From NCBI RefSeq assembly GCF_036365525.1, contig NW_027140807.1, forward strand, positions 496,001 to 560,000: DNA of 64,000 nt, given 5' to 3'. This DNA is from Heterodontus francisci. Lineage: Eukaryota. The notes below the pieces were generated by a model, which did not search any database, had not been told where the DNA came from, and saw only the letters and a program-made list of their open reading frames with translations. Position 1 is the stretch's first letter, and each line of letters opens with the position of its first letter. The translations under genes were made by a program, and so were the position numbers. Below are positions 1 through 64,000 of this stretch, one piece after another.

Positions 1-960
1 CCATTAAACACTGCTCTTTGTTTTCTGTCACTAAACCAATTTCGTCGCCATGTTGCTATCGTCCCTTTTATTCCACGAGTTACAATTTTTCTCACAAGTT
101 TGCTGTATGGCACTGTGTCAAACGCCTTTTGAAAGTCCATGTACACCACATCCACAGCATTGCCCTCATCAACCCTCTCTGTTGCCTTCTCAAAAAAATT
201 AAGCAGGTTAGTTAAACATGATTTTCCCTTATGGAATCCATGCTGTCTTTCATTAATTAACTCGTCCATGTGACTATTGATTTTGTCCCGAATTATATTT
301 TCTCGAAGTTTCCCCACCACCGAAGTTAAACTGACTGGCCTGTAGTTGCTGGGCTTATCTTTACTCCTTTTTTGAATAAGGGTGTAACGTTTGAAATTCT
401 CCAGTCCTCTGACACCAGCCCTGAGTCTAAGGAAGACTGAAAAATTATGGCCAACGCCTCTGCGATTTCCATCCTCACTTCCCTCATCTCATCTGGTGCT
501 GGTGCTTTATCTGCTTTATGGTCAGACAGCCAATCTAATACTTTCTCTGTACCCATTTTAAACACTCTAGTGTCTGAATTACCTTCTCTTTCAACCAGAG
601 GAAGCCTCTTACCTGCATCTACCCTGTCTATCCCTTTAAGGACTTTGTAGGTTTCAATGAGACCACCTCTCATTCTTCGAAACTCTCGAGAATACAGGCC
701 CAGTTTCCCCAATCACTCTTCATAGGACAGTCCCGCCATCCCGGGAACAAGTCTGATGAACCTTTTTAGCACTCGCTCTATGTGAATAATATCCTTCCGA
801 AGGTCAGGGGACCACAACTGCACACAGCACTCCAGGTGCGGTCCAACCATGGTTCAAAACAATTGAAGAAAGACTTCATTACTCCTGTACTCAAATCCTC
901 TTGTGATAAAGGCTAACATAACATTAACCTTCCCAATTGCTTGCTATATGTGAAGTCTCT
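1..960 (-). mobile_element. Degraded CR1-family LINE ORF2 (reverse transcriptase) fragments
   Basis: Minus-strand translation gives CR1 ORF2 motifs (EDWRISNVTPLFKKG; RMRGGLIETYKVLKGIDRVD), which also occur in the longer CR1 copies at 11-13.6 kb and 39-42 kb. Confidence 0.8.
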
Positions 961-1624
961 ACCTTCCGAAGCTCCTGCCAGGGGATATCATTTCTCCCTA
1001 ACTACTCTATCGAACGGCTGTACCTCCAGGGTTAAAACGTCCCATTAGCTTGCTCTGATCCAGGAAAACTGTCCCAACCTCTCCAGTCTCTCCACATAAC
1101 AACCGTCTCTCAACCATGGCACCATTCTGGTAAATGTTACTTGAACCGTCCCAGGTCCAAGGATAACGATGGCATAGTTGCAATGTCACTGTGCTAATAA
1201 GCCAGAGGCCTAGGCTGATGCCCAGGTTACATGGGTTCAGGCACCGGCACACCCAGTGCAATTTAAACTTGCCAAGGACCCAGTAATGTGCATAGCCCTG
1301 CTATAGAATAGGTAAGGAGCCCAGTGCCACACAGATGGTGTTGCACCGACTTGCCTCAGGCCACTGTTGCTCACAACGTTTGCCAGGAGACACACGGCAT
1401 CGACATCTGGCTATTCGGGGATGAAGGTGTGGATAATCTGGAATCCAGATGTCTATAAATTGGAAATCTACATGTGGCTAATGTGGGAATGCCGATGAGG
1501 TTCGTTGGGAATCTGGATATGTCAATTGGAGATTTCTAATCAGTAAATTAGAAATTGAGTAACAGGCACCCTTGTTGGGGATGTTCACAACACTTACTCC
1601 TGTCACTCAACCGTAACAAGCAAC

Positions 1625-1797
1625 CACGTCCATTCTGATTGGTTGAGTGGTGGAAGGGGGCGTGTCCAACACTGCATCACTTCCTCATGCTCTTCATATT
1701 GTCCTCAATGATTTGTAAAGAGCAGGTTTGGACCATCACAAGGCTTACACTCCGGTTCTCGCTGCTTTGCTTATTTCTAAACAGCTTCAAGAGGAAG
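1625..1797 (+). promoter_or_regulatory. Putative V-gene promoter (inverted CCAAT box, GC box, ETS-like ACTTCCT)
   Basis: ATTCTGATTGGTT, GGGGGCGTGTC and CACTTCCT lie just upstream of the leader ATG. The CCAAT/GC-box block recurs ahead of the second leader (~3541-3580). Confidence 0.5.
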
Positions 1798-1834
1798 ATG
1801 TATCAGTCATTGGCTCTGATAATCCTTTTGCACT
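1798..1834 (+). CDS. TRBV: TCR V-beta leader exon (MYQSLALIILLH)
   Basis: ATG at 1798, hydrophobic signal peptide, phase-1 donor T|GTGAGT at 1835; splices in frame to the V exon at 1956. Confidence 0.9.
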
Positions 1835-1955
1835 GTGAGTGAGTCTGAAATACCAACGTTTTCTCTAATAACCTTCCTATACTCATTCCCTCTTCCTTTC
1901 ATTTCCTAGAAATCCCCTGTTTACTGACCTCTTCCTCTCCCCCACTCTCTCCCAG

Positions 1956-2251
1956 GTGTGCACTCGCAGACTATCCTCCAGACTCCTGCCGCTGTCTCCA
2001 GAGTTGTGGGGGAGGAAGTGGAACTGAAGTGCACTGTGGAGGGGAGCAGTACTCTTACCTTGTTCTGGTACAGACAATACCTGGGGAAGGAGCCTCAGGT
2101 TATGTTTTACTCAACGGGTACTAATCACAAAAATCCAGAGAAGGCGGTGGACGGTTTCACTGCCGAGAGACCGACTGGCACCCAGTTCAACCTGGAGTCC
2201 TCCAGCCTGCGGGAGAATCACTCGGCCGTGTATTTCTGTGCCTGGAGTCTT
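1956..2251 (+). CDS. TRBV: Intact TCR V-beta exon, inverted relative to the main locus (TRBV30-like)
   Basis: Acceptor CCCAG|. Open frame VHSQTILQTP...VELKC...LFWYRQ...SAVYFCAWSL keeps the Ig V Cys/Trp/Cys hallmarks and is followed directly by an RSS. Confidence 0.95.
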
Positions 2252-2290
2252 CACAGTGACTCAGAGAGATGGAGCAGTTCAACAAAAACC
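2252..2290 (+). promoter_or_regulatory. 23-RSS of the V segment
   Basis: CACAGTG (2252-2258), 23 bp spacer, ACAAAAACC (2282-2290): perfect consensus. Confidence 0.97.
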
Positions 2291-3109
2291 CCAAAGGCAG
2301 CAGGAAACACCTGTTGGACATACAATAGCGCGGTATTTCCATTTGAATTGATGCAGGGTTATCATATTTTTGACAATATGAGACGGGTGAGAATAAAATT
2401 GAGAGCACAGGTGCAGAGGCGAAGAGTCTGGCCTCTTTCTGTGCTGATAAGTTTTCGATCTTTCTAGGAAAGATTAAGAAGGGTGGCACCACACTGAGGT
2501 TTTAACTATCAGGAGAGAATATCAGGAAAGCGATTGGGGTTTTATCCACTAACACGGTGTCTTCTTTCACTCAGATGATCAAACACACAACTCTCTTTGT
2601 TCGGAACAAAGGAAGAGGAGTAGGCCATTCAGTCCCTTTGTCCCGTTACATAGAAACAGGAGGAGATCATTCAGCAAATCTCGTAAATCTGCTCTGCACC
2701 CTAATAAGGAGCCACACATTCTCCCTTAAGTGTGGTGACCAGAACTGGACGCAATACTCCAGCTGCATCCAAACCAGAGCTTTATAAAGGTTCACTGCTT
2801 TTGTACTCAATACCTCCATTTATGAAGATCAGGATCCCATCTGCTTTACTAACCACTCTCTCAACATGCCCTGCCACCTTCAAAGATCGATGCACATGCA
2901 GCCTCAGGTCCATTGTTCCTTGCAAACTCTTTCAAAATCTGCCTTTTAGTCTATATTGCCTTTGCCTATCCCTTCAGCCAAAATGCATCACAGCGAATTT
3001 CTCCAAGAAGAGGGCCCTAAAGGACCAGTAACACACAACTGCCTGGAAAACTGTTTATGAAGAATTCAGGAGGATGTCGCTCAGTCTTTTAGAGCCCCTT
3101 ACAAAGGAA

Positions 3110-3425
3110 CATGAGGAGGCCAATTACTCCCCTGCCTCATTGCGCACAAACAGGAGGAGGCTATTGATCAATGTAGAGCTTGTTAGTAGGAATTGGAGAA
3201 GGGTACTTCGTCCCCCTCGAACCTATTAGTATGAACAGGAGTAAACCATTCAGCCCCATTGAGCCTGTTGCACAGGAGCAAGAGGAGGCCGATTCAGTTC
3301 CCCCCTCAGTCTGCACAGGTACAGGAGGAGGCCCATTCAGCCCCTCGAAACTGTTAAATAGTAAATGGGTGAGGCCATTCAGCCCCATCGAGCCTGTTAC
3401 ATATGAAGAGGATTAGGAGGCCATC
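3110..3425. repeat. Degenerate tandem copies of a LINE 3'-tail motif (GGAGGCCATTCAGCCCC..GAGCCTGTT)
   Basis: The motif recurs about every 45 bp; similar arrays at ~33050-33260 and ~56600-56760. Confidence 0.55.
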
Positions 3426-3652
3426 CACATGTGACAGTTTCGGTCAGGCTCTTGTATCCAATTGGGAAATCCAGATGTGGAGATTCGCGTTTCTGATTGG
3501 CGAATGCAAAAAGAGCAATTAGAAATTAATAACCATGCTAATTCTGATTGGTTGAATGAGAGAAAGGGGTGTGACCAAACGTCCCTCACTACCTTGCTTT
3601 CCTCAATGGTTTGGAAAGATGAATTGATGAATAGGGAAAGGTACAGTTAAAG

Positions 3653-3689
3653 ATGTATCTGTTATTGGGTCTGATGACCATCTCCCACT
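3653..3689 (+). pseudogene. Orphan V-beta leader exon (MYLLLGLMTISH) with no V exon
   Basis: AAGATGTAT start, 37 nt, T|GTAAGG donor, paralogous to the 1798 leader with a homologous promoter. The likely acceptor at 3881 leads to TGA after 9 codons and no Ig domain. Confidence 0.7.
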
Positions 3690-5201
3690 GTAAGGAACTT
3701 TAAATATAGAGGCACTGGCAAAGATGTCATAGATAGACTGCTTCTGTTCCCTAAAACTTTCTGTCTGTCTATGAATGATTAACGGGGATGTTACCCAAAT
3801 TGAGAAGATGTAAATATCAGGAAGGAATATCACTAAAAACATTTAGGTTTTATCTCCTGACACTATCTTCATTCTCCACAGGGACAGCAGAGAGCGCTCT
3901 CGGACCGTGAAACACACAACAGCCTGCTCCCTGCTTATTCAGGACACAACATAGGAACATCGGAAATAGGGGAAGGAGTGGGCCATTCAGCACATCGAAC
4001 CTACTCATGGCTGATCATCTACCTCTGAGCCATTTCCCCCCCCCCCACTATCCCCATCTCCCTTGATGTCATTAGTATCCAGAAATCTATCTCTTTTAGT
4101 CTCGAACATGCTCAATGTAGTCAGCTTCGAAAGCCCTCTTGGGTAGAGAATTCCAAAGATTCACAACTCTCTCAGTTAAAGAAATTCCTCCTCATCTCAG
4201 TCTTAAATGGCCTGCACCTTATTTGGAGACAGTGTATCCTGATTCTATACGGAACATCCTATCCACATCCATCGTGTCACGTCTTGTCAGAATTTTGTAA
4301 GTTTCAATGCGATCACCTCTTATTCTTTGGAACTCCAGAGAATACAGACCCAGTTTCTGTAATCGCTCTTCCTAAAACAAACCCGCCATGCCAGGGATTA
4401 TTTTGATGAATCACTGCTGCATTCTCTCCATGGCAAGTATGTCCTTCCTTCGATAAGGAGAACAAAACTGTACACAATACTAGAGGTGCTGTCGCATCAA
4501 GGTTCTATACAATTGCAACAAGACATTTTTACCCCTGTACTGAAATCCCATTGCAATGAAGGCCAGCATACCATTCGCCTTCGGAATTGCTTGCTGCACC
4601 TGCATATTAGCTGTTAGTGTTGTGAGTTCATAATGTTGTGTGTGATGCAAGATAAATGAGAAGCGTGGAGTCCAGTTGGTTGAAGATCACAAACAAGTCT
4701 ATTTACAGCTGAACTATCATACACAGTACTGAACTAACTATTTACAGGACCTGCCTGTAGGTGTTCCAGTTACAGAGTGACACTGGCTACGAGTCACGTG
4801 ACTACGTGCTGGAATTTAGCTCATTAGCATCCTAAGATCTTAAAGGGACATGAGAGAGAGATGGAGAGACGGACAGAGCAAGACAGAGGGAGAGAGAAAG
4901 ATTAACACCAACGAATACAGTAACAACTTGAGGAAAAAACACCAACAAATGCAGCAACAACTTCAGCTGGAGACTACCAGCAACAAATGCAGCAACATCT
5001 TCAGCAGGAGACTCAGAGCAACAAACGCAACAACAACTTATGCTTGCAGCCAAATAGAGAGACAGGGACGTGGCTTCCAATCAGGGAGGTAGGAGTTGTG
5101 AAAATCAAATCACTTACTTCAGTCTTCATGTAGCTCCTCACAGGACTCAAAGCTCTTGTTTCCACTGATTTACAGATTACAACCACAGCTTCCAGTAGAA
5201 G

Positions 5202-5238
5202 ATGTATCTGTTACTGAATCTGATAGTATTATTTCAAT
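5202..5238 (+). pseudogene. Second orphan V-beta leader exon (MYLLLNLIVLFQ) with no V exon
   Basis: AAGATGTATCTG start, 37 nt, T|GTAAGG donor. The acceptor TTTCGCAG (5299) leads into the 45-bp repeat array with an early TAG. Confidence 0.7.
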
Positions 5239-5304
5239 GTAAGGGATCTTTTTCCCACGGAACTGTTTGTGTTGACAATCAACATTTATCTTTTCGCAGT
5301 ACCC

Positions 5305-5603
5305 GTTTCCCACAACTAGGGGGAGCAGTTGCTGGAGGTGCAGCTGTCATTGCCCACCAACAGGAGGCAGCAGTAGATGGAGGTTCAGCTCGCATTGCCC
5401 ACCAACAGTGGGCAGTAGTAGATGGAGGTTCAGCTCGCATTGCCCACCAAAAGTGGGCAGCAGTCGCTGGAGGTGCAGCTCTCTTTGTCTACCAACAGAG
5501 GGCAGCAGTGGACGGAGGTGCAGCTCTCTGCCCACCAACAGGGAGCAGCAGTAGATGGAGGTGCAGCTGTCATTGCCCACCAACAGGGGGCAGCAGTAGA
5601 TGG
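5305..5603 (+). repeat. Tandem array of 7 ~45-bp units, each carrying a CTCF-like core
   Basis: Cores start at 5313, 5357, 5402, 5447, 5492, 5535 and 5580 (e.g. CCAACAGAGGGCAGCAG, CCAACAGGGGGCAGCAG). The repeat is certain; CTCF binding is inferred. Confidence 0.8.
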
Positions 5604-5759
5604 GTTTTCAGCAACAAGAACATGAAATGTTAGAAATCCTCAGTGCATCAGGCAGGATCTGCAGAGAGTAAAACAGAGCTATCGCTTCACATCAGAACCG
5701 GCAAACATGAGAAGCGTTTTGAGCAACTTAAATGGATGCTTGAGCGTGAAGAAATGCAA

Positions 5760-8700
5760 AAGAGACAGTCTGTGATAGGGTGGGGAGGGGAGGGACAGAT
5801 AAAGAGATAGAGGGAGACAGGGAGAGATAGAGAGACAGAGAGAGAGAAAGGCGGAGAAAGAGATACATAGAGAGAGGAACATAGAGACAAAGACCCACAG
5901 AGACAGAGAGAGAGACAGATAGATGGAGATCGAGTAACATAGCGTTTGAAAAACAGAGACAGAGTGAGGCAGAGAGACAGAGATGGAGTGACTGCGAGAG
6001 ACTGAGAGAGAGAGATGGAGACAAAGAGAGAGAGACTGAGAGAGAGAAAGGCAGAGAAAGAGACATATATAGAGAGAAACACAGAGACAGAGACCCACAT
6101 CGACACAGAGAGAGACAGATAGACGGAGTTCGAGTAATATAGCATTTGAAAAAGAGAGACAGAGTGAGGCAGAGAGACAGAGATGGANNNNNNNNNNNNN
6201 NNNNNNNNNNNNNNNNNNNNNNNNNNNNNNNNNNNNNNNNNNNNNNNNNNNNNNNNNNNNNNNNNNNNNNNNNNNNNNNNNNNNNNNNNNNNNNNNNNNN
6301 NNNNNNNNNNNNNNNNAGAGAAAGTAGACAAAGAGAGAAAGTAGACAGAGATAGAGAGAGATAGTATTAGGCACAGAAAGAGAGACAGAGTGAGGTAATG
6401 AGACAGATGGAGAGACAGAGAGAAAGAGAGAGACAGAGACAGTGAGAGGCTGATAGCCAGAGTGAGAAAAAAGAAGAACGTCAGAGACAGGCAAAGAAAG
6501 AGGAGGAAAAGGAGGGAAAGAGTAAAGGGCGGAAGGAAAACATAGAACAAGACAAAGAGGCAGAGAGAGAGAGGGACAGAGCGAGAGTGAAAGGAAGAGA
6601 GAGAGAGAGAGACAAACAGAGAGACAGAGGGAGGGAGAGACAGAGACAGTGAGAGAGTGAGAGGCAGAGATAAGTTAGAATGTCAGAGACAGGCAAAGAT
6701 ACAGAGAGAGAAAGGAGCGAAAGAGTAAAGGAAGGAAGGGAAACTGAGAACAAGACAAAGAGACAGAGANNNNNNNNNNNNNNNNNNNNNNNNNNNNNNN
6801 NNNNNNNNNNNNNNNNNNNNNNNNNNNNNNNNNNNNNNNNNNNNNNNNNNNNNNNNNNNNNNNNNNNNNNNNNNNNNNNNNNNNNNNNNNNNNNNNNNNN
6901 NNNGTAGACAGAGATAGAGTGAGATTGTGTCAGGCTCAGAAAGAGAAACAGTTGAGGTAGTGCGACAGATGGAGAGACAGAGAGAAAGAAAGAAACAGAG
7001 AGAGAGGCAGACAGAGACAGTGAGAGAGTGAGAGGCAGAGAGAAGTTAGAATGTCAGAGACAGGCAACGATAGAGAGAGAGAAAGGAGAGAAAGAGTAAA
7101 GGAAGGAAGGGAAACCGAGAACAAGACAAAGAGACAGAGAGAGACAGGGGCGACGAGAGAGAAAAGAAAGAGAGAGGGGGGGCAGACAGAGAGACAGAGG
7201 GAGAGAGAGACAGAGAGAGAGAGGTCGAGAGAGAGAGAGAGAGAGAGATGCAGATAGACAGAGCGGGACAGTAGACAGAGATAGAGTGAGATTGTGTCAG
7301 GCACAGAAAGAGAAACCGTTGAGGTAGTGCGACAGATGGAGAGACAGGGAGAAAGAAAGAAACAGAGAGCGAGGCAGACAGAGACAGTGAGAGAGTGAGA
7401 GGCAGAGAGGAGAAGGAAGAACGTCAGAGACAGGCCGAGATAGAGAGAGAGAAAGGGAGAGAAAGAGTAAAGGTAAGGAGGAATACAACAAGACAGAGAG
7501 TCAGAAAGAGAGATGGGGCAGAGAGAGAGAGAGTGGCAAAGAGTGAGAGGCAGACAGAGAGCGAGCGAGAGAGAGAGACAGAGAGAAAGAGATAGAGAGG
7601 CAGAGAGAGANNNNNNNNNNNNNNNNNNNNNNNNNNNNNNNNNNNNNNNNNNNNNNNNNNNNNNNNNNNNNNNNNNNNNNNNNNNNNNNNNNNNNNNNNN
7701 NNNNNNNNNNNNNNNNNNNNNNNNNNNNNNNNNNNNNNNNNAGAGAGACAGATAGACGGAGAGAGACAGAGATACAGAGAGAGGGAGAGGCGGAGAGAGT
7801 GGCAGACAGAGACAGTGAGAGTCGAAGAGGCAGAGAGGAGAAAAAAGAACGTCAGAGACAGGCAAAGATAGAGTGAGAGAAAGGGAGAGAAAGAGTAAAG
7901 GGAGGAAGGATACAGAGAACAAGACAAAGAGGCAGAGAGAGTCAGAGAGAGAGAGACAGGGAGAGACAGAGAGAGAGACCGAGAGAGACAGCAGACAGAG
8001 ATCGAGTGAAATAGCGTGAGGCCGAGAAAGAGAGACAGAGTGAGGTAGTGAGACAGATGGAGAGACAGAGCGAAAGAGAGAGACAGAGAGAGAGGCAGAC
8101 AGAGACAGTGAGAGTGAGAGGCAGAGAGAAGAAAGAAGAACGTCAGAGACAGGCAAAGATAGAGAGAGAGAGAAAGGGAGAGAAGGAGTAAAGGTAAACA
8201 GAGAACAAGACAAAGAAGCAGAGGGAGAGACAGGGACAGAGAGAGAGAGAGAGGCAGACAGAGAGATGGAGAGGGAGAAAGAGAGACAGGCAAACAGAGA
8301 GACAGAGGGAGAGACAGACAGACAGCCAGACAGAGAGAGACAGACAGACAGTCAGAGACAGATAGACAGAGATATAGTGTGATAGTTTTAGACACAGTAA
8401 GAGAGACAGAGTGAAATAGTGAGACAGAGATGGAGAGACTGGGAGAGACAGAAAGAGACAAAGAGAGGCAGAGAACGAGAGACAGTGAGAGATGTGATGC
8501 TGAGAGAGAAAAGGAAGAACATCAGAGACAGGCAAAGATAGAGAGAGAGAAAGGGAGAAAATGAATAAATGGAAGAAGCAAAACAGAGATCAAGACAAAG
8601 AGATTGAGAGACACAGAGAGAGAGGGAGACAGACAGACAGACCAAGACAGAAAGAGANNNNNNNNNNNNNNNNNNNNNNNNNNNNNNNNNNNNNNNNNNN

Positions 8701-9068
8701 NNNNNNNNNNNNNNNNNNNNNNNNNNNNNNNNNNNNNNNNNNNNNNNNNNNNNNNNNNNNNNNNNNNNNNNNNNNNNNNNNNNNNNNNNNNNNNNNNNNN
8801 NNNNNNNNNNCAGAGGGACGGGGAGAGATAGAGAGAGAGAGAAAGACAGACAGAGACAGGAATGGAGTCACAGAGAGAGAAAGACTTGTCGCGAGACTTA
8901 TGCAGGGAGAAGAAGATTATAATATGGAGGAGAGAAAGTGTTTATGGAAACAGGAGACTTCCAATGGGATAATAACTCGGAAAAGGGAAGGACACGTGAT
9001 TAATAGGGAAATTTGAAGTGAGAGATAAAGGGACAGAAAAATGAGAGAGAGAGAGAGAGGGGGGGAGA
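5760..9068. repeat. GA/AGAC-rich low-complexity simple repeat with N runs
   Basis: Purine-rich (AG)n/(AGAC)n with internal block duplications; generates spurious SL/ER ORFs. Confidence 0.95.
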
Positions 9069-9098
9069 GGTTTTATTGAACTGCTTTGTAACATCGTG

Positions 9099-9112
9099 GG
9101 AGGTCAGTATAG
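9099..9112 (+). other. TRBD: D segment of the inverted cassette (GGAGGTCAGTATAG) with 5' 12-RSS and 3' 23-RSS
   Basis: 5' side: TTTTATTGA (9071-79), 12 bp, CATCGTG (9092-98). 3' side: CACCGTG (9113-19), 23 bp, GCAAGAACT (9143-51). Lies between the V and a J in the correct orientation; the 5' nonamer is weak. Confidence 0.75.
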
Positions 9113-9381
9113 CACCGTGTTACATTCCTGTGCTCACCCCGTGCAAGAACTCCACCATCCTCTTGCCCTTCTCACAGGCTGCCCGACTGCCTGCCCCAGT
9201 GCCCAGGAAATCCCTACCCCTGCAGCAAGGTACCTCCACTGTCAGGACAGGCAGGAGCAGACTGAATCCTGAGTTGACCATCTCATGGGGCACATGCCCA
9301 CTGAAGAGATAGCAAACTGCCCAGGCAAGGCGAGAGGCTTGCTGGGGGAGGGAGGTTTCAATGGTGGGTTCACTCTCTGTG

Positions 9382-9430
9382 GTGAACGATCCAGCTACCT
9401 TCGGAGGTAGGACCCGACTCACCGTACTGG
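9382..9430 (+). pseudogene. TRBJ: J segment of the inverted cassette (VNDPATFGGRTRLTVL), FGxG altered to FGGR
   Basis: GGTTTCAAT (9354-62), 12 bp, CTCTGTG (9375-81); open frame; donor G|GTAAGT at 9431. Confidence 0.85.
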
Positions 9431-9589
9431 GTAAGTAATGCTCGAGTCCAGGTGCTGGAGGTTGAGTTGGGGGGCAAAAGGAGCCGGTACGCACAATAAC
9501 ATCTCTGAGTTTACCGTGTCTGACCAGATGGAATCTTATTATTGTGTTGGAAGAGGCCATTTGATCATTGTGTCTCTTTGGTGCAGAGA

Positions 9590-10675
9590 GGGGGAAATAA
9601 ACAGAAAAGGAAATAAGCAGAGAAAAATGTGAGATAGAAAAAATGGCGAGCAAAAAATGGAACCAGAGAGAGAGAAAGATGCAGAAAGAGAGGGAAAGAA
9701 ACAGAGAGAGAGGGAAAGAAACACAGAGAGAGTGATGACACAGAGATAGATGGAAAGAAACAGAGAGAAAGAGAGAGGGAAGAGAGAGAGAGAGAGAAAG
9801 AAACGGAGAGAAAAAGTAAACAGTAACAGAGAGAGAGAGAGAGAGAGAGACTGCAGGCAGTAGAGAGGCAGACAGAAAGCCAGTGAGATAAACAGAGAGA
9901 GAGAATCACACATTGAGAGAGAAACACTCCGAGAGAGAATGAGAGGCAGAGAGAGAGAATTTTTTTCAGAAAGAGAGAGAGAGTGATTTCGAGAGAGGGG
10001 GAGATATTCAGAGAGAGAGAGAGGCAGAGAGAGAGAGAGGGTGTGGGAGTGATTCAGAGGGAAGGGGTGTGTTTCAGAGAGAGAGAGAGAGAGACTTAGA
10101 GAGAGAGAGAGCAATTCAGAGAGAGAGAGGCAGAGTGAAAGAGAGTGGGAGCGATTCAGAGGGTGGGGGGTGTTTCAGAGAGAGAGAGAGATTTAGAGAG
10201 AGAGAGAGAGAGAGCAATTCAGAGAGAGAGAGGCAGAAAGAGAGAGAGTGGGAGCGATTCAGAGTGGGGGGGGTTTCAGACAGAGAGAGAGAGAGATTTA
10301 GAGAGAGAGAGAGAGCAATTCAGAGAGAGCGGGAGAGATTCAGGGAGAGAGGGAGAGAACCCAAGAGAGACAGAGATTTACAGAGATTGAGAGACTAAAG
10401 GAGAGAGAGATTCAGGCAGAGAGAGGGCGAGAGATTCAGTCAGAGAGAGAGCAATTCAGAGAGAGAGGGAGAGATTCAGGGAGAGAGGGAGAGAACCCAA
10501 GAGAGAGAGGGGGAGAGATTCAGAGAGAGAGAGTGGGACCGATTCAGAGAGAGAGGGAGAGATTCAGGGAGAGAGGGAGAGAATCAGCGAGGGAGAGATT
10601 TATAGAGATTGAGAGAGAAAAGGAGAGAGAGATTCAGGTAGAGAGAGAGAGAGAGAGAGATTCAGTCAGAGAGAG
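9590..10675. repeat. GA-rich simple repeat / (GATTCAGAGAGA)-type minisatellite
   Basis: Purine-rich repeats with recurring ATTCAGAGAGAG units. Confidence 0.9.
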
Positions 10676-11034
10676 CAATACAGTTCTGGAACATTGACCA
10701 TGGTGCCAGGGTTGGCTCTTTTCTGCAGCTGTCTGATTGATCCCAGTTCCCTCCCACCCTATCGCTATAGACCTGCAATTCCTCCCTTCAGCTGTTGACC
10801 CAATTCTCTTTGTAATACTCTGAGTCAATCCCACCGCCCTTTCAGGCAGTGCATTCCACATCACAACAGCTCGCTGCTTTGTGTCACGGGAAACAGTTTC
10901 GCCTCATTTACTCTGTCAAAACCATGACCGATTGCAAACGTCTCTGTTAAATCTCCCCTGAACCGTCTCTTCAGGAGAACAATCCCAGCTCCTCCAGTCT
11001 CTCCACATTAACTGAAGTCTCTCATCCTTGGTGT

Positions 11035-13607
11035 CATAGAACAAAGAAAGAACAAAGATAATTACAGCACAGGAACAGGCCCATCGGCCCTCCAAGCCTG
11101 CGCCGATCCAGATCCTCTCTCTAAACATGTCGCCTATTTTCTAAGGTTCTGTATCTCTTTTCTTCCTGCCCATTCATGTATCTGTCTAGATACATCTTAA
11201 AAGACTCCATCGTGCCCGCATCTACCACCTCCGCTGGCAATGCGTTCCAGGTGCCCACCACCCTCTGCGTAAAGAACTTTCCACGCATATCCCCCCTAAA
11301 CTTTTCCCCTTTCACTTTGAACTCGTGTCCTCTAGTAATTGAAACCCCCACTCTGGGAAAAAGCCTCTTGCTATCCACCCTGTCTATACCTCTCATGATT
11401 TTGTACACCTCAATCAGGTCCCCCCTCAACCTCCGTCTTTCTAATGAAAATAATCCTAATCTGCTCAACCTCTCTTCATAGCTAGCGCCCTCCATACCAG
11501 GCAACATCCTGGTGAACCTCCTCTGCACCCTCTCCAAAGCATCCACATCCTTTTGATAATGTGGCGACCAGAACTGTACGCAGTATTCCAAATGTGGCCG
11601 AACCAAAGTCCTATACAACTGTAACATGACCTGTCAACTCTTGTACTCAATGCCCCGTCCGATGAAGGAAAGCATGCCGTATGCCTTCTTGACCACTCTA
11701 TTTACCTGCGTTGCCACCTTCAGGGAACAGTGGACCTGAACACCCAAATCTCTCTGGACATCAATTTTCCCCAGGACTTTTCCATTTACTGTATAGTTCA
11801 CTCTTGAATTGGATCTTCCAAAATGCATCACCTCGCATTTGCCCTGATTGAACTCCATCTGCCATTTCTCTGCCCAACTCTCCAATCTATCTATATTCTG
11901 CTGTATTCTCTGACAGTCCCCTTCACTATCTGCTACTCCACCAATCTTAGTGTCGTCTGCAAATTTGCTAATCAGTCCACCTATACTTTCCTCCAAATCA
12001 TTAATGTATATCACAAACAACAGTGGTCCCAGCACGGATCCCTGTGGAACACCACTGGTCACACGTCTCCATTTTGAAAAACTCCCTTCTACTGCTACTC
12101 TCTGTCTCCTGTTGCCCAGCCAGTTCTTTATCCATCTAGCTAGTACACCTTGGACCCCAAGCGCCTTCACTTTCTCCATCAGCCTGCCATGGGGAACCTT
12201 ATCAAACGCCTTACTGAAGTCCATGTATATGACATCGACAGCCCTTCCCTCATCAATCAACTTTGTCACTTCCTCAAAGAATTCTATTAAGTTGGTAAGA
12301 CATGACCTTCCCTGCACAAAACCATGTTGCCTATCACTGATGAGCCCATTTTCTTCCAAATGGGAATAGATCCTATCCCTCAGTATCTTCTCCAGCAGCT
12401 TCCCTACCACTGACGTCAGGCTCACCGGTCTATAATTACCTGGATTATCCCTGCTACCCTTCTTAAACAAGGGGACAACATTAGCAATTCTCCAGTCCTC
12501 CGGGACCTCACCCGTGTTTAAGGATGCTGCAAAGATATCTGTTAAGGCCCCAGCTATTTCCTCTCTCGCTTCCCTCAGTAACCTGGGATAGATCCCATCC
12601 GGACCTGGGGACTTGTCCACCTTAATGCCCTTTAGAATACCCAACACTTCCTCCCTCCTTATGCCGACTTGACCTAGAGTAATCAAACATCTGTTCCTAA
12701 ACTCAACATCCGTCATGTCCCTCTCCTCGGTGAATACCGATGCAAAGTACTCGTTTAGAATCTCACCCATTTTCTCTGAGTCCAAGCATAACATTCCTCC
12801 TTTGTCCTTTAGTGGGCCAATCCTTTCTCTAGTTACCCTCTTTCTCCTTATATATGAATAAAAGGCTTTGGGATTTTCCTTAACCCTGTTTGCTAAAGAT
12901 ATTTCATGACCCCTTTTAGCCCTCTTAATTCCTCGTTTCAGATTGGTCCTACATTCCCGATATTCTTTCAAAGCTTCGTCTTTCATCAGCCACCTAGACC
13001 TTATGTATGCTTCCTTTTTCCTCTTAGCTATTCTCACAATTTCACCTGTCATCCATGGTTCCCTAATCTTGCCATTTCTATCCCTCATTTTCACAGGAAC
13101 ATGTCTCTCCTGCACGCTAATCAACCTCTCTTTAAAAGCCTCCCACATATCACATGTGGATTTACCTTCAAACAGCTGCTGCCAATCTACATTTCCCAGC
13201 TCCTGCCGAATTTTGGTGTAGTTGGCCTTCCCCCAATTTAGCACTCTCCCTTTTGGACCACTCTCGTCTTTGTCCATGAGTATTTTAAAGCTTACGGAAT
13301 TGTGATCACTATTCCCAAAGTAGTCCCCTACTGAAACTTCAACAACCTGGCCGGGCTCATTCCCCAACACCAGGTCCAGTATGGCCCCTTCCCGAGTTGG
13401 ACTATTTACATACTGCTCTAGAAAACCCTCCTGGATGCTCCTTACAAATTCTGCTCCATCTGGACCTCTAACACTAAGCGAATCCCAGTCAATGTTGGGA
13501 AAATTAAAATCTCCTATCACCACCACCCTGTTGCTCCTACATCTTTCCATAATCTGTTTACATATTTGTACCTCTATCTCACGCTCGCTGTTGGGAGGCC
13601 TGCAGTA
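11035..13607 (-). mobile_element. 5'-truncated CR1 (HER1-like) LINE with ORF2 endonuclease C-terminus and reverse transcriptase; one premature stop
   Basis: ORFs 11634-13781 and 11121-11627 contain GDFNFP, SDHN, GVPQGSVLGP, KFADD and WNALP. A TGA at 11634-36 splits them; short repeat tail near 11035-11057. Confidence 0.95.
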
Positions 13608-13987
13608 CATCTTGTGTGAACTCACTTTATTTCTCTTTCGTTCACAGTTTCTGCCACTAAGTTCCTCATCCTCATTATTTCTTATCCTTATCTCTCTCTC
13701 TCCTTGCCCTCTTCCCTTTCCCTGTTGTTTGTCTCTGCTTGCCCCCTCTCTCCTTGCCATCCTTCGTTTGTGTTCAATCAACTACCACTCCCTCGCTTTC
13801 CTACACACTCCTGTTCTAAGTCTCCTTTTCTCTCAGTCCTGGTGGTAGTGTTGCCCTGGATGATCGGCTTGCAGCTCTGGACTGGGACTCGGGCAATGAG
13901 GGTCAGAGAGGGTTCTGTCTCAGAGGCGGCTCATAACTGACAGAGTAATGGTTTGAAGGCCTTTTACGTGAGCAATGTGGTGGCGTG

Positions 13988-14043
13988 AATACGGGAAATT
14001 ATAACCACGTGTACTTTGGAAACGGAAGTGGATTAACAGTGTA
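13988..14043 (+). pseudogene. TRBJ: Second J of the inverted cassette (NTGNYNHVYFGNGSGLTV*), defective
   Basis: FGNG motif and LTV. Weak 12-RSS (CCTTTTACG, 12 bp, TGGCGTG). The end reads GTG TAA GAT, giving a stop and no phase-1 donor. Confidence 0.75.
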
Positions 14044-14074
14044 AGATCAGTGCAAAATGCAACCCCACGCGAAC

Positions 14075-17000
14075 CGTCCCTACCTCTGTAACCTCCTCCA
14101 GCCCCTACAACCCTCCCTAACTCTGTAACCTCCTCCCGCCCCTACAACCCTCCCTAACTCTGTAACCTCCTCCATCCCCTACAACCCTCCCTATCTCTGT
14201 AACCTCCTCCAGCCCCTACAACCCTCCCTATCTCTGTAACATCCTCCAGCCCCAACACCCATCCCTATCTCTGCAACCTCCTCCAGCCCCTACAACCCTC
14301 CATTTCTCTGTAACCTCCATCAGCCCCGACACCCCTCCCTATCTCTGTAACCTCCACCAGTCCCTACAACCCTCCCTATCTCAGTAACCTCCTCCAGCCC
14401 CGACAGCTCTCCTGATCTCTGTAACCTCCTCCAGCTCCTACACACCTCCCTATCTCTGCAACCTCCTCCAGCCCCTACAACACTCCCTATCTCTGCAACA
14501 TCCTCCAGCCCTTGCACCCCTCCATAACTCTGTAACATCCTGTAGCCCCGACAGCTCTCCCTATCTCGTTTACCTCCTCCAGCCCCTACACCCATCCCTA
14601 ACTCTGTTACCTCCTCCAGCCCCTACAACACTTCCTACCTCTGTAACCTCCACCAGACCCTGCAACCCTCCCCATCTATGTAACCTCCTTCAGCCATTAC
14701 AACCCACCCTATCGCTGTAACCTCCTCTAGCTCCTACACCCATCCCTAACTCTGTTATCTCCTCCAGCCCCTACAGCTCTCCCTATCTCTGTTACCTCCT
14801 CTAGCCCCTACACCCGTCCCTATCTCTGTAACCTCCTTCAGCCACTGGACCCCTCCCCATCTCTGTAACCTGCTTTAGCTCCGACAGCTCTCTCTATCTC
14901 TGTTACCAGCTCCAGACCCTTCAACCCTCCCTATCTCTGTAACCTCCACCAGTCCCTTCAACCCTCCCTATCTCTGTAACCTCCTCCAGCGCCTATAACC
15001 CTCCATATCTCTGTTACCTCCTCCAGCCCCGACAAACCTCCCTATCTCTGTAACCTCCTCCAGCCCCTACAACCCTCCCTAACTCTGTAACCTCCTCCAG
15101 CCGCTAGACCCCTCCCTATATCTGTAAACTCTACCAGCCTCTACCACCCTCCCTATCTCTGTTACCTCCCCCAGCCCCTACAGCCCTCCCTATCTCTGTA
15201 ACCACCTCCAGCCTCTACACCCCTCCCTATCCCTGTAACCTCTTCCTAGTCCCTAAAACCCTCCCTATCTCAGTAACCTCCTCCAGCCTCTACACCCATC
15301 CCTATCTCTGTAATCTCTTCCAGCCCCTGCAACCCTCCCTATCTCTGTAACCTCTTCCAGCTCCGACAACACTCCCTATCTCTGTTATCTCCTCCAGGCC
15401 CTGCACCCATCCTTATCTCTGTAACGTCATCCAGCCCCTACAACCCACCCTATCACTGTTACCTCCTCCAGCCCCTACAGCACTCCCTAACTCTGTAACC
15501 TCTTCCTGCCCCTAAACCCCTCCCTATATCTGTAAACTCTACCAGCCCCTGCAAGACTCCCTATCTCTGTTACCTCCTCCAGCCACTACAGCACTCCCTA
15601 TCTCTATTACCTCCTCCAGTCACTACAACCCTCTCTATCTCTGTAACCTCCTCCAGCCACTACAACCCTCCCTATCTCTTTAACCTCCTCCAACCCCTAC
15701 ACCCCACCCTATCTCTGTAACCTCCTCCAGCCCCTGCAACCCTCCCTATCTCTGTAACCTCTTCCAGCTCCGACAACACTCCCTATCACTGTTATCTCCT
15801 CCAGGCCCTGCACCCATCCCTATCTCTGTAACGTCTTCCAGCCCCTACAACCCTCCCTATTACTGTTACCTCCTCCAGCCCCTACAGCACTCCCTAACTC
15901 TGTAACCTCATCCTGCCCCTAAATCCCTCCCTATATCTGTAAACTCTACCAGCCCCTACAAGACTCCCTATCTCTGTTCCCTCCTCCAGCCACTACAGCA
16001 CTCCCTATCTCTGTAACCTCCTCCAGCCACTACAACCCTCCCTATCTCTGTAACCTCCTCCAACCACTACACCCCACCCTATCTCTGTAACCTCCTCCAG
16101 CCCCTCCAACCTTCCCTTTCTCTGTTACCTCCTCCAGCCCCTAAAGCCCTCCCTATATCTGTAAACTCTAGCAGCCCCTACAGCCCTCCCTATCTCTGTT
16201 ACCTCCTCCAGCCCCCACAGCATTCCCTATCTCTATTACCTCCTCCAGCCACGACAGCCCTCCCTATCTCTGTAACCTCCTCCAGCCACTACAACCCTCC
16301 CTATCTCTGTAACCTCCTCCAGCCCCTGCACCCCACCCTATCTCTGTAACTTCCTCCAGCCCCTACAACCCTCCCTAACTCTGTAACCTCCTCCAGCCCC
16401 TAAACCCCTCCCTATATCTGTAAACTCTACCAGCCCCTACAGCCCTCCCTATCTCTGTTACCTCCCCCAGCCCCTACAGCTCTCCCTATCTCTGATAACT
16501 CTACCAGCCCCAACAACCCTCCCTAACTCTATAGCCTCCTCCAGCCTCTACAACCCACCCTATCTCTGAAACCTCTTCCAACCCTGATAACCCTCCCTAT
16601 CTCTGTAACCTCTTCCAACCTCGACTCCCCTTCCTATCTCTGTAACATCTTCCAGCCGCTACAACCCTCCCTATCTCTGTTACCACCTCCAGCCCCTACA
16701 GCCCTCCCTATCACTGTAACCTCCTGCCTCCACACTCCTCCCTATCCCTGTAACCTCTTCCTAGTCCCTAAAACCCGTCCTATCCCAGTAACATCCTCCA
16801 GCCTCTACACCCACCCCTATCTCTGTAATCTCTTCCAGCCCCTACAACCCTCCCTATCTCTGTAACCTCCTCCATCCCCTAAAGCCCCCTGTCTCTGTAA
16901 CCTCTTCCAGCCCCGACACCACTCCCTATCTCTGTTATCTCCTCCAGCCCCTGCACCCCTCCCTATCTCTGTAACGTCTTCCAGCCCCTACAAACCTCCC

Positions 17001-18890
17001 TATCTCTGTTCCCTCCTCCAGTCCCTAAAGCACTCCCTATCTCTATTACCTCCTCCAGCCACTACACCCCACCCCATCTCTGTAACTTCCTCCAGCCCCT
17101 AATCCCCTCCCTATATCTGTAAACTCTACCAGCCCCTACAACACTCCCTATCTCTGTTACCTCCTCCAGCCCCATCAGCACTCCCTATCTCTATTACTTC
17201 CTCCAGTCACTACAACCCTCCCTATCTCTGTAACCTCCTCCAGCCACCACAACCCTCCCAAACTCTGTAACCTCCTCCAGCCCCTACAATCCTCCCTATC
17301 TCTGTTACCTCCTCCAGCCCCTAATCCCCTCCCTATATCTGTAAACTCTACCAGCCCCTACAACACTCCCTATCTCTGTTACCTCCTCCAGCCCCATCAG
17401 CACTCCCTATCTCTATTACTTCCTCCAGTCACTACAACCCTCCCTATCTCTGTAACCTCCTCCAGCCACCACAACCCTCCCAAACTCTGTAACCTCCTCC
17501 AGCCCCTACAATCCTCCCTATCTCTGTTACCTCCTCCAACCCCTAATCCCCTCCCTATATCTGTAAACTCTACCAGCCCCTACAACACTCCCTATCTCTG
17601 TTACCTTCTCCAGCCCCATCAGCACTCCCTATCTCTATTACTTCCTCCAGTCACTACAACCCTCCCTATCTCTGTAACCTCCTCCAGCCACCACAACCCT
17701 CCCTATCTCTGTTACCTCCTCCAGCCCCATCAGCACTCCCTATCTCTATTACTTCCTCCAGTCACTACAACCCTCCCTATCTCTGTAACCTCCTCCAGCC
17801 ACCACAACCCTCCCAAACTCTGTAACCTCCTCCAGCCCCTACAATCCTCCCTCTCTCTGTTACCTCCTCCAGCCCCTAATCCCCTCCCTATATCTGTAAA
17901 CTCTACCAGCCCCTACAACACTCCCTATCTCTGTTACCTCCTCCAGCCCCATCAGCACTCCCTATCTCTATTACTTCCTCCAGTCACTACAACCCTCCCT
18001 ATCTCTGTAACCTCCTCCAGCCACCACAACCCTCCCAAACTCTGTAACCTCCTCCAGCCCCTACAATCCTCCCTATCTCTGTTACCTCCTCCAGCCCCTA
18101 ATCCCCTCCCTATATCTGTAAACTCTACCAGCCCCTACAACACTCCCTATCTCTGTTACCTCCTCCAGCCCCATCAGCACTCCCTATCTCTATTACTTCC
18201 TCCAGTCACTACAACCCTCCCTATCTCTGTAACCTCCTCCAGCCACCACAACCCTCCCTATCTCTGGAACCTCCTCCAACCCCTAAGCCCCTCCCTATAT
18301 CTGTAAACTCTACCAGCCCCTGCAACTCTCCCAATCTCTGTTACCTCCCCCAGTCCCTACAGCTCTCCCTCGCTCTGTAACTCAACCAGCCCCTACAACC
18401 CTCCCTATCTCTGTAACCTCTTTAGCCCCTGCAACCCTCAGTGGCTCAGTGGCGAGCACCGCAGCCTCACAGCTCCAGCGACCCGGGTTCAATGCTGGGT
18501 ACTGCCTGTGTGGAGTTTGCAATTTCTCTCTGTGTCCATTTGGGTTTCCTCCGGGTGCTCTTGTTTCCTGCCACGTGCCAAAGACTTGCAGGTTGATAAG
18601 TAAATTGGCCATTATGTATTGCCCCTAGTATAGGTAGGTGCAGGTGGGGATGTGGTAGGAATATGGAATTAGTGTCGGGTTAGTATAAATGGGTGGTTGA
18701 TGGTCGGCACAGATTCGGTGGGCCGAAGGGCCTGTTTCAGTGCTGTATAACTAAATTGAATCCTCCCTATTTCTGTTACATCCTCCAGCCTCTACAACCC
18801 TCCCTATCTCTGTAACCCCCTCCAGCCCCTGCAACACTCCTTATCTCTGTAACCTCTTCCAGCCCCTATAACCCTCCCAATCTCTGTTCT
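14075..18890 (+). repeat. 37-bp minisatellite (CTCCAGCCCCTACAACCCTCCCTATCTCTGTAACCTC)n, ~4.8 kb
   Basis: Over 100 tandem units with higher-order 222-bp periodicity at 17.1-18.3 kb; interrupted by a SINE at 18439. Confidence 0.97.
18439..18755 (+). mobile_element. tRNA-derived V-SINE (HE1-like)
   Basis: A box TGGCTCAGTGG and B box GGTTCAATGC; V-domain TGTGTGGAGTTTGCA...CCGGGTGCTC; 3' end GGGCCGAAGGGCCTGTT shared with the CR1 3' UTR; close to the 58038 copy. Confidence 0.85.
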
Positions 18891-19142
18891 GTTATCACAT
18901 CCTTTATAATAGTCTCCAGCATTTTCCCCACTACTGATGTAAGGCTAACTGGTCTGTAATTCCCTGTTTTTTCCCCTCCCTCCTTTCTTTTACAGAGTCT
19001 ACAACAAACTGTCGAAGTTGTGGTGAAGGAGAATGAACGCTGGGGTAAACACACGCCCCACCCCTCGCCACAACCCCCCCTCCCCACCCCACCCCGCTTC
19101 CATCCCCACCGTTCCTAACACTCATGTTTTGCTCTCCCACAG

Positions 19143-19480
19143 AGGCAGACCAAGAGGTTAACCATCCCACTGTGACCGTTTTTGAGCTGTCGGATGAAGA
19201 AATCAGGGCCCCTATGAAAGCCACTATTGTCTGCCTGGCCAGTGGCTTCTTCTCGGACTACGTTAAGTTCTCCTGGGCGGGGGGCAACGAGGAGATCGAG
19301 ACGAAGGATGTGCTGACTGACAGGCAGGTAAAGGATGATGCAGGCCGCTACAGCGTGGACCAGTAGGGTGAGGGTTCTCATGGCCGAATGGGACCCGCAA
19401 TCAGTATTCCTGCAAAGTGACCCATTACAGTAAAGCCGGCGCAGAGATTTCTCAAGATGCCAAGATCAGCAGTAAGGCAG
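19143..19480 (+). pseudogene. TRBC: Diverged TCR C-beta-like Ig exon with two frameshifts
   Basis: Acceptor CCCACAG|, donor G|GTGAGT. Reads EADQEVNHPTVTVFELSDEEIRAPMKATIVCLASGFFSDYVKFSW...RYSV / TSRVRVLMAEWDP / NQYSCKVTHY...SSKA, with frameshifts at ~19358 and ~19398. Confidence 0.9.
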
Positions 19481-19819
19481 GTGAGTGTCTGCAATGCCTG
19501 GAATCACCTCCGCTCCACCCGAGCCCAAAGCAAGGAAGCTATACTGAACCTTTATCAATGCAGCCTTGAGGGAGTATGTGAAGGCGTTAGAGAGGGTGCA
19601 CAAAATATTCACGGCAATGGTTCCAGGGATGAGGGAATTCATAGCTTGGGGAAGTCTACATAATAGGTGAGACTGAAGAACACAGGAAGAGGCCGAGGCC
19701 ATTCAGCCGTTCAGGCTTGTTCCACCATTCTGTTATATAAATCTAAATCTCTACCATTACTCTATTTTACGCCTCGGTTCAGTAACTGTCAATAACCTTA
19801 TGTTCACCCAAATGGTTAG

Positions 19820-22800
19820 CACTCAGAGACAGACAGAGAGGGAGAAAGAGAGAGAGACAGAGAGAGAGACCGAGAACCAGATAGATTGAGAGAGAGAGAA
19901 ATAGAGAAAGAGACAGACAGAAAGAGAAAGAGACAGACAGACAGACAGAGAGATAGAGACAGAGAGAGATACANNNNNNNNNNNNNNNNNNNNNNNNNNN
20001 NNNNNNNNNNNNNNNNNNNNNNNNNNNNNNNNNNNNNNNNNNNNNNNNNNNNNNNNNNNNNNNNNNNNNNNNNNNNNNNNNNNNNNNNNNNNNNNNNNNN
20101 NNNNAGAGAGGGAGAGAAAGAAATAGAGAAAGAGGCAGACAGANNNNNNNNNNNNNNNNNNNNNNNNNNNNNNNNNNNNNNNNNNNNNNNNNNNNNNNNN
20201 NNNNNNNNNNNNNNNNNNNNNNNNNNNNNNNNNNNNNNNNNNNNNNNNNNNNNNNNNNNNNNNNNNNNNNNNNNNNNNNNNNNNNNNNNNNNNNNNNNNN
20301 NNNNNGAGACAGAGACAGGAAGAGAGGCAGAGACAGATGAGTGACAGATCGAGAGAAGCAGAGACAACGGGAAAGGNNNNNNNNNNNNNNNNNNNNNNNN
20401 NNNNNNNNNNNNNNNNNNNNNNNNNNNNNNNNNNNNNNNNNNNNNNNNNNNNNNNNNNNNNNNNNNNNNNNNNNNNNNNNNNNNNNNNNNNNNNNNNNNN
20501 NNNNNNNNNNNNTGGTCAAAGAGAGAGAGACTGAGAGAGAGACAGAGAGAGAGAGACAGGAAATGAAAGAGAGGGACAGAGAGAGAGAGGCAGAGAGACA
20601 GTGGGAAAGACAGAGACAGTGAGAGGGAGAAGCAGAGACAGAGACCGAGAGACACACAGAGAGACAGGGAAACAGAGACAGAGAGAAAATGAGAGAAATA
20701 GAGAGAGAGAAAGAGACAGAGAGAGACACACAGAGAAACAGAAAGACAGAGACAGAGAGAAAAGGAGAGAAATATAGAGAGATAGAGAGAGACAGAGACA
20801 GAGAGAGAGACTGAGAGAGAGACAGGAAGAGAAACAGAGACAGAGAGAGTGGTGACAGAGACAAAGAGAGACACACAGATAGACATGGAAACAGAGACAG
20901 AGAGAAAAGGAGAAAGAGAGACAGACAGACAGACAGAGAGCGTAAGACAGACAGCGAAAGACAGGCAGAGACAGTGAGAGAGACACAGACCGAGAGAAAG
21001 AGAGACAGAGAGAGGCAGAGAGACAGCGCGAAAGACAGAGAGAGAGAGAAAGAGATTGAGAGAGACAGAGAGAGAGACGTGATAGAGAGACAGAGAGAGA
21101 CAGTGACAGAGAGACAGAAACAGAGAGAAAGAGAGGCAGAGACAGGGAAAGCCAGAGACAGAAAGACAGAGAGACAGAGAGAAAGAGAGAAAGATAGATA
21201 GATAGAGAGAGAAACAGACAGACAGAGAAAGAGATACAGAGAGAGAGAGACCGAGACAGAGAGAGAGAAACAAAGAGAGAGACAGAGAGACAAGGAGAGA
21301 GAGAGAGACAGGAAGAGAGATAGAGACAAATGTGTAACAGATCGAGAGAGGCAGAGACAACAGGAAAGACAGAGACAGTGAATGAGAGAGAGAGAGAGGC
21401 AGACAGAGACAGAAACAGAGAGACAGAAACAGAGAGAAAAGGAGAGAAAAGGAGAGAAAGAGAGAGACAGAAACAGAGAGAGACACATGGTCAAAGAGAG
21501 ACAGACTGAGAGAGAGACAGAGAGAGAGAGAGACAGGAAAGGAAAGAGAGAGGCAGAGAGACAGTGGGAAAGACAGAGACAGGNNNNNNNNNNNNNNNNN
21601 NNNNNNNNNNNNNNNNNNNNNNNNNNNNNNNNNNNNNNNNNNNNNNNNNNNNNNNNNNNNNNNNNNNNNNNNNNNNNNNNNNNNNNNNNNNNNNNNNNNN
21701 NNNNNNNNNNNNNNNNNNNGACAGAGAGATAGAGAGAAAGACAGAGACAGAGGGAGAGACACATACACAGAGAAATAGAGATAGAGAGAGAGAGAAAGAG
21801 AGACAGGAAGAGAAATAGAGACAGAGAGATTGACAGAGGCAGAGAGAGACACACAGATAGACATGGAAACAGAGACAGAGAGAAAAGGAGAAAGAGAGAC
21901 AGACAGACAGACAGAGTAAGACAGACAGAGAAAAACAGGAAGAGACATTGAGAGAGACACAGAACGAGAGAAAGAGAGAAAGACAGAGACAGAGAGAGGC
22001 AGAGAGACAGCGGGAAAGACAGAGAGAAAGAGAGAAAGCGATTGAGAGATACAGAGAGAGACGAGATAGAGAGACAGAGATAGACAGTGACAGAGAGACA
22101 GAAACAGAGAGAAAGAGAGGCAGNNNNNNNNNNNNNNNNNNNNNNNNNNNNNNNNNNNNNNNNNNNNNNNNNNNNNNNNNNNNNNNNNNNNNNNNNNNNN
22201 NNNNNNNNNNNNNNNNNNNNNNNNNNNNNNNNNNNNNNNNNNNNNNNNNNNNNNNNNNNNNNNNNNNNNNNNNNNNNNNNNNNNNNNNNNNNNNNNNNNN
22301 NNNNNNNNNNNNNNNNGACAAATGTGTGACAGATCGAGAGAGGCAGAGACAACGGGAAAGACAGAGACAGTGAATGAGAGAGAGTGAGGCAGAGAGAGAC
22401 AGAAACAGAGTGACAGAAACAGAGACAAAGAGAAAAGGAGAGAAAGAGAGAGACACATGCAGAGAGNNNNNNNNNNNNNNNNNNNNNNNNNNNNNNNNNN
22501 NNNNNNNNNNNNNNNNNNNNNNNNNNNNNNNNNNNNNNNNNNNNNNNNNNNNNNNNNNNNNNNNNNNNNNNNNNNNNNNNNNNNNNNNNNNNNNNNNNNN
22601 NNNNNNNNNNNNNNNNNNNNNNNNNNNNNNNNNNNNNNNNNNNNNNNNNNNNNNNNNGAGAGAGACACATAAAGAGAGAGACTCATGGTCAAAGAGAGAG
22701 AGACTGAGAGAGAGACACTGAGTGAGAGATAGACAGGATAGGCAGGAGAGAGAAAGAGAGAGAGGCAGAAAGACAGTGCGAAAGACAGAGACAGTGAGAG

Positions 22801-23137
22801 AGAGAAGCAGAGACAGAGACAGAGAGACACACATAGAGACAGGGAAACAGAGACAGAGNNNNNNNNNNNNNNNNNNNNNNNNNNNNNNNNNNNNNNNNNN
22901 NNNNNNNNNNNNNNNNNNNNNNNNNNNNNNNNNNNNNNNNNNNNNNNNNNNNNNNNNNNNNNNNNNNNNNNNNNNNNNNNNNNNNNNNNNNNNNNNNNNN
23001 NNNNNNNNNNNNNNNNNNNNNNNNNNNNNNNNNNNNNNNNNNNNNNNNNNNNNNNNNNNNNNNNNNNNNNNNNNNNNNNNNNNNNNNNNNNNNNNNNNNN
23101 NNNNNNATGCAAACTGAGACAGAGAGAAAAGGAGAAG

Positions 23138-23171
<34 letters not shown>

Positions 23172-24510
23172 GAAAGACAGACAGAGAAAGACATGCAGAG
23201 ACTGTGAGAGAGCCACAGACCGAGAGAAAGAGAGACAGAGAGAGGCAGAGAGACAGTGGGAAAGACAGAGAGAAAGAAAGAGATTGAGAGATTCAGAGAG
23301 AAACGAGATAGAGAGACAGAGAGAGACAGTGACAGAGAGACGGAAACANNNNNNNNNNNNNNNNNNNNNNNNNNNNNNNNNNNNNNNNNNNNNNNNNNNN
23401 NNNNNNNNNNNNNNNNNNNNNNNNNNNNNNNNNNNNNNNNNNNNNNNNNNNNNNNNNNNNNNNNNNNNNNNNNNNNNNNNNNNNNNNACGGAGAGAGAGA
23501 CACACACACACATACACACAGAGACAGAACGAGAGAGAGGCAGAAAGACAGCGGGAAAGTGAATGAGTGAGAGAGACAGAGACAGTGAGTCAGAGACAGA
23601 GAGACACACTGAGAGGCAGAGAAACGGAGACAGTGAGAAAAGGAGAGAAAGGAAGAGAGAGAGATATAGAACGAGAGACAGAGACACAGAGAGAGTTAGA
23701 CACAAACAGAGAGAAAGACAGAGACACAGAGTGGCAGAGAGACAGAGGGAAAGACAGCGACAGAGAGAGAGAGACAGAGATTGAGAGAGACAGACAGAAA
23801 GAGAGACAGNNNNNNNNNNNNNNNNNNNNNNNNNNNNNNNNNNNNNNNNNNNNNNNNNNNNNNNNNNNNNNNNNNNNNNNNNNNNNNNNNNNNNNNNNNN
23901 NNNNNNNNNNNNNNNNNNNNNNNNNNNNNNNNNNNNNNNNNNNNNNNNNNNNNNNNNNNNNNNNNNNNNNNNNNNNNNNNNNNNNNNNNNNNNNNNNNNN
24001 NNNNNNNNNNNNNNNNNNNNNAGAGATAGAGACAGGCAGAGAAAGAGGGACAGAGACAGAGAGACAGAGATAAAAGGGGTAAGACAGAGATGGAGATAAG
24101 AAGAGAATGAGAGACAGAGAGAGACACACAGAGACTGAGAGAGAGAGGTAGAAAGAAAGAAATCGAGAAAGGGACAGCCAGAAATAGAGACAGACAGAGA
24201 CAGAGACAAGGCGAGAAAGAGAGACAGAGCTAGAGTGTGCCATAGTGAGAGAGGCAGAGAGAGAGAGAAGAGAGAGAGACAGAGAGAAAGAGAAAAACAG
24301 AGACACAGCGAGAGGACAGGAAGAGAAAGAGAGACCGAAAGAGAGAGAGAGACAGTCAGAGAGAAAGACTCAGATAGATAGAGATAGAGAGAGACTAGGA
24401 GAGAGAGAGAGAAAGAGAGACAGAGACAGACAGATAGAAACACAGGGACAGAGGAGAGACGGGGGTGGGGGTGAGAGAGGAGAGAGAGACAGGAGAGAAA
24501 GAGAGACAGA
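19820..24510. repeat. GA/AGAC simple repeat with many N runs
   Basis: Low-complexity purine tract inside the pseudo-C intron. Confidence 0.95.
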
Positions 24511-24637
24511 AGCCTGGATGCAATGCACAAATCTCAGAGTGAAGAAGTTTCTCCCACTTTATGTTCTTGGTGTGATATGAAAAACTGTGTTTCATGCACA
24601 ATAATTGAAGTTATTTTTCTCTTTAAATTTCTTGCCG

Positions 24638-24655
24638 GCGTATGTGAAGGGAAAG
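24638..24655 (+). pseudogene. Hinge exon of the inverted pseudo-C (GVCEGK) with mutated acceptor
   Basis: 18-nt phase 1-1 exon with the interchain Cys and AAAG|GTGAG donor, paralogous to EMCGISK of the functional C. The acceptor reads TTCTTGCCG instead of ...CAG. Confidence 0.65.
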
Positions 24656-25017
24656 GTGAGGACTTCCAATNNNNNNNNNNNNNNNNNNNNNNNNNNNNNN
24701 NNNNNNNNNNNNNNNNNNNNNNNNNNNNNNNNNNNNNNNNNNNNNNNNNNNNNNNNNNNNNNNNNNNNNNNNNNNNNNNNNNNNNNNNNNNNNNNNNNNN
24801 NNNNNNNNNNNNNNNNNNNNNNNNNNNNNNNNNNNNNNNNNNNNNNNNNNNNNNNNNNNNNNNNNNNNNNNNNNNNNNNNNNNNNNNNNNNNNCTCACTC
24901 TCCCCCCCCCCCCCCCTCTCTCATGCAAAACATACACACACACACACTGACGGAATGTACATAATGATTAAGTTGGATTTTAGGGCGTGACTATGGTCTT
25001 TCTTGTCTGTCTTTCAG

Positions 25018-25046
25018 TGGAGCGGATACAGAGGCAACAGATTGTG
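25018..25046 (+). pseudogene. Short exon-3 remnant of the pseudo-C (VERIQRQQIV) lacking a TM helix
   Basis: Strong acceptor TGTCTTTCAG|; start resembles EAKIQ of the functional exon 3; possible phase-0 donor GTG|GTATGA. Confidence 0.45.
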
Positions 25047-25299
25047 GTATGAGAATTACCAGGACACTTTGATGAAGTGTTTAAAACGGACCACCACTTC
25101 TCTATTCTGTAAACTTCAATCCTCTCAGGTTTTAGGCCTCAGTGAGGCACATTCCCCCAGACATAGTGTGATCACTGAACCCAGTCCAATGTCACTGTGC
25201 ATGTGAATCGACAGTGAAACCACACTATTAGCACCACTGTCTCGACTGCAATCCATCTAGATCCTGCACCAAGGAGTCTGAATCGCCCTACCCTCTCAC

Positions 25300-26090
25300 A
25301 TGAGGACAGAATGAGCGATAGAGAAGGAGAATGAGAGAGATGTACCTATAGAGTAATAGAGAGAGTGTGAGGGGTGGAGGGACAGAGAGCGAGAAAGAAA
25401 AAGACAGAAGAGAGATATACAGAAAGTAAGACAAAGAGCTAGAGTGACAAAAACCAGTGAGGGAAATGCTGAGACAGTTGGAGACAGTGAGAGAAAGGGA
25501 TAGCTAAGGATAAGTTGTGTGTGTGAGAGAGAGTGAGAGATAAAAAGAGAGAGAGATGGATAAACATAGAGGACAGATACAGAGGAGAGAGAGAGGAGAG
25601 AGAGTCTGGGGAGATAAAATGAGAGAGAAAGGCAATTCGACAGAAATAAAGTGAAATTGAGATACGAGGGATGAACAGAGAGAGAGTGTGTCTGTATTAC
25701 ATACATTAAGAAGAAACAGTTTTGGGCAATGAAAGAGAGACAGGGTGAGAAAGGAAGATTGAGGCAGACAGAGAGAGGAAGAGAAAGAGAGAGAGAGAGA
25801 AGCATTTAAGGGAAAGACAGACAGACACAGAGACACAGAGAGAGGGAGACAGGGAACAGACAGAGAGAGAACCTAAGAGAGAGAAATAGACAGAGAGAAC
25901 ATGCGGGAGAGACGGTGATAGTGGGAGAGACAGGAAGAGAGAGGGAGAGAGAGGAGAGTACAACGGAGAGGCAGAGTGACACAGAGACACAGACAGAGAA
26001 AGGAACACATAGACAAAAAGAAAGAAAGCGAGAGACAGAGAGAGAAAGAGAGAGAGAGAGAGGGAGCGTTTAAGGGAGACAGAGAGAGAG
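25300..26090. repeat. GA-rich simple repeat
   Basis: Purine-rich low complexity. Confidence 0.9.
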
Positions 26091-26347
26091 CCCTACTCCC
26101 CCACCCTTTCCTCATCACCTTGCAAAATTTACTCTTTCAAGTCTTAATCCAATTGTCCACTTTTTCAGGCATTGCTTTCCAGATGACAGCAACGCTCTGA
26201 GTTTAAGAAAAACTCACCCTTTCCTCTGGATCTTTTAAAATGCCATGAAATGTGTTTCCACTGACTCGAAATCCTTCCCAGGGCATTGTGTAAGAAATAT
26301 TCCATGACTGACTCAATCTTTTTCCTTCCTTTTTTTTCCCCTTCCAG

Positions 26348-26380
26348 ATTTCGGGAAAGTTGACGAAAAGTTTCGATTAA
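26348..26380 (+). pseudogene. Cytoplasmic exon of the pseudo-C (ISGKLTKSFD*)
   Basis: Long polypyrimidine tract then CCAG|, phase 0, ending K-x-F-D-stop like TSYSKRFD* of the functional C; AATAAA at 26764. Confidence 0.75.
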
Positions 26381-27239
26381 CTAAGCCGGGGCCAAAAACT
26401 CTGCAACAGGGCACGCGTCACAACATATCCTGAAAAAATATAGGAAAGGAGGAGGAGGCTATTGGGTCATATCCCTGTCATTGATATGTTGTCATTTTCT
26501 ATTGGTTAGTAACAGTTTGGCAACTGGCAAAACCCATTAGGTCTTTTAGAGGATTTGGATTATAACATAATTAAAATTTATGTCTCAATTTCTATTCAAT
26601 TCATTTAACCACTTGTCAGCTGGTTAGCTGAGCTGGTTAAGCTACTTTAACTAGTTGAGATGTCTCCTGTCCATCTTTGACCCGTTTGCACACTGAGCTT
26701 TATTTCTTTAAGTTGAGCTTCTTCATGATGCACCCTTCTCTCTCTTGTGACATCAAGCAGGCTAATAAAAAGATCTGTGGAAATGATACGCTGTGGTTTT
26801 AACTCTGCTTTTCGCACCTTTACACAACATTTCACCAGGCATTGCAGTTCGCCAGCTCGCAGGAGAAAATACAAAACAGATACTGAGCAGAAAACAACAT
26901 GAGAAACACACAGCAGGAACAGAGTCGAAAGGGGCTCCTGAGGATGGGAGGAAATAACACGGCGGGCACATCAGCATTTTGGAGGAGTTTAGGATGGAGG
27001 GTCAATCGGGAATGTTAACAAGGGATGCTGGGTGGGTGCCCAGCACAGCTTTTTGTTTGACCGACTGGCTTGCCCAGTCATTTCAGAGTCAGCCACATTG
27101 TTGCAGGAATGGAGTCACCTTTTAGGCCAGGCCGGTTAAAGATGACAGATTTCCTACTCTCAGTGAGAGATGGGTTTTTCAGGCAATCCAGTAGTTTTCA
27201 TGCTCACCATGACTGAGACCAGCTTTTTATCATTTTTAA

Positions 27240-27635
27240 ATTCGTTCATAGGATGTGGCGTCGCTGGCCAGGCCAGCATTTATTGCCCATCTCTAATTGC
27301 CCTTGAGAAGGTGGTGGTGAGCTGCCTTCTTGAACCACTGCAGTCCATGTGTGGTAGTTACATCCACAGTGCTGTTAGGAAGGGAGTTCAGGATTTTGAC
27401 CCAGCGACAGTGAAGGAACGGCGATATAGTTCCAAGTCAGGATGGTGTGTGACTTGGAGGGGAGCTTGCAGGTGGTGGTGTCCCGATGCATCTGCTGCCC
27501 TTGTCATTCTAGTTGGTAGAGGTCGCGAGTTTGGAAGGTGCTGTCTAAGGAGACTTTGTGCATTGCTACAGTGCATCTTGTAGATGGTACACACTGCTGC
27601 CACTGTGCATCGGTGGTGGAGGGAGTGAATGTTTA
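27240..27635 (-). mobile_element. LINE 3' fragment (ORF2 C-terminus and 3' UTR)
   Basis: Minus strand reads RRSFTVAGSKS, then WNSLP-like sequence. The same UTR (GGCCAGCATTT..GCCCATC..AATTGCCCTT) recurs at ~50150, ~57650 and ~59770. Confidence 0.65.
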
Positions 27636-27879
27636 TCTAACTAAGTGAACGTACATTATCCACCTTGCTGGGATTCGAATTCACGTCACCAAGATATTAG
27701 CCCAGGCCTTTAGATTACTAGCCCAGTAACGTAACACTTTGCTACCTTACACTTCAACCTTCTTTTGAGCCTCAGCCCTAGGAGTGGAAAATACAAATGT
27801 GGGCGGGTTTCTACGTGTGATTCACTCACTGTTAAACCCTCACACCAGCCTGTTTTTCTTTCTTAAGCTGTTTAAACGT

Positions 27880-27930
27880 TTGCAGCTGCACTCTGATAAC
27901 CGCACATCCTGACTGCGTGTTTCCTGTCTC
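27880..27930. promoter_or_regulatory. Candidate enhancer module (E-box, GATA, RUNX, ETS)
   Basis: CAGCTG 27883, TGATAA 27894, AACCGCA 27898, ACATCCTG 27904 and TTTCCTG 27920 within 50 bp, downstream of C-beta. Confidence 0.4.
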
Positions 27931-28876
27931 TGTGTCTCTCTGTATAATTCGATTCTGCTGCTGTGTTGTTCTGACAAAGTCTTTCCACAAAAAAACATGG
28001 AAAGAAAGCAGTACAGAGGAATTTGCAGGTAGTTAGGGCGACGAATTGAATTAACAGGGGAGATAGGAGGAGTTGCACTAGCTGGGTTGATCTTGCAGAG
28101 AGCTGGAATTGACTCGATGGGCCAAATGGCCTCGTTCTGTACTGTAACCAGTCTCTGATTCTATGATAGATTCCCTGTGGTCGGAGAATCTGAAAATATA
28201 TTTGATCAGTCAATCAAGTGTGAAGGAAATGCAACACCCAAGATGTTTACATTGCTGACTCTTTATTCCCTCAGGTATAGAAGATTAAACGGTGATCTGA
28301 CTGAGGTGTTTAAAATGACTGAATGTGTTGATAGAATAGATAGAGATAAACTATATCCTGTTGTTGGGGGCGGGGCACGGGGGCAGAACAAGTTGGTTTA
28401 AACCCAAACATCGAGCCAGGCTATTCAGGAGTGATGTCAGGAAGCATTTCTTCACACAAAGGGACGTGGAAATCTGTTTCCTGTGTGCAGATTAGTGTTT
28501 GTAAGGTCAATAAAATTTTGCACGAATGGTGTGGTAGTGATTCCTTTAGAAGAACAACACTTTATCTTTAAGACAAGCAGTTAAACTATAAATGTATGTG
28601 CAAGAGTAGCATTTACCCCCACATCACGGTATTGTTTTTCATTACACCTCTGTTCATTNNNNNNNNNNNNNNNNNNNNNNNNNNNNNNNNNNNNNNNNNN
28701 NNNNNNNNNNNNNNNNNNNNNNNNNNNNNNNNNNNNNNNNNNNNNNNNNNNNNNNNNNNNNNNNNNNNNNNNNNNNNNNNNNNNNNNNNNNNNNNNNNNN
28801 NNNNNNNNNNNNNNNNNNNNNNNNNNNNNNNNNNNNNNNNNNNNNNNNNNNNNNNNNNNNNNNNNNNNNNNNNNNN

Positions 28877-29775
28877 CTATCTGTCTCCCTCCCTATCTGT
28901 CTGTCTATGGCTATCTAATTATCTGTCTGTCTACCTATTTCACTCTCTATATAGAATCTTTATCCATCAATATTTATCTACAAATCTATCTGTTGATCCC
29001 TCTGTCTATCTATTCTCTAAACCACCTGCAGAACTCCCAATTCATTTCTTTCACTCTCTCTATCCAGTTATTTATCTATCTGTCTAGCCATCTCTCTATC
29101 AATCTGTCTATCTATTTCTCTATCTATTGATCCCTTTATCCAACTGTATCTCTATCTATCTTATATGCCTATATATATATCTATACCTGCATTGCTCGAT
29201 CTTTCTATTTAGTTCTCTATCATTATCTACCCACATATCACTCGATCTATCTATTGCTCTCTCCATCCATCACTTTCTTTCTTTATATCCAACTATCTAC
29301 CTATCCATTTATTCCAACAGTTCATCTATCCATTTATTCATAACTTTCTTTAACTAACTATTTACCCAACACTCTGTCTATCTATTGATACCTCTATCCA
29401 TCTATTTCGTTATATCCATCTATCTCTTCATCTCGATTTCTCTCCCTGTATCTCCCTCTCTATCTATTGATATCTCTATCTATTGACTTTTCTGTCCATC
29501 TATATCTCCTATATGTCTATATAGGTCTATATGATCTGATATGATATGCCTATATATGTCTCTAGAGATCGATCTTTCTATCTAACGCCCTATCTCTCTC
29601 TTAGTATCTATCTATCTACCACTTTATCAATTGATGTCTCCATCCAACTCTCTTTATATCTATCAATAGCTTTCTATATTTATATCTATCTATCAATCCC
29701 TTTCTACCTATCAGTCAATCCTTGTCTATCTATCCATCTAACTCTCTATCCGTCTATCCATCTATCTATCTATTT
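28877..29775. repeat. (CTAT)n / (TCTA)n degenerate microsatellite
   Basis: Directly visible tetranucleotide repeat. Confidence 0.9.
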
Positions 29776-30384
29776 TTCTGTACACCAGATTGACATTGGA
29801 CTCTCATTGACAGGACCTGCATATAAGATCACAGACAGCAGGTGGCAGCAGAGATCAACATTTCATCCAATTCCATCATCCTGAGCTCCAGTGAGAAAGA
29901 CAGGATGGAGGAAGGACAGGGGGCAGGAAAAAAGAAAGTTTGTTTGGGTGAAAAAGGGGGAAAAAAGAGATTGAAAGAACGTGACGAGAAAAGAGAGAAG
30001 AACTGCAAGAGAAATCCAAGGAAAGAGAAGAGTTTAGGAAAAAGGGGGCGGGAAGGAATGAGAAAGTAGAGAAAGAAAAAGAGAAGGGAAAGAAAATGGA
30101 GAGAAGAAATCAGAACAAGAAAGAAAGACAGAGAGGAAGAGAGATAGAGAGAAAGAAAGATAAACAATAAAGGAGAGGAGTAGATTGAAAGGAATGACAA
30201 AAGGTAGAAAATTGGTCGATACAATAACAGAAAGTTTGATTGGATGAAATAAAAAAATTGATGGAAGAAAAGAATTAAAGAAAGGATAAAAGAATGATGG
30301 GGAGGAAGAAAGATAATTAAAATAAGGAACTGAAGACTGAAAGCATAACTAAATGAATGATATAAAAATGCTGAAGAAGGAAAT

Positions 30385-30710
30385 TCAGCTGCAATAGGCA
30401 TCACAGACTTTGCTGCACTGACCCAGCAGCCACATTTCCTCTGCATGGAGGGGGCAGGTGCACGGGGCCCAGAGACAGCGTCTCACCCAGTAGGAAATGA
30501 GACAAACATGGGCTCAATCTGCCAGCCTCTGAGCGGAGAGCACAGCAACAATAACAGGTGGCACTTTCCGTTAAACCACAGGGTGAAACTCGGGCGCAAT
30601 GACCTACTTTACAAACCGTGCAGCGCGCCTGCATGCAGAAAGCTGAGCTGCACCATTTGAAAGTTCACATCCCACGGCCTCCGTTTGATATCTTTCCGTG
30701 CAGCTGCACA
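30385..30710. promoter_or_regulatory. Candidate TRB 3' enhancer (E-beta-like) island
   Basis: Unique island between simple repeats. It carries a RUNX-ETS composite AGCCACATTTCCT (30428-40), CAGGTG at 30455 and 30555, AACCACA at 30574 and two CAGCTG. Confidence 0.45.
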
Positions 30711-31029
30711 ATGTTATTTTCCAGCTCCAGTCTTGTTTTGAGTTAATATTTTCCGGAGGAAATGACACTGTAACCGAATTTTAAAGTCACAGCACATTAT
30801 CGCTCCGGTTCACTCAAGCAGGCAATCACTTTAACAAGCAAAATGTTTACCCCCATACAGTATGTAAGATTTCAGTGAACGTTTGGCCGACTCTGCTCTG
30901 TCTCATTGATATTTTCCAGTGTTACTGCTGAAATTTTTGCATTTCGGGTTGTTTTTTTTATATATGGAGAATTGGAACGGGGAGTGAGCAAGTACTGGGA
31001 AAAAAGGGGAAGGGATGTGATTCGAGACC

Positions 31030-31745
31030 AGATTGTGTGTGTGAGAGAAAGAGCTAGGGAGAGCTGGGGAGAGAGACAAAGAGAGGGAGAGGGTGAGGGG
31101 AAGAGGGGGCAAGGGAGCGAGAGAGAGAGATAAACAAACAGAGGGGGCAAGATATGGAGAGAGAGAAAGACAGAGGGAAAGAGAGGGGAAGGGATGGAGA
31201 GAGAGAAAGACAGAGGGAAAGAGAAGGGAAGCGATGGAGAGAGAGAAAGACAGAGGGAAAGAGAGGGGAAGGGATGGAGAGAGACAAATAGACAGACAGG
31301 ATAGAATATGGAGAGAAAGACAGGCAGCGAGAGAGAGAGAGGGTTACAGAGAGACAGAAAGGCAGACAATGAAAAATACTGAGGAGTCAGCAACTTGGAA
31401 AACGGTAAGCGAGGTGATAGAGAGAGAGGGGGAGGGGAGAGAGAGAGACAAACATGGTGAGTGATGGGGAATTAAGCAGGCAGCGCACAGGAAGAGGAAG
31501 AAATGGGATAGAAAGGAAAAGAGGTAGGGGAATGGCTGTATAAGAGATACAGAGAGAAAGAAGGGATAAATGAAAGATACAGGGAGAGAAAAATAGAAAG
31601 AGAGAGGGAGAATGATAGTGGGGAATAGAAAAAGAGAGAAAGATGCAGGGCATAGAGAAAGGCAGGGGACGTATGGAGACAGAGAACTGGTGAGATAGAG
31701 AGACCAGGAGCTAGAATAGTGGGTAGATAGAGCTGACAAAAAAGA
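31030..31745. repeat. GA-rich simple repeat
   Basis: Purine-rich low complexity with short tandem duplications. Confidence 0.9.
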
Positions 31746-33456
31746 GTTTCCTATTACCAAAAATGCAACGCTTGTAGCCTTCGAAAGCTGGTTTAAAGAT
31801 TGACTCGATATCTACGTACATCAATCAGCCTGATAATGAAGGTATCTTTCAATGTCTGTAGCCAGTGAGAATGGGTTCATATTCCTGAGATGCAGGTCAG
31901 TGTGCACTGTTAGCCATCAGGAAAGAATGAACAGGCTGGGACACTTTTCTGTTGAATGAAGAAAGCTGAGGGGTGACCTGATAGACGTCTTTAGGCTTAC
32001 GAAGGGGTTTGATAGGGGAGATGGGGCCATAAATATAAGACACATCACTATTGAATCCAATCAGGAGAGACTTCTTTACCCAGAGAGTGGTGGGAACGTG
32101 GAACTCGCTACCACTGTAAGAAGAATAGCATCGATGCCTTTAAGGGGAAGTTGGGAAACCACTTGAAAGAGAACGGAATGGAAGGAGATGTGCTGGGGTG
32201 AGATGAAGCGTGGGTGGGAGGAGGCTCATGTGGAGCTGAAACACTGGCATGGACCAGACGGGCTGAATGGCCTGTTTCTGTGCTGAAATCTCTATGGAGC
32301 TGGGGTGCAGTTCAGACAAGGTCTCACTGAATGGCAGAACAGATGCGAGGATCAAAATGGCTCCCCTCTTGTTCCTAGGTTTCTATGAACACAGCCTGGG
32401 TCTGGTGCAGTTAAACACAGAGGTGACTGGCTCGATCCCTCCCCAACAGCATTCCTCAGTAACCCCATAGGGCAGAAGGGAGACAGCAGCCACCTGTCAT
32501 TACCCATCTCCCACGTGGACAATCCCTTGGCGACTGTGAGCGCCATTGCCCGCTCAGAGCAAACCATTTACAAAGGAGGGGTGCAGCGTCCTGGGTGCCA
32601 AAGCCGGGGATGAAATTGCCCAAATCTAGAACTGTCTGGTAAAGCACTCATCGGTGAAATTGCTTGGAAGGACAGCATTGTGGTAGGAATGCGCTGGGCT
32701 CATAATCCCAAGATATGAGTTCAAATCCCATCATGGTCGCTGGGGAATTTCAAATCAGCTAATTAGCTCAAAATGTGCAATAAATAGCTAACATCAGCAA
32801 TGGCGACCTTGAAACTGCGAGAGATTTGTATCAAACTCCATCTGGTTAACTCATGTTCTTTTGGGGTGGAAATCTGCAGCCGTTACCCGGCCTGGCCTAC
32901 ATGCAACTCCAGACCCACAGCAATGTGGTTGACTCATAACCGCTCTCTGAAATGGCCTAGAAAGACATTCATTTGTATTCAGGAAAGTAGTACATCGACA
33001 CCTTCTCAGTGGCTGTCAGGGATGGGTTACACATAGCAACAGGGAAACAGGAGACTATTTAGCCCACTCGAAGCTGCCACGTAGAGCGAGGAAGCGATTC
33101 TGCCCTCTCACGCCTGTTGCATAGAATTGGGTGGAGGAGGTCATTCAAACCAGGAGAGCCTGTTGCATTGCAACAGGAGGAGTCCAATTCAGCCCCTCGA
33201 GCCTATTACATAGGCATAGTGTGAGGAGTCCATTAAACCCCGGCACATGTTCCGCCATTCAATTAGATCATGGAAGATCTGCACACCAACCCTATTTCCC
33301 CATCTTTGCTCAATATCCCTTGATCCCGTTACCCAATAAAATTCATCTAATGCCTACCTGCATATTTTAATGTTGTTTGGAAATGTTGTGCCAAGCGCGT
33401 GGGGTAAAACTGAAATAATAGTGGAGAGAAACGGTTTTCTTTGTCGAAATATTCTA

Positions 33457-33462
33457 TTTATT
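33457..33462 (-). terminator. Candidate polyadenylation signal of TRBC
   Basis: AATAAA on the minus strand ~775 nt after the stop codon; an ATTAAA alternative lies at 33983-88. Confidence 0.45.
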
Positions 33463-34236
33463 TCTTAACCAGTGAACAAGAAAAGAAAAAAAATATAGAA
33501 GATCACAAGCGAGCTGTCGATACTGGATCCACTGAGAACCCCACGACAAATAATGGACAATTATGAGCGCATTTTCCATCTGCAATCGATGAGGTGTCTG
33601 ATACAAATAGTAATAACATTATTGCATTAACAGAAAAGGGAAAAAAGACATTGATAGTTGCACTAAACAGAACTTGAAGTTACAATTTGTTTACTACTGC
33701 TTAATATTATACACAGCTTTACTAGAATTGCACGGAATGAGGGACTTAAGTTTCATGGAGAGATCAGCAAAGCTGGAATTGATCGCCTCGGCATTAACAA
33801 CTGGCTTTTTCAAAGAGCTAGCACTTGCACGATGGGCCAAGTGGCCTCCTTTCGTCCTGTAAGGTTGTATGTTTCTTTATAACGTTTCAAACAACACAGA
33901 CTAACAATTAATAAACAGACAAAATAAACTGGAAAAAAAGTTTGCACGTTTCTCAAAGCTTCACCTACTTAGAAAACAGGAATTTAATACATTGACGAGA
34001 ACATGAAAGGACTTATTCTAGTGGAAAAGACAGACTGGGGCTTAAAATTTCCTCTGTTCGTTTCCCGCAGTGGTGATGGGTATTTAGGGTTGTCCGCCAA
34101 AGTTACGCGAGGACAGCGGGAGTGTTTTAGACGAAATTCACCCCCGAGATATTCACAATAATCGTATTTTCTCTCCCCTTGCTCCCTCGTGTGTTCTGCT
34201 GCTTATCCATCTTTTGAGTTCATTAATTTGCGACGA

Positions 34237-34263
34237 TCAGTCAAACCTTTTGCTGTAAGACGT
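34237..34263 (-). CDS. TRBC: TRBC exon 4, cytoplasmic tail (TSYSKRFD*)
   Basis: Acceptor ATACCAG|, phase 0 matching the exon 3 donor, TGA stop. Confidence 0.88.
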   Translation of the reverse strand, partial: TSYSKRFD

Positions 34264-35208
34264 CTGGTATATGATAAAAAAAAGAGGGCGTTATTATCGT
34301 CATGGAATTATGGACTGATGCAGAACAGAAGGAGGCCATTCGTCCCGCGTGCCTATACTGGCATTTTGAAAGAGCTGTCCAATTAGTCCCATTTCACAGT
34401 TCTTTCCCCTATAGCCCTGAGACTATTCCCTCCCCCACTACCTCCACCCCCTCAAACAAGTATTCATCCAATTCCCTCTTGAAAGTTACTACTGAATCAG
34501 CTTCCACCGCCCTTTCAGCCAGTGCATTCTCAACCACAACAACTCGCTGGCTCAAAATATATTTCTCACCTGCCCCTCTGCTCCCTTGGCTAATCACCTT
34601 ACAGCTGTGTCCTTGGTTGGGCAATCCTGCTGCCTCTTTGAAGCTGTTACCCCATTCATTGTCCTATCCAAACCATTCATCATTGTGCACACCTCTATTA
34701 AATCTCTCCTTAACCTTCCCTGATCCAAGGAGAACAATCCCAACTTCCGTATTCTCCTCACATCACTGAGGTCCCTCAACACTGTTACCGTTCAAGTAAA
34801 TCGCCCCTTCACCCTCTCCAATGACTCGACATCACTGTCCTGAGCAGATCATCATGTGCATGAATAATCGAGACGAACCATGCACATGCTCTTTCCTGCT
34901 CATGCATTCCTAACCTTGCATATAAAGTCTTGTAAAATCACAATAAGTTCAATTATTTTCCAAGGGAAATTCCAGAACATTGACAATTGTGTTCAACTGG
35001 ATTAAATTGGTTGGTTAGTGTTGTGGGCGCTGGAATGAATGGAAAGTGAATTGGTGTATTCCATCTGCGTGCAATAGGAATGCAAAACTAGGGCTCGTGA
35101 ATATCGGATAGTCACTCGTAATTTCAGTCTGGAATTCAGGAGAAACTTCTTTACCCAGTTTCACCATGACAATACCAAGATTAAGGACTTCAGTAAGTTT
35201 AATCTTAC

Positions 35209-35315
35209 CTTAGTTTTCCAAGCAATTGTTGAGATGAAAATTGCATAAAAGATGCTTTTGCAGATGAGGATCAGGTATGTCAGTTTTGCTGTTGCCATGC
35301 TTTGGATTTTCGCCT
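35209..35315 (-). CDS. TRBC: TRBC exon 3, connecting peptide and transmembrane (EAKIQSMATAKLTYLILICKSIFYAIFISTIAWKTK)
   Basis: TTTTACAG| ... AAG|GTAAG; TM helix with the CD3-binding Lys and antigen-receptor TM motif tyrosines (YLILICKSIFY). Confidence 0.95.
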
Positions 35316-36696
35316 CTGTAAAATAAATGTAACAGAAAATGTTGCAATCTCTGTTCTCTCAAGGCAAGAAATGCTACTGCGTGAAAATGTAATGTGTGTC
35401 AGTGAAGGAGCCCAATGTCAGGGTCGAGCTGCGAAAGCAGAACTGATCTCCCTTTGACGCAAGGAGCCCTGGGGTATTCCTTACTACAAATGGAGTTCAG
35501 CAATATGGCCGATCTGAATTGGGGCCGCTGTAACTTATGTGTCAGCTATGGCTCACGTATGTATCAGCTCTAGCTGAGTGGGTAACGCTCTCCTGTCTGA
35601 GTCGTACGATTGTGGGTTCAAGACCCAGTCCAAAGACATGAACCCCATAATCCAGACTGACTCTCCCAGTGCCAGTAGACAGCGTGTGTGCTGCACTGCA
35701 ACTTTGGAGGAACCTTCTTTGAGATGATGCGTTAAACTAATTTAACCTCTGGGAAGTGGAACTGTCCCTTTTATCTCCACGCCAGATTCACACTATGAAC
35801 TCCCAAGGAATTGTAAGTTTTAAGACAAGTGTACACAGCTCCCTCCCCTCCCATCCCCAGGCGTCCCCTCTCCCTCATCACAGGGCAACATATTTCCCTG
35901 AGGTCGTGAACCCAAGAGGACCGTGAGGTTATATCATTCGACTCGGCTGGTCTCGAAATTCCAACGGCCTTTCCCTCCCAGAGGAGTTTTCTCATAAACT
36001 CGTTGTGCATGATAGTATGTATAACTGTAAAACTACAGCTTGGAAATGTTGAAATGAGTATATACATGAAATGTCTGACACAGTAATAATTCCAGAATTA
36101 TTGGTGAATATTTTTTGAGTCATGGAGTCATTACAGCACAGAAAGAGGTCATTCGGCCCATCGAGTCCATGCAGGATCTCTCTAGAGCAATCCAATCAGT
36201 CCAGCTCTCCCCTTCCATCCCCATTGCCCTGCAAGTTAATTACCCTCAACAGTCCGTCCAGTTTCCTTATGAAATCATTCATTATCTCCATTTCCACCAC
36301 CCTCGTAGACAGTGACTTCCAGGTCATTACCACTCGCTGCATGAAACACTTCTTCCTCACATCCAACCCCCCCCACCCCGCCCCCACTGCATCTTTTTCC
36401 CAAAGCCTGAAAACTGTGACCCCTCCCCCCCAGTCCTTGTGCCAGCAACTCATGGGGACAACTTTTCTTTGTCTACCCATTGTAAACCTGTCATAATCTT
36501 GTACAACTCTGTCAAATAGCCCCTCAATCTCCTTTTCTCCAAGGAGAACAACCCAGGTTCTCCAATGTAACTTTGTAGCTAAAATTCCTCATCTCTGGAA
36601 CCATTGTGGTAAATCTCCTCTGCACCCTCTCAAGGACCTTCACCTCCTTTACAAAGTGTGGAGACCAGATACAGATAGAAGCAGATAGATATTCAC

Positions 36697-36717
36697 CTTT
36701 ACTTATACCGCACATTT
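36697..36717 (-). CDS. TRBC: TRBC exon 2, hinge with interchain Cys (EMCGISK)
   Basis: TTTTCCCAG| 21 nt |GTGAAT, phase 1-1. Confidence 0.9.
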
Positions 36718-37037
36718 CTGGGAAAAGAAAGAAAAATCAATAAACATTCAGCATCAGAATATTTTATGAAATCACTGTGTAAATGTAGATTATCACAATT
36801 GAGTCCCGCACTGTAGTCTATTATATTGAGAGTCATTTTAATCGAGTGTTTAACCATATCTTCCCCTTTACACTACAATATTGTTCTATTTCATGAATTA
36901 TTTAATTATTTATTGACTTACTGATACATCTACTTGCTTATTCGTACTTTCATAAGAGCACAGGTGCGATATAAATGCAACTTTCTGATTTCTTTGAAGC
37001 TGAAATAAAATGGTATTGGTCTCACTAGTGTGCCTAC

Positions 37038-37388
37038 CTGCTTTGACAGCTAATGTTGAACTGCTTGTTGCAGGCACTGATTCGTTAGTGTAGAGATCTA
37101 CTCTGCACTCAACGTTCTTGGACCGAGCCCAATCTAGGGCGTCGAATCTCAGCCGGCTGCTGATGCTGTAAGATGTATTTTCTTTTGATAGGATGGCATT
37201 GAGATCAGTGTGAATGTTCGTGTCATTAGCATCTTTCTCCTTGCCATCGACAAGCCAGTGGATCTTGATGTTGTCGGGGTAGAAGTCGCTTACGAGGCAG
37301 ACCACAGTGGCTTTTTTCTTTTCTCTAATCTCTTCGGGAGAGGGCTCAAAGACAGTAACTTTGGCAGGCCTAATCGTATCGTTTTCGC
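37038..37388 (-). CDS. TRBC: TRBC exon 1, Ig C1 domain of the T-cell receptor beta constant region
   Basis: CCTGCAG| GENDTIRPAKVTVFEPSPEEIREKKKATVVCLVSDFYPDNIKIHW...YSISSRLR...W...VECRV... |GTAGG; 351 nt with C-beta signature motifs. Confidence 0.97.
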
Positions 37389-37481
37389 CTGCAGGAAAAG
37401 TAAATGGAGACAATATGGATGAGTATGAAACCCGTCTTGAGAATTTTAAACCACCAAACAATATCAACCTTTCAATCCTAG

Positions 37482-37534
37482 CCAGAGCAGTTAATTTTGT
37501 GCCAACTCCAGAATAAACCTCTCTGTTTCTCAAG
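37482..37534 (-). pseudogene. TRBJ: C-proximal J relic (LRNREVYSGVGTKLTAL); donor GT changed to CT; in frame with C exon 1
   Basis: GxGTKLT motif with F changed to S; heptamer CACCGAT (37535-41) with a weak nonamer; only 93 nt from the C acceptor. Confidence 0.7.
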
Positions 37535-37774
37535 CACCGATCAGTCATAAAACGTAGAATCAGTTTGCAACCTCGACCTGCTTTTGTACATTTTAACCCA
37601 AAGTGGCAGAAACTGATCATCTGAACCTCTTCGTCATTGAGTGAAGTACAAGTCTGTCTCATTATGAAAGAGGTTCTCCTGTCTATCTGAAAAGTGTTAC
37701 CCTGAACTCTGGGCCAGCCTGTTCTCAATAACCAGGCTATCACTCACCATGTCCCATTATCTAGAGCCCTTTCC

Positions 37775-38360
37775 TATCTGGGAAGTTATGGGGAACATTT
37801 ATAAAGCTCTGGTTAGGCCACAACTAGAGTTTTGCAGCCACTTCTGATTACCACATTTGAGGAAGGTTGTGAGTGTCCTTGAGAGGGTACAGAGGATATT
37901 TAACAGAATGGTTCCAGGGATGAAGGATTTTAGCTACAAGGTTAGGTTGGAGAAGCTGGGATTGTTCTGCTTGGAGCAAAGGAGATTGAGGGGAGATTTG
38001 ATAGAAGTGTACAAGATTATGACGGATTTGGATAAGGTAGACAAAGAAATGCGTCACCTATTAGTTGTTGGTACAAGGACCAGAAGAGACAGATTTCTGG
38101 TGCTGTGCAAAAGATGCAGGGGGATGTGAGGAGGGACACTTTTATGCCACGTGTGGTAATGACCTGGAACTCGCTGCCTACAAGGGTGGTGGAAGCGGAG
38201 ACAATGAATGATTTCAGAAGGAAATTGGATGGACACTTGAGGCAAATTAACTTGCAGGGCCACAGGGATAGAGCGAGGGAGTGGGACTGATTGGATTGCC
38301 AGACAGAGAGCTGGCATGGACTCGATGGGCTGAATGGCCCCCCTCTGTGCTGTATTATGA
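37775..38360 (+). mobile_element. CR1 LINE 3' fragment
   Basis: LERVQRIFNRMVPG, RRLRGDLIEVYKIM and WNSLP motifs. Confidence 0.8.
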
Positions 38361-38887
38361 TTCTAATCCTACTCTTGTCTCTTCCCCCAAATGTAATATT
38401 TAATAATTAGTGCTACCGTAAACTCACACATGAAAGGAGGGGACCATTCGGCCTGTTGTGTGAATTCCAGCTCTTTGGTAGAACTAGCCAATTAATCCTA
38501 CTCCCCACCCTGTTCTTCTCACATAACCCAGTAAACTATGTACCTTCAAACTCTCTCTATTTCCCTTTTGAAAGCTACTTTTGAAGTGAAGCTACTATTG
38601 AATCTGCTTTCAGCACCATGTCAGGCATTACATTCCAAATCACAACAAATCGCTGTTTAAACAAAATATTTCCTCATCCCCTTTTTTTTTTGCCAACGAC
38701 CTTAAATCTGTGTCCTTCTGGTTACCGAACCTCCTACCACTGGAAAAAAAGGTTTCTCCCTTTTAACTCTATCGAAAGCCTTCCTGAGTTTCAGCACCTC
38801 GATTAAAATTTTCCCTGTACCTTCTCTGCTCTAAGGAGAACAATCCCAGCTTCTACAATCTCTTCACGATTTCTGAATTTCCTTAAC

Positions 38888-41800
38888 GTGATAGTGAGGC
38901 TAGGAATAGGGAGAGAGCACAGCTGAACACGTGGCTGCAGGAATGGTGTAGAAGAGAGGGCTTCCAGTTCTTGGATAATTGGACTGCATTCTGGGGAAGA
39001 TGGGACCTGTTCAAACAGGACGGGCTGCATCTGAACCAGAGGGGCACCAATATCCTGGGAGGGAGGTTTGCTAGTACTGTTCGGGAGGGTTTAAACTAGT
39101 TTGGGAGGGGGATGGGCACCGGACTTGTAGTCCAGGGACCAGTGGGTCCACTCAGAAAGACAAAGAGTGTAGTGAGGTATTGGGGAAGGTAGCACTGTCG
39201 CAGAGGACAGATGGGCACGGAGAAGGGTTAAAGTGCGTATACTTCAACGCAAGAAGCATCAGGAATAAGGTGAGTGAATTGAAGGCGTGGATGGGCACTT
39301 GGGACTACGATGTTGTGGCCATCACTGAAACGTGGATAGGTGAGGGGGAGGAATGGTTCTTGGAGGTACCTGGTTATAGATGTTTTCATAAGATTAGGAA
39401 TGGTGGTAAAAGAGGTGGGGGGGGTGGCATTGTTAGTTAGAAATAGTGTAACAACTGCTGAAAGAATTTTCGAGGAGGATCTGCCGACTGAGGCACTGTG
39501 GGTTGAGGTCAGGAACAGGAAAGGAGCAGTCACCTTGATGGGAGTTTTCTATCGGCCCCCCAATAGCAGCAGGGAGGTGGAAGAGCAGATTGGGAAACAG
39601 ATTTTGGAAAGGAGCAGAAGTCACAGGGTAGTAATTATGGGGGATTTCAACTTCCCAAATATTGATTGGCAACTCTTTAGATCGAATAGTTTGGATGGGG
39701 TAGTGTTTGTGCAGTATGTCCAGGAAGCTTTTCTGACTCAGTATGTAGACTGCCCGACCAGAGGGGAGGCAATATTGGATTTGGTACTAGGTAATGAACC
39801 AGGGCAAGTGATAGAGCTGTTGGTGGGCGAGCACTTTGGAGATAGTGATCACAATTCTGTAGCATTCACTGTGGTAATGGAGAGGGATAGGTATGTGCAA
39901 CAGGGCAAGGTTTACAATTGGGGGAAGGGTAGATATGATGCTGTCAGGCAGGAACTGAGGAGCATAAGTTGGGAGCATATGCTGGCAGGGAAGGGCACGG
40001 TCGAAATGTGGAACTTTTTCAAGGAGCAGATAGTAGGGGCCATTGATAAGCATGTCCCTGTCAGACAGGGAAGGGATGGTCATGTGAGGGAACAGTGGTT
40101 GACAAGAGAGGTTGAGAGTCTTGTTAGGAAGAAGAAGGATGCGTATATAAGGTTGAGGAAAAAGGGCACAGGCATAGCTCTGGAGGGATACAAGATGGCC
40201 AGGAAGGATCTGAAGAAAGGGATTAGGAGAGCTAAGAGAGGGCATGAAAAATGCTTGGCGGGTAGGATAAAAGAAAACCCCAAGGCCTTTTACGCGTATG
40301 TCAGAAATATGAGGATGACTAGGGGGACCGTAGGTCCGGTCAAGGACAATAGCGGGAGACTGTGTGTTGAGCCGGAAGAGATAAGTGAGGTTTTGAATGA
40401 GTACTTCTCTTCGGTATTTACGAATGAGAAGGGGTGTATTACTGAAGAGGACGGTGTGAAACAGACTGGTAAGCTCGAGGAAGTGCTCGTTAGGAGGGAA
40501 GATGTGTTGGGGTTTTTGAATAACTTGAAGATAGACAAGTCTCCCGGGCCTGACGGGGTATATCCAAGGATGTTATGGGAAGCAAGGGATGAAATTGCAG
40601 AGCCGCTGGCAATGATCTTTTCATCTTCTCTGTTGACGGGGGTGGTACCAGGTGATTGGAGGGTGGCAAATGTTGTGCCCCTGTTCAAGAAAGGGAATAG
40701 GAACAACCCTGGGAATTACAGGCCAGTTAGTCTTACTTCGGTGGTAGGCAAGTTGATGGAAAAGGTGCTGAGGGATAGGATTTCTGAGCATCTGGAAAGA
40801 CACTGCTTGATTCGGGACAGTCAGCACGGTTTTGTGAGGGGTAGGTCTTGCCTCACAAGCCTGATTGAATTCTTTGAGCAGGTGACCAAGCAAGTGGATG
40901 AGGGTAAACCAGTGGATGTGGTGTACATGGATTTTAGTAAGGCATTTGATAAGGTCCCCCATGGTAGACTTATGGAGAAAGTCAGGAGGCATGGGATAGT
41001 GGGGAATGTGGCCAGTTGGATTAAGAATTGGCTAACTGATAGAAGGCAGAGAGTGGTCTTAGATGGTAAATACTCAGCCTGGAGCCCAGTTACCAGTGGC
41101 GTGCCGCAGGGATCAGTTCTGGGTCCTCTCCTGTTTGTGATTTTTATTAACGACTTGGATGAGGAAGTCGAAGGGTGGGTCAGTAAATTTGCAGATGATA
41201 CAAAGGTTGGTGGAGTTGTGGATACCGAGGAGGGCTATTGTCGTCTGCAAAGGGACTTGGATAGGTTGCAGTGCTGGGCTGAAAAGTGGCAGATGGAGTT
41301 TAACCCTGAAAAGTGTGAGGTCGTCCATTTTGGAAGGACAAACACGAATGCAAAATACTGGGTTAACGGTAGGGTTCTTGGGCATGTGGAGGAGCAGAGA
41401 GACCTTGGGGTCTATGTGCATAGATCGTTGAAAGTTGCAACTCAAGTGGATAGGGCTGTGAAGAAGGCATATGGGGTGTTAGCGTTCATTAGCAGAGGGA
41501 TTGAATTTAAGAGCCGTGAGGTGATGATGCAGCTGTACAGGACCTTGGTAAGGCCTCATTTGGAGTACTGTGTGCAGTTCTGGTCGCCTCATTTTAGGAA
41601 GGATGTGGAAGCCTTGGAGAGGGTGCAGAGGAGATTTACCAGGATGTTGCCTGGAATGGAGAATAAGTCTTACGAGGAAAGGCTGAACATTCTAGGCCTC
41701 TTCTCATTAGAACGGAGAAGGATGAGGGGTGACATGATAGAGGTTTATAAGATGATCAGGGGAATAGATAGGGTAGACAGTCAGAAACTTTTTCCCCGGG

Positions 41801-42100
41801 TGGAGCAAAGCGTTACAAGGGGTCATAAATTTAAAGTGAAGGGTGGGAGATATAAGGGGGATGTCAGGGGAAGGTTCTTTACCCAGAGAGTGGTCGGGAC
41901 ATGGAATGCCTTGCCTGGGGAAGTTGTTGAGTCAGAAACTTTAGGGACTTTCAAACGGCTTTTAGATAGGTATATGGATAAAGGAGAATGATGGGGTATA
42001 GATTAAATTGTCCTTGACAGAGGACAAAGGATCGGCACAACATCGTGGGCCGAAGGGCCTGTTCTGTGCTGTATTTTTCTATGTTCTATGTTCTATGTTC
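38888..42100 (+). mobile_element. Young CR1 LINE: ORF1 3' end, complete ORF2 (APE endonuclease + RT) with one frameshift, (GTTCTAT)n tail, TAAC target-site duplication
   Basis: ORF1 esterase-like motif DGLHLNQRG; ORF2 start YFNARSIRNK; +1 shift at the G8 run 39417-24 into ORF 39340-41991 (KFADD). TAAC at 38884-87 and 42101-04; inserted into an older CR1 fragment. Confidence 0.96.
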
Positions 42101-42965
42101 TAACCCTGGAGCCATTCCAGTCAATCTACTCTGCATTCTCTCTGGGGACTTAAACCTGTTTTCCAAAGGGTGGCACCAAAATGGAACACAATGCTGCTAC
42201 TGAGGCCTAAACAGTGTTTTATAAATGTTCATGATAACAGCTTTGCTTTTGCCCTCTGTGCCTCTGTTTACAGAGCCAAAAGGATTCAGTGTGCCCTTTG
42301 ATAGCCTTTTGAACCTGCCCTGCCACCTTCATAGATTTATGAACATACATCCCCCTGGTTTCTCTGTCCCTGCACCCAATTTAAAATTGTACCGTTTGAG
42401 AAACAATGTATTGGCTCAAAGAAAATAAGGGGAGTGTGTCCGAGCCAATAATTATCCGTCATTCAACACTTCACATCCACCATTTCCGGTTATCTGGTCA
42501 TTTAGTGCAATGATGCTTGTGGGATCTTGCTGTGCGCATTTTGGCTGAAATCTTTCCCTGCATTACAACAGTGACTACACTCCACAGTCAGTTCTTTAAC
42601 TCTCAAGCTCTATGAGCGTAATATTGCGAAAGAAATACCTGAACAGGTTTGGGTTTACAGTCAAGACTCTGTGAGAATTCCATGAATATTAAAATGATAA
42701 AATCATTAACACAATGACTGATGCCGAATCTTGTTATATTTCTGTTCTGAATATTGAACCATTGGAGATTTCAGGAGACGTCTCTTCACCCAGAGAATAG
42801 TGACAATGTGGAATTCGCTTTTTCTTTTGACTCGGAGGTAAGAGTGTCACCACTGTGTAACTTCACTGAAATACTTAAACCCAAGCAGCATTTTGAGAAC
42901 TGGTCTCTTTCTCAACCTGTTGAGCTGCAGTTGACAGATGCAGTTTGAAAATGGTGCGTCTTTAC

Positions 42966-43017
42966 CTAGCACTCGTTAGTTTGGTACCTTTGCTGCAATA
43001 CACGAAAGTGCCTTGTG
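42966..43017 (-). pseudogene. TRBJ: J relic (GTFVYCSKGTKLT, +1 nt, VL)
   Basis: FG changed to CS, 1-nt insertion, donor G|GTAAAG retained, heptamer CACGTTG without a good nonamer. Confidence 0.65.
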
Positions 43018-43957
43018 CACGTTGCTGTCCAAAATCTGCCTGTTTGCAAAGGGGCTGAACACAAGTTTAATTTTGGTCTGAACAATTGTACTTTTATTGG
43101 GACTTCCTCCCTCCGGGATTCACCACGCTGTTGTTTGTCTTCAATTAATTTTCCCTTTATATTTTGTCTGCTTTTCCTGGTTACTTGCGAATGTGTCTTT
43201 ATTGTAAGAATAATCTTAATAAAACAACACTAATCTCCCCTTCGCCTTCTCTGCTCTGAGTAGAACAATCCCAGCTTCTCCCATCTCTACACATAAGTGA
43301 TACCTCCCCATGTCTGGTACCATTCTAGTAAACATCTTCTGCACCCTCTCTATGGCCTTGACATCCTTCCTAAAGTGTGTTAACCATGAACTGGTCACAA
43401 TACTCCAGGCGAGGCCTACCTGGTGATTAATAACAACGAAACATTGCATTTATCTAACCCCGTTGATGTAGTGCAAAATCTCAACAGAGGAGCAACTCAG
43501 ACAGCAACATGATATCGAGTTATACAAGGAGATATTAGGGACAGGTGACCAGTCAAAGAAGTAGGTTCTAAGATGCTTCTTAAAGAAGGAGAGAGGTAGA
43601 GGAGCGGAGGGGTTTAAGGAGGGAATTCCAGGGTTTAGGGCTCAGGCAGCTGAAGGCACAGCAGCCAATGGTGGGTTCAAGGGAATGGAGGATGCACAAG
43701 AGGCCAGAATTGGAGGAGCACTGAGAAATCATCAGGGTTTCTATTAGGACTAGCGGAAGTTACAGAAATAAGGAGCCACCGCCTCACTGACAGAACAATG
43801 CACTAATCCCGCGTAAATATCCCCCACACGTGAAATGAATCCTTGTGTTCATCTGCTAAAATCCCTCCCCACAATTAGAGAACTGCAACCGGAGAACAAC
43901 AGCAGACCTTGGTCCATCCATCATTAACTGAGACCTCTTGTACTGTCATCTACTCAC

Positions 43958-44008
43958 CCGAAACGCTTAGCTTCGTGCCCCCTCCAAAATACTGTTCATA
44001 TCCTGAAG
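43958..44008 (-). CDS. TRBJ: J-beta SGYEQYFGGGTKLSVS
   Basis: FGGG motif, donor GTGAGT, RSS CACCATG-12-ACTAAAACT. Confidence 0.92.
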
Positions 44009-45015
44009 CACCATGCTACAACCCTACACTAAAACTAACAAGAGTGTCTCTCCCCTCTAGATGGATGCAGTTGGTGCTGGGGATAATGCATTGAAATTGC
44101 AACGATCGAACCAAAGTTCTATATAAGTTTCATGTAACTTCTGTGCTTTGGAATGCTAGCTAATCCCCTGCAAAGGAAGCCCTGTGCTTTGTTTGCTGTT
44201 ATTATTGGATATTGGTCAATATTAAAGATGCAGCCAAGTACGATGTCGTACTGCATCAGGGGATACCAATTAGAATTTAGCCTGCAGGTTGCTCAATCTT
44301 CTGCTAACACCCAGAGCTTCTTGCTGTTTCCCCATAACCCTACAATTGTTAGCCTTCAAGTATGCATCAAATGCATTGTTTAAGCTATTTTCAGGCAGTG
44401 CATTCCACATGACAACAACTGGCTGTGTAAAAACAAATGCTCATCTCCCTCTTTGTTTCTTTTACCAATCACAAATCTGTTCTCTCTGCTTACCGACCCT
44501 TCTCCCAGCAGAAATGAGTTATTCTTATTTACTCTCTTACAAACCATATGATTTTGGGCATTTTGAATATGATATTAATTCCCACATTAACCTTCTCTTC
44601 TCTGAGGAGAACAACCCCAGTTTCTCCAGTATCTCCACACAATTGAAGTCCTTCATCCCTGGTACCACACAAGCAAATCTTCTTTAACCTTCTCTGCTCC
44701 AAGGAGAACAACATTCTGCTTTTCCAGTCTCTCTACAAAGCTGAAATCTTTTCTCCCTGGTATCAATCACCCCACCACCACTTAATCTTCTCTGCATTAC
44801 CCTACCAGTTTTCAGAATATATCTTTCTGAAATATTGCGAATTAAATATAATAATTATTACGATAATTTGGTAATAAGTGGGGCAACGAGGGAAATCTGG
44901 GAAGCAGGGTCAGACATGCAGCTCTGTTCAGTTTTGTACTGGAGTGTAATGCCATGGGTAAATATACAACTAACTTAATTGACGCACTCAAAACGTTACA
45001 TTTTTTAAAACTTAC

Positions 45016-45067
45016 CCAACACTGTTAATTTGGGACTGTGGCCAAAATGAACGTTAGCAGTTGCATC
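45016..45067 (-). pseudogene. TRBJ: J-beta DATANVHFGHSPKLTVL (non-canonical FGHS; ORF or pseudo)
   Basis: Donor GTAAG, RSS CACAATG-12-CAGAAAACT; second Gly and Thr of FGxGT lost. Confidence 0.8.
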
Positions 45068-45674
45068 CACAATGCTACATTCCTATCAGAAAACTAGGAT
45101 GGCCTAACAGTTCCCGTAGACTGTCAATACTGTAGCTTGTTCACTGTATTTATTTAGTATATCAAGTGAGCATGTAGTGAAATTGTTAAACTGTTTGGAC
45201 ATTGCCACATATCTCTCACTTTGAAGTCTGATTTTCGATAGTGTTTCAGCATAAATTTAAGTCAATTCCTTATGAACTCAATTTAGTTATTTTCTTGAAG
45301 GAAGACTAGGTGAGTTTGCCATTTAGTATCTAATCTTCTACAACCTTGACGAGATCTAGTCTTTGTTTATTACATTCAAGAATTTTTGTTTGACGGTAGC
45401 TGGCGCTAAGATAAAACTCAGCCATAATTTAAGTGAATGGTGGAAGATGCTCAAGGGATGAATGGTCCTTTGTGGCTTCTTATGTTTGATTGGAGTCCAT
45501 TACAAACTCGTTGTCTAGGGTTTGCATCTGTTATAAACTCGACAGTGGCCCTTCCTGAGTTCAGCCTTTAAGATAATCACTACTAGTTGAGCCTTGCCTC
45601 TCTGCTTTTACATTGGTGAAGCTTAATGCTTTTACATTGAACACTGGGGGGACAAATCGCTCGGTTTTACATAC

Positions 45675-45730
45675 CCAGAACTGTTAATCTTGTCCCATCG
45701 CCAAAGCGGAGAGGTGTGCTGTTTCCAGAA
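45675..45730 (-). CDS. TRBJ: J-beta SGNSTPLRFGDGTRLTVL
   Basis: FGDG, donor GTATGT, RSS CACAGTG-12-ATTAAAACT. Confidence 0.93.
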
Positions 45731-46291
45731 CACAGTGTTACAAAGCAGTATTAAAACTGCTGGGTACCAATGATTACATGATACTTCATCGAATGCGCTG
45801 ACACCTTGGAACAATTATCATTCAACCAATTGCAATGTGTAGATTTTTCTGACCTTTTCTCCACCATTCCATTTGAAAACAGAGAAATTATGGTAAAATT
45901 TGATTAGACGTTCTTGGAGCTCTGTGCACAGTTCTGGTCTCCATATCCCTCGGTTAGACCACACTTGGATCACTGTGCACAGTTCTCGTCTTCATACATA
46001 TTTACCAATCAGGAAAGACTGAATAGCCTTTATGATAGATAAGAGAAGGCTTAGAGGTGACCTGAAAGAGGCGTCTAAGATTATGAAAGGGTGGGAGGGG
46101 GGGGGGGTTCCGGAGGGTAGACACAGAGAAGTCTGGTAACGTTGTCTTTGCAAAATTGTGCATCTTGGGATTAAAATTTACTCAAGTTTTCCAGTATGTG
46201 GCCAGGTTTGTGAGTTTTGGCAGAATTACGAAGCAATGAATGAACACTTAGAGCGAATTAAATTTGAATATTGAGATCTATTCTTGTTTAC

Positions 46292-46344
46292 CGACCTAGA
46301 ACGTAATCCCAGAGCCAAAGTAAGAGATCGAGGTCCCAGCTGAA
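46292..46344 (-). pseudogene. TRBJ: Pseudo J-beta SAGTSISYFGSGITF* (internal deletion, stop)
   Basis: FGSG followed by a frameshifting deletion and TAG; RSS CACAATG-12-TGTAAAACT. Confidence 0.8.
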
Positions 46345-46379
46345 CACAATGTCACAGGCCAGTTGTAAAACTACCAGGG

Positions 46380-46920
46380 CCCTCAGTTAGGCCTGAGCTG
46401 GAGTCTCGTGCCCAATTCAGGGCACCACACTTTTGGAAGGATGTCAAGGTCTTGGAGAGCGTGCAGAGAGAGATTTACTGGAATGGTCCTAGAAATGAGG
46501 GACTCAGTTATGTGGACAGACTGGAGAAGCTGGGATTGTTCTCCCAGAGAAGGTGAAGGAGGGAGTTAATAGCTGCTTTCAAAGCCACGAAGGGCTTTGT
46601 TAGAGTCAGTAGGGGGAGACTGATTCCACTGGCCGGAGATTTCACAACCAGAGAACATAGATTTAAGGCAATTGGCAAAAGATCCAGATGTTTATTGAGG
46701 GGCCATTTCTTTACACAACGACTTGTTATGATATGGAATGCATTACCTGAAAGTGTGATAGATACTGATTGCATATTGAACTTCAAAAAAGAATTGGATC
46801 ATAGTTCAAAAAGGCGAAAATTGCAGGGCTGTATAGAAAGAAAAGGGGTGAGGGAGGCGAATTGGAGAACATTTCCCAACAGCCGACTCTAGTAAGATGG
46901 GCCGAGTGGTATTCTTGTGT
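46380..46920 (+). mobile_element. CR1 LINE 3' fragment
   Basis: FFTQRLVMIWNALPE motif, preceded by a DVKVLESVQR-like sequence. Confidence 0.75.
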
Positions 46921-47520
46921 CCAACATGCATATTTGTCGAATTATTTCCATCAACTGTTTTTTTTAGAAGTCTGTCCCATTATCAACAGTGAGCATTCAT
47001 TCCAGAAGATCACTGCTTCAGGACGTTAATCATAACAAGCTGAACAAACTCTGTTTAAGAATGGGATTGAATTTTATACGGATGAAGGCAAAGCACAATC
47101 TTCTAAAACAAAATCGAAGCGGTCATTTTTATGAATTAGTGTGAGGTTAACAATTTTATGCGGCAACAGCTCAGAATTGTTGACTTAATTTTGGCTGCAA
47201 GCCCATAAAGTATGGATTGACAAAAGTATTAGGGTCATGTCTTTACAGCCATGTCTATCCTGGATTCTACTCCACCCAATAACCCTCCTGAGAAAAGAGC
47301 CTGAGGAATGTCTCCCAATTCCAAAACAATTCAGCCAATCACAAGAAGGCATTTCCACCATAACATTCTACGTTAGACAACCCAATGCACTTCTCTGTCG
47401 GTTTAATGTCACACAGCATTTTCTATATTTTTGAAAGGATAATAAGATTGTCGATGTGCTGGTTGATAATTCGAAAACTGGACAGTAATGGGAAACTACA
47501 GAATATGATGATAGACTATC

Positions 47521-48045
47521 CCTTCTTCTTTCTTTTCTTTCTTTTGGGCCTACTTATCTCGAGAGACAATGGATACGCGCCTGGAGGTGGTCAGTGGTTT
47601 GTGAAGCAGCGCCTGGAGTGGCTATAAAAGCCAATTCTGGAGTGACAGGCTCTTCCACAGGTGCTGCAGAGAAATTTGTTTGTCGGGGCTGTTGCACAGT
47701 TGGCTCTCCCCTTGCGCCTCTGTCTTTTTTCCTGCCAACTACTAAGTCTCTTCGACTCGCCACAATTTAGCCCTGTCTTTATGGCTGCCCGCCAGCTCTG
47801 GCGAACGCTGGCAACTGACTCCCACGACATGTGATCAATGTCACACGATTTCATGTCGCGTTTGCAGACGTCTTTATAGCGGAGACATGGACGGCCTGTG
47901 GGTCTGATACCAGTGGCGAACTCGCTGTACAATGTGTCTTTGGGGATCCTGCCATCTTCCATGCGGCTCACATGGCCAAGCCATCTCAAGCGCCGCTGAC
48001 TCAGTAGTGTGTATCAGCTGGGAGTGTTGGCCGCTTCAAGGACTA
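47521..48045 (-). mobile_element. RTE-clade LINE 3' fragment
   Basis: RWLGHVSRMEDGRIPKDTLY...GRP..RYKD...CSTCGRAC.SRIG..SH.R.C: RTE C-terminus with zinc finger and a purine tail. Confidence 0.85.
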
Positions 48046-48078
48046 GTTAGACAAACAAAGCCTTTAACATTTACATAC

Positions 48079-48134
48079 CCAAAACTGTGAGCTTGGTCCC
48101 TTGGCCAAAATATAATGGTTCGGTCTTTCCATAA
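48079..48134 (-). CDS. TRBJ: J-beta YGKTEPLYFGQGTKLTVL
   Basis: FGQG, donor GTATGT, RSS CACAGTG-12-TACAAAACT. Confidence 0.93.
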
Positions 48135-48796
48135 CACAGTGTTACACTCCCATTACAAAACTATTACCCTCCAGACAACCTATTGCACCAGGAGGCGGCC
48201 ATTCAGCCCCTCTATCCTGCTCCTCTATTCAAAGGCTGATCTGTACCTCACTTCATTTACCAATCTGATCTCGATATCCCTCGATAACCTCCCCAAACAA
48301 AGTTATTTCCATCTCAATTTTGTCAGGTCTAATCGCCCTCCAGGATTCACAGCTTTTTGTTGAAGAGGGAGTTCCAGAGATCTTTTACAATCAATTATTA
48401 TCATGTACTTTTACTACGGATTCCTCTGCGAGAGGTGAAATCAGAGGGTTTTCCATCAAAATATCTGATGTTCGACATCCCAGTACGGCTTTAGTTTCAC
48501 ATAAAAAGCTACAATGAGATTCTTGATATTCCCATTGATAACTAGAATAATGGAGAGTTGTGGGCAATCACAGAATATAACAATAGACCAACAAATGGCT
48601 TTATCAAGTTTGACTATCCCAGTGGATAGTGAATGGAACAATTTAACAATAGTGTTACTCTAAAAGAGAAGCAAATTAATCTCTTTTAAAGGCAGGCTGG
48701 AGATTGGGTCAAATCATTAACTAAACCCTCTCCACTCCCCATTGGAGGCAACAATTAAACTGTAAAATGAATACAATGGTGTAACCGTTCACCTAC

Positions 48797-48849
48797 CGAA
48801 AACTACTAACTTGGTCCCATCGCCAAAAGTATAATCGTAGTTATTTGAG
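48797..48849 (-). CDS. TRBJ: J-beta SNNYDYTFGDGTKLVVF
   Basis: FGDG, donor GTAGGT, RSS CACAGTG-12-GTTAAAACT. Confidence 0.93.
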
Positions 48850-49007
48850 CACAGTGATGCCTGTCAGTGTTAAAACTCCCATCTAGTTAGAAATGCTAAA
48901 ATGCACCGTCTTCGAAATGATGTACTCAAATTGTAGATTTACATACTATTAATGTGTGATGTAAAGACAGCGGCAATGCACCCTAGATATTGCACAGGAG
49001 AACAAAA

Positions 49008-49160
49008 GGTAAGTTATAGGGCCTGGTGGAGGTTGCAGAGACAGCGAGATTTGTCTGGATTGGAGGATGTTACAGGGATAAGGAGAGTTATAGAGGCTGG
49101 AGGCGGTTACAGGGATAGGGAGGTTTGTAGGGGCCGGAGGACGTTACAGGGACAGGGAGG
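49008..49160 (-). repeat. Short array of the 37-bp minisatellite unit (opposite strand)
   Basis: GGCTGGAGG.GGTTACAGGGATAGGGAGG units, the reverse complement of the 14-19 kb array. Confidence 0.8.
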
Positions 49161-49349
49161 CCTTGGGTTGAGTTGAAAACAAATGTGAAAGATATTTAAA
49201 CCAAGATATTGCAGGTCCAGCTGCCAATATAAATCGTCGAGGTGATTCTGTGACCGAGAACATGATGTATTTTAGAGCATCTAATTTCGTCTGAGAATCT
49301 CAAGGATCCTCATTAACGAAAACAACAAAAGCTTCAGTTCTGTACTCAC

Positions 49350-49402
49350 CTAAAACAATCAATTTTGTCCCGTCACCGAAGTAATACAGAGTATTTCCTG
49401 TA
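49350..49402 (-). CDS. TRBJ: J-beta TGNTLYYFGDGTKLIVL
   Basis: FGDG, donor GTGAGT, RSS CACAATG-12-AGTATAACT. Confidence 0.92.
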
Positions 49403-50457
49403 CACAATGTTACATGACAATAGTATAACTACAGGTCGAAGAGCAATGAAGCTGGTGCACTGATGCAAAACTTCACACAGAATGCACTGGAGATTTGACT
49501 CTTTATGTCAAGGGCATTATAATGTTAATTAGAAATTCATTGTGAGGAATAGAAAGGGAAGTTCGTTACTCTGATAGTGGTAATAATGTGGAATGCACTA
49601 CCACAAGGAATGGGTTGAGATGGATTTTGGAGATGCTTTCAAGGAGTAAATTGGAAAAAGACATGGGAGAGAAAGGAATAGAAGATTAGATGAAGTAAGG
49701 GTGAGAGGAGGCTCGTGTGCAGTTTCACCACTGGCTTGCTTACACACTGTAAATTCTATATAATTAAATGTAATTATGATGTTTTATTTCACTCATTCTG
49801 GGGGAAGAACGATGACAGCATTTTTTGGAAACAAATAATCCGCCCTCTGAGAAAACGGTTCACAAATCTGCAACTCCCTCCCTGACAGGACTGCGGAAAG
49901 ACCTACACCCCATTGAGTGCAGGGGCGATGGTTGCAAAGTGATAATGTTACTGTGCTAGTAATGTTCTGGTTCAAATCCCGAGGGTAGCTGGAGGAATTA
50001 AACTTCAACTGATAAATGAAAGTCTGGTTTAACTGCAGGAAACTATCGTCAATTGTCAGAAAATCGCGCTGTTGTCAGAGAAGTGACTTCAGACTTCAGT
50101 TGACTCGCAACTGCCTTCTGATTCAGCAAACCACCCAGTCCAAGAGCAATTAGGGTTGGCCAACAAATCTTGGCCTTGCCAGCGACGCCCATATCTGATG
50201 AAAAAAAATGAGCTAGCAAACCACTCAGAGGGCAATTAGGGATGGGCAATAACTTCTGGTCCACATGCCACGAACGAATTAAAAAAATGTCTTTCCCTGT
50301 GCATCTTAGTATTTTCCATGTATTCTGGCTTTTATGCACATTGGAAATGCTGCCTGAAATTTTTTTGTTATTTGTCAATGCAACATTTCAGTTGCAAACT
50401 GAAACTCAGAAACAGCGTGAGCTGCAATCATTGTTTTTCAAAGAACGTCCAACTCAC

Positions 50458-50510
50458 CCAACACAGTCAGTTTTGTCCCGTCACCAAAGAAATAGTCGGA
50501 GCTTCCAGAA
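50458..50510 (-). CDS. TRBJ: J-beta SGSSDYFFGDGTKLTVL
   Basis: FGDG, donor GTGAGT, RSS CACAGTG-12-TACTAAACT. Confidence 0.93.
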
Positions 50511-50812
50511 CACAGTGTTTCAGCCCTGTTACTAAACTAGACTGGTTCCTGAAAAGTTGCCGAATATTTGAGTGAATAATACAGCTCTTGTTTGTTTGTC
50601 CATAGTAAGCTAAATGGGAGAAATTTTCCCTTCTTTAAACACATATCCAGTTCAAGAATCAGTCTTTCTCCTTCTCTCTCTCTCTGTCTCTGTTTATATC
50701 TTAAATGCATTGGAAAAATGTCTTTCACCAATGAACCCGGAGCCTTAAACATCTTTCCGACCATTTCAGACAACATGCATTCTCAGAATTGGCCTAACAT
50801 TCCTGGACTCAC

Positions 50813-50862
50813 CTGTCACAACTAACTTGGTACCGCTTCCGAAGTAATATTGATAGCCAGAA
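50813..50862 (-). CDS. TRBJ: J-beta SGYQYYFGSGTKLVVT
   Basis: FGSG, donor GTGAGT, RSS CACAGTG-12-AACAAAACC. Confidence 0.93.
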
Positions 50863-51907
50863 CACAGTGAGAGACCCTTGTAACAAAACCTCACAAGGCG
50901 AGGTGCAGGTCTTGTCTATATCACACTTGGACCCTGTCCTCGAAAGCGTTTGCAGATCACATCTCCTTAATTTATATATCTCCTAATTTACATTTGTGGC
51001 TCACGAGCAAGGTCATAGAATCAGAAATATACATCACTGAAGGGGAGACCATTCGGCCCATAGGACCTCTGCTGGCTTTATGAAAGGTTTTACCATCGTC
51101 CTGTATATTTCCCTTCGAGTATCTATCAATTTCTATTTTGAAAGTTTCTACTGAACCAACTTCCACCACCAGTTCAGATATGCCTTCCCGATCCAGTAAC
51201 TACCTCTGTGGGAGAATGTCTCTTCATCCCGCCACTGGTCCTTTATGTCAATTGCCTCAAAACCTGTGTCCTCTGGTTACCGACCCATCTACCAATGGAG
51301 ACTGTTTCTGATTATTAATTCTATCCAAAACCTTCACTAATTTGAACACCTCTATTCAATCTCCATTTAACCTTTTCTGTTCTCCAGTCTCTCCAACTAT
51401 CTGAGGTCCCTCATCTCTGGTACAATTCTGGTGAATAATTTCTGCTCCCAATCTAAGGCCTCGACAACCGTCATAAAGTGTGGTACCCAGGACTGAACAC
51501 AATACTCCAGCTGGGACCTTACCAGTGATTTGTAAATGTTAATCCTCACTTCCTCACTCAACACCTCGTGAATTCTTAACCAATGATGGTGCGTTCCAGC
51601 ATCATCAACTGGTCACTTCAAACATCTTGACCCTTTTTTTAACCAAGCTCTCTCTCTATCTCACTCCTCGCATTAAACCGATAGAGTAACATTCGGGACA
51701 GGGGTAGGCCATTCAGAGTCTGATTTCCCAGACAGCTATCACTTGTTGATTTCAACACACAATCGGTCATTGTTAAGAAACGGATGTCACCTGAATAGGC
51801 AATATGATTAGCGTTATCTTCATATATTAATCTTGTAAATTTCAATCAGACTATACCATATCAGACCGTGCGGAATGATTCTCACTGACGCCACGTTAAT
51901 CAGTTAC

Positions 51908-51959
51908 CTAAAACCACGAGGTTTGTGCCATCGCCAAATGTATAGTCATTGTTTCCTGA
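51908..51959 (-). CDS. TRBJ: J-beta SGNNDYTFGDGTNLVVL
   Basis: FGDG, donor GTAACT, RSS CACAATG-12-AACAAAGCT. Confidence 0.92.
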
Positions 51960-52392
51960 CACAATGTTACACAGTTGCAACAAAGCTGGGGAATCTTTAA
52001 CTCTCTACACGCCGGTTAATTAAGCGCAGTTGCATCGTTTTGTATTGGGTTGCATTTGTTACCCCGCCCTTTCCCTCTTTACCTCTTTTTGTTATTTCTT
52101 TTGTCTTTGTCTCGACCTCTCCCATCTTTGTCTCTCTAATTTTCCGTCCCCTTTTCCCTGCATTTTGCTCCCAATCTGTCTCTCTGTAGATAAGGTTTGC
52201 CTCCCTAACCTTCCTCCATTTCCACCTCGCCATTGCCCTATGTTTAGTTGTTTTAACTGTTGCTTCGTTACTCTTTGTTTTTTTCTAAAGTTTATGGTCT
52301 CTCCCCTTTCTTCAAACTGACGGGGACAAACTGGCCGACAGTTTTAATAATTACTGAGACCACTGATATGTTTCAACAAATATCTCACTCAC

Positions 52393-52450
52393 CCAGGACT
52401 GTTAACTAAGTGCCGTCTCCAAAATATGATAGCTGGGTATTTCCTGCACC
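52393..52450 (-). pseudogene. TRBJ: Pseudo J-beta GAGNTQLSYFGDGT*LTVL
   Basis: In-frame TAG replaces Lys after FGDGT; RSS CACATCA-12-ACGAAACCA; donor GTGAGT. Confidence 0.88.
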
Positions 52451-53000
52451 CACATCATCATGTGACAACACGAAACCATTCCTCAATAGCGCCCTGCCAG
52501 TTTTCAGTGTCCATCTCATTAATATTTGATATTGCCCTTTGACTAACATGAGCTGACCATACAACAAAGTACACGCATAAAATAACCGGGTGGGGAGGTG
52601 GGGGAGAGGGGGCTTGACCATTAAAGCTAGCAACATTCACAGTACCGTCTATCCATCCATCTGTGAATATGTTAGATGTCCACAGATACAGTGCTTATAA
52701 TACTGGAAGATTTTACATGGAGTTGTTCATAATTATTAATTAACTTCTACACACAAGTTGGGGACCAGATAGCTCAGGTGCCGAACGTGCCAGTTAGAAA
52801 AATGCTTACAGAACGGATTCATTTCTCACCGTGTCTGGGGAAGGCAAGGGGAAGCCTCCTCATAGACACTCCTCCCCATTCATGCTCCTCTCTCCTGCTG
52901 GTGAAAAGGAGCAGAGAGCCAGTCCATCAGATGACCACCAGCCTGCACAGACAAGATGAACCCAGCATCCCTAGCTTCATTGAATGAAAGTCTAACTCAC

Positions 53001-53057
53001 CCAATACTGTTAGAGCCGAACGTTCTCCAAAATGCAAAGGCTGGTAGCTCCCGCCTG
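53001..53057 (-). pseudogene. TRBJ: J-beta GGSYQPLHFGERSALTVL (non-canonical FGER; ORF or pseudo)
   Basis: RSS CACTATA-12-ACCAAAACA; donor GTGAGT; second Gly lost. Confidence 0.8.
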
Positions 53058-53212
53058 CACTATACTAAACAACAGTACCAAAACACACCTTTGGATAGAC
53101 ATATACACCGACAGAAAAGTAGCTACGTCGATAGATAAACATAAAGATGGATACACAGACCGATACATTATGGTTGATGGAACAATAGATGTTTATATAG
53201 ACGGTAACGTAC

Positions 53213-53262
53213 CTAAAACAGTTAACTTGGTACCAGCTCCGAAGTAGTAAATATCAGAAGAG
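53213..53262 (-). CDS. TRBJ: J-beta SSDIYYFGAGTKLTVL
   Basis: FGAG, donor GTACGT, RSS CACAGAG-12-ATCAAAACC. Confidence 0.92.
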
Positions 53263-54803
53263 CACAGAGCTAAATCCCTGCATCAAAACCTCTCACCTCT
53301 CTCTGATTCATGTCCTGAAGGAGCCTTTCACAACTAGAAAGAACCTCCCGGAGTATTGGCACAAAGGAACATAGAAATGCTGTCGCTGGAGTAGGCCATT
53401 CAGCCCATCGAGCTTGTTCCGACATTCAGTGAGGTCATGACTCATCTGTATTGTAACCCCATCAGCCTGTTTGTGTTCCAAACCCTTTTCCTAACAAGGC
53501 TCTATCATTCTCAGATTGGGAAGTGACAATTGACCCTGTGGCCTCAGCAGTTTCATAGGGGAGAGAGGCCCAGATTTCCACCACCGTTTGTTCAGTTATG
53601 TCCTTTCTGGCATCACCCCTGAACGGCCAAGCTTTAATGTTAAGCTAATGCTCCCCTCCACCCTCACCCTTGTTCTGGGCTCTGACACCCGCGTAAATTG
53701 CAGCTCTATCTGCCCTATCGAATCCTCTCATTATCTTAAACACATCAGTTGGATCAATCCTTAATCTCCAATGCTCAACATCTCTAAGCAACCTGCCCCC
53801 ACAATTTAATTCCGGCATGATTCTGGTAAATGAGGAAAGATCATTCGCAATCTGCCCTGGACTTTCAGCTCACGTTTCCCAGGCCGTTCAATGTGCATTC
53901 TACACCCAGTCTCCATTCACAAATTTAAAAAATCCCTTTTGATATTTCTCATCCATTTAAACGCTTCAGGTTAATGGGGAATACATCAAATCATATCGAC
54001 ACTTCAGCACCGAACCAGGCCATTCAGCCCACTACATCCTAGCCGATTAAATGCTACACATTATCCTTCTCACACCCTCTTCATCTCACCCCATCAATAG
54101 GTCCTTTTATTCCTTTCTCCCCCATATGTTTATCCAGCTTCCCTCTTAAATACATCTCTGCTATTCGCCTCAGCCCACTCCCTGTGGTAGCGAGGTCCAC
54201 ATTCTCGCCACTCTCTGGTTGAAAAGGCTTCTCCTGAATTCCATATTGGATTTATTAGTAACTGTCTTATATTGATGGTCCCCTGGTTCTGGTCTCCCCA
54301 ACAAGTAGAATCATCTTGCCTCTGTCATAATTTTAAATACCTCGATCAGGTTATTCCCTTCAGCCTTCTCTTTTCTAGAGAAAACAGCACCAGCCTCTTC
54401 ATTCTTTCCTGTGGTTATATCCTCTCAGTTTTGGGAGCTCACTTGTAAATATGTTTTGTTTTGCTCTATCCAGAGCCTCTGCTTTTTTAATCATATGCAG
54501 TCCATAACGGCATACTGAAGAATTGAATCTGACAGTTTTCGTTCTGTGCCTGTGTCCTCTTGTTCTGTTCTCATTTGCAGCTGCAATTGCTGTTTACACT
54601 GTTTATTTTAGAGACCCTACCTTATGTCCCCACTCAAACCCCTTTCCATCCAGTGACGTGAATTCAGCAGTTGTAGGTCTCCCTTTGGCAGCTCAAGAGT
54701 CGAAATCAATTCACCAAATTCCCATATTTTCACTCCCTGGACCACCCCACGTGAATTCCCAAATTGAATTAACTTTTCCAGCATCAGGAATGCATTCACT
54801 CAC

Positions 54804-54853
54804 CTAAAACCACCAGTTTGGTCCCATCTCCGAAATATGCTTCTCTAGCATTA
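54804..54853 (-). CDS. TRBJ: J-beta NAREAYFGDGTKLVVL
   Basis: FGDG, donor GTGAGT, RSS CACAATG-12-CGCAAAATC. Confidence 0.92.
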
Positions 54854-55432
54854 CACAATGGTATGGGGCTGTCGCAAAATCCCCCTCTAGTCTAGATTGT
54901 TAAGTCTATTCCATTGAAGTTCTGACTGTTTCAATGGCCCGTAAAGGGTGTTGGAACAGGGGGACAGGAGGTGGCTGTTCAGCCCTTCGAGCCTCTTCCA
55001 CCATGCAGTTAGATCAGGGTTGTTCTGAATCTTAACTCCATCATCCCACCTTGGTTCTGTAACTGTCAATACTTCTGTTTAACAAAAATCTAACAATCTT
55101 GAATTTGAACTTATCAATCGACGCCCAGCCTCAACAGCATATTATTTTGTTGTGGGGGGTGTGGGGAGAGTTCCTGATATCACCCCTGAACGGCTCGAAT
55201 TTAAATTGTTCTGGACTCCCCCCAACCTGAAGAAGCAGTTTCTCTCTATCGATCCAACACCTCAAGCACCTCGATTATATCAGCCCTTTAATGATCTCGA
55301 TTCAAGGGACTGTCAGCTTAGTCTGAGTAACCAAGTCCTCATGATTTAACCCCTTTCTGCATCTAATATCTGAACTTACTCCCCGCATATAAACCTAGAT
55401 GTTGATCTGATAGGAAGAACAGAGTCCCTTAC

Positions 55433-55480
55433 CGAAAACTGTTAACTTGGTCCCGTCGCCGAAGTAAGCTATGTTTCCTG
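55433..55480 (-). CDS. TRBJ: J-beta GNIAYFGDGTKLTVF
   Basis: FGDG, donor GTAAGG, RSS CACAGTG-12-TCATGAACT. Confidence 0.92.
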
Positions 55481-55842
55481 CACAGTGGCCTAAACCCAGT
55501 CATGAACTGGCCCGGGAACTGTTACCCTTGCAGCTGAACGGGTCTGTGCCGGGCGGTTTACCGTGGAACACATCACCAAGCGGGTGTCCCGTTGGACTGG
55601 TCTTTGCGAACCAGAAGGAAGGGCCAGTGTCGTCCCGGGGAGAGAAACACCGCGCCAAAGTGACAAACGGATGCTTGTGGCAGGAGGGAAATTAGGCGCA
55701 ATTCTCGGCGGTCATGAGACAGATCTAACCGGCTGCCTAACTCGTTAAACTGTCCGGGGAGGAGGGGGGGGGGGGGCAGTAAGCTTGGAATGCACACAGC
55801 TAGACATGAAGGTAGAGAGAACAAAAGACCCCTTTATCTTAC

Positions 55843-55893
55843 CTAACACCGTCAGTTTGGTGCCGGTCCCGAAATTGAGTGGTGCTGTTGTCG
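55843..55893 (-). CDS. TRBJ: J-beta TTAPLNFGTGTKLTVL
   Basis: FGTG, donor GTAAGA, RSS CACATCA-12-ACACGAACC. Confidence 0.92.
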
Positions 55894-56414
55894 CACATCA
55901 GCAAATCATGTTACACGAACCCGGTCGAAAACAGTTTGCTAAAAGTGACCTGCTCAGCATTTAGGAAGCACTGGTCAAGACAATCAGGACACACAAAGCA
56001 GCTTACAGCCAATGAAGCAGTTTGTTTAGGAAGTGGTCACCACAGGGAGACAGAGCAACTGATATTGGACCAAGGAAGTCCCATCAAACAGCAGTGAAAT
56101 TAATGAGCAGATCATTGTGATGTTGGTTGAGGGATCAATATTGGTCCCAAGACACCGGGGTGGTGTTTCAGGGGTAAAAGAGTAACCAGTTTTCACACAA
56201 ATAACACAGTTATTCTCTTTTCCAGAGGAATGCTCTAGGTTATAAAGCTGGACCATTCTGAGGCATCTACAAGATTGAAAGGGCCCAGCTCCCGCCATAA
56301 TCCAGAGGAGATGTTTATTCGTTTACTCTGTTGCCACTGCTCTTCTGCTGATCTTCCTCGAGGTGTGTAGAGCGAGGTTTTTGTACGGAGGCTGCATTGG
56401 ATTCTATCACAGTG

Positions 56415-56427
56415 TCCCCCCTGTCCC
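56415..56427 (-). CDS. TRBD: D-beta segment GGGACAGGGGGGA
   Basis: 5' 12-RSS: CACGGTG (56428-34), 12 bp, ACAAAAAAG. 3' 23-RSS: heptamer 56408-14, 23 bp, GGTTTTTGT (56376-84, plus strand). The core matches the vertebrate TRBD1 GGGACAGGGGG and is open in all three frames. Confidence 0.97.
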
Positions 56428-58037
56428 CACGGTGATAGACACTCATACAAAAAAGAACGCGAATTTTGCAAGGCCCTGCTTCTTCAAAGACTCCCGAGGG
56501 CTTCACTTGGTGAAGTCAGTTTAGATTGAGCTGCTGAAAGTTTTTTAGTCCTTTGGACCATAATTAAAGGCCGTTCATTCCGTCTCAAAACTGTTAGCAG
56601 GAACTGGAGGTGGCCATTCCGCCCCTTCTCAGCCTGCTACACAGGTGCAGCAAGAGGCCATTCAGCCCCTCTAGACCTTGTTACACAGGAAGAAGAGGAG
56701 GCCCATTCAGCCCCTCTTGAGCTGCTTACACAGTAACAGGCCCATTCATCCACTCAAGCCTCCTTCCTTTCCTCTACTTCCTTCCTTCCTTCCTTCCCTT
56801 CCGTCCTTCCGTCCTTCCTCCCTTCCTTCCTTTCATGGTTTTTTTCTTGCTTGCTTTCTCTCTTGCTTTCTCTCTCTCCATTCCATCTCTCTGTTGCACC
56901 CCTTCTCCCCTTCCCCCTCCCCCATCCCTTACCCGCTTCATGATCCGCATTCTCTCTTGTACAACGTGCAGGACCTCAGGACATACCGGCCACGGGACCT
57001 CAAACAGAAGCCACTTACTCTAGACAGTAAATCGTTCACACTGCTATCTCTTATCTTATCACTCAGAGAGACCCATGTTTGCCAAACTAGTGCAAGTTTC
57101 CCAGGTGTCGTGTTGATGTGTGCGGTGCTGTTATCATTCCTGCAGATCTCATTGCACACCAACCCCCATCGCCATGCACCTGACATCAGGGAGAAAGGAA
57201 TAGAAGTTTAGATGGAGTAGGGTGGGGGTGGGGAGAGGAGGCTCGTGTTCAGTATCACCACTGGCTTGATGACACATTTCTGGGGGGATTCGAGCAATGC
57301 TTGAAAATGAATAATCCGCCCTCTGAGAAAATGGGTCAAAAAAGGAACTCCTTCCTTAACAACACTGTGGAAATACCTAAAACACATTGAACGCAGGCGT
57401 GACGCCAGCAAAATGATAATGTTGCTGGGCTAGTAATCCTGCAGCCCGGGCTAGTGTTCTGGTTGTGTGAATTCAAATGGCCGCAGATGGGATTTAAATT
57501 CAGCTGATTCATAAAAATCTGTCAGGGTGCCATGAAACTGTCGTCGATTGTCATAAAAACCCATCTACCATCTTATATGGGACTGCAAACCTGCAGCATG
57601 CAGTTGACTGTTAACTGCCCTCTGAAATTGCAAAGCACTCAGTTCAAGGGCAATTAGGGATGGGCAACAAATGTTGGCCTTGCCATCGGTGCCCACATCC
57701 CATGACAAGAATAAAAACATGGCCTAACAAACCACTCAGAAGGCAATTATGGGTGGGCAATAAATGCATCCCAGCACGAATTAACAATGACTTTTCCTGT
57801 TCATTTTTGTCTGTATTTTGCTCCCAATCTGTGCCTCTCTGCATATGGTTGCCTCCCTAGCCTTCTTCCACTCTCCACCTCGCCTTTCCTCTATGTTTAA
57901 TTGTTTTAACCTTTGCTTCTTTACTGTAATGCTTACTGTTTATTTTTCCAAATTTCATGTTCTCTCCCCTTTCTTCAAACGGAAGGGAGCAAACTGCCCA
58001 ACAGTTTCAGTGCTGATTGAGGCCACTGATATATTTC

Positions 58038-58380
58038 GACACAGTGGCGCAGTGGTTAGCACCGCAGCCTCACAGCTCCAGGGACCCGGGTTCGATTCCG
58101 GGTACTGCCTGTGTGGAGTTTGCAAGTTCTCCCTGTGTCTGCGTGGGTTTTCTCCGGGTGCTCCGGTTTCCTCCCACAAGCCAAAAGACTTGCAGGTTGA
58201 TAGGTAAATTGGCCATTATAAATTGTCACTAGTATAGGTAGGTGGTAGGGAAATATAGGGACAGGTGGGGATGTTTGGTAGGAATATGGGTTAGTGTAGG
58301 ATTAGTATAAATGGGTGGTTGATGTTCGGCACAGACTCGGTGGGCCGAAGGGCCTGTTTCAGTGCTGTATCTCTAATCTA
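58038..58380 (+). mobile_element. tRNA-derived V-SINE (HE1-like)
   Basis: A box TGGCGCAGTGG, B box GGTTCGATTCC, V-domain and CR1-like 3' tail; inserted just downstream of a J donor. Confidence 0.88.
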
Positions 58381-58393
58381 ATATTCTACTCAC

Positions 58394-58451
58394 CCAGGAC
58401 CGTTAACTTCGTGGCATCTCCAAAATATGATGGATGGTTACTTCCTGCTCC
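58394..58451 (-). pseudogene. TRBJ: J-beta GAGSNHPSYFGDATKLTVL; FGDA and RSS nonamer deleted
   Basis: Paralog of the 52393 J; 8 bp covering the nonamer (ACGAAACC) are missing. Confidence 0.85.
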
Positions 58452-58972
58452 CACATCACCATGTCACAACATTCCTCAACAGTGTCCTGCTTATTTGCAT
58501 TGTCCCGATCATTAATATTTGATATGGGCCTTTGAGTGACATAGGCCAAAGTAAACTCATAAACTAACCAGGGTGTTTGGCAATTAAAACTAGCAACATT
58601 CCCAATACTGGCTCTGCATCAATGTATGGACCAGTTCGTCAGATGTCCACAGAAACAGCTCTGACAATATTGGAAAATTTTACTTGGAGTTCGTCATAAT
58701 TATTAAGTAAGTTGTGCATGTAGGATGGGGACCTATTAGTTCAGTTAGCTAGATGGTTCACGTGTGATTCAGAGCAAGGTCAACAGCAGGGGTTCAGTTA
58801 TCGTCTTGTTCTGACGAAAGTAACGGGAAACCGCCTTACCTACCTTTTTCCCTTGTCATTCTCATCTCTCCTGCTGGAGAAAAGGAGCACAGAGCCATGG
58901 ACAGAACATCTGCATGACACAGGCAATATGAAACCAGCCATCCTGGCTTAATCGAATAAACATGTAACTCAC

Positions 58973-59029
58973 CCAAAACTGTTAGAGTCCAGCCTTCCCC
59001 AAAATGTAGAGTCTGGATGTTCCCGCCTA
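58973..59029 (-). CDS. TRBJ: J-beta GGNIQTLHFGEGWTLTVL
   Basis: FGEG, donor GTGAGT, RSS CACTATA-12-ACCAAAACA (weak heptamer); paralog of the 53001 J. Confidence 0.8.
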
Positions 59030-59188
59030 CACTATACTAAACAACAGTACCAAAACACAGCGTTGGGTAGACAGGTACAGTCTCAAACAAGTAATGTATC
59101 TATATCTAAACACAAAGATGGATGCACAGATACATTGTGGATCGATCGAACAATGGATATTTGCACATTTATGTAGATGGGATATTAC

Positions 59189-59247
59189 CTAAAACTTAGA
59201 TCCAGTTCCGATTCAGCAGAGCAAAACCTAGATCCCTGAATAAAACC
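59189..59247 (-). pseudogene. TRBJ: Deleted J relic, paralog of the 53213 and 62945 J segments
   Basis: TTACCTAAAAC..CCAGTTCCGA..CAGCAGAGCA..ATCCCTGAATAAAACC aligns to 53211-53290 with deletions. Confidence 0.65.
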
Positions 59248-59489
59248 TCTCAACTCTCTGTGGTTCTATCCCAAGAGAGCCTTTCACAACAATGGAGAAC
59301 CGACAAGTACAGGAATATTGGCTGACAGCAGCACGAGAGCATAAATTGACCGTTCAGCCCTTCGAGTAGGATCCGACATGCAAAAAGATCATGTATCTTC
59401 GTATCGTCAAGGTGGATGGAAAGAAAGGTGCAGAGCTGAGTGGTTAAGTGCACAGCTCTCAATGGTGGATTGATGGAAATCGGACAGTC

Positions 59490-59732
59490 CAGAATTTCAG
59501 GATCACAAAGATCTCGGAGAGTTGTAGAGGCTGGAGGAGGTTACAGAGATAGGAAGGGTTGTCGGGGCTGGAGGAGGTTACAGAGATAGGGAGGGATGTA
59601 GGGGCATGGAGGAGGTTATAGACATAGGGAGGGTTGTCGGGACTGGAGGTGGTTACAGACATAGAGAGGGTTGTAAGGGACTGGAGGAGGTTACAGGGAT
59701 AGGGAGGGTTGTAGGGTGCTGGAGGAGGTTGA
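59490..59732 (-). repeat. L2-like LINE fragment expanding into 37-bp minisatellite units
   Basis: Minus strand reads PSYLCNLLQP; about 6 tandem units adjoin non-repeated LINE-like sequence. Confidence 0.7.
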
Positions 59733-61479
59733 GGCGCTTTTAAAAAACTCCTTCATGGGATGTGGGCGTCGATGACAAGGCCAGCATTTGTTACCCATCC
59801 CTAGTTGCCCTTGACAACTGCGTGGCTATTTCAGAAAGCAGTTACGAGTAAAGCAAAATAGTTAATAGGTAGAATGAGGTAGAAGTCTTGTTTCAGCTAT
59901 ACAAAGCCCTGGTTACACCACATCTGGAGTTCCTCTGAGCATTTATGGGCACCAGACATTAGGAAGGATATGCTGGTCTTGGGGGAAGTGTAATGTAGAT
60001 TAAACAGACTGATACCTGGACGCCAAGGGTTAAATTGCAAGGAAAGATTCGACATTTCCTATTCTTTGGAAAAGAGAAGGTTAAAGGGTGGTTTGAGCAA
60101 AGTTTTCAAGATATTAAGGGGAATGCATGATGTAGATGGAGAGAAACGATCTCCATTGGTTGTGCAGTCTAGATCTCCGGGACAGAGTTTAAGAATTAGA
60201 GCCAGAACTTTTCAGGCATGAAATTAGAAAACATCTTTTCACATAAAGGATGGTAGAAGTTTGGAACTCTCTTCTGCTGGAACAATTGTCAATTTTAAAT
60301 CTCAAATTGATAGATTTTTGTTAACCATAGCTATTAAGGGATTATGGGGCAATGGGGGTAGATGGAGTTAGGTCACTGATCAGTCATGATCGCATTGATT
60401 GGCAGAACAGACTCGAGGGGCCGAATGGACTACTCCTGCTCCTGTGTACCGATGATCCTATGTTCCTGTAACTTCTATTTAAACATAGAGTCAGCATTCT
60501 GCTTCAGTTAGAGTGTCCCAAATTCTGACAACTCTGAGTGAAAAGGAATCTAGTAATTGTCCTTGTAGATCTTTTGTCAATGATTTTAAATATCTGACCT
60601 TTGTTTATTGACCCATCCACCAGTAGAAATAATTTCCCCTTCAAGTAATTGTCCAGTCCCCCTTTTGAAAGTTACTATTGAGTCTGTTTGCACCACCCTT
60701 TCAGGCAGCGCATTCCAGATAACAACACACCGCATAATTGTTTTATTCTTCATATCACCCCTGTTTATTTTGTCAATTACCTTAACTCTGTGCCCTTTGT
60801 TTACCAACGCTTCGAGCATTGGAAATTGTTTCTGAGCATGTACTGTGTCCAAAGCCTTCATTGCTTTGGACACCTCTGTCAAATCCCCCCTAAACTTTCT
60901 CTGCTCTAGTCTCTAGACGCAACTGAAGACCCTCATCGCTGGAACCAGTCGAATAAATCATTCGTGCAACCACTCTAAGGCCTTGACATCCATCCTAACA
61001 TGTGACACCCACAATTCTCCAGCTGGGACCTAACCAGCGATTCATCGAGGTTCAGCTTAACTCCCTTGCTCAACTCCTCGTCAATCCTTCTTTAACGAAG
61101 GTACTTTCCAGCTTCCTCAACTCTTTATTCTAAATTTCTTGATTGTCACGTATTTGTCCCTGTACCTCACTCCTATCATCAACTCGCATTACGCCGATTT
61201 AGCTACATTAGGGACTGGATTAGGCCATTCAACCTCTGATATCCAAGGTACTTATCACATGTCGATTTCCACATGCACAATACGTCTCTAGTTTGTTTCA
61301 GGAAATATTCCATATGGGGCTCGGAAGTAATGCATGAAGCCGGAACACAAATACAAGGTGTATGTTTATATATAAGGTCCTCAGATCCACAACTAGGTTT
61401 GAATAATTTTAAATTTCAACTAGACATCCCTCTGATTCCACTTTCCTTTAAAGAGCTAATTCGATTCTATCTCACTTAC

Positions 61480-61531
61480 CTAAAACCATGAGTTTTGAAT
61501 TACCCCCAAAAGTATAACCATCGTTGCCTGA
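61480..61531 (-). pseudogene. TRBJ: J-beta SGNDGYTFGGNSKLMVL; FGGN and heptamer CGCAATG
   Basis: Paralog of the 51908 J; the invariant CAC of the heptamer is mutated; donor GTAAGT intact. Confidence 0.85.
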
Positions 61532-62271
61532 CGCAATGTTACACTTTTGTATCAGAACTCACGTTTCTTCAACTCGATACACAATAGTTAATGAACATAG
61601 TTGGAACATTTTGCCTTGTGTTATATTCATTATTCCACCCTATTGCTCTTTATCTTATATTCTGTTACAATTGATCTCCTTGTCTCTGTCTCTTTTTCAC
61701 TGTTTTAAATCTAATTTCCCATCTCCCTCCAGTTTTGTCTGCTGTTTGCTCTCCATCTGGAGTTAAGAAGAATGGGAGATGATCTTCTGGGAAATTCTAA
61801 GATTCTGAGGGCGCTTGACAGGGTAAAGGCTGAGAGAATGTTCCCATGTAGAATTAAAGGGCACAGTTTCAGAATGAGGGGTCGCTCATTTAGGACGGAG
61901 TGGAGAAGGAATGTCTTCCATCAGGGAGTCGTGAATCTTTGGAATTCCCTCCTCCAGAGCGCTGTGGAGACTGAGCCCGTGAATGCATTCAAACTGAGAT
62001 AGAGAGCGGAGCCAAGGATTATGGAGAACAGGTAGGAAAGAGGGATCGAGGCCAACATCAGATCAGCCATGATCTCTGGTTGCAAATTCCTCTCTCACCA
62101 GCCCTCCTCCAATCTCCTACATTTAGCTATTTACATTCTTGCTTCTTCAATGCAATGCTTACTCTTTTGCCTGTTTTCACATTCTCTCGCCTTTCTTTAA
62201 ATTGAAGAGAGTAAACTAGTCGACGTTTTCAATGCTAGTAAGAGACGTATTTTGACTAACATCTCACTTAC

Positions 62272-62329
62272 CCTGGACAGTTAATTTAGTGCCATCTCCA
62301 AAATACATAGGTTGAATACTCCCTGCTCC
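62272..62329 (-). CDS. TRBJ: J-beta GAGSIQPMYFGDGTKLTVQ
   Basis: FGDG, donor GTAAGT, RSS CACATCA-12-ACAAAACAT. Confidence 0.9.
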
Positions 62330-62672
62330 CACATCATCACCTCACATCACAAAACATTCCCCAACTCTCTTCTGGAAGAAAAGAAACTCACTGGGCCATT
62401 CCTTAATATTTGATAGTGGCCTCTGGTTAACGCAAGCTAACTGTAAGTTAATGTAAACTCGTGGACTAACCAGGCAGTTTGCAGTTATAACTAACAGAAT
62501 TCCCAAGACTGTCTGCCCCGTCTATATGTGGACCCGTTCATCAGTTATCCACCGTGGCAATCCTGACAATAGGAGATTTTCTCTAAGTCCCTCACAATTA
62601 TTCATTCAATCCTTCTTGCAAGATGTTTACAGGTGACCCTTGCTTCACTGAAAACAAAGAAACTGAACTCAC

Positions 62673-62729
62673 CCAAAATCGTCAACGTGGACACGTCCCC
62701 AAAATGTAGCAGGTTGGTATACCCGCCCG
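62673..62729 (-). pseudogene. TRBJ: J-beta GGYTNLLHFGDVSTLTIL (non-canonical FGDV; ORF or pseudo)
   Basis: RSS CACTGCA-12-ACCAAAATA; donor GTGAGT; second Gly lost. Confidence 0.8.
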
Positions 62730-62944
62730 CACTGCACTAAACAACAATACCAAAATACAACGATGGGTAGACAGATGTCTAGACAAACAAATAGATAGAT
62801 AGGTGGACAAACAGACAGACAGATGGATCCACAGTCCAACAAATAGATAGGTACATTGATAGATAGATAGATAAATAGATAGACTTACAGATGAAAAGAT
62901 GTATTTACATAGATAAATATATACATGTGCAAACATAATCTTAC

Positions 62945-62994
62945 CTAAAACAGTGAGTTTAGTCCCAGCTCCGAAATAATAAATGTCACCAGAG
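62945..62994 (-). CDS. TRBJ: J-beta SGDIYYFGAGTKLTVL
   Basis: FGAG, donor GTAAGA, RSS CACAATG-12-ATTAAAACA. Confidence 0.93.
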
Positions 62995-64000
62995 CACAAT
63001 GATAAACTCATGTATTAAAACATCACCTGTCTTTGAGCCCTTTCCCGAAGTAGCCCCTCATAATAAGGGAGAACCGACAAGTATAAGGAAAATTTGTCCA
63101 TAGGAACATAGCAACTGGGGAACAGGAGTTGACCATTCAGCCCTTCGTGCTTATTCCGACATTTAATTAGATTATAAATTATTTGTACCATAACCCCATC
63201 GACCTGCCTTCTTGGTTCCATAACCATTAGCATCTTTGCCGATCAAAAAATAATCAACCACACATTTGAAATTTTCAGTTGACCCCTCAGCTTTCTGTGG
63301 GAGAGATTTCTGGATTCCACGGGGCATTTTGGAAACAAGTCCTTCTTGACATCACTCCTGAATGGTCTAGCTATCAGTGTATGATTTTGCTCTCTTGTTC
63401 TGGACCCATCACACCAGAGGAAATATCAGATCCTACCATTATCTTAAACACATCAATTGGATCACCCCTGAATCTCAAATTCTCAATTTACTGCAATCCT
63501 ACTTTAAACAACACATCGTCATAAATTAAACTCTTTCAATTCCGTTATTATCCTGGGTGAATGAGGAAAGGTCATGGGGCCCTTGACACCTCATTGTCCA
63601 CTGGATATGGGTAGCCCACCAGTTCGATTAGTAACTTGAAAATACTGGGTCTCAAAACGGTTTCATTCATTGCCGCTCGAGGTTAAGAGGGAATAGATAG
63701 AATTATACAGAATTTACAACACACAAACAGGCCATTCAGCCCATCTGCTCCATGCCAGTGTTTACACTCCACTTGAGATTCCTCTCATCCCCTTCGTTCA
63801 ATTCAATTTTTTTTTATCCAATCTACTTTTTTAAACCCACTCCTTGTAGTATTGAGTTCCACATTCGCACCACTGTCTGGGTAAAGAAATTTCTCCTGAA
63901 TTCCCTATTGAATTTATTACTGACTGTCTGACATTTATGCTCTCCCCGTTCTGGTCTCCCCACAAGTGGAAAAAACTTCGGTGTGTCTACCCGATCGAAA

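What the first reader, a model, noticed from the sequence alone, without database searches (positions are those of the whole stretch)
1798..2290. Intact inverted V with the CAWS motif: a candidate shark ortholog of mammalian TRBV30
Seen: the V is intact with a perfect 23-RSS although its own J and C partners are damaged. It lies 3' of the main C-beta in opposite orientation and ends YFCAWS. Known: human TRBV30 and mouse Trbv31 are the inverted 3' V genes, end CAWS rather than CASS, and rearrange by inversion. Seen: this V's RSS and the 12-RSS of the main D (56428-56455) both lie on the high-coordinate side of their coding ends, the geometry for inversional joining. Inference: the V is maintained through use with the main D-J-C, and the arrangement predates the shark/bony vertebrate split.
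Basis: partly seen in the sequence, partly recalled or inferred. Interest (0 to 1): 0.75.

Follow-up and report, generated by a model that had tools for sequence, protein, structure and literature searches.

The report
Inverted V heading shark's second TCR-beta
An intact, backwards-facing shark T-cell-receptor beta V gene is the last member of an inverted V array that leads into a dead second constant gene, a layout repeated about twenty times in this genome assembly; it likely works by flipping onto the live D-J-C unit and is likely a cousin, not a one-to-one ortholog, of human TRBV30.

Summary
Observation confirmed: intact V, perfect 23-RSS, YFCAWS, 35 kb 3' of a spliced C-beta in opposite orientation, inversional geometry to the D. 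The reading 'shark TRBV30 ortholog' is only partly supported. The V is not solitary: it closes a four-V inverted block, has 24 near-identical intact copies, and CAWS also ends 8 of 23 forward V hits. It ranks 10th of 31 shark/ray V domains against donkey TRBV30 and nests in a shark-dominated CAW radiation sister to the TRBV30-containing clade (co-orthology; 1:1 not formally rejected, AU p 0.2). The family's inverted 3' position does look old: bamboo-shark tables (PMC10322711) show inverted arrays holding all 16 V genes with the same leader length. Its dead J-C partner is a second, divergent C-beta type, broken in 24 of 24 copies here, intact in two catsharks. The whole unit is multiplied (21 C-beta copies, 13 distinct). 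Rearrangement of this V was not shown. The scan noted the multiplied locus and the second C type before, on other DNA.

The parts
1798..1834 (+). V leader exon (37 nt)
   Evidence: splice joint 1834>1956 GT..AG in run X1
1956..2251 (+). V exon 2, open, ends YFCAWSL; most C2-proximal V of an inverted array
2252..2290 (+). 23-RSS, consensus heptamer and nonamer
13950..14045 (+). damaged J of the second unit with degenerate RSS (14-nt spacer) and out-of-phase donor
19143..19480 (+). second-type C-beta pseudo-exon 1 (two frameshifts); 58% and 52% identical in two pieces to catshark C
24638..24655 (+). second-type C relic exon 2 (acceptor mutated)
   Evidence: compared by eye with catshark P0161 tail
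25018..25127 (+). second-type C relic transmembrane exon (stop, frameshift); 3' end approximate
26348..26380 (+). second-type C relic cytoplasmic exon
34237..37388 (-). functional main C-beta, four exons
43960..55900 (-). main J cluster: 14 J-like segments, 2 with stops
56376..56455 (-). main D (56415-56427) with 5' 12-RSS (56428-56455) and 3' 23-RSS (56376-56414); likely inversion partner
58395..62995 (-). three J segments of an upstream D-J block whose D lies just beyond the window (G000:C761 about 561.6 kb)

Best explanation
This V is the last gene of an inverted V array that leads into a decayed second V-J-C unit lying tail-to-tail with the live C-beta, and it is likely kept because it would join the live D-J by inverting about 54 kb. 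Shown: anatomy, copy number, decay of the partner J-C, intact catshark counterpart of that C, spliced transcripts of the subfamily. Inferred: after D-to-J joining, RAG pairs the V 23-RSS with the D 12-RSS; the segment between is flipped, the signal joint stays on the chromosome and V-D-J splices to the main C-beta. The V belongs to the TRBV30-like (CAW) family, which in sharks is a large radiation co-orthologous to TRBV30; the family's inverted 3' position likely predates this lineage, while this particular gene is not singled out as the TRBV30 ortholog. The whole unit has been copied about 13-21 times.
For: Four same-strand V genes in the block. 24 of 150 listed hits are 90-99% identical; 24 of 24 are open with perfect RSS, 17 distinct coding sequences; 23 of 24 have a second-type C 10.6-19.1 kb ahead, 21 of 24 an opposite-strand C-beta and D ahead (D at 43-99 kb), whereas a same-strand D lies 111-851 kb ahead in 15 and was not found in 9. 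Second C broken in 24 of 24; no D-like element found between V and J in 7 loci scanned, so the V has no working partner of its own. Framework changes 19 N vs 11 S (pN/pS 0.5, binomial p 0.055; vs flank rate Fisher p 0.025). Leader splice at contig depth 225 in X1 and a 199-nt X2 contig matching copies L012/L013 at all six differing sites. Catshark P0023, P0160, P0161 carry an intact C, 57% identical to the relic, 33-37% to the main C-beta. Tree: TRBV30+bony CAW clade (10 rows, 94/91) sister to a 25-row shark-dominated clade (98/87) holding this V. 21 C-beta copies at 98-100% aa on 6 contigs, 6 on one contig; median DNA distance 2.1% over 3.3 kb.
Against: No contig shows this subfamily joined to D-J; the one junction contig seen differs at 10 of 105 bases and belongs to another CAW subfamily. 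Spliced leader-V transcripts may be germline transcripts; RSS-spanning contigs of V family members exist. All 11 X1 contigs at 2082 carry C, not this window's private T, so this very copy is not shown expressed. The selection signal is weak and the copies are not independent. AU test does not reject this V grouping with TRBV30 (p 0.2, 94 columns). Some of the 21 units are near-identical (0-10 differences) and may be haplotype or assembly duplicates; read depth was not tested. The position of the intact catshark C relative to a main C-beta was not seen.
Confidence: 0.7

Rival explanations
1. One-to-one ortholog of TRBV30/Trbv31: this gene, at the C-proximal end of the inverted block, descends directly from one ancestral inverted V, and the other shark CAW genes are offshoots.
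For: Position-specific subfamily (23 of 24 copies next to the second C), at most 82% DNA identity to forward V genes in the 85 kb surveyed; scores 67.6 bits vs 59 for one forward V against the MEL5 beta chain (MEL5 is TRBV30 per PMC5887915); AU p 0.2.
Against: 10th of 31 against donkey TRBV30, behind four forward V genes; best tree nests it in the shark radiation, constrained tree 14 log units worse; catshark gene models P0160/P0161 put non-CAW V sequence nearest the second J-C.
Confidence: 0.1
2. The V is used mainly by deletional joining to the D-J-C of the next same-strand unit, so its 'inverted' position is incidental to an alternating multi-unit layout.
For: Units alternate in orientation; a same-strand D lies ahead of 15 of 24 copies (442 kb for this one). 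The bamboo-shark layout allows the same.
Against: The opposite-strand D is nearer in every copy where both are seen; deletion would remove a whole unit; inverted 3' V genes recombine in amniotes (PMC11754216).
Confidence: 0.12
3. The V is a passenger: intact only because the units duplicated recently, and transcribed only as germline transcripts.
For: Copies are 95-100% identical; purifying signal only borderline; no junction seen.
Against: The neighbouring J and C were already dead in all copies before the duplications while V and RSS stayed intact in 24 of 24; several forward V hits in the same contig do carry stops.
Confidence: 0.08

Closest known systems
Human TRBV30 / mouse Trbv31 / opossum TRBV28 (PMC2275272, passages read; PMC10464911, passages read)
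   Same: Inverted V 3' of C-beta, CAWS ending, same V clade at family level, inversional RSS geometry.
   Different: Mammals have one such V; here it is one of four in the block and 24 genome-wide, with many forward relatives and a dead J-C between V and C-beta.
3'-inverted TRBV clade of amniotes and squamate TRE (PMC11754216, passages read)
   Same: Several inverted V genes 3' of C (tuatara five); a second C-beta-like gene tied to this V clade.
   Different: TRE is described as a squamate duplication at another site; no link to the shark second C was tested.
Bamboo shark TRB (PMC10322711 supplementary file 16, part 1 and TRBC rows read)
   Same: Head-to-head pair of D-J-C units, each with an inverted array of 15 V genes 3' of C; 34 kb from last V to C as here (35 kb); all 16 V genes with intron start 38 lie in those arrays.
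   Different: One pair, no second-type C annotated; here the unit is multiplied and CAW genes also entered some forward arrays.
Catshark TCR-beta-like gene models P0023, P0160 (Scyliorhinus torazame), P0161 (S. canicula)
   Same: Same divergent C type with one J, four-exon match to the relic.
   Different: Intact there, dead in all 24 copies here.
Bichir and salmonid multi-unit TRB (PMC10322711 table; PMC10464911)
   Same: Several complete V-D-J-C units, some in opposite orientation; orphan inverted V genes read as remnants of a lost D-J-C (trout TRB4).
   Different: 2-5 units there, 13-21 here.

Membership tests
TRBV30/Trbv31 ortholog | 3' of C-beta in opposite orientation | tested here: met
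TRBV30/Trbv31 ortholog | falls in the TRBV30-containing V clade | tested here: met
   36-row clade, 94/95; 41-row clade 98 in quick tree
TRBV30/Trbv31 ortholog | closer to TRBV30 than its forward paralogues (1:1) | tested here: not met
   10th of 31; nested in shark clade; AU p 0.2 does not formally reject
TRBV30/Trbv31 ortholog | single inverted V; CAWS diagnostic | tested here: not met
   4-V block, 24 copies, CAWS in 8 of 23 forward hits
TRBV30/Trbv31 ortholog | rearranges by inversion to the main D-J-C | tested here: inconclusive
   geometry fits; no junction for this subfamily
TRBV30/Trbv31 ortholog | EPHB6/KEL synteny beyond the V | tested here: inconclusive
   the 90 kb beyond the block is mostly GA-rich satellite in the ORF listing seen (output cut in the middle); no family scan run; further TRB units follow
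Functional TRBV gene | open leader and V exon, canonical splice sites, 23-RSS | tested here: met
Second-type shark C-beta | closer to catshark C than to main C-beta, four exons in order | tested here: met
Multi-unit TRB | several distinct V-D-J-C units in one genome | tested here: met
   exact number needs read depth

The most novel reading that the evidence does not exclude
The lone backwards TRBV30/Trbv31 of mammals is the last survivor of the V array of an ancient second TCR-beta unit that lay tail-to-tail with the main one and had its own divergent constant gene: intact in catsharks, dead here, lost in tetrapods. This would explain why the inverted V sits where it does and date inversional V use to before the shark/bony split.
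Probability: 0.3. Interest if true: 0.75.

Novelty: new variant of a known kind. Interest (0 to 1): 0.5.

Why it matters
Reviews treat TCR loci as translocons (PMC2275272) and the 3' inverted V as an unexplained single translocation (PMC11754216). Here the inverted V heads a relic V-J-C unit with a second C-beta type, giving a testable origin for TRBV30's position. A locus of 13-21 complete units, each with V genes able to join by inversion, also makes allelic/locus exclusion in shark T cells a directly testable question, since C-beta and V copies carry unit-specific variants.

Tried and rejected
The search for homologous proteins at near length found nothing; 'longer' gave 2 hits. CAWS as a diagnostic motif: rejected (22 of 288 V-like domains end CAW, from sharks, rays, bony fish, amphibians, a mammal). 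An intact second-type C somewhere in this genome: none in 24 of 24. A D in the second unit: none under my RSS criteria in 7 loci. RNA: no listed holder is on record as RNA ('no RNA holder listed'); X1, X2, X6 are one sample and only guessed RNA, held as short contigs that cannot link a V subfamily to J and C. No cover on the V's own 3' flank (2348-2600): not used as evidence. C-beta variants were too truncated to count expressed units (only 37228 informative). PDB searches with the two C types were dominated by multi-domain Ig hits and did not rank them; Atlas only confirmed a TCR-beta C fold. First tree did not finish its careful search and had long branches; rebuilt leaving out 34 of 88 rows. 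Four papers were not held. Nine literature searches listed no paper on a second shark C-beta type or a 20-unit shark TRB; subscription journals are missing, and I recall (unverified) 1990s horn-shark papers suggesting several TCR-beta loci and Pettinello 2017 on catshark TCRs (title seen in a reference list only), which may already report either.

Full report
Observation. The V is intact (leader 1798-1834, exon 2 1956-2251, 111 aa, ending YFCAWSL) with a consensus 23-RSS at 2252-2290 (expected by chance 4e-5). The main D, 14 J-like segments and a four-exon C-beta lie on the minus strand; C-beta splice joints are present in contigs of runs X1/X2. V RSS and D 12-RSS both lie on the high-coordinate side, so joining would invert about 54 kb. 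The same-strand J and C are damaged.

The V is not solitary. The window is G000:C761:496001-560000. In 264 kb of that contig, three more same-strand V genes precede it (486.6, 488.7, 491.2 kb) and 23 V hits lie forward of the D, of which 8 end CAWS, 6 without a stop. The first two V genes of the inverted block align at 85-90% DNA with forward-array segments; our V reaches at most 82%. Genome-wide the search listed 150 of 1468 candidates; 24 are 90-99% identical. Of the 150, 107 point first at a second-type C, 39 at a same-strand D, 4 at neither (biased by the query).

The unit is multiplied. 21 C-beta exon-1 copies at 98-100% aa lie on six contigs, six on C407 alone; 40 D matches; 24 second-type C copies. 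Of 20 C-beta loci fetched, the median distance over 3.3 kb is 2.1%, 1 of 190 pairs is identical, and by my reading 13 groups remain at 10 or fewer differences; 13 distinct exon haplotypes. 18 of 21 C-beta copies have a second-type C tail-to-tail within 25 kb; for the other three the 3' side runs off the contig within about 11 kb. Some near-identical copies may be haplotype duplicates; depth was not tested.

The dead partner is a second C-beta type. Catshark gene models P0023, P0160, P0161 hold an intact J-C with transmembrane and tail. The relic is 57% identical to it over 70 aa, the main C-beta 33-37% overall, and relic exons 2-4 match its tail by eye. All 24 copies are broken in exon 1; the J body survives in 13 of 23 matches, the 12 printed all with the same defects, and no D was found in 7 loci scanned.

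Maintenance and use. 24 of 24 V copies are open with perfect RSS. Framework changes: 19 N, 11 S, pN/pS 0.5 (p 0.055; against flanks p 0.025), a weak signal on related copies. Run X1 (RNA by guess) has the leader splice at depth 225; an X2 contig matches copies L012/L013 exactly at six sites. Against: the only junction contig is from another subfamily, RSS-spanning contigs of family members exist, and the window's private base at 2082 is in none of 11 X1 contigs. An opposite-strand D lies 43-99 kb ahead in 21 of 24 copies, a same-strand D 111-851 kb ahead in 15. Inversion onto the own unit is therefore the likeliest route but is inferred.

Relation to TRBV30. The best single-stretch PDB hits are 5xov_J and MEL5-family beta chains (MEL5 is TRBV30, PMC5887915 one passage; the V gene of 5xov is recalled as TRBV30), but a forward V hits the same chains. 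Against donkey TRBV30 (P0156) our V is 44% identical and 10th of 31. In a 54-row tree (34 of 88 rows left out: long branches, alpha/delta-like and unnamed teleost rows) TRBV30 groups with bony-vertebrate CAW genes (94/91), sister to a 25-row shark-dominated clade (98/87; includes two sturgeon rows) where our V sits beside forward genes; holding it with TRBV30 costs 14 log units, AU p 0.2. No human, mouse or chicken germline V was available as a stored sequence. Result: same family, many-to-one.

Age of the position. In the bamboo-shark table (PMC10322711 supplementary file 16, part 1) two D-J-C units lie head to head, each with 15 V genes inverted 3' of C. Here a 37-nt leader was found only on CAW genes (15 of 15; leader not found for 11 of 35 rows). 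Taking 'intron start 38' as that leader (my assumption), all 16 such bamboo-shark genes are in the inverted arrays and 0 of 5 between the D segments (Fisher p 0.011); the compact pair on C407 likewise has none of this subfamily among 8 V genes between its D segments. Bichir and sterlet tables also show inverted V genes 3' of C, family unknown. So the family's inverted position likely predates the split of this shark from bamboo sharks; continuity with tetrapods is plausible (about 0.55), not shown. Those arrays are also same-strand with the partner unit, so inversion is not proven there either.

What is known. Amniote inverted V clade and TRE: PMC11754216 (passages). Opossum: PMC2275272 (passages). 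Salmonid opposite-orientation units and orphan inverted V genes: PMC10464911 (passages). Axolotl PMC12529555 (passages) added nothing. PMC10322711 main text (passages) did not discuss shark TRB layout in what I saw; its other 18 supplements were not read and may bear on it. Earlier scan notes reported the multiplied locus, the bamboo-shark table and the second C type; they call the animal horn-shark-like, which I did not test.

Verdict. Real, ordinary V gene in an unusual setting. The 1:1 ortholog claim is not upheld; the family-level, ancient-position claim is partly upheld; the link to a relic second C-beta unit and the 13-21-fold locus are the interesting parts. Interest 0.5.

Noticed in passing
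window 58395-62995 and G000:C761 560.5-561.7 kb: A second D-J block (D plus at least five J) upstream of the main D with no C between; both would feed one C-beta. Repeated in most units.
   Followed up: partly
G000:C761 about 401-485 kb: Roughly 85 kb of GA-rich satellite directly 5' of the inverted V block; no V found there.
   Followed up: no
G000:C407 308-363 kb and 1318-1380 kb; C2233 391-444 kb; C1675 353-406 kb: The inverted V + second-C block is itself tandemly doubled behind four C-beta genes.
   Followed up: partly
window 37540-37480 (-): A degenerate J-like stretch about 100 bp before C-beta exon 1 (seen by eye).
   Followed up: no
window 1798-2315, runs X1, X2, X3, X6: Contigs read through V RSSs into the flanks of several other V genes, as germline V transcripts would.
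   Followed up: no
L001-L024: Variation among the 24 V copies includes three CDR1 types (TLF, PLI, NMF) that follow unit lineages and could tag units in repertoire data.
   Followed up: partly
G000:C8 115-125 Mb; C46 15-17 Mb; C34; C23: Large tandem arrays of near-identical Ig-type constant exons hit weakly by C-beta, probably Ig clusters.
   Followed up: no
window 14090-18900 and G000:C761 561.7-571.6 kb: Long minisatellites between second J and second C, and 5' of the upstream D.
   Followed up: no
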